A program made the position numbers and the translations under genes. Positions 1 through 64,000 of a stretch of DNA of 64,000 nucleotides are shown piece by piece (positions within the stretch are counted from its first letter, which is position 1; the number at the start of each line of letters is the position of its first letter). The DNA is from Tubulanus polymorphus (taxonomy: Eukaryota; Animalia; Nemertea). The notes under the pieces are model-generated. The model was not told where the DNA came from, did no database searches, and saw only the letters and a list, made by a program, of their open reading frames with translations. The stretch lies in contig NC_134027.1 of the NCBI RefSeq assembly GCF_964204645.1, positions 21,910,560 through 21,974,559 of the forward strand. Direction: 5' to 3'.

Positions 1-469
1 ACGCGTGTTTACATCGTCAGTACATGGCCGAAATCAGGGAAACCGGGCGGAAAAATTCCAACCGATAGCCAGAGGTGCCTCTATCTGAAAAAACATCTCA
101 TAACGTCTCTCCAAAACGTCTCCACGGTGAATAATTCGACTCGGTTACTAAGATGATTGAAAGAAATGATTTTAACTTCTAACGGATCAGTTCTACAGTT
201 GCGACTAGACCGATGACGAGACTGTGTTCGCTCTATTTTCGTCCTAAAAACAGCGGTGGTCTTAGGAATCCGCGTCGTCCCTCAGCACGGATTGAAACCC
301 GATGGCTTCGCGAGACTGCTACAGCACAAAAGCCGACCTGATTATGTACTTGCACACCTTATCCGTGATGTCATTATTAGCCAATCACAAATAACGTTTC
401 ATTTAATCCCGGGTTATTTTATATATAGCTTTTAATGTGTGTAAGTACATGTGCACTCGGGCTAATCAG

Positions 470-695
470 GCATGGCGAACATCGGTTTTCATTGTTAGTC
501 AAATAGTGATCGAAGCTAATTATTAAACACTATAGTCGTACCGCATTTCACTGTATCGGCCATCTTGGATCACAGCGACGGAGCTCGATCGCGTGGTTCC
601 GGACTTAAGTCCCAACTACCGGTAACTGACGTTAGGCTTCACCAAAGTTCGCAAATAGTCGACTAACTCGGATAACCGAAGCTCGCCCAGGGTTT
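470..695. mobile_element. Non-autonomous TIR element (MITE); same family as 9219-9364 and 19722-19954
   Basis: Ends GGCGAACATCGG / CCGAAGCTCGCC are imperfect inverted repeats. The interior is the reverse complement of 19722-19954 (shared CCAAGATGGCCGA and CACTATAG blocks). Confidence 0.6.
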
Positions 696-1245
696 GTGTT
701 TCACTGTCATCCGTAGCAAATCCGTGCAAAGGGAGGATAACGATCCAAAAAACTGATCAACTTGTTTCAGAGATCCTTTATACAATTGCGGATGCTCATT
801 TTACCTGAGAACTTACCGTAGGTACAGGTAATCAAAAATGTACTAGCTTGACCCCAGAATCATGTTTTACCTACAACTGAGGAACTGGATCCAGATTATC
901 TAGTCAACAATTCATCGATTTATTCTTTTTTCTATAAGGGTGTAAAGTTTTTGAGGCATGTTCGAATGAAAGCCAGTCGTTAATGATGACGTAATTAATG
1001 ATACATACAAATCGTTTAAACTCATCACAGTGAATTTCATTTTGAATTCAACTGTGGCCATTAATCATTGATCATTCTGAATAAAGGCGTGGGAAATTAA
1101 TGGGAATAACCGTAGAATTACCGAATTTCTGGGATGACGGCGCGTGAAATTATGAAAACAATGTATTAAAAGTGTTCTAGTCAAGAGATATTATTTATAT
1201 GAAAAAAATGTATTATTTGATTACAATGTATGGCGGTATATAAAT

Positions 1246-1603
1246 ATCGGATGTCCCATTAAAAGGGAAACCACTTTTTCACAGCGATAGATAGACATTT
1301 TCATCGAGTAACCTTAGGTACATTTCAAAAAGTCCCTGAAATGTGCATTTTCGGATGCAAAACAGCATGTCAAAAAAATACAGTATCGAAGTCATCATCA
1401 TTTTATACTTGAAAGAATCTTGCATTTTTGCTGTTTTAATTTGAAAATACATGATGAATTTGAGGCAAACGGCTTAGATATTTTCCAGGCTTGCGGATGA
1501 TACCCAAAGGTTTTTTCTGAGAAAATTTACGATGAATACGGTTTATCTATTATTGAGCGACTAAACCTTGTCAACAATCGGTTCATTTTTTTGGGACGAC
1601 CTA
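1246..1603. mobile_element. Degenerate Tc1/mariner-like MITE
   Basis: Imperfect terminal inverted repeats GGATGTCCCATTAAAAGGGAAACC ... GGTTCATTTTTTTGGGACGACC in a TA context. Confidence 0.4.
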
Positions 1604-4600
1604 TTTATAAGATGTATAAAGATTGCTAAGGGATTGTATAGTGAATTTGATTTGAATTTATCGATGTACAGTGAACCTATTGTATTTATTATCGATTACG
1701 ATGTATAGATCTGTTTTTTGTTTTCCGAATAACGATTAAGTGCTCAAAAAATCACGTACGTTGATCCTCAGACAGAAAATGACAATGATAATCACAAATT
1801 CTTCATTTGATCATTTCGAATTGATTCGCATAATTGATAAGAAACGTAGAATTTTAATTAGGCGTCGCAATTGTTAATAAGTTGCATCGCATATTTTTCG
1901 TCAATAGACTGTAGGCTAGAAGTACTTCGCCGTAAAAGAACAAAAAACATTTTAACTTGTTAATTAGTTACCGGTTGCGGTATCATTTTTAGTAATCATT
2001 AACTTTCCATGTATTTGATTCGATTCCAAGGTGAAATAAAATTGTTCGATTATTTTAGATAGAGCGTATGACAATAGAATAACTGAGTAATGACTAAATA
2101 GTAAGATAATTGTGATTTTAGGTCGAGGCCAAGGGGAAAGGGAGGAGGTATTGAATGCAATGAACAGGGAGGCTGGAGAATGGAGGGAATTTTTGGAAAG
2201 TAGTTAGGGTAGCAGTACACCAGGGATGTCACTAGGTTTTTTTTAAAGGGGGTCAAAATTAATGCCACACTTAGCGCCGTATCCGCCGAGCGCCGAAGGC
2301 AAATGAACATTTCTGAATTCTTGAAATTGCTTGAATGTTCTTGAAAAGTCTTCGCTTTTTATATTCGAAGCTTTAGAGGGACATTTTCTGAACATTCTAA
2401 AGAGAAATATTTATGAAATTTTGGGAATGTGAAATAAAACAAAGTTTGGAAGTAAAAATTGTGGAACTTGGATTTAGAAAGGGTCTGCACCTTGACCTCC
2501 CTCCGGTGACGACCATGTACACTACTTTCAGCAGCTGAGCGACAAACCGGAACTATGAAATAGAGCTACACTGCAACTGAGAGCGAAAGAAATATAATGT
2601 TTTTTTGAAAATCTCAATATTTTCCAGGTTTTGTTAATTAAGTATTTACAATATCTTTTTTTGTGTTGACAATTTTATCTCTACAAAGGATAAACATTCT
2701 TTCTTGTTCGTATAAGACTATTACTTCTAGTGGGTAAATGTCATGTATTCATCGTGCTAGTTACTGGTTAGTACCAGCATATATTTTTTTTCTGTTTTCG
2801 TTTTCAAATATTATCTGTGTTCAAAAAGTCTTCTGTTTTGGATGTTTAGAAAGATCTGACATGTCATTTGTAGAAGCTTTATACCACCTGGCTATATTTC
2901 GATGGGTACGCATTACGTCTCATTGAATTATATAGATTGATTGTAGTTACAGTATTCAAATGAAAATTTTTTCGCCAAGAATAGTTCTTGTTGGACACTT
3001 TGTCGGTAATGCAGCAGATGTCAAGTTGACAAAATATTTTACTTTCGTCATCTGGAGCAACCCCGGTTGCACAGTCACAACTTATGTCTATAAGTGGTCT
3101 CAAATCAATGACTGGTCTAATTATTTAGTACATTGGTTTAGATGCAGTCATAGATCTAAGCCTTGCAGCAACGCATCTAGGGGGTCTAGGTCCGTACCTT
3201 CCCATTAGTATTACCCTTACCTAAAACCTAAAGATTAGGCACTCATTTTCTCTGCAATTGCATCTTTTCTTTTGGGACCCCACGTGGTATTCAGCGTGGC
3301 TGCTTTATCCAAATCCAAACAATGCCCTTGCTTTTCTTTTAGACCCACGCCCTCCAATTTCCTAGATCTGCTGCCTGCCTCGGCGGTACAGCTGGCCATG
3401 GACGTCAAATTGTGGCTGGATTACTGTGCACGCTAATATCTTAGGAATTTCGAGGCTGCTAAATTTTCTGACCAGAAATGGAGAGGGTCAGTGCGCAATG
3501 ACCATGTAATGATGAGAATGATTGTGAAGGATTTGTCAAATTCTTGTGAAAGAAAAGGAAGAAAATCTTTTTTTGACCTCTGTTGACCTCTGAATGAAGA
3601 GCTTAATGGATCAACATAACGGACACCCAATATGATGAATACCCACAAGATACCCGGTGGTCTTAAACTTATGCAAATGATTGTAAACATGTTTAATTTT
3701 TCTCATATCATCTATGTGTTCATCTCCGGTTGTTACCTTACATAAACATTCTTAGGAAGGGCTAAGAATCTTTAAGAATTGCTCGCGTTGAAAGCATCTG
3801 GTTTGCCCTTGACGTTGCTGGTATTATTTTGGTGGATATTAATTATTTCTGATACTGAATCTGGAGAAGGGTTTTTCATGCATAAGAAATATATATGATA
3901 TTATATGATGATATATAAGTTATTGAATTGTTTTTGTTGACTGATAACTTTACAATAAATAAAAGATTTTTGTATAAATTTCGCTTTTAATTTTGATCAA
4001 TTCATTGTTGGATCGAGTGCCAGTTTTCTCTTATAGTATGGGTTTGACATGACCGGATTAAGTTCCACGTGTGGATTTAATTTGATTCAGCTTCGCAGTG
4101 GTTGATTCTTGATGTCTTGGTAAGAAGTGATTTTCTGGAATGATAGGAGGATCCTGACATCATTATCTTGATATCTGGGTTATACTTGTACATGTATCCA
4201 TCCAATACGGTACGAAAATAATGCCACCCAATTTTGCAACATCATAAAAAAATGCCACCAGGATAAAACGAAAGTTATTTCGATACATAAATTTAAGCTT
4301 AACTGTAAGGATTATCAATCATCTTATTAATTATATCTCTCTTTTTGATATCTAACTCATATTCGATCATTTAGAACCCCTTCCTAGTTTGCTCTTTAAT
4401 ATGTTTAGCTTGTAACTATTTTTAGGTTGTTACATATGTTTGTTTTATTATATGTTAAAATAAGAAGTTTATTCCTAGTTTCAATAACATTCATTATCAG
4501 TAACTAATTGATTATACTTTGGACGTCTATAATTAAAATGTGGATAGAAGTGTGAAAATATTATCATCTTATTAAGTTTAAACTGTTAAATAAACTGCCC

Positions 4601-4875
4601 ATGGGCAAAGTGTGGTTTACCTTGAAAGCTAGAGGTTGTTTGGAGTAAGGGCATTGCTTGAAAAATCTTTTTAATTCGTGACTTCAAAGATCCACAGTTT
4701 ATATTGTATTTTATCTTTCCTAAAGAATTATTTTGTAGTCAAATAAGACCAAAGATATACATTTGTTTGCGGTCCACGTCTAAAAGTTTGTAGGGTACAG
4801 GTAGGCACGGCAGGGAAACTATTTTATATTTTCAAAAAAATATGTTTAATATAATATGAAAAAATATTCAAATAA

Positions 4876-5443
4876 GGCCATCCCAAAATAATTGTCTGTT
4901 TGCTGCAACACCGACTCAACTTTTCAGGATGAGTCGGTAGGTAGGTAGAATTTTTTTTTTGCAAAATTTTTGGGCAAAAAAAAAACAAATTTTTCACCTT
5001 TGGGCTTTTTTACATGGAAACAATATCGCAAAAAATCATCTACGTTGCGCACAGGAAATTTGTCTAATAGCGTAGATTTCAAGAATTATTCTAAAATTAT
5101 AACTTCGTCCAGAGCGTCATCTCTGTCTTAAAAATGAAACGGTACATTGAATATGTGCGCGCTTTCACGTTACCAGCTATTCAGTCACTTTAGTCACTAT
5201 TAGAATGAATGGCAGCTTATTGGAACACTGCCAGTTTCCTGGAAACTTAAACTAGGCCACATGTCAAGGCATGTTTTCACACCATGCACACTAGAATTCA
5301 AACATACGTAGCTCATAGTCGGTCGGCTGTTTTTATCAAAAATAAAATTTATTTCAATGAATCCTAGAAAAAAGTTTTCACTCGGTACCTCTGAAGTCAG
5401 GTTGGTCGGGTTACGGCAAACAGACCATTATTTTGGGATGGCC
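4876..5443. mobile_element. PIF/Harbinger (Tourist-like) MITE
   Basis: TIR GGCCATCCCAAAATAAT..TCTGTTTGC / GCAAACAGA..ATTATTTTGGGATGGCC, with TAA on both sides (3-bp TSD). Confidence 0.75.
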
Positions 5444-5767
5444 TAAAATTCATCACATATCAGAGGGTGGCTGAATATTGGGTCTTGGAAACCTCTTCCA
5501 ATGTTGGCCACGGAAGCTAAAATATCGGTGGTACAGAAGAAATCGGCTATTAGATCGTTTTAAGTCCTGGAATTTACCACCACAATATTCAGACCTCGAC
5601 AGACCTTTTAGTTTGCTGCTTAGTATTTTCAGGTCACAAGAAATTACAATTTATTACAAATTCTATCGAACAGAAAACACAGCGCTCATCTTCTGCTATG
5701 ATTATTCAGCCTATTTTCATATCAAACGTTCACGCGTTACAGCATCACCGTAGTGTACTGTACGAGC

Positions 5768-6688
<921 letters not shown>

Positions 6689-8450
6689 TGAATATTCGCT
6701 TACACCTCAATGTCAATCAAAACAATCACCGGGTATTAAAATGAAACAATACCTATGGCAGATGAGTGAAATAATTACATCCTCACCAGCAATGAGCATT
6801 TGAAAACGGCACGTATACGTCACCTAGTCCAATGAAACGTACACCATTCTATGGCTTTCCCATAATTTTAGTAGCGCCGGAATTCCCCGTATATCCAAAA
6901 AACAATCCCATTTGTTCGTAGAGACAACGCCCCCCCAATCGAGGTCATTGCAATTTTATACGCGAGAGCTAAGAATTTTCCCGCCAAAAACAGTTTTTCG
7001 TAGAATTTTAACTCAGTTGACCATGTCATCGACGGAGGTTCGCCATGTCTTCAATCGCATCGATTATACGTCTTTTAAGCCGAGAACCAATGAAACAAAT
7101 GCTCACATAAAAAAACGTACCGCGATTTTACATGAATTGGCTCAATGCCAACATCATATCGCTGACAAAGGTAAACCAAAAAAAAATCAACGGTGGCATT
7201 TTTTCTACTGTCATTTTCACTGGTGGCATCTTTACCGTTTGCCTACATTCATCCAAGACGCTCCATCAGCCCAAAACCTGGCCCGGTCAGGATCAAAGTG
7301 GCTGACTGGTGCAAATTGTTGTTTAGCCAATCGACTCTTGCATACCTTTGAGGTTTTCATGGGAAATTTGGAAAATGCTCTAATTAATCAATCATATTGA
7401 GGTTTGAAGTGGTATGTGTTCCTGTGTACGCCTACGTCACAAGGAAAATTGGATCGCTCGGAAACAAGATGGCCGTCTTACCGTAAATTTTGGTCAAAGG
7501 TGAATTTTTCACGGAATTTAGAAATCCGCCGAGGATTGGACAACCTATGAAACCTAGATTCTTAGGACGACTCTTAGGATAGATTGGAATTGTTATTCAT
7601 CAAATCCACTCTCAAGTCGAGCTACACCTAAGCCCATAAAGAACTGCGGAGTAGTCTAGTACCTACCCATTGTTCCTCAAACAAGGAGAAGAAGAAATCA
7701 TTTACCATAAAACGAATAAATACTGTAGTCCTAGGCAGAGGAAGCGAATTCAGGTCACCCGCGTCTCTGTAGGATGCTAAACAGCTGGATGCTCACAGCG
7801 GGCAACATCTTTTGCATTCCAATTTATTTCACAGAAAAGCGTAAGATTGTAAAAGCTTAAACAATTCAAAAAAGAGAGGAAAAATATATAGATTTACAAA
7901 ATTGTAGCATAGCTTTTCCATGTGGGCCTTGCAAAGCCTTGTAGGCCGCTAGCGCAGGCATCCAATGAAAGAGAGAAAAAAAGAAAAATAGAGAAGAAAG
8001 GAAAGAAAGATGAAAAATGTAAAAAGCTGATAATCGAATAGGCATTATGTAGCATATTTTCAGAACACACGTTAAACAATCGATCAGATCAACAGTTAAC
8101 GTTCTTCTCATTTGTTTTCCAGTACACCTACAACATACAACGTGAATGGTCGACCGGGAGTTTGACTTTTTTTACGTTTAAGTATTCCCATCTTCGAATA
8201 GAAAAAAACTTCCGAGAACGATTAGAAGAAAAAGTATTAATTTCAAACTAATTATTGATAACAAGTGAAAATTATTGTTATCTTATAATTTCGGTTTCTC
8301 TTCTGAATATGGGGTTTAGATACACTCCGAAACTGTGATCAGACAGTAAACTCTTTGATTGATATCATATCAACTGTATCAACTGATATCATATGTACTG
8401 TTTATTCTAAATACTTTTGAGATTAATATCAGCCGTTCAGTCTCTTTATT

Positions 8451-8667
8451 GTGTAAAAGTGCAGATCCGCACCTCTCCGCGTAAACGGTTCAATCAATTA
8501 CATGAAATATCATTGTTTCAGATTCAAAATGTCATCAGCAATTCAGTACATTGCCATTGGCGAATTTTAAGATATTTTCACTAGAGAGAGTAGGAAGATT
8601 TTAGCCTAGATTCTGTCATTCAGCAGATTGCGTCAATCATGAGAGGTGCGGATCTGCACTTTTACCC
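8451..8667. mobile_element. MITE
   Basis: 25-bp TIR GTAAAAGTGCAGATCCGCACCTCTC / GAGAGGTGCGGATCTGCACTTTTAC, flanked by TTTATT on both sides. Confidence 0.7.
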
Positions 8668-8824
8668 TTTATTGATATGTATATAGTAACAATCTATTTT
8701 AGCTGATTTGATTGAATACTTTCAATCTGGAAATATTACACGTCACTTTCTATCCATATATTGGCAGGTCAAATTACAGCATTCTTTAGCATATTTTCAG
8801 AACACACGTAAAACAATCGATGCA

Positions 8825-11800
8825 TCAAGCTGAATAATTTTCGAAATACTGTAGAGTGCTCATCCAACCAAGCTGAAAATAGAATTCAATAGGCATTTAA
8901 CACTGTGATGTTGGTTTATTGAAAGCCAATCAAATTTTGAGATTTCCATCTCATGACGTGCATTCATCTGCGCTCACTGATTACGCAAAAAGTTTGTTTG
9001 AATTACCTTCATGCAGAATTTCATGTCATCAATATGGAGATCCGAATCATTCGTATTTATGTAGCTCGTGTAGAGACACGCCGTTCTGTCCTTGTCATCG
9101 GGCTAAAACGAAACGTTTTTCAGCGTAAGTTGCTTTCGGGAGCTCAACGCGATCAGCCGACCGTCCTCGCTTGCCAGGGATTGATTGCTTCCCGGCGAAG
9201 CTCACGCCAACACAAACCCTGGGCGAACTTCGCTTATCGGAGTGAAAAGTGAAACCGAATGTTGATTAGTCGGAACTATATTACGGAAATCGTTCGGAAA
9301 TTAAGCGCATTATTCGGTTATTAGTTCCGACCACTAGATACGAAAACCGAATTTGACTTGGCTGCAAACCCGTCATTGGTCATCAGTCAATATGTAGCCA
9401 ATCAGACGCGTAGCGAATCTGCCGGCGAAAATCAACATATCTGACCGGCTAAATACATGGACTGGTGGCCGTTGAGTGGCAACCTGTCCGCCACATAAAT
9501 CTTGGGCGATGTGTGATAACCGGCGGGAGGAAATCAAACCCCGGCAAACGAGGATGCCCGCCGAACGGCGACACGACGATTACTGACTTTTCTCGAGAGT
9601 GTGCTGATACGGGTTTGCATGGCATTCACGACGCGGGAAAAATAGTCGAAAAGAGACGTCGGGTTTGAAGCATCAACTTCCGATCCCAATATCAACTTCA
9701 CCATACTGAAACCACGATCCCTGATGAACGACATTACCTCCGCGTGCGAGACCTTGAAATTTCAATTCATCAAGATTAACCGACATTGGTTCTTTAATAA
9801 TAATAAATAATTATAATAATAATGATAATAATAATAATAATGATAATGATAATTATAATGATGATACTGATAATGATAATGATAATGATGGTAATGGTAA
9901 TGGTAATGGCAATGGCAATGGCAATGGCAATGGCAATGGCAATGGCAATGGCAATAACAATAACAATAATAATGATAATAATATTAAATAATAAATAAAT
10001 TTTTATTGTCCTTAATATAGCGCAATTTCTACATAGTATGGATTTAGTATGTATGCACTTTACGGATAAGAAAATAGAAAAATTAAGGATACAATTCTCA
10101 GTGAAATGCAAACGTTTCGACTGTAGGACTAGATCTAATATGAATAGGGAGAACATTCCAAAGTTCAGGAGCAGAAAATTTAAAAGCTCTCTAAACTAAT
10201 TTACAATTTGTGAGCACGAGTTGTAAAAATCAGCGGGATAGGCCTACGTATTGGTGCGATGTATACCTGGTTGTTAGAATTCCGATCCAAAGCTTTCAAC
10301 ATTTTATCACATTGACTTCGGTCCTCGTTAAACAGTAAACGAAAGTCTTCATCTGACAGCAGGTCCTTCTTAAAAAGTAAATCATTAATTAGCAATCATA
10401 TTATCATCACGTATACGGCCTCTACACATATAAACTTGAGTGTTGTGTGTAATGCAACAAACAGCTTACATTTTCTAAGACAGTTCTCAGTTCGTCCGCG
10501 TCGATCAATCTATCATTATTTTTATCAAATGTATTTAGATTCTTGATAACCCGTTTAATCGCCCCGGCTAATTTGACTTTCTTCGCATACTCGGTTTCCT
10601 GAAATTTTGTCTGCAGACTACGTTTTCTGGAAAAAGTAAGTTACTACCACAAAACAGGTTAAGATGAGTGCTTGTTACGTGCTTAACCAAAACTGGATCA
10701 GAAAAATAAGCGTGGTATATGTCAGTAAAATGTGATCTATTTTGCCCCATCCGTTCGGTTTCTCTGGGATTTAGTAACGAACTGCATTTGACTAATTTGA
10801 AACTGTTGAAATCAATTTGTTAAACGTTAACTATATCCTGAAACACTGCGCAATAGTTTGAATGAAAACAATGGATGATTTTACTCATTTAAAACTTTAG
10901 AAACTATAAACCGATTCTGGAACATCTCCCTTGTGTCTTACCGTGAAAGTTTGGTATCAGGAAATTTGGGCCACTCATATTTCCATTTACCAAAGAAATC
11001 ACCTTTGCCGGGGTCTTCCTGGTTCATGTCAAACTAATTAATAAGTTCATAATTCATTTAAATATCTAATCGGCGTATTCATTACCAACCAAACGTTTTC
11101 CATTTGCATTACCACAAGTAGTCCCAATGTCTTTTTATTGATGGTACCAAATGGTTCTATATTCTTGTCAAACATCGTGAAGTAATCTTTGTCTGGATCC
11201 ATACTCAAATACCAACCTAAATAAAGCAACAATATACCGTTATCCAAGTCATTTAGTGTGCAGTTTTCATGATATCATATTTCTTAGCCTCTTTTAATAT
11301 CAATAGGCAGAAGTGTTATAGATTACGTACCGTCGAATGCGCTGATAAGAAAATTGTCCAGCAGACCACCGTCCACGTAATAAGACTCTCGGAAAAACGA
11401 CGGTTTGATAAAAGCTGGAAACGACAATGATTTTAGATTTAGATTTTAGAAATGATTTTTAAAGACGTTTTAGATACGTGTTTTCCTTTGAATACCATGT
11501 TTTGACAAAATTGAAGTAGATTCACTACAGCCTGTCAAAAATCGACAACTGGCCACGGCAATAAAAAATGCTTCCAACGCACCTGTTCTAGGCTTTGAAT
11601 TTTCAAAAAAATTCAAGCATATCAATAACTGTTCGCTTAGTTTTCTTCTCATGAATTTCAGACTTACGGAGCCCCGGAGGGGACATGATGAGAAATGAAT
11701 ATATTTCTTTTATCAAAATTATTTCGTTCGAACGAAGAAAGAAAAACATATTTCTCGCCATGTCCCCTCCGGGGCTCCGTACAGAATCCCTGGTGTTACT

Positions 11801-13867
11801 GTTTTATTTTGAAACGGTTTATTGACCTGTGGGCATTGTGCCAAATTACGTGGAAGCGAAGACGATACGATTGCAGCGTACGCTATGGACACGTGCGGCG
11901 TCGTCTTTACGTGGAAATATTCCGGTGTTTGGTGAGTTAGATTTGAAACTACTATGCACAATTCGACACCGAATTGTTTATACAACTGAAAGCATATGAA
12001 ATATGAAGTGACTATTTTCACTAACATCGATATCGTTTTTAGCGATCGTCCCTCTTGATTTGATTTGTATGGTGGCTAATTCTGGACAGGTTAAACATTT
12101 TTCATCCTCCGCGAAAACGCGCAAAAACAAAATATTCCGTTCTTGCGCGCTTCAAGTTTTGTTTTTGCGAACAAACATTTATTGTACAAGATAGATTCAT
12201 CAATTATGAAGGCTCCTCGTATTATGTCCGAAACTTTATCAACTGTAAATCACAAAATGTTGTGTATGGAATTTTTTTGGTAATAAATGTGATAAATGTA
12301 TCTGTTTGGGGGAGACGGGGATTCACTATACCAACGGCAACTACTCATGTCCCTAATACGTACGCCACAAAACTGATGATTCAATCTCAAACAATTTCAA
12401 CACTCTAAACCATTCTGTATACAATCTATCAATCATGGGCATTGAAAAACTTTGTGAAAATGAGTCCTTTAGAAAGACCATAGAAAAATTGTGGATCAAA
12501 AAACTAAGAACACAAAAACCATTGGGTATCAATAGCAAACTAATATAGTTGCAATACAAGTCAGATTATTATTGCCCGCTTTTCATCAGCTGTATCTTGT
12601 ATCATTTGTATTTTTGATATCCTGTTCTTTTCCTACCTGTGCGAATGTAGTTTTTCGATCTCCGGTCTTCTGCTCGACAAGAGTCTCCAACACTTTGAGA
12701 CCTCGTTCCCCGTGATGCCAGCCCGAGTTTTTTATGATCTTCACGAGCAACGCTATTTTAGGAGCATCTGAAAGGTAAACATCAACAGAAGACAAATTGA
12801 ATCAAGGTTTCAAAAATGAATTCATAAACAAACAGATCCTTTCGACCCGATTTAGGCAGGTTATCGTGATTAGTTTTGACGTCACTTTGAGACCGTTCGA
12901 GGTATAAGAGCAAAAGGTACGTTCCATGAAATCCGGATTGAACATAACATGTTCAATTATTTCTTCAGGGGTCATTCCAATTGAACACATCATGGCTACC
13001 ACCGACCCGATACTCGATCCCGCAAAGCGCTTTACATTTCTCAGGACTTCCATATCGCGCAGTGCCTGTAACGAATCGCTCGGAATATGCTAGCTGAGGT
13101 TTTCGATTTGGTTGGCACTGAATACGGGTCTGGGGCTTTCCCCAAAAATGATTTTGAAAATGTGATACTCAGATTCAGTAATACGATTTCAAACGCCCGA
13201 ATACCCTCCCCTTCCCCCACGCTACGGGACTGCTAAGATACGGATAAGGATACCTTCCGAGATTAATCTAAATGCCCGATTCAGAGAAACGATGATGAGA
13301 AAATGATACCTGCACTTTTTCCATTTTTGAATTAGTTTCGATGTTGATGATGGCAGCAGTTTTTTTAATGATTTCAGATTTTTGTACACTTCTATATAGA
13401 CAATGATGAGGTAAAGCCCAACACACAAAACGCAGGGAAACACAGAATCAAACACGTCTGACCTCGAAGACATTGTTACCCAAAACCGTGTGTCTCGTGA
13501 AAACGCGCACGGCACAGGGAAACGCTATGGAAACACGATTCTGTATCCTGTTTCCGTGTTTTCCCGTCATGTGTGTTGGGCTTCTGAGATGCTTACAAGA
13601 AATATGAAACGCGATAGTTATATATCTAGAATTATAAGGCTACAGTATCATTCAGTAGGCTATTAGGATATACTTCTCAATCACAAATATTGTTACCAGT
13701 AGCGCGCCACAGTACGCCAGCCCTTTAGTGCCACCTCCTTCAAACACTAGATTTTCGATGTCGTATTTTCGACCGATGAATTTCTTGAACATGGCATCGT
13801 CCCTGATGTAGTCGACTGCTTCTTGCACGCGTAACCTACGCGACGGTAAAGACGCGCCGCCTCCCAT
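8825..13867 (-). CDS. Patatin-like phospholipase with two EF-hands, copy 1 (12 exons, 476 aa)
   Basis: Exons 13867-13697, 13065-12921, 12767-12637, 11985-11850, 11414-11331, 11216-11113, 11033-10942, 10626-10470, 10368-10267, 9752-9588, 9102-9007, 8872-8825. All introns are GT-AG and the exons sum to 1431 nt in one open frame. Motifs: ENLVFEGGGTKG (oxyanion hole), GSSIG (GxSxG), YYVDGGLL (catalytic Asp), EF loops DKNNDRLIDADE and DRNSNNQVSHAE, N-terminus MGGGAS. Confidence 0.9.
9219..9364. mobile_element. MITE insertion in intron 10 of patatin copy 1
   Basis: Flanked by duplicated CAAACCC. The paralogous intron of copy 2 (near 17292-17300) shows the empty site. Confidence 0.7.
9794..9995. 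repeat. Compound microsatellite (AAT/GAT)n-(ATGGTA)n-(ATGGCA)n
   Basis: Direct reading. Lies in intron 9 of patatin copy 1 and is absent from the paralogous intron of copy 2. Confidence 0.95.
12230..12548 (+). mobile_element. Penelope-like retroelement fragment (GIY-YIG endonuclease, degenerate)
   Basis: Translates as INCKSQNVVYGIF..KCDKC..GET then FNTLNHSVYNLSIMGIEKLCENESFRKTIEKLWIKKLRTQKPLGIN. This matches the NVVY-C-C-GET and E..WI..L.T..P.G.N pattern of Penelope GIY-YIG domains, with frameshifts. Confidence 0.75.
13414..13583. mobile_element. MITE in intron 1 of patatin copy 1
   Basis: TIR AAGCCCAACACAC / GTGTGTTGGGCTT. Only one half is retained in copy 2 (about 23100-23170). Confidence 0.6.
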
Positions 13868-15687
13868 CTCTAGAGTGAATCAACAAAATACAGAAATGGA
13901 CAAAATGATCCTTAACCTTGCTTTCCCATCTTGTCGGTTAAGACTGGTTGGAAGATTGTTTGACTGAACCGGAACCGAAAATTCCAATTATGTACTTCGA
14001 TTTAAACAAACAATTCTGTAAACTCGACCACCGATCACACAACTAAACCTGCATTTCGATTTGCGATTTAAAAGTCAAACCCCCTGTTTCACTCCCGATA
14101 GGTTTGGTGGATTTGTAAGGGACACTAAATATACCAATTAGATAGATAACAGGAACAATCGCTATTTCAAGACAAAAAAGAATGAATGTTATCGTATTGC
14201 CTATATCATAGATAACATTCATCTATTGTTTAATAAGATATACATTAGCGTAACAATCTGTTTTTCTTGTATTGGTCAAGTGAGATACAGTTTAATTATC
14301 AGTGGCCAGGGGGTAGCCTGGATTGTAAATTTTATTAACATTGAGCGCGAAAATACACGAATCTTAGATATCATTTCATTATCACATTTAAACATATCAA
14401 AAACAGTTAGTAATTGATCTAGATTCGTAAAATCGTCCAGCAAATCTATGATTAAAAATGATAGTTAGACCAAAAAAGTGTAGGCCTAGACGCCCTGAAT
14501 GGTAGCTTTGGGAACGTCCCCCTCCCCGTTAAAAACGGAAAATACTCAGTTTCCATCATGATAATTGAATCGAATGTCAAATATATTCGAATCGATGTTT
14601 TTGAATCCATGTTCAAAACCTATATGTTCATCAAAGCTTTAAATTAAACTCATTTTAGTTTTCCATGTTTCTATGTTCTATTATTATTTATGATGTAAAG
14701 TCAATGAGCATATTTCATATGGATTTTATGCTGAATAGATTATCAATAACTATCATCATCCTTACTTCTATTCGAAATAACTGCGTATTCCCTATTCTTT
14801 TTCGAGTAATTCTTTTTACCTTAATCGAAAACGCGCGAAAATGCTTCTGTGACTGTGTACTGCTTCTCGGCTATTGGTCGTTTGAATAAAACTGTGAACT
14901 TGAATAAGAACAGACACTGCCTTATATAACGATTAATGATAGATATTTTTTCAAAGCTGAATAACTATACGGACCTCTACCAGTTTTCTTCGAAGAAAGA
15001 CATAAAATTATGATTATTTCAGACTTTATATGCAGCTATTGAAAAAAATACTTTGAAATTGATTTTCACCCGGTCACGTCTCACTAAAAACAGGTTTCTA
15101 GGTTCATATATGTCATTTCTCAAAAGAGATTACATTTAACGATGTATTATATACAATTAGTCCATATCTAGAATGTTACTACATGACCAAGAAATGACGA
15201 TCTATATGTAGGTTATCCGTCAAATAGAAAAACCTTCCCATTAGGCCTTTCAAAATCACATTGAGCACAGACTTTTGCAAGGGAAAATGAAAGGGCGAAG
15301 GGAAAATGAGAAACAAAATGATCCTTTTTGATATCGCAATTAGAAATGAAGGGGAATTATCTAAAAGTATTTCAAAATTTCTTTTCTGTTATTCCAGCAT
15401 TTTCCACATGAAATGTTTGAAGGACTGTGGGAGAGGAAATTTTACCTTACAAAATAGTTTGATCGAAAAATTACGACGGAAACGTATTTCAGAAAATATT
15501 TTTTTTCTTTAAAATTCATATTGAAACACATCCGACTGGAAAAAATGTTTGAGAAGGACGTCTTTAATTACGCATATCTCGTTCGTCGAGTTTGAGCTCA
15601 CAAAAAGCTTGATATTAACCCGTCGTCCACTTTTTCACGATCAGATTTAAGCCTATTCGACGACCAGCCAACGAAATGAGGACTACC

Positions 15688-15788
15688 TATTTCATTTGAC
15701 GCACGAGCTTTCGCTACTTTTGTAGAGTAGCTTCAGTACTGCGAACTACTATGCATTAGTAGCGAAAGCTCGTGCGTCAAATAAAATA
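15688..15788. repeat. Palindromic Penelope-terminus-like repeat, related to 56232-56350
   Basis: TTTGACGCACGAGCTTTCGCTAC ... GTAGCGAAAGCTCGTGCGTCAAA; the central CTGATGA core is lost. Confidence 0.65.
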
Positions 15789-16911
15789 GTTAAATAGTTA
15801 ACCTATAAAGTACTACTCGTTTCGTTGGAAAATAATTGTAAGAAGGCCAATAGGCTTAAATCTGATCAAATAAAACAGTTAACCTATGAAATACTACTCG
15901 GCTCGTTGTATTTATTTTACACCTAGTTAAAACGGCTCCTCTGCGATTTTTTTTCAATTTTTTCCCAGTATGCCCACAACACAACCAATACGAGACTGGG
16001 AATAATTATTATATTGTCATTTCTCTGATGATGGGGTTTGATAAACTCCGATACTGTCAGACAGTAAACTCTTTGATATAAACTGTAGGCTTTTTACTTG
16101 TTAACGCACAATACTGAGATTAATATCAGTCTTCTATTATGGGGCTTTGATGACATACATTATTAGGCTTTCATGAATTATATTAATGGGCTATCAGGAA
16201 ATATATTTTTAAGCTTCAGTTATCAACAACAAGTAATGTCAGGACGCTGGATTTCGTGGCCAGTGTCGCTATTATCAGACAAACAACGTTGATGCTTGTG
16301 TCATTCATAAACAAGAAATAGAAGTTATGTAATAAACATATCTGGGTGTGACGCATGAATCCACGTAGGGAAACCTAAAAATGGCGCGGCCATGACCTAC
16401 GGTTAGCGCAAAAGGTATTTTTAGAATGTTGTGATGTGTGTGTAGAAACGTTAACACTCCATACATGGGTCGGTTGAATATTGTTACGTATGAATATGTC
16501 AAGATCCGTAAATACCAAACCCTGCATGGTAAAGGGCCTGCACACCGTTCTAAACAGTAAACGATATAAAAAGGGAGAGCTAGTCTTTGAAAAAAAGATG
16601 GAAAGGCGGGAAAAGATAGAATGTATATATCTGGTTATGAGAAAATAAAGATGGATAGATAGACTTAAGAAATCGCTGGAGTTATATACAAAGAGCCTTA
16701 CAAGCAAATCATGAACTCAGGACACTGGTACATAATACGCTACCACAACACTTTTAGTCGCATTATTGATATAAATATAATGATGATTTATTTCTAGCCG
16801 ATTTGATAGGGTACTTGATATGTTACACGTCACTTTCTATCCACATATAAATAGGCTAAATCACAGCATTTTATAGCATATTTTCAAAAAACACGTAAAA
16901 CAATCGATGCA

Positions 16912-19900
16912 TCAAGATGAATGATTTTCGAAATGATGTAGAATGCTCATCCAGCCAAGCTGAAAATGGAATTCAATAGGCATTTAACGCGGTGATGTTT
17001 GTATATTGAAAGCCAATCACATTTTTAGATGAAGTGTATTCATATCCACACTCACTGATTCCACAAAAATGTGTGTTTGAATTACCTTCATGCAGAATTT
17101 CATGTCATCTGTATGGAGATCCGAAGCACCCGTATCTATGTAGCTCGTGTAGAGACACGCCGATCTGTCCTTGTCATCGGGCTGAAACGAAACGTCATTC
17201 AACGTAAGTTGCTTTTGGGAGCTCGACGCATCCAGCTAACCACCCTCGCTTGCCAGGGTTTCATTGCTTCACGCCGAAGTTCACGCCAACACAAACCCTA
17301 CATTGGTCACCAGTCAATATATGTAGCAAATCAGGTACGTAGCGAATCCGCCAGTGAAAACCAACGTCTCTGATTGGCTTAATACATAGAATAGTGGCCG
17401 TTGAGTGGCAACCTGTCGACCAAGAAATCTTGGTCGACGTGTGATAATAGGCGGGAGGAAATCAAACCCCGGCAAGCGAGGATGCCCGTCGATCGAAGGA
17501 GTTACGGTTACTGACTTTTCTCGAGAGTGAGCCGATACGGGTTTGCATGGCATCCACGACGGCCGAAATATATTCGAAAAGAGACGTCGGGTTTGAAGCA
17601 TCCACTTCCGATCCCAATATCAACTTGTCCACACTGAAACCACGATCCCTGATGAACGACATTACCTCCGCATGCGAGACCTAAAAATTTAATTTCATCA
17701 AGATTAACCGACATTGGTTCTTCTGAACTATGGCCCGAGCAATTCATAATCGTTAAAGAACTCATTGACAATTTGTGAGCACGAGCTAAACATCAGCAGG
17801 AACTAGGCCTATCTACGTATTGGTCCGATGTATACCTGGTTGTTAGAATTCCGATCCAAAGCTTTCAACATTTTATCACATTGACTTCGGTCCTCGTTAA
17901 ACAGTAAGCGAAAGTCTTCATCTGACAGCAGGTCCTTCTTAAAAAGTCAATCAGCCATCATATTATCGTCACTAATAGGCCTGTATACATATAAACTTCA
18001 GTGTATTGTGCGTGATCAAAAATACATAGTATATTTGGTGTGATGTATAGTAACTCGTCGAAAACGATCAAGTTTATTCAATGTCAGGTCGGCTTCCGAC
18101 CGAAATAACTGCTCAGTACAAACTACCAACTAAAGGTATGTCTGTCTGTCTCCTTCTATCTCGACTATGCCTTATACATATTCCCATATAGTAACAAAAA
18201 CTGCGCATCAAAAACAAAGCTGACAGACAGTGAGCCGACAAGTTGAGCAACAACATGCCACAAACAAAGACAGTGAGCACATACAACTAATTACCTCCCA
18301 AACACGACTGTCTATACAAAACATCAAGTTGCTATAAATGCAACGAACATCTTACATTTTGAAAGACGGTTTTCAGTTCGTCCGCATCGATCAATCCGTC
18401 ATTATTTTTATCAAACGTATTTAGATTCTTGATAACCCGTCTAATCGCCCCGGCTAATTTGACTTTCTTCGCATACTCGGTTTCCTGAGACTTTGTCTGC
18501 AAACTACGTTTTCTGGAAAAAGTAAATTACTACCACAAAATGACAGCTTTAGATGGGTGCTTGTCATGTGCTTAACCAAAACTAGATTAGAAAAATAAGC
18601 GTAGTCTAGTCAGTAAACGTAATCTATTTTGCCCCATTCGTTCAGTTAATTCGGGATTTAGTAATGAACTGCATCTGACTTATTTAAAACTAGAGAAATC
18701 AATTTGTTAAACGCTAACTATATCCTGAAACATTGTGCAATAGTTTGAATGAAAACAATGGATAATTCTAACATTTTGACTGAACAATTTGCCTTGTGTC
18801 TGTCTTACCGTGCATGTTTTGTATCAGGAAACTTTGGCCACTCATATTTCCATTTATCAAAGAAATCACCTTTGCCGGGGTCTTCCTGGTTCATGTCAAA
18901 CTAGTTAATCAATTAATAACTAAATGATTTATTCAAATGTTCAATCGGCGTATTCATTTAGTAACCAAACGTTTTCCACTTGCAGAATATTTACCACAAG
19001 TAGTCCAAATGTTTTTTTATTGACGGTGCCAAATGGTTCTATATTCTTGTCAAACATCGTGAAGTAATCTTTGTCGGGATCCATACTCAAATACCAGCCT
19101 AAATAAAGCGACAATTACACCGTTACCTAAGTCATTTAGTGTGAAGTTTTCATAATGTCATATTTCTTAGCCTCTCCTTAATTTCAATAGGCAGAAGTGT
19201 TATAGATTACGTACCGTCGAATGCGCTGATAGGAAAATTGTGCAGCAGACCACCGTCCATGTAATAAGATCCTCGGAAAAACGACGGTTTGATAAGAGCT
19301 GGAAAGGACAATGATTTTAGATAGGCTGTGAAGTTATTAAACATCGAACGCTCACTGACAAAGTTCCGCCCATGTCGACCTTAAGGTTATTTGAGCATCG
19401 ATTTAAAAACTTTTAATCATTGGTAACACCACCGACTCATTAGTTAGTGCACATGCTTCCAAACTTAGTTGATTTTGAAGCAAAATTATTGGAAGTAGAA
19501 GCAAAATGTTCATCTTAAATACAAGTTGTGAAATTGCTTCTTTTTGCATCTCATTTTCGTTGCAAAATCTTCTGCCTGAGTACTCCAGGACCCGACATAT
19601 GCTTGGCTACCAATAAGTTCCACTTTCTAGAAAAAAAGTTCCACTTCCATGAACATAGTACCATCCCCATGATAATTGACACCCCCCCCCCTCCCATGGC
19701 TGGCTAAAGGCCTGACTACTAAGGCCAACTTCGGTTATCGGAGTTAGTCTAACCAACCGAAACCGAATGTCAGATAGTCGGAACTATGGTCCGGAAATGG
19801 TCGACCACGCGATTGAGCGCGGTTGCTGCAGTTCCGAACTACCTCCAAGATGGCCGACACTGTTAAATACGTTACGACTGAACTATAGTGCGTCCCGATC

Positions 19901-22900
19901 GGTTATTAGTTCCGACCACTAGTCGACTAGCTTCGAACACCGAAGTTCGCCAATGTAGCTGCTAACCGCGAAACGAAATATGAAGTGCGAGAAGTTTCCA
20001 TAAAGATCATCTATTGATTCGACGTTTCAACTATAACCTTAGTCATCTTTGATAATTTTTGCCTACTAAAGGGTTTCTCTTTCATGAAATATGAAATATC
20101 GTTCCGAGTTTTCCATCCTCCCCCAGCAGGGATTTGAACCTGATGGCATCGAGATTGCCACGGTACGAAACCCTGCCACACTAGCCTGCCACACTTCACA
20201 CGCAGCTTAGATGATGTCATTAACAGCCAATCAGATATCCCGTTTTATTTTTGCCCGGGTTTTCCCATTGATAGTTCTTCCGTGAAATTTACCTCGGCGA
20301 TTAAACAACAAGCAATCTGATTGGTGCCGCAAGTGTTCGTGCGGCAAAGCTGCGTATGTACCTGCGCGCCCGGTCTACTGTGGCAGGGGTTCGTGCCGTG
20401 GCTGAGTGTAGCGATGTCATCAGGTTCGAATCCCTGCCGTGGGAGGATGCGAGTTTCCATTCAACGGCTATTTCATTGCAGCGCACTGGTGTCGTTCCGA
20501 GTATCAGCGCTGTTCTCTATTCGTGAATTTCAGACTCAGTGGTGTTACCGTTTTATTTTGAAATGGTTTATTGTATCAATTCTTTTGTACTAACTTACGT
20601 GGAAGTGAACAAGATACGATTGCGGCGTATGCGATGGACACGTGCGGCGTCGTCTTTACGTGGAAATATTCCGGAGTTTGGTGAGTTAGATTCGTAACTA
20701 CTATGCACAATTCTACACCGAATTTTTTATACAACTGAAAGCATATAAAATACGAAGTTACTATTCTGCCCATCATTTAAACCGTTCCAATGCTAAGTGA
20801 TTCACCAGCCCTCTTTTTATGTTAGAATTGGTCTCACAATAAAACCGGACTATGAATATGTAAAAAAATTTCGGGTTAATTGATACATAGGCTATTAACA
20901 CGTAAAGGAAATATTACTCAAAGACAAAAGCACGCGTCCCATTTGTTCTGACATTTACCACCTAGAACTAACACCACAATATTCGAAAATCATGCGTCTT
21001 CCTAGCGTGACGAATTTTTCTAAACTGTAACTGTGCCTGATAGTTGCAGCCGAGAGAAATGAAATAAACACCACCAGAAGATAGAAATTGTCACCTTTCT
21101 GACAATACATAACTTTTGATTTGTGTGGCAAAAGGGGGACGGACGAAAATTAATCGCGCTAAAGTTTTAAGTGTAAAAGAAAATCTGTCCAACAATGCGG
21201 CTCCAAATGGCGCTGGTAATTCCCAATTAGATATTCTTATGATTTTTTTTCATGGGAAAAAAAATTCGAGAAAAGTTATCGCATTTTCTGTTTCGTGGTT
21301 TTCGTCTTTTTACCTGTTCGAATGTAGTTTTTCGATCTCCGGTCTTCTGTTCGACAATCGCCTCTAACACGTTGACACCTCGTTTCCCGTGGAGCCAGCC
21401 CCAGTTTTTTATGATGTTCACGAGCAACGCAATTCTAGGAGCATCTGAAAGGTAAACAAAGAAATAAGCAGATGACGAATTGAATCAAGGTTCCAGAATT
21501 GAATTCATATACTATACCAATGTCTATTTCAACTTGACTTTAGAGCACATCGGTTGGCCTAGCTCGATCATTTTGGTGATACAGGTCTTAAAAGGACCGG
21601 CAGTTGATCTAAAACAGCGATTATCAACTCATTTTTCACTATTTCGTGAATGAAATCATTAGCAACGACAACGAGAGAAATCCCACAATAAATTCAGCAA
21701 GAACGAGAAACTCGAATAGAAGAGTATATATATTTGCGCAACGTTTCGGCTAAAGACTATTAGCCATCATCAGGCGTACTGATAATTCATAATCGTTGTT
21801 TTAGACTAACTGCCAGTTGATTCCGATCCTATCAAGTCATATATCAGATATGTATACCGCCAAAACTGACCGAGCTAGACCACCCGATATGCTCTAAAGT
21901 AAAGTTGAAATAGACATTAGACAGATCCTATTTACGGAGGTTACTATGATTAGTTTTGAAAGTCGCTTTGAGACCGGCCGAGTTTCAAAAGCTAACGTAC
22001 CTTGCATGAAATCCGAATTGAACAAAAAATGTTCAATTATTTCTTCAGGGGTCATACCAATTGAACACATCATGGCCATCACCGACCCGACACTCGCTCC
22101 CGCAAAACGCTTTACATTTTTCAGGACTTCCATATCGCGCAGTGCCTGTAACGAATCACTCAACGTTGTATCTAGATAACTAGGTTATCACGGGTTAATA
22201 TTGGGTGGGATGTTTCGTGTTGATGTGACAATCATTTAGTCCTAGATATCATTTGGAAGGGTTTAAGCGTCGTTAAAAATGTTATAAGGAATAATTATAA
22301 GGAGGCATTCAATTTACGTGGTAAAAGAAAATCATCACAAAATGAAATACAAAACATCATCAGCCATTTTTAGAAGATGTCTCGCTCTGTGAGGAAATAA
22401 GTGAAACTATAGCCTACCATTGGCAATTCAGTGAGGAAGTTCATGAACTATTTTTGTTATTACTGTAATTCTGATATGTTTATGTCTCCCCATCAACCAA
22501 CCCGTCGAAGACGGATATCCTGCTAATTCGATATACGTCAAAAGAAACCACATGGAAAAGACTAACGTCGTTCGGATGGAGCCTCGCAAGCCCATAGCGC
22601 GAAGAAGGTGGGTGTGTTTTTGATTTGGTTAGAACCGAAAGCGAGTCTCTAGCTATCCCACAGGAAGATTTTGAAAATTTGATGCTCAGATATAATATGC
22701 CGCTTAGGATCGATTTCCATTGATATAACAAAGGTTTATTCAAGTGAAATACATGTAGTAGATATATCGTTTCTGCTTAATATTTCCTTTTGAATTGAAA
22801 ATGAGCGGAAATAAGTTTTCTCATGCCCGAATACCCAACGCCACTACGGGACTGCTTGGATAAGGATACCTAGCCGTGGTAAATGATATTGAACCTACAG

Positions 22901-23442
22901 TTGATGATATCTTACATTATGATTCTAACGGTTTCGAGATTAATCTAAATCACCGATTCAGAGAAACCATAATGAGAAAATGATAGTAAGGATACCTTGC
23001 ATTTTCTTAATTTTGAATTAGTTTCGATGTTAGGCACAGGCCAGCAGCAGTCTTCTAATGATTTTAAAATTTTTTGATGACCCTTTTAGATTAAGTAATG
23101 CGATAGGGAAACGCGACGAAACACGATTCTGTCTCCTTTTTCCGTGCATCCCCGTCATGTGTGTCGGCTTTAGAGATGCTTAAGAAATGTGAATCGCGAT
23201 AGTTATATATTTTGAGTTATAAGGCTACAGCATTATTTAGTATTATACTTCTCAATATGAAATATCGTTACCAGCAGTGCGCCGCAATACGCCATCCCTT
23301 TAGTGCCACCTCCTTCAAACACTAGATTCTCGATGTCGTATTTTCGACCGATGAATTTCTTGAAAATGGCATCGTCCCTGATGTAGTCGACTGCTTCTTG
23401 CACGCGTAACTTACGCGACTGTAAAGACGCGCCGCTTCCCAT
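16912..23442 (-). CDS. Patatin-like phospholipase with two EF-hands, copy 2 (12 exons, 476 aa)
   Basis: Exons 23442-23272, 22145-22001, 21444-21314, 20734-20599, 19298-19215, 19098-18995, 18900-18809, 18512-18356, 17937-17836, 17680-17516, 17181-17086, 16959-16912. Exon lengths are identical to copy 1. Motifs GGGTKG, GASVG, YYMDGGLL, canonical EF loop DKNNDGLIDADE, N-terminus MGSGAS. Confidence 0.9.
19722..19954. mobile_element. MITE (family of 470-695)
   Basis: Ends GGCCAACTTCGG / CCGAAGTTCGCC; interior homologous to 470-695 and 9219-9364. Confidence 0.6.
20114..20449. mobile_element. hAT-like MITE with long TIRs containing a tRNA-like B box
   Basis: Ends CATCCTC / GAGGATG with inverted arms of about 70 bp including GGTTCGAATCCC. 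Approximate 8-bp TSD CGAGTTT(T)C. Confidence 0.65.
21735..21778 (-). ncRNA. Minimal (Penelope-type) hammerhead ribozyme motif
   Basis: Minus strand reads TACGC-CTGATGA-T-GGCTAA-tagtct-TTAGCC-GAAA-CGTT-GCGCA: intact core, 6-bp stem II, palindromic AACGTT stem III, CGC/GCG stem I. Confidence 0.7.
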
Positions 23443-26400
23443 ATCTCTAAAGTGAATCAACAAAATACAGAAATGGACAAAATGATCTTCAACGTTGTTA
23501 ATGCAATTTTGTCGGTTGAGACTGGTTGGAAGATTGTTTGACTGAACCGGAGCCGAAATTTCCCAATTATGTACTTCGATTTTAACAATTCTGTAAATTC
23601 AAACGCCGATCACATAGCTATATCTGTACTTCGATTTCCAATTTCAAAATCAAGCCCCCTGTTTCGATCCCGGCAGGTGTGTTTGGTTTGCAAGGGACAC
23701 TAAATCAAAACAAATCAAACGAAATCTACCAATTAGATAAATAACAGGGACACTATTTTATCACCATTTTAAGGCAAAAAAGAATGAATGTTATCCTATT
23801 GCCTTTATTTTAGATGAAAGGTATATAACATTTATTGTTTTATGACAGGTACATTAGCGTAACAATTTTTTTTTTCTTGCATTGTGTCAGTCAGATACAG
23901 CTGAATTATTAGTGGTCAGGGGGTAGCCTGGATCGTAAATGTTATTATGAAATTAAGCACGAAAATTCATGAATCTTACGTATAATATTATACCTATCAT
24001 TTCTAATACCACATTTACAAATATAAAAAACAGATTAATCGATTTAGACTAGTAAGCTCGTCCAGCAAGTTTAAAGATTTGAAAATGATAGTTGGACAAA
24101 AAAGTGGAGGCCTTGGCCTATAAATGCTATCTAGCTTTACCATGCGTGGTAGCTTTGGGAATGTCCTCTTCGTTAAAAACCGCGGAAAAAAGTCAGTTTC
24201 CATCATTACTTTCTTACAATTCGAAATATCTACGTATTCCATATTTTTTGCGAGTATTTATCTCAATTTTGTTCTTGATTATAAACACGCGTAAAAACTT
24301 ACTTTAACTGTGTAGTGTTTCTCGGCAACTGTTCGTTTGATGGAAAAATGTGAAAATATGTATAAATATTTTTATGCTACAAACAGGCGCAGTGCCTGAT
24401 ATAGCGAATACTGATAGCCTTTTTTTTAAAAACTGGATTTAGTAATACGGATCTTGACCCCCTTTTCTTCGAATAAGAACGTAAAACTATGAATATTTCA
24501 CACTTGATATGCAGCTATGAACATAAATCCTTTGAAATTGAGTTCATCGGGTTACGCGCCGTTAAAAACTGGTTTCTCAGTACAGATATGTCATTTCTGA
24601 AAAGAAATTGCGGATTCAAGGTTGTAATATATATTACAAGTCATATATCTATAGAAGGCCTACTTTTCCTGGCGTAGCGCTATGGTTTACTGCAGTGGAA
24701 TATCTTTAAGAATACTTGCAGCTAAATTCTTTTGATTTTCGAATTAAAAAACAGAAATACGTACGATTTTCTAATAAGGAAATGAGATATATATTCGATA
24801 TATGAATGACAAAATGAGGATACGTTAGATTTATCAACTCATTAGTAGAGATAATCAAAAGAACTTTATTAATTCGAAAAGATGGCCCCAGGACGGCAGT
24901 GTTTCATGCTTCGAAATGTGTTTATTACGTAATGAAAAATGTTTAGATTTTTTAACTGTATCTCGTCGGCAAATGGGAAAAAATATTTTCTATTACAAGT
25001 TATATCTGTTGAAAAAATACCTGAATCTTTTTTCTTAATTCATAAATCAGAAACAAATTTTTTCACATGTCCCTAAGACGCTTCCATATGTTTATGGTGA
25101 TCCACTCGATCAGCAATGGTATTTACCATATTGATTTACTAAGGAAATGAGACATAGGGACCGAATATTTTCAACGTTTTAACGAATTTTTCGTATCATC
25201 GTATTCGTATTATACTGGTCTTTGCTAGCGAATTTAGGTAAAAATGTCCCGGGAAATATTGTTCCCGGAAAAAATATCCTAGGAAAAAATGTCCCATTAT
25301 GCAGAAAAAAAATGTTCTAGTCTATCATTACTAATTTAGTAAATTTCCTATCGAAATAACACCAGGGAACATATTTGGTAATCGTGTAAGTTGCACACTA
25401 ACCATAAGAAATAATTCATTGAGTGAACTCAAACATAATACTTCAAATTTAAGAAGATTTCTAAATTTATAATACAGATAATTAAATCAAAGTAGAGCCA
25501 TTTTTGTTATCAAATGTTGAAATTGTAATTAAAATGTATTACCAAGTTTGTTATGTGGTGTTATTATGATGTGAAATTAACTACGTTACCAAGTAAGTAA
25601 TTCGGTGCCTGATTCGGACCATACTAAAAAATTTTTTTGTACGGCTGAAGCACCGATAAAAATTTTTTCACATTGGCCCGTTATTTGGTTTTCTCGCGCG
25701 AGAACTCAAAACTTTTGGTTTTCTCGAGCGAGAAGACAAAACATTTTGGTTTTCTCGCGCGAGAATGTGGTGTACCGTGCCAGAAAACAGTAAAGTATCA
25801 AACATTTGCATTAACAGCGCATTAACAATGTTCTGGTGTGGAGAATGTTGTTAATATCCCGATGAATCTGAGGTACATGTACAAAATAGGAAAATCGATC
25901 TGTAGTATTTTCATTTCAGTAAAATAATACGCGCGTTACTCTCGCGTTTTTGATACCGCGAAGTTTCGCCAGTGAACAGCCTGGTCCGTTTCAATATTCT
26001 GCAATCATTGATTTCTTTTTATTACAATTACAATTAGTTTATTCCTCCGCAAATAATGTGCACAGAAAACAAAACAAGAAAGCTACTTGGGATTAGATTG
26101 AAACCTTAGAAAATAACACAAATTGTCGACAAAGATAATGAAATATAAATCATATAATATTTCAGTTCAATAAAGTAATTACGATTTGAACATATCGATA
26201 ATTGAATTGAATTGTCCGGCAACCAGTCTCACCCCGATATATTGATGACGTAAATGCAACATCTTATAAAAGTAATTGCTAAGATTTATCATAGATAATT
26301 GTTAAAATAAAGGCTACGAAATATATTACAAAATAATCACAGTTGTTATTGCTATTTTGAAACGCCAATATTGAAAACGCATAGTGCATGTCGACTTACA

Positions 26401-26939
26401 CAGAACATCTTTTTAGGTGTCAATGTATGTATACATTAATGTAACGATTTAATTCAAACAAACTAGTCTCCATATTCGTCATAAGAACAAAATGGAGAGC
26501 GAAAATAGTTACTACTGAAAAGTGTTAGGACAGTCTACCCGCCATTAGAATACGACTCAATAAGTGTAAGTAATGATTGGTTAGATTATCATGCGGTATT
26601 TCAGTAACCACACCTCTGTTCAATGACGAATCGATCAGGAATTAATGAATGCCTTCGCGAAGCACCCTATGACAGGCCCTGTTGATATTTGAACGTGTAT
26701 AGAAACCGTTGTCAACATCGCTGTCATGAGAACGAAAACATATTTTGCTTGGGTACATTTTCTGAAATGGAAACCGTATAATCAGCTTGCGTAAAACTTA
26801 CTTATTTCCTAGGCGTGTGTATTGATGAAAAAGTTTGGCGGAAGGAGCATATCAATCTATACTAAGAGGCTAACGGCGAAACTTTGTCACGAATTGTGCG
26901 CTTTGGATTAATAAGTTTTTGGTACCAAATGAAAGATTT

Positions 26940-27031
26940 ACGTACGTACGTACATACGTACGTACATACATACATACATACATACATACATACATACATA
27001 CATACGACGAAATAATAATAATAATAATAAT
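26940..27031. repeat. (TACG/TACA)n plus (AAT)n microsatellite
   Basis: Direct reading. Confidence 0.95.
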
Positions 27032-27621
27032 TGTAATTTATATTGCCAAAACTTAATTGATAAAACGAAGAGTAGCATTACTTCATTACAAAGTTTTAGA
27101 AAGGTTATAAAATGCGATATGCGGATAGCTCTAATGTTTCTCAAAACCAGCGATAGAAAGTCTCCTCGGAAACTCGCTGCGTACGAAGCAACAGAGGAAC
27201 AAAGATATAATCCATTTTTCGCTGGAATAGTTCAGAATGGGTTCGGAACTTCACCTAAAAAGACATTTGGAATTGAAAATCAAATAATCTCATTTAGTTG
27301 TTGCATGTAGTAACACTCTTTAGATGACTATTCCTATATCTGGATAGAACTGAAACCCTTGGCAGAATGTATTTATGGCAGTTGTCGCATCCGCATGGAT
27401 TCCAAAAATAGGTCGTTGTTTTTCACGTTGTTATTTGATCCTGATTGTAAACGCGCTGTCGCTGTTCCATCATGAGCAGTGAGTGTTGAGATAATTGCTT
27501 AAACGGGTTCCAAATACCATATATGCCGACATACAGGATAATTTTTGAAAACCGTATTTTGTGCGTACATAGCTAATTCCTTCTGAAATTACTGGAACTT
27601 CGTAGCAAACTCAGCGAAAAG

Positions 27622-30600
27622 ATGGATCGTTTTTTGATTGCCGTCAGTGTGTATGTTTGGATCGTATTCTTGATGGACATTCGATGTAAGTGTAGGCCTC
27701 AATATTAAGATTACATCATCTAATTCATCGTAGTATTCAATGCAGTATATCAGCATATCTGAATTATAGGCAAAAGCTCAGCCAATGATTGTAAACCATT
27801 CTCGAATATTTCCATGAAAATAAAACCCGATGAATCGATTTGGGGCCGAGAATCGTGGGTTCAATGCATCGTTGATAACGATGAGGATTTCTGTGGTGAA
27901 CCACTACGTCTGATTCAACTCCGCAACAACGTTACGAGATTTCAAGTAAATTTCACCAAGTGGAAATGTGAAGTAAGCTTATCATGCTGAATATTAGAAT
28001 GGCGTGTTATTGATTTCTATTTTTGATATTGGCCTCTTGCACGAGGAGGCCATATACACCTTTCTCAAGAAACCGTGGTTTAAGTAGTCTAAGATGACAG
28101 ACTGGAAATAGTTTTTTTTTAAACACCCTCAACCCGCTAAGCGCCACACAGGGCATTATAAGCGGGTTCGATGTTTCTTTTTCCCAATGGGGGAGAGACC
28201 AGAGAAGAATCTTCGACCAAGAAACTCTGTCACCACCAGACAGAGCCCATGAACCCATAAACCCTGGATTGACGATACCAGTGACCGGCGGCTTAACCCA
28301 CTCGGCCACTGCACCTCTGGAAATAGTCTGAACAGTATTATTAAATGTGGGGGGACGTCAACGATGTATCTTTACAGGCGAAGAGCGATGATTTTGTTGG
28401 TTATAACGATATTTTCGGTGAGTGTGATTGGTTCTACAGGCGCATGTATGGTATTTACGTGCGCGAAACGATGTCCAATTACGGCGGTACGTGGGCCTGT
28501 GTATACAATAACACCGTAATGGCAACAGCCGAAGTTACGGTGATTCGTAAGTATTTGGGTGCCGATGATTAAGCACCTGGCTCAGTCTGAACAGAGTCGT
28601 GCGTGATTTCAGTTCAGATTATGAGATACGTCTTGAGAAAAATTGGGTTTGGGATTAGAATTAGCTAAGTCTTTAGATTGACTATGGAACCAAAATGAGC
28701 ACAAATATCCCTAAGGCATCTAAAGCCAAATAGTGTCAATGTTACCGCTGGTTTGAAGTTGTAAGATCTATACTCGAACAAACATAGTCTTTGATAATTT
28801 GAGCTATGAACTAAAAGCTAATACTGGTTCCACGATCTTCCAAGATCTTTAGGAATATTCTTGAAAATGCAATATTAGTTTTGCCAATGCTTCAAAGTCA
28901 AATCTAATTCATATCTGTCTTGGAGTCAACGATTAAAACTCTTAGAACCACCAGCGTTTGATCGTGATTTTGCTATCATTTCAGATGGTCCCGGAGCTCA
29001 GGGTATCGAGGTGATCTCCTCAAAGCGTATTAAACACGAATGGAATCGGGTGGCTCGAATGATAATCGTTGAAGAACATCAAGATTTAGTTTTAATGTGT
29101 ACTGGATATTACAAATACGTTCTGACACCTCTGATTTACCACTGGAGGAAAAGAGAAGGACCAATTTCAGTTCAACCCAAACGAATCGGTCAAAAATCTA
29201 TACTCATTTTCCCTTCCATGAAAACAACGGATAGCGGTTACTACGAGTGTCGCAAACAGAACAGAGCTGAATATGACACTCGTGAGATAATTGTGGAAGT
29301 CTACTGCAGGTCAAATACAACTGGAAAACTGTTACCTTGTGAAAGTAAGTAATCGTACGTAGTAGTGGCTTGGAAGTTAACTCAGAATTTAACAGCTGAG
29401 GAGTTAAATGTGAACCTTAACTAAAAGTTTTATGGATCTGGATCCTGCAATAGATAAAGGGTAACCCAAGGGGTACATTATATGTACAAGTATCGATGCT
29501 CTATTCCTCTACGCCTATCGTCTTTCATCATCCGTATTCGCTGTCGTTATCGAATACTGATGACACATATCAGTGTTTGATGTGTAAGTAAAGGGAACAC
29601 TTCATAGATTTGAAATTAGTTCATTTCCAATTTTTTTCAACTCGCTGGTCTTATTTAAACCGGGAACCATGGAACTGAATCGTGGAGCCAACTTTTAAAA
29701 TCTATACAGAATTTCCCCAACCGATCCGTCTAAAACTGTACGTGAACATTATTTTCAGAGCCACCGAAAATACACTTTGGACGAACCTGGCTTACACAAA
29801 AACCGTACATCGGAGAAAGAGCTGAATTCAAGATATTCTATTATCAATTGAACCCGGAAGACACCGTCGATGTAAAGTGTAAGAATGATCACCGTTCGGT
29901 CGTCAATTCCTGTCGATTCGGTACAAAACGCGTCGTCATAAAAAGGCCGACGAACTGGGGAAGAAGAGGCTGGACGAGATTGTACTTTGGGCAGTGGAGA
30001 ATACGAATATGGGACGTGAAATGGGATGATTACGGGTTTTATACGTGTTGGTTGAAAAATACAACGAACGGTTTACGAACCTATTTCAATATACGACTGA
30101 TATCTCCAGGTTTGTAAACTCAGCGAATAATCGTATTTGAAATCAGTTACAAATGACCCACTTCTTAAATTTCATCCGTTGTTCTTTTGTAGCGTCGCAA
30201 AGTCGAGTTAAGAATCTTCGAGTCGTATATGTGACTGATAAATCATGTCGAATATCTTGGGTATCATTGTCCTCACATCGGAATCAGTATTTTCTGATAG
30301 AGTACCGACTCGTAGGAGCCACTAATTGGACAATTTCACCACCCGTAGTTACGGTTGGAACTGGTTTGGGACGCCATCAATTAAACGGTTTATCACCATC
30401 TAGTGAATATGAGATTAGACTCAGAGATTGGAATCGACAATCAGTTGAATCAGTTACTGCTCCTTCTCAATCAATAACAATTATGACTAAAGGTGACTGC
30501 ATTTTCCCGCGGATGTTTCGTTTTTAGTGTCCACGGATTTTTCTGGAAAATTTTATTCCAAGTTCTTTCTAAACAAGATCGTGTAAATCATGTTTAAACT

Positions 30601-31172
30601 CTTACGTATTTTCAGGATTGGAACCTGATTCTGCAGCGATGTCGAAATTTTTCGATTCGGTAGTGATTTTCGAATCGAGCGAGAAAGTAACCGTCAATTT
30701 AGCCGAATCCCCCGAGCGAAATGATGTCGGTATCAGTGTTCTAGCCTGTTGTCTCAACGAGACGACTGTAGCGACGCCCGTATGTTGTAGATCTTTTAAT
30801 TTCTCATCGCTGATTGGTCAGATGCAAGCGCGAATCGACCGTAACGCCATCTACAGGTACACGGTCAGATTAATTGACGATGGTCACGTCATATATTCGA
30901 GACATGTGCCTGTCGTTGAAGTTGAAGGTATTTTAGAAAATATAAACGGATTCTCATTAAATTCTTCGATTACTATAAATTCATGCAGGTGTTTTTAATG
31001 TTTAAATTTAGATGGAATTTTTGACGGTTTAGATGGTGACGTCACATGGATTGCCTGCGGTGTTATAGCTATTCTACTATTTGGTTTTTTGCTGACAATT
31101 GTTTACGGTAGAAATATCGTTAAAAAATCGCCTAGCCAGTGCTGCCAGATGATTGAAGAAAAACCCACATGA
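27622..31172 (+). CDS. Type I membrane protein: signal peptide, about three Ig-like domains, FN3 domain(s), TM helix, short tail
   Basis: Exons about 27622-27685, 27770-27972, 28378-28547, 28946-29344, 29759-30109, 30193-30493, 30616-30927, 31012-31172, all GT-AG and in frame. Signal MDRFLIAVSVYVWIVFL; Ig motifs GGTWACVY, DSGYYEC, DYGFYTC; FN3 ISW..IEYR..LNGLSPSSEYEIRL; TM WIACGVIAILLFGFLLTIVY. Confidence 0.85.
28030..28318 (-). mobile_element. tRNA-derived SINE-like element in intron 2 of the Ig/FN3 gene
   Basis: Minus-strand head GGTGCAGTGGCCGAGTGGGTTAAG (A box) with a degenerate GGGTTC B box and no complete cloverleaf. Confidence 0.55.
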
Positions 31173-31519
31173 AGAACTGAACTATCCAAAGTGCATTTCT
31201 ATACCCAGAAACTGTTAACTTTTTCCGCACATAGTTCAAAATGAAGCAATTGTTATTTTTTTAAATCCCGCTCCCCGACCACTAGTAATGAATACAATGT
31301 TTCGAGAAAAATTATACTTCAAAAAAATCCCACCTCCGCAATAATTTCAAGTCCACTAAATCCATAATCCGACTTATTGTTTAAAAGAAACAACCAAAAC
31401 GGACTATTCTTCAAGATTTCCCCCAACCCGAGATAAAGCTACATGTTTGGTTGTTAAGTTGTGAGGATATTCAATTGGTAATAAGTAAAACGTTAGCTGT
31501 ATGAAATGAATCAAACTTG

Positions 31520-32410
31520 TCAATATCATGTTATGCGAGTCAAATTATACAACGGATTTTTGTACAGAAATATATCTCGTCCCAGTCAAATATATATGTA
31601 GAAATTCACCTATAATTACACTAGTGGAACTGAGTGAAAATATCAAATAGAAAATCCTTCCGTTCCGTAGAGATTGGCAGGCATGATGTCACAGTGGTTG
31701 GAAGTGTGAATATTGCAAATGCGAGTGAAACTGTTACAAGCATTATTGTTGTACGTTTTGATTTTGTAGCTTTCTTGTCCGACGAAACTGTTGTTGAACC
31801 TCTGAGTAACTGAACTATTATAACAGAATTTGATGAAACAATTAACGTTAAAGGTAAAATGAAAGCGTGGATGACCATCATTATAAAACATATAAACTGG
31901 GCAAATAATTCATAATAACATCTGAAAGACTGGTTGGTGAAATGTATCGATAAAGTAGGTAGAAGATACACAACCAGTGCATTCACTGCAGTTATCATCA
32001 TTATAACAAATCTAGCGAATCTCGGTGTACTTATCAAACGAGACGTGAACGGGAAGAGCACAACTGCCGCACGTTCTAGAGATATAGCTACTATTAACCA
32101 GGAACTATTAAAGGATACTAGTGTTGTTACGAATTCGATTTGACAACTGATCAGTGAATTCATCACGAATATTGGACCAGTTTCTACGCGCAAGAGAATA
32201 AACTGTAAAACAGGCATCAACGTTAGATTGACGCAGAACATAAAATCAGTGACTGATAAAACAATAAGATAGTTAGCGTAAGATAGACTCCTGAATCTGC
32301 GATTTATCATTATCAGGAAAGGTCAAATTTCCGAATGCTCCGAAGAGGAACAAGATGGGTAGAATGAATAATGACAGCGAACAGTAGCTGTTCGCAACAG
32401 ACATAATGAC
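31520..32410 (-). pseudogene. Intronless class A peptide-type GPCR pseudogene
   Basis: TM1 FILPILFLFGAFGNL is frameshifted against ORF 31621-32310 (LSVTD, SSWLIVAISLER, TM5/TM6). There is a stop at 31621-31623 before TM7, and the TM7 remnant NY..NFYIY is broken by further frameshifts. Confidence 0.8.
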
Positions 32411-34330
32411 AATCTAACTGTTATAAGTTCGACCAATTTGCATCTGAAGGTTCATAATTCACGGCATAAAGAACCGTGTGAGTGTGGTAAAATGAATTTG
32501 AATGAAATAAATCCACAAAGACATTCATAAGGTCTTATTCATGAAACTAATTTTCATTTGTCATTCGATCATTATTAATACGATGAAATTATCGTCCTCA
32601 CTTTACAGAGAATGAAAATGAATTTTGTACCGTATAAATCCAAAACAATTCATTCAGATTTATGAAAGTGTATCAAGAATTTGTGAAGCATAAAACATGT
32701 AACTAAAATTGAACATAATTTTCCCAAACGGCAGACTATCTCTGTTGAAATATCTTCTATGGGTTAAGCTTATTCTAGAAGTATAACCCATTGTCACCAA
32801 ACACGTAAATGTATCGGTTCATGGAAACGAAACTTTGAGAAAAGGATCAAAACTGTTCGAAAAACAGTTAATTCTTGAAGCGGGCAGCCCGAATGAGATT
32901 TGTACGCTTGCAGGTTATCGATTTAAATGGAAACATGGACATAGTGCAAAAACCGTACCCATTAGCTCTATACCTCACTATTTTTGAAAGTTCTTTTTAA
33001 GTTCAGAAAATGACACGCTTGGAAAAGACCGAACCAATCAACCACCCATCAACATGATTTCCTGAGAAAGGTACGAAGGTTTGTGGACCTTATTTACACA
33101 GACTTTACCTCACCAAAATGGTAAAAAATCTGATATCGTATTATTCAATATCAACTCGGAGAAAAGAGTATTCTCATCAATTTACCAAAAGAAGCCTCGG
33201 TTTTAGTTAGAGAAAATTTTGAATATTGCGTCACATGCTGAAATCATGCTCCGAAATGAAACGTATTTTTACTATGAATAAATCATTTGCGACATCTATT
33301 TTACATCAACTTAGAGAAAATAGTCCCCACTACACATGTATTGTAATAAAATCTTAAACAAGATTCGGGTTAAAGTCTTAGAGAGATAAGAATTTTAAAT
33401 TTAAAAAAAATCATACTCATCTTGAATTAAGGCATGAAAATGTAAAACATTTGATTTTTCGTACTTTTTGGTCTCCGATGATTTTATTCGGATGATTGTC
33501 ATTTCGTCGAGGCAGAGTTTAGTTATACGTTTCATATCAACCTTTATCTGCATGCAGTTTTTCAGTGTTAACGCTTTATTACTGAATACAAGCCGAGAAG
33601 AACAAGGTTTATTTCCATAAGTAAATATACTGCGACGGGTGGTTTTGCAAAGTCATCGATGAATAAGATTAAGAGCCTCTAGAGATATAATTCTGGAGTA
33701 AGTTGTTTAGTAAGAAGTCATAATGAACGAATTCGCCTTCAGTGATTAGTAAAAAAAAAATCGAAAGTATGAAAATGAACGAAAGACTTTTGTTTATTTT
33801 GAAAAGGAAGCACCGCAGTAGATTGAAAAATAATCATGCATACTGAAATACGAATTAAAAATCAACACATATATAACAGTTTGATATGCATGTAATAAAA
33901 TTGTAATCAAATAAAACAAGTATGTATAAGAGAATCAGAGAATGACCTGAGGAGCAGTAGTAAAACACGTAAGAACTAACCGTGAAATACTTAAAATGAA
34001 TTTGACAAAAAGGATCATAAACTGAATGAGTCACGATGAGAGAAGAGTAAAAACCGATCAATGTATAAGAATAAAGATAAAAGACGTAGAAACATTAATG
34101 AATTGATTAATTAGATCAAGTTAAGATTAGACAACGATCAGTAGAACGTCTTAAGATAAGACAACTTCTAAGGATATAAGAAAGCTTCATGTACAAACTA
34201 ACTTAAATTAAATAACTTCATGCAGAACTAGATCAAAAGATTCTGAATACAAAATTTTTCATATATAATACATGAAATTTTTTTCTAGGAAATTTTACGT
34301 ATGTCACTGGTCTGCACCATCGGTCTAGGC

Positions 34331-34804
34331 TATGGAACGTCATCCTTGCAAAAACTCTTCATCGCATTTTAACAACGTACCCACAATCTTACAACTAACT
34401 CACAATCTTACAACCAACTCACAATCATACAACCAGCGTTGAATTTCTTACAGTATGCCGTCACCGTACACCAGGTGGCGCTGGACTTAATTTCTTTATA
34501 GTAAGCCGTCATCGTGCACCAGCATACAGCATACATGATGAAATACTATAGAAAAAATGGTCCCAGCGCCATCTGGTGTACGATGACGGCTTACTATAAA
34601 AAAAATCCAGCGCCACCTGGTGTACGATGACGGCATTAAGTAAGAAATTCCATGCTGACTATAAAAAATTCAACGCGCATTGTTGAAAAATGCATCGTGG
34701 TTATAGAATTAAAAACTAACTTTATAAGATTGTTAGTTGGTTGTAAGATTGCGAGTACGTTGTTTGAATTCGCTGTAGAGTTTTTGCTAGGATGGCGTTC
34801 CATA
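34331..34804. mobile_element. Long-TIR foldback/MITE element
   Basis: TIR TATGGAACGTCATCCTTGCAAAAACTCT.. / ..AGAGTTTTTGCTAGGATGGCGTTCCATA, flanked by CTAGGC on both sides, with internal repeats CACCAG(G/A)TGGCGCTGG. Confidence 0.8.
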
Positions 34805-35156
34805 CTAGGCTCCGCTTAACGAAATGGGTTATTAATACTGAATAAGGTACGTTAAGTATACATGTACATCATCAATTTCAAACAAGTAAATGAACGCGGC
34901 GCTATCATGTACTATGTTTATTGATGACCAAGAAATGAGACGTATATATCCATAGAAAAACGCCCCCATAAAATAAGGTTTCTCCCTCTTATTAGGTTAT
35001 GCGACCTTTACCAACTATAAATAGTTCCCGTTCAGGATACGAATGACCGTGCGACTAGCCACGATTAACGCCCGAAAATTCTACAAGGTGGTAATTTCCA
35101 GCTGGTGTCGGTAATTTCCGTACGTATCCGAGAATGCTTGGTTACCTCACGAATGA

Positions 35157-35192
35157 GTTGCTAGGCAGCTGTCTCCACGTTGCTATGTTAGC
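35157..35192 (+). promoter_or_regulatory. Paired RFX X-box-like motifs upstream of the CBM20-like gene
   Basis: GTTGCTAGGCAGC and GTTGCTATGTTAGC, about 75-110 bp before the ATG. Similar motifs are retained in the duplicate at 46045-46079. Confidence 0.4.
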
Positions 35193-35264
35193 ATCAGTTC
35201 ACTTCGCGTGAAATCGCTTTACGCTGACGCTTTTCACACGAGCTTTTCAATTATTTTCATCGAA

Positions 35265-36809
35265 ATGGAAAATTCCGACGAAATGTTGTCCGATTTTATT
35301 GATCGGGTACTAAGATTGAGCGGCGAGACTTTAAAACGTGGTAAAGACTTAGCGTTGATGCGAGTTCATTTCTCGTCCGATACATGTAAGTCCTAACGAA
35401 AATGTTTCGTCATATTTCAGGTTCCGAAAACGAATTCTGCCTCGATAGCAAAGTTTACTCTGCTGAAAACATACACACAATTCCAGGTAATGAACATAAT
35501 GGAGAACAAGTTTTCATATCAACAGTTTAATGACTATCATCACCCGTTTGAATCATACGAAATTCCTGCTTTCCTAGGTATTCCAAAATTATTCTGGTTG
35601 TCGTTCCGTCCTAAGTCCGCTGTAATATTGACCCATTATGAAACATCCCCGGGTGAAATGGTCAAAATATTCGGCGAAACAATCGGTTGGAGTGATGGAA
35701 TGTATATGCAAAGAATTCCAAACACTTGGTGGCAGGCTTACTTGATCGATCAGCAACTCGCAACTGAGCTCAAACTTGCAGTCGTGGACGAAAATGGACG
35801 CATGAAATGGGAGCCGAGAGCAAATAGATTTGTACGATCGAAGGGAATTTACTTCTGCCAGTGAGGCCGGGCATCTGTGACGCTCGATGGTAATTTTCGT
35901 TTCGGTTGAAATATCCTTATTGAATCTAAAGTTTAGAAACACCGTTACTAGTTCCAGTTGTTTTCTATTCTAGAAAAATCGCTTAACCATAAGATAGAAG
36001 GGAAATCTTCATTGACTCTGCAGCTGGTCACCAAACCAACACTTGTGGATATACCCATATGTGAAATCAAAATAACGAAAAAGACCGCCATAGCTTTCAA
36101 AGGTAAGGAAGATATTAATTTTGTGAAATTCATAGAATTTGAAAAAAAACAACTTATAAAAACGCATCGTTTTATTACATTACAGAACAAGTAGATGAAG
36201 CTATCGGGACGCGAGAATATAACGTAGATGAGATTGTGGACGAAAGCGAACGAAAAGAATGCGATTCCAATGAAAGTCCAGTCGGAGAAAGGCACAGAAA
36301 TCAATTGATCGAAGATTGTTCAAATGAAATGGAAATACCGACGTGGCAAATAGAATCAAAAATTCGCAATCGGAGCTTCACGGACTTGAAAGGTAGGAAA
36401 TTTGAATTTACAGATTTTGACATCAATTCAAATTCAATTTGTCAGGGTTTTACAATTTTCCGAGATGCAGAAGAACTTCATTTTGTTACAGAGAAAATCG
36501 AACAAATTAATCAGCCACGAAAAGTCGAAGATGACAATCAAACAATGGATCTGCAATGTCCCTCGAAACCCAGTTCAGAGGAAGAACCGGTCGAGGAAGA
36601 AATTGAACTCGAATCAGTGGCAGCCACACGTGTCGTGAGGTTCGCCGGCTTTAACGGTACGAGATTCTGTTCACCAGAGGTTGTAGAATTCGTCATTCCA
36701 GTTTGCTATAATTTGATTCTCTAAATCTTTTGTAGGAAAAATCGGGCGATTCGCAAAATATTTACGTCGGGGAATTCGGAGAGCATTTATTTGTAACGCT
36801 GGTCGATAA
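35265..36809 (+). CDS. Multi-exon gene with a CBM20 (starch/glycogen-binding)-like domain, acidic region and basic C-terminus; in-frame TGA at 35862-35864 (possible pseudogene)
   Basis: Exon 35578-35889 encodes HYETSPGEMVKIFG..GW..WW..ELK..V..KWEPRANR (CBM20 pattern). Downstream GT-AG exons continue in frame to ..RKIGRFAKYLRRGIRRAFICNAGR* at 36807-36809. Some internal boundaries are uncertain. Confidence 0.6.
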
Positions 36810-37354
36810 ATGTTATGCTTGGCTACTATCGGATTTTCTACTTTTTCAAATTTTTTATTATTGTCCTCTAGCGCCAATCAACAGAATAAAATTCAAACCA
36901 TTTTCAATCAACTGACAATTTTTCAATTTTTGTATATTCTATCAATTTTTCATCAATATAAAAGTTTACTCCGATTCATAAAAAAACTTTTGAATTATCG
37001 AAACATTTACTGCCATAGTAACGGCTTATGTTCTTGTTCAATGTTCCACCATTTTAAAACACCGGTAGGCTACATACGTAGGCGTATTTACGGTAATTTG
37101 CTTTTACCCGGGTATAAGCCGCACTCCAACAGTTAATCGAGGGGCCTACGTACCTGGAATCGAGTGATGCACAAGCTCATAAAAAACAATTTGTATATGT
37201 TTCATAGTATAGGCATTTAAATCAGCAACGTAGACGAAAACCCCAGTCGCTTACATACATAATCTAGTGCTTTACGCAACTAACAGTAGGATACAGAATA
37301 TTCTGCATCAGGCTATATGAACAGTGTGAAATACGAAGAGTTGAATCTTCTTTC

Positions 37355-37533
37355 TACTGTGGAACTTCGTTATAACGAACTTGGATTCAACGATTCATCG
37401 GATACTACAAAGGAATATAGAATTTTACAAGTAACACAATTTGATTAATTTCATACTGGATACAACAAACTACCGGTTATGAGGAACATATTTTCTGGTA
37501 CCGTGAAATTCGGTGTAACGAGGTTCCACTTTA
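37355..37533. mobile_element. Tigger/pogo-like MITE
   Basis: TIR GTGGAACTTCGTTATAAC / GTGTAACGAGGTTCCAC in a TA context. Confidence 0.6.
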
Positions 37534-38678
37534 CTGTTACGACCCAGATTCGTCACGTGTAATAATTGGTAATAATCATCGTCGTAGACGTGATTTGTTC
37601 GTGGAACATCAATTAAATTAAAATCGTCTCGGCGTCCCCTGTTTGCGGTAGTCTGGTGACATTCGTTAATCGAGTGTTGTTACCAGCTGTAAGGTTTAGG
37701 TTTGGAAGTGGAAACCGAATCTTCTCGAACAAACAGTGATTTTTTGCCGTGTGCCGTGTGCGTTGCGTGTTGCGTGCTGCGTGTTATGTGTTGCATGTGG
37801 TGTACCGTGCGGTGTGTGCTCTATGCGAAATGAATTCGTCCCGGAGAAAATATGTCAACCGCCACTGAGAAGGTATTAATCTTCGTTAGACCAATCCGCC
37901 AGATATAGTTTGAAAATATATGTTACGTAGGTTAACCTTTGTCAACATGTAAATTCAATGATGCCGAGCTATTGGATTTACTTTTTCTGCAGGATTATTG
38001 AAGGCTTTTATCTATTTAGGTTTCATTAGGATTATCGTTGGATTATTGGTGTTATCATCATTTTTCGGTTAACTTATTGAAAGATTATTTAATATGTAGG
38101 TGGATAACAAATTGTTGGATTTTTGATTGGCAAGATTTTTGTTAATTCTTAAGGCCTAAGTCTCGCTTCTCAAAGCTCGACCCGGATACAACTTGCTGTC
38201 TGGTCGCGATATGGGCATCCCCCAGGATGATAAGGCATGATCAGGCGAGTATAAGGCTCGATTGTTGGAAATAAGTTATGGTCAACTTGATGAAACATGG
38301 ATTCTAAATGCATGGATTGATTTCAGTACTATGGATATTCATTTTGTTATATATACACGAGATACGGCCGGAGATGTCTAGGTCTACATACACCGCGACA
38401 ATGTGAAATACCTAATATATGTAATGAGCCGTCTGGCGCAGTAATAGTGCATGTTTTTTTTTCAAATCGGGTTACACTGCACCTGATGATAACTACATAT
38501 GGCGCTTAAACGTTTTAATATCATGCCGATAATTACCTATCCCCGGGTAATAATTATTAATAATTGTGCGGTTAGCTGTAGATAGAAGTGACTAGGCAAA
38601 AGTTCTGCGTAAATAAAAGATTACGTTTCTTACTTTTCCACTGTTTATTACGACATCTTTCTCAATTATTCTCATTCC

Positions 38679-39015
38679 CATCCTCACTTGCCAGGGTATG
38701 ATTACCGCCCGCTGAAGCCCTGGCCAAAATAACTCTGGCCGCAAACCGTTCGTTCGTTTGTCTATCACAGCACCCACGATTTCTTGGGCGGACAGGTATC
38801 CACTCAGCGCCCACCAGTATATTTACATAGCCAATCAGATGTATGGTATTTGTAGTGCAAACGTCGTGCCGGTAAAAACGCATCTGATGGGCTAGATATA
38901 TGGCTTTGAGCGGGAACCAGTCCACCCAAGAAATCGTGGGCAATGTACGTAATAGAACAATGAACGGTCTGCGGCCAGGGTTATGGGTTTGTATTGGCCA
39001 CAGAGCGCGAGGATG
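38679..39015. mobile_element. hAT-like MITE
   Basis: Ends CATCCTC / GAGGATG, exact 8-bp TSD CTCATTCC, internal inverted arms CCCACGATTTCTTGGG / CCCAAGAAATCGTGGG. Confidence 0.75.
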
Positions 39016-41158
39016 CTCATTCCTTACTCCCGATATATTTATCGATATTCATTTTAGTCTTTGCGCCAGATATTTGACTCGATATATGCTGATGCAACTT
39101 AAATCATCACTTGTTATGCATATCAAATATTAAGGCAGCATTTTCTGGGATATCCCGAATAACGACATGCCCAGGAGCCAGCAGTTGTAGAAATGTCGAT
39201 AATAGTTATACACATTATATCAGTATCGTCATTCTGCTAAATCGAAATCCGAAATAAATGCGCTATAAGCTCATTCCAGGGAGTCATGAATTATGCGAAT
39301 TAAATTCCCACCGTTGGATAATTTTTAATCAGAATTTAGAGCGTATTTCTATATATCTCGAAAAAATCAACCATCCTCCTCCACTTACACGCTACCCTTC
39401 GAATAACGTATTAGCAATGCAGAAAAAGATCATAAAACAACAATGGGACATTCTTTACTAAAAATCATCTGCTCTTAAACTACCCGCGCTTCGATTACAC
39501 GATATCATCAAAAATATCCTTTTACTTATTTTGCTTAAACAATAGACTACTGATGTATATACTCATGTATATATGTATAGGGGTTAATGCTAGCTGTTTA
39601 TTACCTATGCATAGCGTCTGTAACTGATTGAATAGATTTATGACTTTAAAAAAAAAAGTTTTTCATGTTCAATCTATTACATATGCCGAGCATAGAGGGA
39701 CTGATTGAATAGATTTCTGAATAAGAAAAAAATGAATAATAAACAGTACATAACGTTACTTAAGTAGGTCAATTTGCAGACCAGAAATGTGAACAAATTA
39801 CAATTTCGCACCGCAGTCGCCCAGCTACCACTCTGTACACTTCGAGTGCGTTTAATGACTGTCGTGCGTAGACGAGTAAAAGAGCTGGCTTTGAATTTCC
39901 TATTACCCGGTCGGTTTCAACTAGGTACTAGACGACCTACTGACAGGATTCAAATGTAGGAGTTGATCGTCAAATCTGAATTCTAAGAATCACCTATCTT
40001 CGATATATTGTTGGACCTTTGTTTCGATGGATCCGAGTGCGATGGTAATCGGGAGCAGCCAGTAAGAAATTATTCATGTATTCGTTTATTTCCTGAATAT
40101 TTTAAATCAATAGATACAAAAATTTACAGAATGATAATATACAATTATTTTGTTTTATACATAGATATAAATATATGCTGATGTAAAATTGCAGCGGGGC
40201 AACCTAAGGGACAAATTATTTCGATATTCCGGTAACATATATATATCATTAACGCAGAGATGTAAAATCGAACCGTTTGGAAATAATCGATATCATTTAT
40301 TTCAAGGTTTATGGTAGTTCTAATTGAACAGCGGGTATGGGCTCAAATTACACTGGCTGCTTTCTTGTACAATGCATACATAGATATTTACGTAATATAT
40401 CTTATTCGTATTATCCGTACAACTAGCGATAAATCCGTGGAAACCACGGGCGTTTTTTCTTTAAAGTATAAACTTCCAACTTTTCGATAGATATTGCAAG
40501 TGAATTTAGTATGAGCTATTAGTAGCCTATAGATGTGATATCCCTTGCCCGCAAAAACGTGTCCGATCTCGGGGACTTGTCCTATGCTTGTGTCCGTAGA
40601 AGCCGCGGTTAACGGAACGATAGTTAGAAAACAAAATATGTAGAGTAGTTTAACTGCTCATGAATTGAGTAGGGCCATTTTATGATGTTCATGTATGAAT
40701 ATCACGCGGTGCTGAAGATTTCCCGTGACCGTGGTAGCCGCGGGTAACGGAAATATAGGTAGAAAAATGTTAAATTTAAAAGATTCAGTCCCCAACGACT
40801 GTATATTGTAAGTCGCATGTAAGTCAGCATTGCTGCAGTTGTGAGATAGGATAGAATATTGGTTTTGGAGCCAATGCTGCCCTAGCAGTTCAGACATGAA
40901 TTTCTGCGTTCTGATAAGAAATGTCTTGTCCCCAACGCGAAGTCGCTATTATTGTAGAGATGTCTTTCTAGGGAAGTGGTTACCTAATTTTATGTTCTTG
41001 TTTCAATGTTATCATTGTCATTTTTATCATTATAATCATTACAATAATAATTATTATTTTTGTCATTGTCATTATATTGCAACTATAAACATTATCATAA
41101 CAATAACCGACATTCTTATCATAATTAGCATTGTCATCATTCTAGGCAACGAAGCAAA

Positions 41159-44100
41159 ATGATAAAAATAGGAGTCATAGGCTGCGGCCACTGGGGCAAG
41201 GACCACGTACGGGTTTTGATCGAACGCGGCTCGCTGGCCGGCGTATGCGACTCGGACGCGGCGGCCATCGCGGCCATTCGCCAAACTAAGCCGGACGTCA
41301 TCGTCTACAGCCTCGACGAGATGCTCGCCGACGCTTCCGTCGAAGGCGTGGTCATAGCCACGCCCGACCGCAGCCACTTCGACCTGGCTGAACGCGCGTT
41401 ACGAGCTGGTAAACACGTGCTGGTCGAGACACCGATGACGACGTCGTACGCGCAGGCGCGGGCACTAGTACGTCTGGCCGACGAGCGCCGTCTGCTGGTA
41501 ACGACCGGGTATCATATGCTGCACCAGGGCGCCGTCAGAATGATGCTGCGCTCGATCGAGAGTGGCGCGATCGGTGACGTGACGAACGTACGAACTCATC
41601 GCTATCGCCGACGTTCGTGCGCCAACATCCAGGTTCACTGGTCTCTTGGACCGCACGACGTGGCCGTCATCCTAGCGATCAATGGTTGTCGGCTACCCCG
41701 GAGACTGAGAGCGGTGGGAGAGCCGACGCAAGAGGTCGACATTCGCATGGAGTTCGGCGATAATGGCGATGACGGCGCGCTGAAAACGATGTCGGCGATT
41801 GCGCGGGGTTTTCCGGTTGTGGAACACAAAATCGTCGTGAACGGTACGGAAGGCGCATTCGTGTTTAACGACACGCTGCCCAGGGGCCAGAAACTGAAAT
41901 TCTACCCGGCCTACACCGGCCAGGACGCGGCGAGCTGGTTAACCTTGACGCCGGACGCTGGTGACGGTGGATTTTTCGTCGCCTGTCGCGAAGAGGAGCT
42001 GCTAATGTCGGAGCACTCCGCGTTCGCGAAGGCGATCGAGTCAAACGGTGGAGATGGTTATCCGGAATCGTGGGCGTGCAACGACTTCGGCGCCTACGTC
42101 GCGTGCGTCTTGGAGCTTGCGCACGAGTCTCTCCTAACCGACGGATCCTGGCGCATAGTCGATGAATATTTAAATGGGCAACAGATTCGAGCTCCGAATT
42201 CGCGTAAAGAAAACGACAAGTACGCACCCGTGCACGGTAACCCGGCCGTTCAGCGCGGCTCGGCGAGCGACAAGCGTGATGAACTAACCGCCGCGTGTCC
42301 TCACACCGACCTTGCAATGGATGGTGATATCTCTCAGCTCCCTCTAGTCACCAACGAAAAATCCGATAAAAGATGCAAACCTCTCCACCAGGCGGTGGTT
42401 GGTAGCGATGAAACCTGCGATAGCTCTCGGCGCGCACCGACAGCGACCGCCGGTTGCGAACCGCCCCCACCGGCCCCGATCACTCTAGCCGGTTTGGAGC
42501 GACAACTGAAGGTGGTCGATAAACCAGTTAAAGCCCGCGTGATATCGGTAATCGATAGCTGCAAGTTTATATTCGGCCCAGAAATGGCTCAGTTGGGAGG
42601 AGAATTGTCTCGATTCTGCGGTTGTAAACACGTCATCACCTGCGCCTGCGGCACCGACGCGTTGCGTTTGGCTTTGACTGCGAAAGGCGCCACTCGGCCG
42701 CATCAGGCGGTATTCGTGCCGGCGAACACGTGCTGCTCCACGGTTGAAGCGATCATAGTGGCCGGCGCAACGCCCGTATTCGTCGATGTGCGGCAAGATA
42801 CGTACAACATGGACGAGACGAGCCTCGCAAAAGGTAATATATTGTGTGCTTCTTGCGGAGTAGAACGCAAACTGCGTTGCGTATGAAATAATTCAAAAAT
42901 ACAGCATAATCGGAATTAAGTTCAGATTAATCGAAGTTGGCGGTTTAATTCTGCACCAAATCGATATCAATGTGAAATACATGAAAATGTTTATGAAATA
43001 CACAATACGGTGTCCCGTACTGCGGTGAAATTGAGACTCATAATATTCTACTAATACATCTAACTCAGTATTTGAAAACCAAACTATGTATTTGATACCT
43101 CCGGATAGTCTGAGCCTAACATAGCGAAATGGATTCGATATACTGCATGTTTTACGACAGCTGTGGGTTGACCCTGTTACTTCAAACGACACGCGACATG
43201 CTTTTCAGGATGAACTAATTAGATTCGACAAAACGAAAATGTATTTTCCAAGTTTGACCCACTATCACACAAAAACTAATAACGATAATTGAAAACTGTA
43301 AAAAAAAACATAGAAAAATACATATAAATACCTATTGATCCTGAAAATTTCAAAAATATAGATTAAAATTTGTAAGAATTGCAAATTTTTGGATGAGATG
43401 AGCAATAATTTAAGTTGAATTATCCGGAAGACGATATCAATGTTTATGACTTCACCAGCGCGCATTGTTGCAGTACATGTATATGAATGAGTAATATCTT
43501 TAAAAAGTCCAGAGGTATGAACGAAAGAAAAAAATTAAAGGGGGACAAATAGGGACAAAAAATTCAACTATGCGGACCCGGCGCGTACCCAAAATAATGG
43601 CGCCTGGAAACTTTAAAAGGCTTAACGAATAAAACCGACAGTTACTTCTGTAAAAACAGTTTATTGCCTTAAAGTTTCGAGGTTCAAACTAAACCTGTTT
43701 GAGGTTTAGTTTTGAACCTCGAAACTGCACTCGAACTGTCGGTTTTATTCGTTAACTCTACACTGAGATTTACATCAGTTCACTGCAGTCATGTAAAAGG
43801 CTTATTGCATTGCCGCACTAATCAATTTATACCATAAATACCGAAGATCTGACCAATTTTCATATCGTTTCAATTATTTCGTTTGGTTTTTTTTCAGCGA
43901 TCGAGTTGGCCCGAGGCAGCTCTCTCGAACCTACCGGTGTCGTTGTCGTAGACCTGTACGGTATGCCGGCCGACTACGACGCAATCGGTGCCGTCGCTCG
44001 AGTCAACGACCTGTGGGTTTTAGAGGACGCGGCGCAAAGCTTCGGCGCCGAGCGCAACGGCGTGAAAGTGGGTAACATTTGCGAAATAACGATAACCAGT

Positions 44101-45384
44101 TTCTACCCGGCGAAGGGTCTCGGTACGTTTATAGTCGAATTCATTAAATGTGTATGGCGTGCTATCACGCTAGGTGGCAGGTGAATCGGTTGAACAAATC
44201 GTTCAAAAACCGTTCAATTTTCTAGCCTTCTACATAAACCAATTTAACCTTCTGGCTAACTACATCATCCAAACAAGTGCAATACGCAATAAATTACTTG
44301 AAACAGCAGTATGGAAATTTAATGTGCTCTTATAGGCCAAAATTGGCCGGTTGGATCAACTTAGTAATGCATCAAACTTTGCAACGAATGCAGACTAGGC
44401 AAATTACACGTCTCTAAAGAAGCACCAGAAGCACCGATTAATCTTCAAAGGATTCGTATAAAAGCGAGAATTTTATTCACCATTCGTAGAATTTGAGAAA
44501 TTATGGATACATTTTCAATTGAAACTGAAAAGAGACTCGGTACACACACGTTCGCGTATGATATAAATATTACCACGGTGTACCCACCAAATATAAATCA
44601 AATTAGTTTTTCAACTCAATGATGGATGTAGTTTTCAGTTAGTGTCCACTTTCAGCCCACAGCGGGCTATGCGTTCAATTTTCGTTTTCAATTTTTCAGT
44701 TTCCAACTCAAGTAAAACATTTTTGGACCTTATTTTTCGTCTTTATTGTGGGGTTCTCGTTTTATTTATGCGATCAATAATATCCTAGTTCAATGTCCCT
44801 CTTTTTCCTGTTTAGGATGTTTCGGAGATGGCGGAGCCGTACTCACCAACAGCGACGAGTTAGCGGCCGCTGTCTGGAGTCTCCGCGCTCACGGCCGCAG
44901 CCCGGACCACAAATACCACATCGAACGAGTCGGCATGAACAGTCGTTTAGACACCCTCCAAGCGGCCGTACTGCTTGAAAAACTTAAAATCTTCCCCGGC
45001 GAAATCGAATCGCGGCGTCGTATCGCCGAGCGATATCGTCAGCTGTTATCGCCGCACGGCGTCACGACGCCGACGACACCGGCCGGCGTGGCGTCCTCGT
45101 GGACGGCGTACACAGTCGTCCTGCCGACCAACTGCGACCGAAGCCGCGTCATCGACGACCTAGAACGACGGCATCGCGTACAAACGGGTGTCTTCTACGA
45201 GCCGGGACCGCAGCACAAACTGCCCGCCTTCGCCGACTATTTGCGGCCGGCGATGACGGTTGTCGACGGCCTGCAGCCGCGAATACTTAGCCTGCCCGTA
45301 CACCCTTACCTGCGCGACGACGAGGTCGAACGCGTTGCCCGAGCACTGGTCGAATGCGTACGAAATTTCACGATCAAAACGTGA
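41159..45384 (+). CDS. Bacterial-type Gfo/Idh/MocA oxidoreductase - DegT/DnrJ/EryC1/StrS aminotransferase fusion (about 822 aa, intron-containing)
   Basis: Exons 41159-42833, 43898-44122, 44816-45384 (2469 nt, two phase-1 GT-AG introns). N-domain: IGVIGCGHWG, VIATPDRSHFDLA..AGKHVLVETP, LGPHD. C-domain: GTDAL, GATPVFVDV, VDLYGMPAD, EDAAQSFGA, SFYPAKGLG|CFGDGG (PLP Lys motif rebuilt across the splice), GMNSRLDTLQAAVL, LSLPVHPYL. A possible extra 5' exon lies at 40027-40061. Confidence 0.92.
43622..43756. mobile_element. Palindromic MITE in an intron of the fusion gene
   Basis: TTAACGAATAAAACCGACAGTT / AACTGTCGGTTTTATTCGTTAA arms plus an inner hairpin TTTCGAGGTTCAAA / TTTGAACCTCGAAA. Confidence 0.7.
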
Positions 45385-45951
45385 TGAAGTCGCTTCCCCG
45401 GGGGATGCAACAACAAAAGTCATTATTATTTATTTACTTTCTTATAGAATTATACCAAGTTATAATATGGTCACACATAAATGAAATATTGGTAATATAT
45501 CAACATAAAATGTTTTGATAAATACAGCAGGAAAAGCTTAAAGCTTGTATAGATAGACCCACCCTTGGATCTACGTTTTAACAATATTTTCTAATCTGCA
45601 AATAAAGGTGCTAAAATTGGTTATAGTCTACTCGGTTCTTAAAGGAGTTTTGATTTTGAGGATTGATTTTGAGGAATACACGCAGCTAATCTAGGTTCAG
45701 TTTCTGTAAAAAAGGTATTAAAACCATTGGCTATAAAAAGTGGATCACCCATAGCCAAGTCATACACGACAAACTGTTCAGAATAAACCAATTTCTTTTT
45801 CTTAGCTAAGATTGAATTTACTCGTGACTATACATGTAAGAAATCGTCATGGAATGAAGTTTTTTGCTGTTTTTAAACATTCAAAAAATACGATTCTGTA
45901 TCTTATAGCCAGCTTTGATGATTGAGATTTCTAAAAAGATGTTAGAAAGAA

Positions 45952-46164
45952 ACTAGCCACGATAAGCGCCGAAAATTCTACGAAATGGTTATTTCCGGTT
46001 ACTGTCGGTAATTTTCGTAGAATGCTTGGTCACGCCACGAATGAGTTGCCAGGTAGCTATCCCCACGTTGCTATGTAGCATCAGTGTTCCCTTCACGTGA
46101 AATCGCTTTACGCTGACCCTTTTTACACGCGCTTTTCAATTATTTCCCATCGAAATGGAAAATT
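45952..46164 (+). repeat. Truncated duplicate of the promoter, 5' UTR and start codon of the 35265 gene
   Basis: Collinear with 35054-35274; ends ATG GAA AAT TAA. Confidence 0.85.
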
Positions 46165-47637
46165 AAGTTCTTCTTAATTGGCTAACCTTGGCTTAACCTT
46201 AATTACCCTTGATATTTTGAAAAACCTGTTGGTCAATTTGGCTAAATACATTAAACAAGGCTTTTATGTATAGAGATCCCTCCATTAGTGTATATCGTAT
46301 ATACGTCTTGTATATACTTAATGTATATTTTGTTAATGATTGTGTTATGTTTTCATTTTTTGACGCCTTATAAAACGTTACCATTATGAAACCTAAACAA
46401 GATTAACCATTCAGCGTCATTTTACAAACGAACCGTAAATCGATGTGCAAAACGTCACAGGTCTATGTGTAAACATTCAATCTATTTGGCAAAATACTAT
46501 TTCTTCCTATGATTATATAATGAGCTCTATTTGAACGTCGAAATGTTATATTGCATTGAATGTCATTAGAAGACGTATTGTAATAGTAAAGGATGTATGA
46601 TTATATCAGAAGCCGCAGGCGTAAATAGAAATGATAAGTAAATCGGAATATTCGGTCAAAATGGCGGATGTATACACGATTTGGAAGTCTGATATAAAAG
46701 TAAGACCCTGACATGGGGATGCCGGTGGAATGACGAAGCTATCTACGATCTGTGTGGGGCCGGCGTGAGTTTCATCGGCGGCCACAAGTCGTCAATATAA
46801 AAATGTGTAAACATATAATTTCAATATTCAAATGTTTTTAGAAAATATGTTCGATATAAGGGGTATGCAGGTGTCATGAGATTAGCAATTCATAATAGCA
46901 TAGCTGTCATATACGGCTCCACGTCCTCTGATGGCATGAGTATTATGTGACAATTCAATTCAATTCTTTATTGATCCTTATTACATATAAAATTCCCAAA
47001 TTCAAAAAAGTTACAAATTTTAAAATAAGAAAATACAACATACAAGACACGTGCGTAATTCATACAGAATAACATAAGCAAGTAATTTTAAATGACAATG
47101 TCTACTTCAACTCAAGAGGATATCGAGTGACAGCCAAACCGGGGACCGGCCGGACCGGCTGGCTGGGCCACACGATATGCTTCAAAGTCATGATGCAGCA
47201 GAGATCAGAAGGGAGCTCTTTCCTCAACCATGGAGGCAATGAAGTTGCAGACCAGCTTAGAGGCAAAAGTGAATGAATTCGGTCGCAAGTTATCAATTAT
47301 TGACAATTTTCAATAAAAGAATTAAACCTACAGTCGACAAGGTCTGTATCATCTACCCAATCGCCTATTCTCATAATTTCCCAAATTTCTTAAAACTTCG
47401 ATTTCAAATTTGCAATTCCACATTAGCTTATCCAAAAAATTCTACATTTTTTCGCAGGCGTCAAATAATTTATCAAAATTAATTTCCTTATTTATAATTT
47501 CTATCACTTAAGTGTTGTTTTTTAAATAGTTGTATACACGTATGTAGTAAGTTTCCTCCTTGTACAATTGAAATGGTTGGAGTGTGAATAAATTCGTATT
47601 CGTTTATTTTGTATTCGTATCGCCAAATGCTTATCAA

Positions 47638-47719
47638 GTTGTCGTGGCCGAGTGGTTAAGGCGATGGACTAGAAATCCATTGGGATCTTCCCGCGCAGGT
47701 TCGAATCCTGCCGACAACG
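47638..47719 (+). tRNA. trnS: tRNA-Ser(AGA)
   Basis: GTTGTCG/CGACAAC acceptor stem, TGGCCGAGTGG A box, anticodon loop CTAGAAA, long variable arm, GGTTCGAATCC B box, TTTT shortly downstream. Confidence 0.95.
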
Positions 47720-50058
47720 AAATGTTTTGCTAGACTCACCACTGGCTTGAGAGGTTTGTGGGTTCGAGATTATAAGTAGTCTATATATATGCATAGTTAA
47801 TAGCTTTTTATATTTTATCAATAATTCAGTTCGTTTCAAAATGACCCTCATTTGGTGGAATCACATATTCTTACCGACGACCGACTTCCGGCCATATCAC
47901 ATTCGAATTTTCCAGAAAACTCTTCTACGTGTTTCCCTACGAGAACTCCGCGTTTATTCTGTGTGCATAATTCGTCAACCAAACGTCGATCGGACTTGTC
48001 GTTTTTTTATGCGCATCATTTTAATCACTTACTCTTATATTCCTCGAATTATGGATTCCAAAAAAAAGAAAAATGAGACAAGATTAGTCTAAAGTAATTT
48101 CATATCTTATATCTAATCATATATCTTATATCTTATATTCAGTCTTATATCAATTCAAACCTCGAGAAAGAAATAGAATGGCTTTAAAAAGACATCGATT
48201 AATATAGCAAGAAAACTTCATCAATGTATATAAACATTATTGTAACGGTTTTTATGGCGTCGAAACAACTATTACCATCCAAGTTAACAAGTTTCATCGG
48301 TGTCCCTAAAACTGAACACTGCTTTTCGACTAGTATTTCTTCAGGGATAAAAGATAATCTGAATTAATTGAAATTCTCACAGAATAACGTCATGCGTCAG
48401 GTATCATGCACTTTTGCTTAAAGCATTCGTATTTCATAGCTGGAATATTGCTAACGATACGTCTTTCGCAACTGAATCGATTTACAATGCATACAGATTT
48501 GAACGCGGAATTCAATTTACTTCAAAGAATCAATGGACAGCCTCGTTTTGGAGTTGAGCCAAATTGACTTCAGAAATCTAAAAAATGAGTTTCTACGTAA
48601 ACATTGGATTAACACGGAAGCTGGTGAAAGGTTGCAGGTCACCGTGAGTCAGAAATTACTTTATTATTCGCGGCTGAAATTTTTTTTTTATAACTAGATA
48701 TAGGGTACACATTTTAGAGGTGGTATGTAACATATTCTTGAATCGTACCAACACCCACATAAAATTATCTAATCAGGACTTCTTCTATTATTGAAGTATA
48801 TATTTGATTTGCTTCATTCCGTCAATTTTCAGTATATCAAGGATTCAAGATGTCAAGAACTTTGCCCCGACAGCGGAAGTGGATGGGACAGACGTCCGAA
48901 AGTGACGTCTTCAAACATGTTGGAAAGGTGGAAAAATCATAACTGCTATTTCGGCGAGGATATTGGAAGGTGTCCCGTTTACCGCCGGTTCCCCAAACTA
49001 CTATCCCGGCTGTTCATATTCGCTATGTTTTCTTTCGTCAATATCTTGATCGTGGTATTCTTATTTTATCGGTCAATGTTCAAAATATTCTCACCCCAAC
49101 ACGTACAAATACCATAGCAATCTTTGTCTATATGCATGACTCAATGGTTAATGAGAAATTCATTACACGTTCCGATATGAACACGTGTCACACCTTGACG
49201 CATAGATTATCTAAATGAAATATTCAGAAATGATAATTCAGAAATAAATATATTATTAGATATGATAATTTGAAAAGTAAATATACATTAGGACATAGAA
49301 ATTTACTATTCCCTAAAAGAAATTATCTATAATGGTCCCCTGGCACCCTTGTCAAAAACATCTGACGATGGGTTCTTTCAAATAGCCCTTTATTTCTTGG
49401 TAGTTCCATAAAGAACATTTTTTCCAAGGGGTCCTTAAAGACCAAAATGTTCTTTGGCGAAGCTTTAAGGATTACATCAGAGGCAGACTGGCGGGCTAAA
49501 GGTTCCCCGTTAGAACCACTTGTTCAAAGACTTCAATAATGGGACGATGCACTAATGGAGTTTTATGTTTATAAATAGTTTAGCTGCAAAATCGGGTCGC
49601 CTTTATTAATGTGATAAATTCTCAAATGACGACTTACGCACTTTTAGTCAATTTTGCACGCAGACGTACAGACGACTTACATAACGTGACAACTTCATTT
49701 TACATACACTTACAGAACATATAAATTGGAACTCAAAAATACCGGTATGATTTTAAAATACCCCTATTGATTAAAGACCATCCCTATCTTTTAGGACAAC
49801 CAGAGAATAGTTATGAATTATACATATATACATATCATATACATCAAAGACAACTGTTACTGTCTGGCATATAGCTGAGAGCTGGAGATTAGTGTCTGGC
49901 AAATCCAACGCAAACTCATTATTCATGATTACTATTCATGATTACATAATTCATATTACGTGTGTTTAAATGTTCGGCAGGATTACACGCATGTCAGATA
50001 CAACTTTGAGAATTTATTGCGAAAAGCTGCTTATGTGCAAATGATCAGCTTACAACAC

Positions 50059-50089
50059 TATAAATACCGATAGAATTCCGGCTTTAGTC
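50059..50089 (+). promoter_or_regulatory. TATA box and initiator of the peptide gene
   Basis: TATAAATA at 50059-50066 and an Inr-like TTAGTC about 27 bp downstream. A non-coding first exon ends AG|GTAAGT at 50132, and the acceptor TTTTCAG lies at 50629. Confidence 0.65.
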
Positions 50090-50632
50090 AATTATTGCAA
50101 ATCCTTTTAACAACGCTCTCACAAAATCTGAGGTAAGTGACGACAAGCTCTCGTCGGCAGCATATATGGGAGTGTTTGGAGAAGGCTTTCGGGCTCTTAA
50201 CTTAATAAGTTATACACACGCCTATGGGGGGATGAGTTTTCAATGAAAGTGTCATGGTGTCGAATGCTTGCCAAGTGGAGGGGTTAACAAACTGCGGCTC
50301 GTACGAACTAAGACAGAGGTTTGCCGTCCATTTCAGGTTCAATATAAAGATTTTGCCAACTGACATAATTTTTTTTCTCTGCCTCATCTCATCGGTGGTA
50401 ATATGTCAATCGATAGTAATCCCTGCATTATCATACACATATAATTCAACTTAAATCGCTTCACATTGGTTTCTTCATTGTATCTTATGAGTCTTATGTT
50501 TCTACTTAATAGCAATATGCTGAATTTGTCTTCGCAGTAGGCAAATATAGATATTGAGAGTAGTTCAATTCATAGTTCTGTCCCAGCATTTTTTGGAATT
50601 AAAATAAATTCTCGAAATCTTATTTTCAGAAT

Positions 50633-50906
50633 ATGTATAAGACTCTGTTTATCGCGTTGGCCTTGTTCTTGGTCATTGGAGCCATTGCCGCAGAAGGTAA
50701 TTTTTCGTTCAATGCAAACTCGTCGATATCAAAGTTAGTTAACCGTTTAATAGTTTATACATAATATTGCAGGAGTTGAGGTCGAAAAGAGAGGAGTTCC
50801 TTGCAAATGCCGTGGAGTGCCGTCAACAATTTGGGTGGTTGGTGGACCGAAGGCTGGCTGTTGCGCAGGTATTGCTGGAATAATCGGCAGGTGCTGTCCT
50901 AACTAA
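50633..50906 (+). CDS. Secreted six-cysteine peptide precursor (65 aa), toxin/defensin-like
   Basis: Exons 50633-50696 and 50773-50906 (phase-1 GT-AG intron): MYKTLFIALALFLVIGAIAAE-G-VEVEKR-GVPCKCRGVPSTIWVVGGPKAGCCAGIAGIIGRCCPN*. Confidence 0.88.
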
Positions 50907-51115
50907 CCGATGATTAATCCATTTCTATCATGCATTGTAATATTCGGTAAAAGTGCAAAACTAAAAAAGATGTTCTGAACATAAATATTATTGTAGTGTG
51001 TATTTCTAAAGCTGTTTAACGAGGCTCGGAGACATGCATAAACTACACTGGTGCCTAGAGGATGCCAACCTAAAACCCGTTGCACATCACCAATTGTCTG
51101 CAATAGTCAAACATC

Positions 51116-51259
51116 TGGGGGCCGGTTCCATAGTCGAGACTTAAGTCCAAAAGTGGTCTTAAATCTTAAGACTGGTCTAAAGCTGTTAGATTAGCTTTAT
51201 AACTAAAATAGTCTTAGACTAGTCTTAAGTCTAAGGCATGACTATGGAACCGGCCCCTG
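51116..51259. mobile_element. MITE
   Basis: TIR GGGGCCGGTTCCATAGTC / GACTATGGAACCGGCCCC with internal CTTAAG repeats. A related element lies at about 51487-51607. Confidence 0.75.
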
Positions 51260-52739
51260 AAGAAGTGAGCCCAGACTGCAGATTGAAACCTCTGCATTAC
51301 TATGAGTCATCTTCATTATAAACTCGTATATTTGACTGCAGAATAATCGACAAAAGGACACGATATCTAGTTGGCCAATGATACAGTACCGCCCGTTTAT
51401 ATTTGATCGCTTTGGATGAGGAACTTGGTGCGAGGTAGCTAGTGAAAGTCCGACGTAGGAAACAATTCTAATAATATCAATGGTCCTGGAAATCCGGATC
51501 AAATTCCACAGAGCTGAGTTGAATTTAACCATTAGAGTTAAAACTTTGAAAATGAACTGATTTTATCTCTGAGTTAACTCTAACTCACAACTGTGGAACC
51601 GGGCCCTAAGAAGGAAATAAGGAAAAAGCAGTAAGGATAAAGAAGCTTTAAGGATAAAGAAGGAAATAAATACACGTAGTCGCGAAGAGAACGATTGTTG
51701 GGGATTTCCAGGCTGTAATCCCTTCCCTAATTTTTTTGGTTACGAGAAATATTGACTTGGGTGACGTGTGGCCAAGTGCTGGAGTGTCAAGCCTAATTCA
51801 AAACCTTATGTTAAAAACGCTTTTGAAAACTCATAAGTTTAACGAACAATTATACAAGTTTTTTGAAAATAAAATGAGTAAAACTGGATCAAAATATTGG
51901 GAAAGGTTTGCGTATATGGATGAATGAAATATGGGCGGGTTAGAATTTTCAACGTCAGATGCTGCTTTTATACCGGTGAACATTTCTTTTAGATAAAATG
52001 ACATGCATGCTTCTATATTGCTCTTCCCTATGCTAATCATTCCAACTTGTGTGCCCATTGAGGGTCCAGCGGGTGGACACGACTAATCCACTATGGTATT
52101 TTTTCACATTTGGATAATTAATGTCCTGCCAGGAATAAACGATTTTTCAAATTATGAGAAATCTGAAAATCGTGGTATGTTTTGAGAGCCGGATAAAACG
52201 ATCAGAGAACGAACATGTTAGATGTGAGAGTAGTTTGATGCATCCCGTTGAGCTTACCAGGTACCGGCCTATGCTTCTTTTCAATTTTACGACGAAATTC
52301 AGAATCAACGACAAAATAGTCACTGACATGTCTTACTAGTTGACGACCCTCTAACCAAATCCTTTCTGAGCCTTACAAAATGTTGATTGAACTGATGGGC
52401 CGTTAACTGTTCTGTCCTCACTCATGATCAAGCTAATCGGTTCGTACTGTAAGTTTTTCTGGCTGTTCCTTAATTGGCTAACCTTTAATACCCATGATAT
52501 TTTGAAAAAACCTATTGGTCCAATTGGCCTAATTCATTAAACCAGGCTTATATGCAAAGAGATCCCTCCATTAGTGTAAATTGTATATATTCTAAATACT
52601 TAATGCTTAGTTTGTTAATGATGGTGTTATGTTTCATATTTTCATAAATTTTTATCACTTAAAGTCTTGTTTTGTTAGTAGTTGTATACGCATATGTCAT
52701 ACATTCGCTCCTTGTAAAATAGAAATGGTTGGAGCGTAA

Positions 52740-52911
52740 AGCCCGCCGCACACGGCAAATCGTGAAAAAACGTTTTTTTCTTGCGAAAAACGTTTTTCTG
52801 TTCGGCGTTCTGTGTTTTGACTCCCCTTCACACGGCATAACAAAACAAACATGAAAAAAACGTATTTTCACGAGAAAAAAAAGTTTTTTTCGGTGCCGTG
52901 TGCGGCGGGCT
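52740..52911. mobile_element. PIF/Harbinger-like MITE
   Basis: Perfect TIR AGCCCGCCGCACACGGCA / TGCCGTGTGCGGCGGGCT with TAA TSD. The paralogous flank near 47585 is the empty site. Confidence 0.85.
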
Positions 52912-52931
52912 TAAATAAATTCTTATTCGTA

Positions 52932-53095
52932 GAACGACAACCACACTCAAACGTGGTGAACGGATAATAAGATAAAAACCCAATATCTACAGATTAAAAG
53001 AATTAAAAATCAAGAATTTATTTACATATTTTAGATTGAATAAATAAATTCTTGTTTTTAATTCTTTTAATCTGTAGATAGTGGGTTTTATCTTA
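52932..53095. mobile_element. Hairpin-containing insertion with a 15-bp target duplication
   Basis: AAATTCTTATTCGTA at 52917-52931 and 53096-53110, with a near-perfect inverted repeat at 52968-53095. Confidence 0.7.
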
Positions 53096-53147
53096 AAATT
53101 CTTATTCGTAATCACTTTTCGTTTTCTTGGCCTCTAACATATATCGT

Positions 53148-53229
53148 GTAGTCGTGGCCGAGTGGTTAAGGCGATGGACTAGAAATCCATTGGGATCTTC
53201 CCGCGCAGGTTCAGATCCTGCCGTCAACG
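53148..53229 (+). pseudogene. trnS: tRNA-Ser(AGA) degenerate copy
   Basis: Body nearly identical to 47638-47719, but the T loop reads TTCAGAT and the acceptor stem GTAGTCG/CGTCAAC has two mismatches. Confidence 0.8.
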
Positions 53230-56200
53230 AACGGAACCTGCCATTTGGAACTTTAGTCCTAGCGAGCTATGCATTCAGTTTTGGTTCGTCGTTCGGACGA
53301 CGAACTACAATTGAACGCCTGTCCATTCGTTGTTTGCTTTATGTTCCGTGGATCTGGCCCGACCTCGCTCGATGGAAGTGAAATCTTCAATTTCCACGAA
53401 CGAACTTAGAATAATTTGCCAATGAATACTGGATTCGGTCACTATACTACGACAAACGCTGATCCACTAAGGGTCAACTCCGTAATCGACGCATATTCGA
53501 CGACTGTATTTTCAATTGGAATCTTGCAAACGTTTCTGTGGTGGAATAAATAAATTTTCAAGTAGCTATGCCATCATATGCCACGATAAACAGTTGACAT
53601 ATATTACATGGAGCTTTCAACGAACTAATCCAGGGAGAAACACACTAAATGATTGGAAGGTTGCACCTTCTTCGTCATTTTTTATAAAAAGGGCTAAGAA
53701 AAAAAGGGTATTTTCATTTTGCAGAACACCCACGGCCAACAAGATCAGTGACGTCGTATAGTGGTTTGGCTTTTACTATAGCGAACGCGAAAGTAACCCA
53801 GAAATAAATCTTAATATAACGAAATTGTATAAAGAAGAAAACAATGTTGAATGTTTATTGACGCCACTAGAAATTACGCTCACATTGCTTAATTCTGTTG
53901 ACGGGTTCTAATGTAAAATAAAAATAGTATCTAGGACCAAAAATATTTTTGTTTTCAATTTGAATATATCAATAATTGAATTGAATTGACCAACAACCAG
54001 TCTATCCCCGATATGTTGATGACGTAGTGAAGTTTTTCGAATATAAAATAAAAGTTATGAAATATGATTACGAAATAAACAGCAAAATTTACGACTGTAA
54101 TTGTTATTTTGAAACATCAATATTAATGACGTAGTGCACATCGACTCACACAGGAGCCCTTAAATGACGAATAGTAGTAATCAGTGTAAACTAACATTCT
54201 TATAACAGTTTTTAGGGCGTCAAAAATCAATTACTAATATATATATAGGAACGATTCATTTCAGCTGATTTTATCTAATTATTTTTAACTTGTCGAGAAA
54301 TATTCCACGTCATTGTTATCTACTTGATTATTCACCAGTCCTGGAAGTGGTTGTTTCTACTCAACAGCGCTCTGTGATCATCTGTACCCAACCTGTGGTA
54401 ACATCGTCGGACACTGTGGAGGAACAGATTGCTAATTTTCGAAATGATGTAGAAAGCTCATCCAGCCGAGCTGAAAGGAAAATTCAATAGGCACTAACAG
54501 TGATTTTGGGATATCGGAAACATATGAAATTCTAAATCTTCGTCTTGTCATATGTGAAGAAGATATTTAACCAGCCAATAATCAACTTTTGCGTCATTGA
54601 TATAAACATCCGAATTATGTATAAACCTTGATTGGAGTACAATATATAATTTCATTTGAAATATTTTAGTTCAGTGGTAAACCACTACACTCCATGAAGT
54701 GTCATCTGTGTACTGTTTCCACGATACGTTTAAATTACCTTCATGCAGAATTTTTTGTCCTCCATATCGAGATCCGCATCAATAGTTTTTATGTAGCTTG
54801 TATAGAGACACGCCGATCTGTCTTCGTCCTCGGGCTGAAACAAGAATAAACCGAACAAATTTTCTATATAAGTTGTTTCGGGAAGCGGTAACTCAACGCA
54901 TTCGGTTGATTACTGACTTTTTTCGAGAGTGCGCGGATACGAATTTGCATTGCTTTTATGACGTTCCAAATATATCCGAAAAGAGACGTCGGGTTTACGA
55001 CATCAATTTCCGATCCCAATAACAACTTGTCCATACTGTAACCACGATCCCTGATGAACGACATTACCTCCGCGTGCGAGACCTAAAAAGATGAGTTCGA
55101 CAATACTGCTTCTTAATCCCAGGGCGTTATATATCGATAGTCGTTTTCGAACTTGACAACCTGTGAGCAGTGAGTTCAGAAAATCACTCGGAACAAGGCC
55201 CAATGTACCTGGTTGTTCGAATTCCGATCCAAAGCTTTCAACATTTCATCACATTTATCCCGGTCCTCATTAAAAAGTAGGCGAAAGTCTTCATCTGACA
55301 GCAGATCCTTCTGAAAATGTAGATCAAATTGCTATCATGCGTACGTATCAATTAAGTTGAACTGTTGTGTTAACATGTATATACTATGTAATGATAATTT
55401 TGCAACAAACGTCTTACATTTTCAAAGGCGGTTCTCAGTTCATCTGCATCGATTAATCGGTCATTATTTTCGTCAGATGTATGTAGACTACGGATAACAC
55501 GTTTCATTGCCCCGGCTAGTTTGACATTCTTTACATGCCCAGTTCTTTTCGCGATTGTCTCTTCACCGCGTTTTCTGGTAAAGGAAAGTTAACATAACTG
55601 CAGCAAAGCCAGGTTCAGTTGGCCTGGCATGTGTTTTTGTTTTTTTTCTAGGATTTAACCATATTTCGATCAAACCATGTTGCTATGGCTGGGTATGCCG
55701 ATTTACAAACGATAGAAACGATAGTTACTTAATTTCTACTGTATCCCGGAACTTTGCACAATATTTTTGAAACACAGTGAACATGATTTGACTCATTCAG
55801 AAGTTTAGAAGTTAACGAATTTAAGTTTAATCAACTATGCAACGGATGCTGTAACATTTTGCATGAACAGAATGCGGTTGTAGTTTTACCGTGCAAGTCT
55901 AGTATCAGGATGCTTTGGCCACTCGTATTTCCATTTTTCAAAGAAATCAGCTTTTCCGTGTTCTTCCTCGTCCATGTCAAACTAGTGATTTAATCAACAA
56001 CGGAATAATTTATTCGCATGTGCAATCGGCGTATTGATTATTCACCGAACGATTACCATTTTCCAGGAATAATTACCAGATGAAGCCCGAAAGTTTTTTT
56101 ATTGATGGTGCCAAATGGTTCTACATTCTTGTCAAACATCGCGAAGTAATCTTTGTCCGGATCCATGCTCAAATACCAGCCTTTATAATTTTTGAGATAA

Positions 56201-56239
56201 TTTTGTAATTATTGCTTTCTTAAAGGTTAAGTATTTATT

Positions 56240-56345
56240 TGACGCTCGAGCTTTCGTTACTAATATGTAGAAGCTTCATCAGGTGAATTCACTCATTCAC
56301 CTGATGAAGCTTCTATACGTTAGTAGCGAAGGCTCGTGCGTCAAA
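56240..56345. ncRNA. Inverted pair of Penelope-type hammerhead motifs
   Basis: Plus strand: CAC-CTGATGA-AGCTTCTA..TAGTAGC-GAAG-GCTC-GTG. Minus strand: CAC-CTGATGA-AGCTTCTA..TAGTAAC-GAAA-GCTC-GAG. Confidence 0.55.
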
Positions 56346-57169
56346 TAAAAACTTAACGTATATAACACTACTCGTCTCGTTATTTAGAATTATCTCATTA
56401 AGTCATATCATGTCATTTTCATATATCTCATATTTTTCTAAAAGGATGCGTCAATGTAATTCATTTGTTACCAAGTACTCACCATCGAATGCGTTCATGG
56501 GAAAATTATGTAGCAGGCCTCCGTCCACGAAATAAGATCCCCGGAAAAAGGATGGTTTGACAAGAGCTGGAAAAAGTTATAATTTTAGAATCGAACAGCC
56601 AAAGCCATATAAAAACTACGAGCTTCCTTTTAAGTAATAAGTCAATGCATTTCGAGATACTTATGTGCCAACTTACGTGGAAATGAACATGATATGATCG
56701 CGGCGTATGCAATGGGGACCTGTGGCGTTGTCTTTACGTGGAAATATTCCGGTGTTTGGTGAGTTATATTTGCAACTACTATGCACAATTCGACACCAAA
56801 TTTGTCATACAACTGAAAGACACGTGAAAACTAGCAAAGAACGTGTCCAAGATTTTATCATGAATGAATTTGAGTTGATTATTTTTTCTCGTGTGGAAAA
56901 CTACGGGTATATTTAGGGTTTCTGCCTTTTACCGAAAATCGTATTGCTTTCCTCCGAATTATTGTTTTCAATATAACAGTTATCTGCTTTTTTTGTTTTT
57001 TATCATTCTATTTTTATAATGTTCTATACAAAATCCTATGATTTCATATCTTTCTACTGTATCCTGTGACTTTGCTTTGGTCAAACCTTTAAGTCTTTAA
57101 ATATCAAATCTTCTAGACATCTCCGTAATGTCAATAGTCAAGTATTTTTCAGTCATCTTCTTCTCTGAA

Positions 57170-57530
57170 TCTTATGCCTGTCGTATTAAATTTTAATTTG
57201 CTAATGAACCAGTATGATGAATTCGGAAAGAAATTTTTGTTTCTTTTTGTACCAGCTCGTTCTCTACGGTCTAGTCAGGATCCTATTATTTTAGGCAAAC
57301 ATGTGCCAATACGAAATTTTGGAAGTAGAGCTTCTAAGATCTCAGCACCTCGGTTATTCTTTTCCTAGAACTGTCAGCAAAAGACCATCTATTGAAGCTG
57401 TTATGCGTATTCTTAAAACTTGCCTTTTTAGAAGAACATTTATTTTTTTTTATATTTAATCAATATCTTAGTGTTTTATCATATCTTAATGATTCTTATA
57501 CTTTTATACTTTGTAAAGCGCCTGAAGTAA
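57170..57530 (+). mobile_element. 3' fragment of an L2/CR1-group LINE
   Basis: Translates VPARSLRSSQDP..FGSRASKISAPRLF..LKTCLF, the typical ORF2 C-terminal signature of L2/Crack LINEs, followed by a GTAAAGCGCC tail. Confidence 0.55.
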
Positions 57531-57574
57531 ATTCAATTAGTGATTCTTGATCACTGGATGACTGGTCAATTGGT

Positions 57575-58097
57575 TGACATTACCATCATGCCCATCTCCA
57601 CCATCTCCATTATCTCCACAATCACCTTGCTCAGCATCATCATCACCACTTTCATCTCCATCACCTTCTCCAGCCTCACTGCCATCATCAGCGTCATCTC
57701 CGCCATTTGCAAAATCACCTTATCCAGCATCACCATCTACCACCTTCTCGAGCATCACCAACATCACCATCATCTCTATCACGAGCATCACTGCCATCAT
57801 CACTACCGTCTTCACCATATGCACCATCACATCCACAAAACATCACTACCACCATCACCAGCACCGTCTCCACCATCTGCACCATCGCAATCGCCAGCAT
57901 CCCTATCATCACCATCATCACTAACTTCACCATCATCTCCAACACCAGCATCACCTTCTCCAGCATTACTTTCATCACCATCATCATCGTCCAGTCGACC
58001 AGTCATCTAGTGATCCAGCCATCTAGTCATTCAGTCCGCCAGACATCCAGTCACTCGGTCATCCAGTCACTCGGTCATCCAGTCATTCAGTCGACCA
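57575..58097. repeat. Degenerate (CAT/CAC)n low-complexity tract followed by 12-bp CATCCAGTCANN repeats
   Basis: Direct reading. Confidence 0.9.
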
Positions 58098-61033
58098 GTC
58101 ATCCAGTCATACAGTCAGCTGCGCATATAATGTGTAGGACGGTTGAATATAGATATGTCAATCGTTCTGGAACTTTTTAATCGGATTCTAAATTGGGCCA
58201 AAAAACTAATCATAATCTGCGCTATATGAGACTGGCTTGGTATTAAATAAATACCTTGTAGGAAATCGGTATTAAACAAAAAATGTTCAATTATTTCTTC
58301 AGGGGTCATACCAATTGAACACATCGTGGCTACGACTGACCCTATACTAGTGCCTGCAAAACGTTTTACATTTTTCAGGACTCCCATATCACCCAGTGCC
58401 TGAAACGAATTACTCGACATAGTACGTGAAAAGGTCAAACAAGATTCTATGGAAATCACCAGGCATATGACTGTCGTAAGAATAACAAAAAGACCGAGTG
58501 TATTTTAAATTTGTTTCGAGATTTATGAACATAGACAGCCGTGTCTTTTCGTGTTTTTGAGATAATTTCGATAATCACTGCAATCGATTGGTTCAAATGA
58601 TAAAAGGTAGTAATAGTTATTATGGTAATGAATGACCGCATGATATATGAGGTGAAAATCATTATTGACAATGATGACGTAAGAAGCGCTTGCAAGATAA
58701 GGAATATAGGATGTGAAATGAGTATCATCTTAAGTTACACATGAAGTGTATTGTGATCAATAAAGTGATACGTTCCTCGGTACATGTATCAGATTTATTG
58801 TTACCAGTAGCGCGCCACAATACGCAAGCCCTTTAGTGCCACCTCCTTCAAACACTAGATTCTCGATGTCGTAATTTCGACCGATGAATTTCTTGAAAAT
58901 GGCATCGTCCCTGATATAGTCGACTGCTTCTTGTACGCGCAAGCCACGAGACTGCAAAGACGCACCGCTTCTCATCCCTGAAGTGAATTCGTATTATTTA
59001 CAGAAAGAAAACAAGGAATGAATGCTATGATATCAATTGAATTAAGAAGTACATTATCGGAACAATAAGTTTTTTCTTGTATTTTTCAAAAGAAATAGCT
59101 TAATCATTGCGTGGAGGTCTGACTCCAGTGCATTTTGATTGATACCATTCTACGTTACATAACGTTTACACAGCATTCGACAAATCTAACCATATCTCGT
59201 TTATACGAAAGCGTCCTGGAACGTTATTTGTTGTTTCTTTAATTTTCTAGTTTTTAAGAATCTTATTCCGTTTGAGTAACTCAGAATAGAAAAATTTTGT
59301 GTAAATCTTTCTATAATTTCCGATTCGAAAATACGAAAAAATTAATTTCAATGATTTTATCTTTATACAGTATATAATTAAAAAAAAGAAGTAAAAAAGA
59401 ATAAAAGGCATAATTACATTTTTGCCGATTGAAAATGATGAAAGTAAATAGAAATTCGATTATTTATTAAATCTTATGTTTTTTCAACCGACGGTGGTTT
59501 ATTCCGACTAATTCCCAAAATCAAATCATTTCTAAAATCTAATTTTTTCACGGAATGAAATCCTTTAGGTTTTTTTGGTAAAAACAAAAGAGACAGCTTC
59601 GATCTTACGCCATTTTAAACCATTTTGGCAAGGGTGTATCCTCGCTAGTTTCCAACCTTCAAAATGAAATAGATTTATCTTACACGGTTTTCAATGTTAT
59701 TTACTAATTTTTACGAAAATCACGCGTTATATGAAGTGTGTAGAGCGCTAACGAGGGAAAGCGCAGGCACACGGTGCACGCTGAGTAATATAGAATGTCA
59801 ACGCGTCCTACCGGGGTGACATAGTAGTAAACGATTTGATTCCCTGAAAAAGAGTCGGAATTAAATCGCCGGCCAAAAAAGATGTAATTTAATAAGTAAT
59901 GCTTTATTTCTGTAAAAGAGCCGAATCAAATCTATGTAAAATCGAATTTCTATATGATTTTATGATTCTTCGATTGGCATAAAATAATCATGCTCTCAGG
60001 ACGCGTCCGTAATAGTTATAGGCCTTTATATTATTTGTTGATGAAAAAAACAAGCGAAAAAACTTACTTAGTTTTGACTGCGTGTTTCGCGGTTGTTTTT
60101 CGTTTGATAGAAAGAAATGCGAACGTCACATGTGAGCGCTACGAACTGGCGCCGTCCTTATACAGATTGTCTCAGAAAATGTTTTACCGAAGCGTTAAGA
60201 AAAATAATTCATCAACTATGATCGTAATTAATGAATCCGCGAGATCACGATATCCCTAATGACACAATAGATATAAGATCCCCCAATTTCGCTTGGTATC
60301 TACTTCACATATCATTTTAGACTGACGAGGTGTGGAAGCAACCAGATATAATGAATAATCTGTCAACATAAATGAAAAATCTGATTTTTTTTCTTAAGTA
60401 CTTGGTAGTCAGAATTGCATTTATGAACATTTCCGTCTACGTGGTTTCAGGCGTCACAATTAGCTTTTTATATGATTCAAAATTGCTTTTACTTTGATTG
60501 AAATGAGGCTTATATGATTAAAATGTTTTTTTTTATATTCATAGCCCATATGAACTAATATCTTTTGCTCGGTGTCCCTGAGTGGGAATATTGGTTAATA
60601 CATGTATTCTTGTTACCACATTTCTATTCTAACTTTTAATTCTTCTCGTTGTACTTAAATAAACCTGCGATTAAATTATATTCTATAATTTTATTGAAAT
60701 GAAATCACGGATCTCCTTCACGGAAAAGAGTTTGATCACCAAATCAAAACAAATCAAAGGAAATCTACCCGTCGACTGAATAACAGGGTCGATCCCTACT
60801 TTAAGATGAAAACACAAAAAAGTACCGTAACAAAAAAGGAATAGGAAAAATTCGTTTGCAGCACGCAATATCATACCGGACCTTGATCCTGAAATTGTTA
60901 CTAATCGAATTGACGAATACCTCTCAGTCACCAATCGAGTCTGGATCGGTTGAAATACCCCAAATGATAGACTATAGAAAAGACTTTCAGTCATCCACAT
61001 GTTTAAGGGACATGTTTAAGGGGTAAGATTAGG

Positions 61034-61088
<55 letters not shown>

Positions 61089-61153
61089 TGCGTGCGTGTA
61101 TGCGTGCGTGTATGCGTGCGTGTATGCGTGCGTGCGTGTATGTGTGCGTGTGT
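61034..61153. repeat. (GT)n/(GCGT)n compound microsatellite
   Basis: Direct reading. Confidence 0.95.
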
Positions 61154-63315
61154 GGTATTTCAGCCCTGGAGTTTCGTCCGTAACAATATCTATTTCGATC
61201 GTGTTGAATTATTTCTCTAAATTTAAAAATCTTTTGCGTGTAGCCTTTGCCAAAGGTATCAATCGTTCTGCCTTTGCACGAATTGCATTTACAATTTAGC
61301 CACATCTTCTCTAGGTCTTATTTTCGCTTTAGTCTTTGCTCATCGTAATCTACATCAAAATTACACCGATTCAATTTTACACTTTTTCCAAAACCCGGTA
61401 GAGCTCTAATCGATAGGCTATTTTCATATTTTCATACTGATTTGAGTCTTGTTAACGTAATGTTTCAGATTCGGTTGTTGTATAATGTAACCCGATACAT
61501 GTATCGTTGTAAAATGTGAACTCTTTTTAAGTATAACATCTGAACTGGAGGGAAAATATCTTCCAATACTTTCTCAAACGTTAAATTCGATGAGAGACAA
61601 TGAATTTCACTTTGTTTTCTGTGTCCAATTTAAATGACTATCGAAAGAATCTGTCTGACTATTCGTGGACGACAATTTAACGAAATTATTTTAACAAGGA
61701 ATCCGTGTTGAAAGTTTTTTTTAACGTTTTTTTATCAATTGATTTTAGACGCAAAAATCGCTTTAAATTCCGAGATATCGGTAACCAAAATTTTGAAGTG
61801 GGCCACCGGATCAGGGCAATTGCACGCGGGAACCAGTCAAACTGGAAAACGAAAAACACGGAATCGTTCATACTAATTACCGAGATCAGCGTTTATACCG
61901 ATATGGATTGAAATAGCTCATATTTTGCTTAAGATCTTGGTTTGCCAAGTGTTGCCCGCACAGTAGTGTAAGCAGCAGCGATCGAACCCACTTGTCACTC
62001 GGCACTGATCGATGAATGCCAATGTTATCACAGGCCGCGCAAAATTGATTGCTGGGATCTCGTCATAGTTTTCGACTTGACGAGACCCGGGGAGCGCGAT
62101 GTTCACTTTTTGTTTTCAAAAAGTTGAAATAAAAATGAAAACCTTAACCTTTAAATTTTGACGAGGGCGACGCAATAATAATTTTCTTCAGATAAAAAGG
62201 ATATGCATTATTAAAGAATGAGTGTGAGGGTTTCATTAACATTTTTTGTTTCTTTATTTTTCAGTCAAACATCACAAACATTGTTTCTCATTCTTTAATA
62301 TTTCGGTTTGAACCTTATTCCCTGACCGGAACAAAATTGAAAACTCTAGAAGTTTGAATCACAATGGGCGCATGAGGATTTTATTTTTGATCGATATGAT
62401 TTTACGATGCTCGATGCATAGGCTATATTCAAAATTCACGTGAGATCAGTCGTGACAGGTTTCTAATAAACGGATAAGTCCTCTTTACTTTTCTATCGGA
62501 TAAGAGTTAGGCCCAGGGTGCAGGATAGTTTGATGCTGCTGAAATACTGAGGACTCCTAAAAGCGTTGTCAGCAGAAACAGTCGAAGTGAGAGGCCACGT
62601 AAGTTTGGCGGGCACCAGCTCGTATATTGAAATAAGCTGTTTGTTGAGCATTTCAAAGCGTGGTGTCCTCGGTCCCTAGTTAAGTAACGTTATTCCCTTC
62701 AAAATCCTGATTTAACACCCCTATTCGAACAAACTATGATGTCTGGAAAATTACTGCAACCGCAACTAAGGCCAGTTGCTCGGAAGTTGGTTACTTATCC
62801 GCCGGTTTATTCTGGTGTCTGTGGTTCATGGTCAATTATGGATGTTTCAGGTGAACAGGTTTGAGGTTTTTTTTTCTATAAAAAGAAGAAAAAATTCCCC
62901 ACCTACCTACCCATTTTGGTGATTGCCCCGCCGAGAAACAGGATTTTTTTTGGTGTGGCCTGGGCTGTAGATTGACACCTGTAATAGTTCAGGCAAGCCT
63001 AGATAACTCATATTGATACCTTAAATTGAATAGAATTCTATTCAATCGGTGAGGTGACGTGGTTTGCGTGAGAGAGATATTTATCGAAAGTTCCCACTAC
63101 ATGTAGAAAGATATTTCGGGGAGCATTCTTTGGAAAATGGCTTTTAGTAATAAAACCAAAAATTTAAGTTCTACTTTGACTTTTTGATTATTTATCTTTT
63201 AATCTCGTCGGTGGTTCGTCATAAAACGCGTACGCATAATAGACATGTTTACGCTTATTAGCCATAGCGTGAATATTTAACTTCCACATTGAAGTTAGTA
63301 ACGTTCGCTGCAAAA

Positions 63316-64000
63316 TTATCTATTTCTGCATCTTTGTAAAGCATGAAAAAAACCAAGCGTTTTCAGACTGAGTCGGAATTTAGAATTCATCGACAAATAA
63401 ACGAGGAAATTCAACGCCGAATCGAGAACAACCAAAAGGAGTCCAGTTTTCCTCGTGTATTGTTTGAAATCGTCCGATTTGAATTCAAAACCTGCTATAT
63501 CTGCAACTCGGTCGATGCAAGCCGGCGTTTCACAAATAGTAAAAATCAGTAAAATCGCCGTCACCATTTTATCGGCTTGTCGTTCGCTACGGCTGACTTT
63601 TTGCGGCGGAGAGCTTGCTAGAAACCCCGAACGCCGCGAACGAGCGGAGTAAACTGAACTGAGCAAGCCGACATTAGTAACGTAAAGAATAAGCATCGGA
63701 AACCCGACGAGAGTTCCGAAATAGGTCGTCACATCGTAATGAGTGAATACAACTGGAGCAGCATTCATTATTAGCGAGGTAACTTCATTCAGTGCGCAAT
63801 CTCGAAGAAACTCATATTCAACATTCAAAAACACGTAACGTGGACAACAACAGGCGATAGAAAATATAAACATGAAAAAGATATTGCATTTGCAAAATTT
63901 CCACGTCAAAACTCGTCTGGACCAGAACGGGAATTTAATATTCAGAAAACGATTCACGGAGATGAAAGCGGTTATCCAGTTTCTGGTTTGTTGCATTATG
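63316..64000 (-). CDS. Class A peptide GPCR (FMRFamide-receptor-like), 5' part outside the window
   Basis: TM3-TM7 motifs: NWITAFISVNRF, CCCPRY, GFPMLILYVTN, IFTICETPA, DSALNFLVYLSMNSKFR. Confidence 0.88.
   Translation of the reverse strand, partial: IMQQTRNWITAFISVNRFLNIKFPFWSRRVLTWKFCKCNIFFMFIFSIACCCPRYVFLNVEYEFLRDCALNEVTSLIMNAAPVVFTHYDVTTYFGTLVGFPMLILYVTNVGLLSSVYSARSRRSGFLASSPPQKVSRSERQADKMVTAILLIFTICETPACIDRVADIAGFEFKSDDFKQYTRKTGLLLVVLDSALNFLVYLSMNSKFRLSLKTLGFFHALQRCRNR

Follow-up and report, generated by a model that had tools for sequence, protein, structure and literature searches.

A bacterial-type sugar aminotransferase gene in the nemertean Tubulanus polymorphus, apparently derived by domain deletion from a triple fusion

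The window analysed here, a 64,000-nt stretch of the Tubulanus polymorphus genome, contains a gene annotated as LOC141901581 (Gfo/Idh/MocA + DegT) on a 27.8-Mb scaffold. Splicing 41159–42833, 43898–44122 and 44816–45384 at GT...AG boundaries gives an open frame of 822 codons with no internal stop, and the product matches RefSeq isoform P0122 (822 aa), one of three annotated isoforms. All parts of the gene lie on the forward strand. The large exon (41146–42833; acceptor AG ending at 41145, start codon at 41159 for the 822-aa form) encodes a dehydrogenase domain, an acetyltransferase remnant, a linker and the start of an aminotransferase. It is followed by intron 1 (42834–43897; 1064 nt, GT-AG, phase 1), an exon with the PLP-binding motifs (43898–44122), intron 2 (44123–44815; 693 nt, GT-AG, phase 1) and a last exon (44816–45384) that completes the aminotransferase and ends in a TGA stop. 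Intron 2 splits the Gly634 codon, directly past the SFYPAK(631)GL motif. RefSeq models contain a third intron, which joins alternative upstream exons to the acceptor at 41146. The coding part of the first exon of isoform X1 (843 aa) lies at 37823–37872, where the N-terminus of P0121 maps and is followed by GT, a splice taken from the RefSeq model and our mapping rather than from reads; that of isoform X2 (838 aa) lies at 40027–40061, where the N-terminus of P0001 maps and is followed by GTAAG. This third intron, together with the acetyltransferase remnant in the linker, adds to the gene picture of a first-pass annotation of the window.

The exons have a GC content of 0.59–0.61, against 0.34 and 0.36 in introns 1 and 2 and 0.38 in the whole window, and GC3 of the gene is 0.68, compared with 0.30–0.46 in seven host ORF stretches. 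Intron 1 carries a MITE-like element at 43622–43755, recognised from its sequence and from opposite-strand read joints at its ends; it spans 134 bp with TTAA ends and perfect 22-nt inverted repeats, or alternatively an 18-nt TIR between TTAA sites. A high-copy repeat occupies about 43330–43618, and read depth in the bin 43340–43706 reaches about 540, versus about 10 in unique DNA. The flanks hold Ig/fn3 exons, two rhodopsin-family GPCR ORFs and patatin exons. Thus the first-pass description of a GC-rich coding sequence in AT-rich DNA, with two GT-AG introns, a MITE in one of them, a PLP-lysine motif broken by the second and animal-type neighbours, is borne out.

The high exon GC might suggest contaminating bacterial DNA or a chimeric assembly. 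However, spliceosomal introns break the catalytic motif, host high-copy repeats sit inside intron 1, and paralogues occur on a second large scaffold. In addition, run X5, which consists of DNA reads from a second, separate study, gives 7–12 reads per bin over the large exon and 7–18 in the unique flanks, consistent with about single-copy depth. Contamination or chimerism is largely refuted, and we consider it extremely improbable. Transcription, for its part, is suggested by the RefSeq isoform models; there was no splice joint among the listed 15 of 83 read joints. Contig records matching the window numbered 1, 0 and 72 in runs X6, X7 and X8, counts that weigh neither way on expression, and a 171-nt X8 contig identical to 42598–42768 has no bearing on it either.

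The aminotransferase domain, whose first part lies at 42479–42833 (Pfam), matches PF01041 with 289 bits (gathering cut-off 19.8) over profile positions 7–359 of 360, which are distributed over the three exons as 7–105, 115–175 and 178–359. The catalytic Schiff-base lysine, Lys631 (44113–44115), aligns with WbpE Lys185 (K185A mutant entry 3nys), and the equivalents of WbpE Lys185, Asp156, Gln159, Ser180, Arg229 and Tyr309 are all kept. Asp602, Gln605 and Ser626, which we take to be PLP-contacting residues, lie with Lys631 in the middle exon; Arg677 and Tyr761 lie in the last. Among solved structures, it matches a Brucella DegT enzyme, Pcryo_0616 and WbpE best (E 1e-71 to 1e-78), and the top structures, 4qgr, 8e75 and 3nyu/3nu7, have TM scores of 0.93–0.96 to the target. 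NtdA and KabA match at E 1e-34, versus 1e-71 for WbpE, with 27–28% identity. No NCBIfam equivalog cut-off is reached. At columns conserved in at least 95% of rows, the domain is changed in 1 of 38, where 8.4 changes would be expected without constraint (P=0.0008), an expectation built from rough FastTree branch shares. Even this one change, a Gly at codon 480 (42596–42598), is not seen in run X5, in which 11 of 11 reads carry the conserved Glu. By this column comparison, the window aminotransferase is under purifying selection. Its substrate may have shifted, because its branch is roughly four times as long as the paralogue's.

The dehydrogenase domain (41159–42199; Pfam and alignment) presents a different picture. 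Pfam places GFO_IDH_MocA at residues 2–118 (PF01408, 86 bits versus a cut-off of 24), and the domain keeps GxGxxG (glycines 8, 10 and 13) and the HD motif with its catalytic His (His166-Asp167). Its best solved match is 7bvj (E 7e-19), which we take to be GnnA, and its best NCBIfam match is UDP-GlcNAc 3-dehydrogenase; the NF040723 scores of 72 bits for the window protein and 96 bits for P0272, a paralogue described below, are both under the curated cut-off of 450. Three near-invariant columns are changed: K91T (41429–41431), H118Y (41510–41512) and K221V. Position 91 is Lys in 278 of 279 aligned homologues, with the window protein as the lone exception, and this lysine is retained by all three worm paralogues that have the domain; position 118 is His in 277 of 279 rows. 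Lys91 is the EKP lysine, presumably catalytic in GnnA and WlbA. Among columns conserved in at least 95% of rows, 3 of 17 are changed, versus 4.1 expected without constraint (P=0.38), so that no measurable constraint is left. The contrast between the two domains is itself marginal, with Fisher p=0.083 for the window allele and 0.026 for the X5 allele. In another Gfo/Idh/MocA member, Lys91 and His119 touch the sugar, and an H119N variant is still active, according to PMC9795676. We conclude that the dehydrogenase of the window copy is probably inactive.

The origin of this arrangement becomes apparent from other genes of the same worm. P0272 is a 1069-aa triple fusion of a dehydrogenase, a hexapeptide N-acetyltransferase and an aminotransferase (WbpB/WbpD/WbpE-like), and it lies with P0271, P0002 and P0152 on a different, 11.5-Mb scaffold. 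P0272 is intact and the further copies are partial. The acetyltransferase domain, whose best solved match in P0272 is 3mqg (E 9e-48), is present in P0272, P0002 and P0152, while P0122 has no Hexapep match. Residues 349–509 of P0272 (about 160) are absent, in frame, from the window protein, between 42199 and 42206, and P0272 residues 510–559 match 42206–42343 by tblastn (48% identity, E 4e-6). Part of the 'linker' is consequently the C-terminal remnant of a deleted LbH N-acetyltransferase. The window protein differs from P0272 by 20–30%, and each of the two domain trees groups the worm copies together with support 100. Judged from these alignments, the window gene is a deletion derivative of a triple fusion that is still intact in the same animal. 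The first-pass annotation had instead seen a two-step pathway in one polypeptide, a view that this derivation and the altered dehydrogenase residues speak against.

Known systems suggest what the family does. Pairs of Gfo/Idh/MocA and DegT enzymes also make kanosamine: NtdC/NtdA and KabC/KabA, whose substrate we take to be glucose-6-phosphate, share both fold families and the C3 chemistry with the worm proteins but lack an acetyltransferase partner. Closer is the WbpB/WbpE/WbpD system (WlbA/WlbC/WlbB) of P. aeruginosa and Bordetella, leading to UDP-GlcNAc3NAcA, which has the same three folds as the worm family and a WbpE about 40% identical to the window aminotransferase (TM 0.94–0.96). The bacterial enzymes are separate proteins whose operon also includes WbpA and frequently WbpI, whereas the worm has fused forms with introns; the window copy, in addition, has neither the acetyltransferase nor the dehydrogenase lysine. 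Pcryo_0616 of Psychrobacter is among the closest solved relatives of the window aminotransferase. GnnA/GnnB, which convert UDP-GlcNAc to UDP-GlcNAc3N for lipid A in Acidithiobacillus and others (the GnnA reaction is described in PMC11446377), supply the nearest solved and NCBIfam dehydrogenase matches, but the scores stay far under the cut-off, and the worm's relatives fall in a distinct subfamily, often fused to an acetyltransferase. Actinobacterial and ascomycete triple fusions have the domain order of P0272, and none is characterised in the literature that we found. Among 15 loci chosen for the same domains out of 160 bacterial or metagenomic ones, a UDP-sugar 6-dehydrogenase is near 5, a UDP-GlcNAc 2-epimerase near 2 and an asparagine-synthase-like amidotransferase near 6, amid glycosyltransferase, ABC-export and Wzy-family genes. 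The MviM-WecE protein of Karenia brevis is likewise a Gfo/Idh/MocA and DegT fusion that was transferred to a eukaryote and duplicated, with aminotransferase-only copies derived from it; it belongs to a protist, however, has no acetyltransferase domain, and its aminotransferase is reported to group with DesV/FdtB/QdtB-type enzymes (PMC2064935). The Karenia fusion was outside our trees.

We hold with moderate confidence that the window gene is a worm paralogue from a horizontally acquired triple, has lost most of the acetyltransferase and is now a PLP-dependent sugar C3-aminotransferase only. The intact triple, in the cytosol, would oxidise UDP-GlcNAc at C3 with NAD+, or UDP-GlcNAcA instead, provided that a WbpA-like enzyme is present in the worm; it would then transaminate the 3-keto sugar from glutamate and N-acetylate the product with acetyl-CoA. 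The resulting UDP-GlcNAc3NAc or UDP-GlcNAc3NAcA would serve a host glycan, for example of mucus, tube or egg coat. The chemistry of the 2,3-diacetamido sugar pathway is treated in PMC10622841 and PMC4031482. The intact three-step route to UDP-2,3-diacetamido-glucose or -glucuronate is predicted to lie in the triple and not in the window copy. The window protein would be an extra transaminase, perhaps dimerising with its paralogues, and, working on the 3-keto sugar that they make, would need them for step one. In place of the two steps envisaged earlier, the family points to a three-step pathway whose likely end product is a 2,3-diacetamido sugar, of a type carried on bacterial surfaces.

Alternatively, the window protein could be a self-sufficient two-step dehydrogenase-aminotransferase, in which loss of the acetyltransferase was adaptive, the product is a free 3-amino sugar (UDP-GlcNAc3N-like) and Thr91 and Tyr118 are re-tuned. 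Acetyltransferase-less fusions do recur (40 non-worm proteins of 438), the Rossmann motif and His166-Asp167 are kept in a domain predicted to fold with high confidence, and Tyr can act as a base in the family, as reported in PMC9795676. Yet the lysine is kept in all other 278 rows, two-domain fusions passing our coverage filter included, and changes have accumulated at three or four independent conserved positions, close to the unconstrained rate. We regard this reading as unlikely. The same losses could mark a redundant duplicate that has begun to decay and is barely expressed or functional, if at all, so that only the triple matters: one domain is deleted and another eroded, both of its terminal branches evolve faster than those of the paralogue, and a spliced contig is absent from three small contig sets (X6, X7 and X8). 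Decay on its own is improbable, however, given a frame that stays open across its divergence from P0272, the strong preservation of conserved aminotransferase columns, the canonical splice sites and the three annotated isoforms.

A further reading concerns the family as a whole, which might make a kanosamine-like small molecule, either an amino sugar or an aminocyclitol, that is used in chemical defence rather than as a glycan precursor. The kanosamine pairs share its folds, with NtdA and KabA among the weaker matches, and nemerteans use toxic mucus (PMC6410017). Against this, the closest structures are all UDP-sugar enzymes, the bacterial context is that of surface polysaccharide, and the identity to NtdA and KabA is low; we judge this improbable. 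Separately, a tetrodotoxin link was dropped, since for this species it amounted to just a TTX immunostaining entry in a table.

Animals assemble their glycans from few kinds of monosaccharide. In the literature that we found, a 2,3-diamino hexose is described only for prokaryotes, and the sources named for 2,3-diacetamido sugars in PMC4031482 and PMC10622841 are bacteria and archaea. A dehydrogenase-aminotransferase fusion gained through transfer is known in a dinoflagellate; of an animal case we found no report, and no published account of this gene, in a search whose coverage largely excluded subscription literature. We suggest, tentatively, that Tubulanus could make GlcNAc3NAc or its uronate by one trifunctional enzyme of bacterial origin, for use in secreted glycans, with domain-deleted paralogues (G, G-A, A-D and G*-D) tuning how much of the 3-amino sugar stays free and how much is acetylated. 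If true, this would widen the animal glycome and provide a basis, open to testing, for mucus or tubes that resist degradation. P0272 would then catalyse, in a single chain, all three steps to a sugar nucleotide whose labile keto intermediate makes it difficult to prepare. The window copy alone matters less than first thought, because it probably carries out one step only, and the family as a whole would represent a transferred multi-domain gene that gains introns and breaks up by duplication.

As for the source of the gene, the triple fusion also occurs, in the same order, in Actinomycetota and Acidimicrobiales and in the ascomycetes Clonostachys and Alternaria tenuissima; other named ascomycetes have the two-domain form. 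This fungal occurrence was missing from the first-pass annotation. Our screen of 438 proteins returned 40 non-worm triple fusions (39–45% identity), and its 40 non-worm fusions without acetyltransferase include fungal and Bosea-like ones. The expected absence from other animals was also found: no other animal homologue, by name or by intermediate identity, appears in the best 120 of 991, 120 of 235 and 120 of 7857 matches, and none in the best 150 of a further listing, most rows being nameless and nemertean sampling thin. We built per-domain FastTree trees, a quick IQ-TREE of 59 aminotransferases, and a careful 21-row and a quick 28-row joined-domain tree, with rows hand-chosen from the matches, P0001 and P0121 left out and rows below 85% domain coverage dropped. 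In the 28-row tree the worm falls within a clade of 20 rows (support 100) that comprises bacterial operons together with fusions from bacteria and fungi. It sits on a long stem of 2.0 substitutions per site, with a linker expanded in the worm lineage, and every tree left its branch without placement. Separate domain phylogenies, as proposed earlier, thus united the worm copies without fixing any nesting inside a bacterial donor clade.

A bacterial donor is likely. It is not established, because ascomycete fungi share the fusions and a single worm-fungi clade has a p-AU of 0.186 (AU test). Of the earlier claim, what stands is the C3-oxidation/transamination family, with WbpE and Pcryo_0616 near and NtdA/KabA far, and a bacterial-type gene resident in the host. 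The triple could instead have come from a fungus, or from one eukaryotic source common to the worm and the fungal clade; consistent with this, named ascomycetes carry both forms, the AU test does not reject the joint clade, and the triple architecture is found at 0 of 80 named-genome loci. But no free tree unites worm and fungi, bacterial triples of the same order exist, and among the matches listed identities are highest in bacteria (up to 51% in the aminotransferase, versus 37–43% for named fungi), which leaves a fungal or shared eukaryotic source doubtful. A viral donor was set aside: viral contigs with these genes score lower, and the worm with two viral rows gives a borderline p-AU of 0.0495. 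The high GC3 fits oddly with the long stem, which suggests an old transfer.

Upon splicing, three GC-rich blocks bounded by GT...AG sites (41159-42833, 43898-44122 and 44816-45384) give an 822-codon frame with no stop. GC is 0.59-0.61 in these exons, 0.34 and 0.36 in the introns and 0.38 in the window, bearing out the first-pass annotation's reading of GC-rich coding blocks split by two AT-rich introns. Its other structural observations also hold: intron 1 carries an inverted-repeat (MITE-like) element of 134 bp with perfect inverted ends, adjoining a high-copy repeat; intron 2 falls within the PLP-lysine motif, interrupting a glycine codon 3 residues past the lysine; and the neighbours are animal-type, with Ig/fn3, GPCR and patatin exons flanking the gene. 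Pfam profiles place the Gfo/Idh/MocA NAD-binding domain at residues 2-118 of the protein, and the DegT match spans all three exons. A protein search returned a 100% match to LOC141901581 of Tubulanus polymorphus, on a 27.8-Mb scaffold, with RefSeq isoforms of 843, 838 and 822 aa; the longer isoforms join alternative first exons (37823-37872 and 40027-40061) to an acceptor at 41146. Given NCBI pipeline practice, we infer that RNA data lie behind these isoforms. In X5, a raw DNA read run from a second study, depth over the large exon was 7-12 per bin versus 7-18 in unique flanks; it was higher in the last-exon bin (about 25), perhaps through paralogue reads passing the 85% threshold. None of the 15 read joints listed, out of 83, lay at the introns of the gene. 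Contamination is very unlikely as its source, and the gene is real and resident in the host.

The product had been taken for a self-contained two-domain enzyme. Instead, the gene is a dehydrogenase-acetyltransferase-aminotransferase triple with most of the acetyltransferase deleted, and an intact triple, P0272, exists in the same species. The two are 67% identical across residues 1-348; residues 349-509 of P0272 are then missing in frame, between 42199 and 42206. Past the deletion, the gene retains the C-terminal tail of the acetyltransferase (48% identity, E 4e-6 versus P0272), followed by an aminotransferase of 70-82% identity. The in-frame gap and leftover tail thus identify the apparent two-domain fusion as a three-domain fusion minus its beta-helix. 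In the AlphaFold model (mean pLDDT 85), two domains fold well and residues 344-431 are disordered.

P0272 (1069 aa; dehydrogenase, hexapeptide acetyltransferase and aminotransferase) is the one complete member of a set of near-identical copies on an 11.5-Mb scaffold. The three partial members are P0271 (dehydrogenase only), P0002 (dehydrogenase-acetyltransferase, with W12C and R148W at conserved positions) and P0152 (acetyltransferase-aminotransferase). Some of these may be split or mis-annotated copies, and P0271 and P0152 could be one split gene.

Conserved residues differ in fate between the two remaining domains. At dehydrogenase position 91, Lys is present in 278 of 279 aligned domains, and the window protein alone has Thr; at position 118, where 277 of 279 have His, it has Tyr. 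All three paralogues with a dehydrogenase domain retain both residues. We take the lost lysine to be the catalytic one of GnnA and WlbA. Across columns where 95% or more of the 275 rows from other organisms agree, the window protein has changed 3 of 17 in the dehydrogenase (P0272 and P0271, 0 of 17) and 1 of 38 in the aminotransferase. Scaled to divergence at variable columns, the expectation without constraint is 4.1 of 17 (P=0.38) and 8.4 of 38 (P=0.0008), respectively. Thresholds of 90% and 80% gave the same pattern, a dehydrogenase with no measurable constraint and a constrained aminotransferase, while the direct between-domain contrast was marginal (Fisher p 0.083; 0.026 using the X5 allele). 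The sole aminotransferase change is Gly480: the window has G at 42597, and all 11 X5 reads there have A, which restores the 99%-conserved Glu480. This difference is either an allele or an assembly error. By alignment, Lys631, Asp602, Gln605, Ser626, Arg677 and Tyr761 correspond to WbpE Lys185, Asp156, Gln159, Ser180, Arg229 and Tyr309; a K185A mutant of WbpE is among the solved structure entries. In one published account, a His119 mutant of a related Gfo/Idh/MocA-family enzyme stayed active (PMC9795676). Judged on Thr91 and Tyr118 in the window sequence, the dehydrogenase looks inactive, and the aminotransferase, from its own residues, looks functional.

The closest solved aminotransferases are Brucella DegT, Pcryo_0616 and WbpE (about 40% identity, TM 0.93-0.96); the kanosamine enzymes NtdA and KabA share 27-28%. 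The structure entry for Pcryo_0616 is titled as making UDP-N-acetyl-3-amino-glucosaminuronic acid. The acetyltransferase of P0272 best matches structure 3mqg, presumably WlbB, and the dehydrogenase matches 7bvj, presumably GnnA; the best dehydrogenase profile is a UDP-GlcNAc 3-dehydrogenase model, with a score far below its cut-off. Bacterial loci with the same domains sit in surface-polysaccharide clusters. Among 15 such loci, hand-selected from 160, a UDP-sugar 6-dehydrogenase occurs in 5, a 2-epimerase in 2 and an asparagine-synthase-like amidotransferase in 6. By analogy with the WbpB-WbpE-WbpD route, as described in PMC10622841 and PMC4031482, intact P0272 would carry out C3 oxidation, transamination and then N-acetylation. 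Its product would be UDP-GlcNAc3NAcA, or UDP-GlcNAc3NAc if the worm is without WbpA, and the diacetamido sugar may be incorporated into a secreted glycan. Given this predicted route, the window protein would add extra transaminase capacity and rely on a paralogue for its keto sugar.

The worm family would work like the Wbp/Wlb C3 pathway. By sequence and fold, the window protein itself is a WbpE-type aminotransferase, but it is probably no active member of WbpB/GnnA, since the lysine is missing, nor a member of WbpD, since that domain is deleted. The 1069-aa paralogue is a greater prize than the window copy. A transferred, duplicated Gfo-DegT fusion in Karenia brevis (PMC2064935) and a eukaryotic DegT of patchy distribution in Andalucia (PMC7050145) indicate that such transfers are already known in protists. 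We found no published animal case of a transferred Gfo-DegT fusion in the mostly open-access literature searched, and the window gene has probably not been reported before.

Beyond the worm copies, no match of intermediate identity appeared among the best 120 of 991, 120 of 235 and 120 of 7857, or among the best 150 in a search of all 50% representatives. No other animal is named among these best-listed matches, most rows of which are nameless. The triple fusion was absent from the 80 genome loci fetched, all from the prokaryote collection and 72 with alphaproteobacterial titles; of 438 proteins screened, 40 from outside the worm have it, and among their carriers are actinobacteria with names as well as two fungi, Clonostachys and Alternaria. 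A further four named fungi carry the two-domain form. In domain trees, all copies from the worm group together at the end of a long stem. When the domains are joined, the worm belongs to a clade of 20 rows (support 100) that also contains bacterial operons and triples from both bacteria and fungi; viral rows fall outside it, and the worm's branch is not firmly placed inside it. Worm and fungi as one clade is not rejected (p-AU 0.186), and worm with viral rows is borderline (p-AU 0.0495). Gain of the family by horizontal transfer, as first proposed, is well supported by its patchy distribution; the trees did not nest the worm within one donor clade. GC3 is 0.68 in the window gene, and 0.30-0.46 across seven stretches of host ORF that partly cover introns; the gene's high value sits awkwardly beside a transfer of old appearance.

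Ascomycetes with the triple or two-domain fusion (Clonostachys, Alternaria, Tricladium, Hyaloscypha and Nemania; proteins P0204, P0209, P0186, P0199, P0201, P0229, P0288 and unnamed relatives) form one clade of 27 rows with support 100, a probable separate transfer from bacteria of which we found no description. Five viral contigs (L165, L173, L175, L182 and L233; GC 0.20-0.30; three labelled GVMAG) encode the dehydrogenase-acetyltransferase pair, and four of them the aminotransferase too, a gene content suggesting that giant viruses or large phages make 2,3-diacetamido sugars. Four unnamed database proteins (P0293, P0206, P0314 and P0318) have a permuted order with the aminotransferase first, indicating that the three genes fused repeatedly.

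Elsewhere in the window, three patatin-like phospholipase paralogues lie on the minus strand (8657-24651 and 54433-58988; exons 75-89% identical), two in tandem and the third across the studied gene on its other side. Ig and fibronectin type III exons at 28879-30995 (+) likely belong to a cell-adhesion or receptor gene, and rhodopsin-family GPCR open frames occupy 31624-32322 (-) and 63319-63999 (-). Directly upstream of the first alternative exon, at 35397-36721 (+), one exon weakly matches the starch-binding domain CBM20 (E 0.015), and an acidic unassigned exon follows it. High-copy repeats, with read depth up to about 2800 versus about 10, lie at about 37430-37530, 38600-38950, 43330-43620 and 46355-47000, and a pure (GT)n microsatellite of about 1 kb at about 5750-6700.
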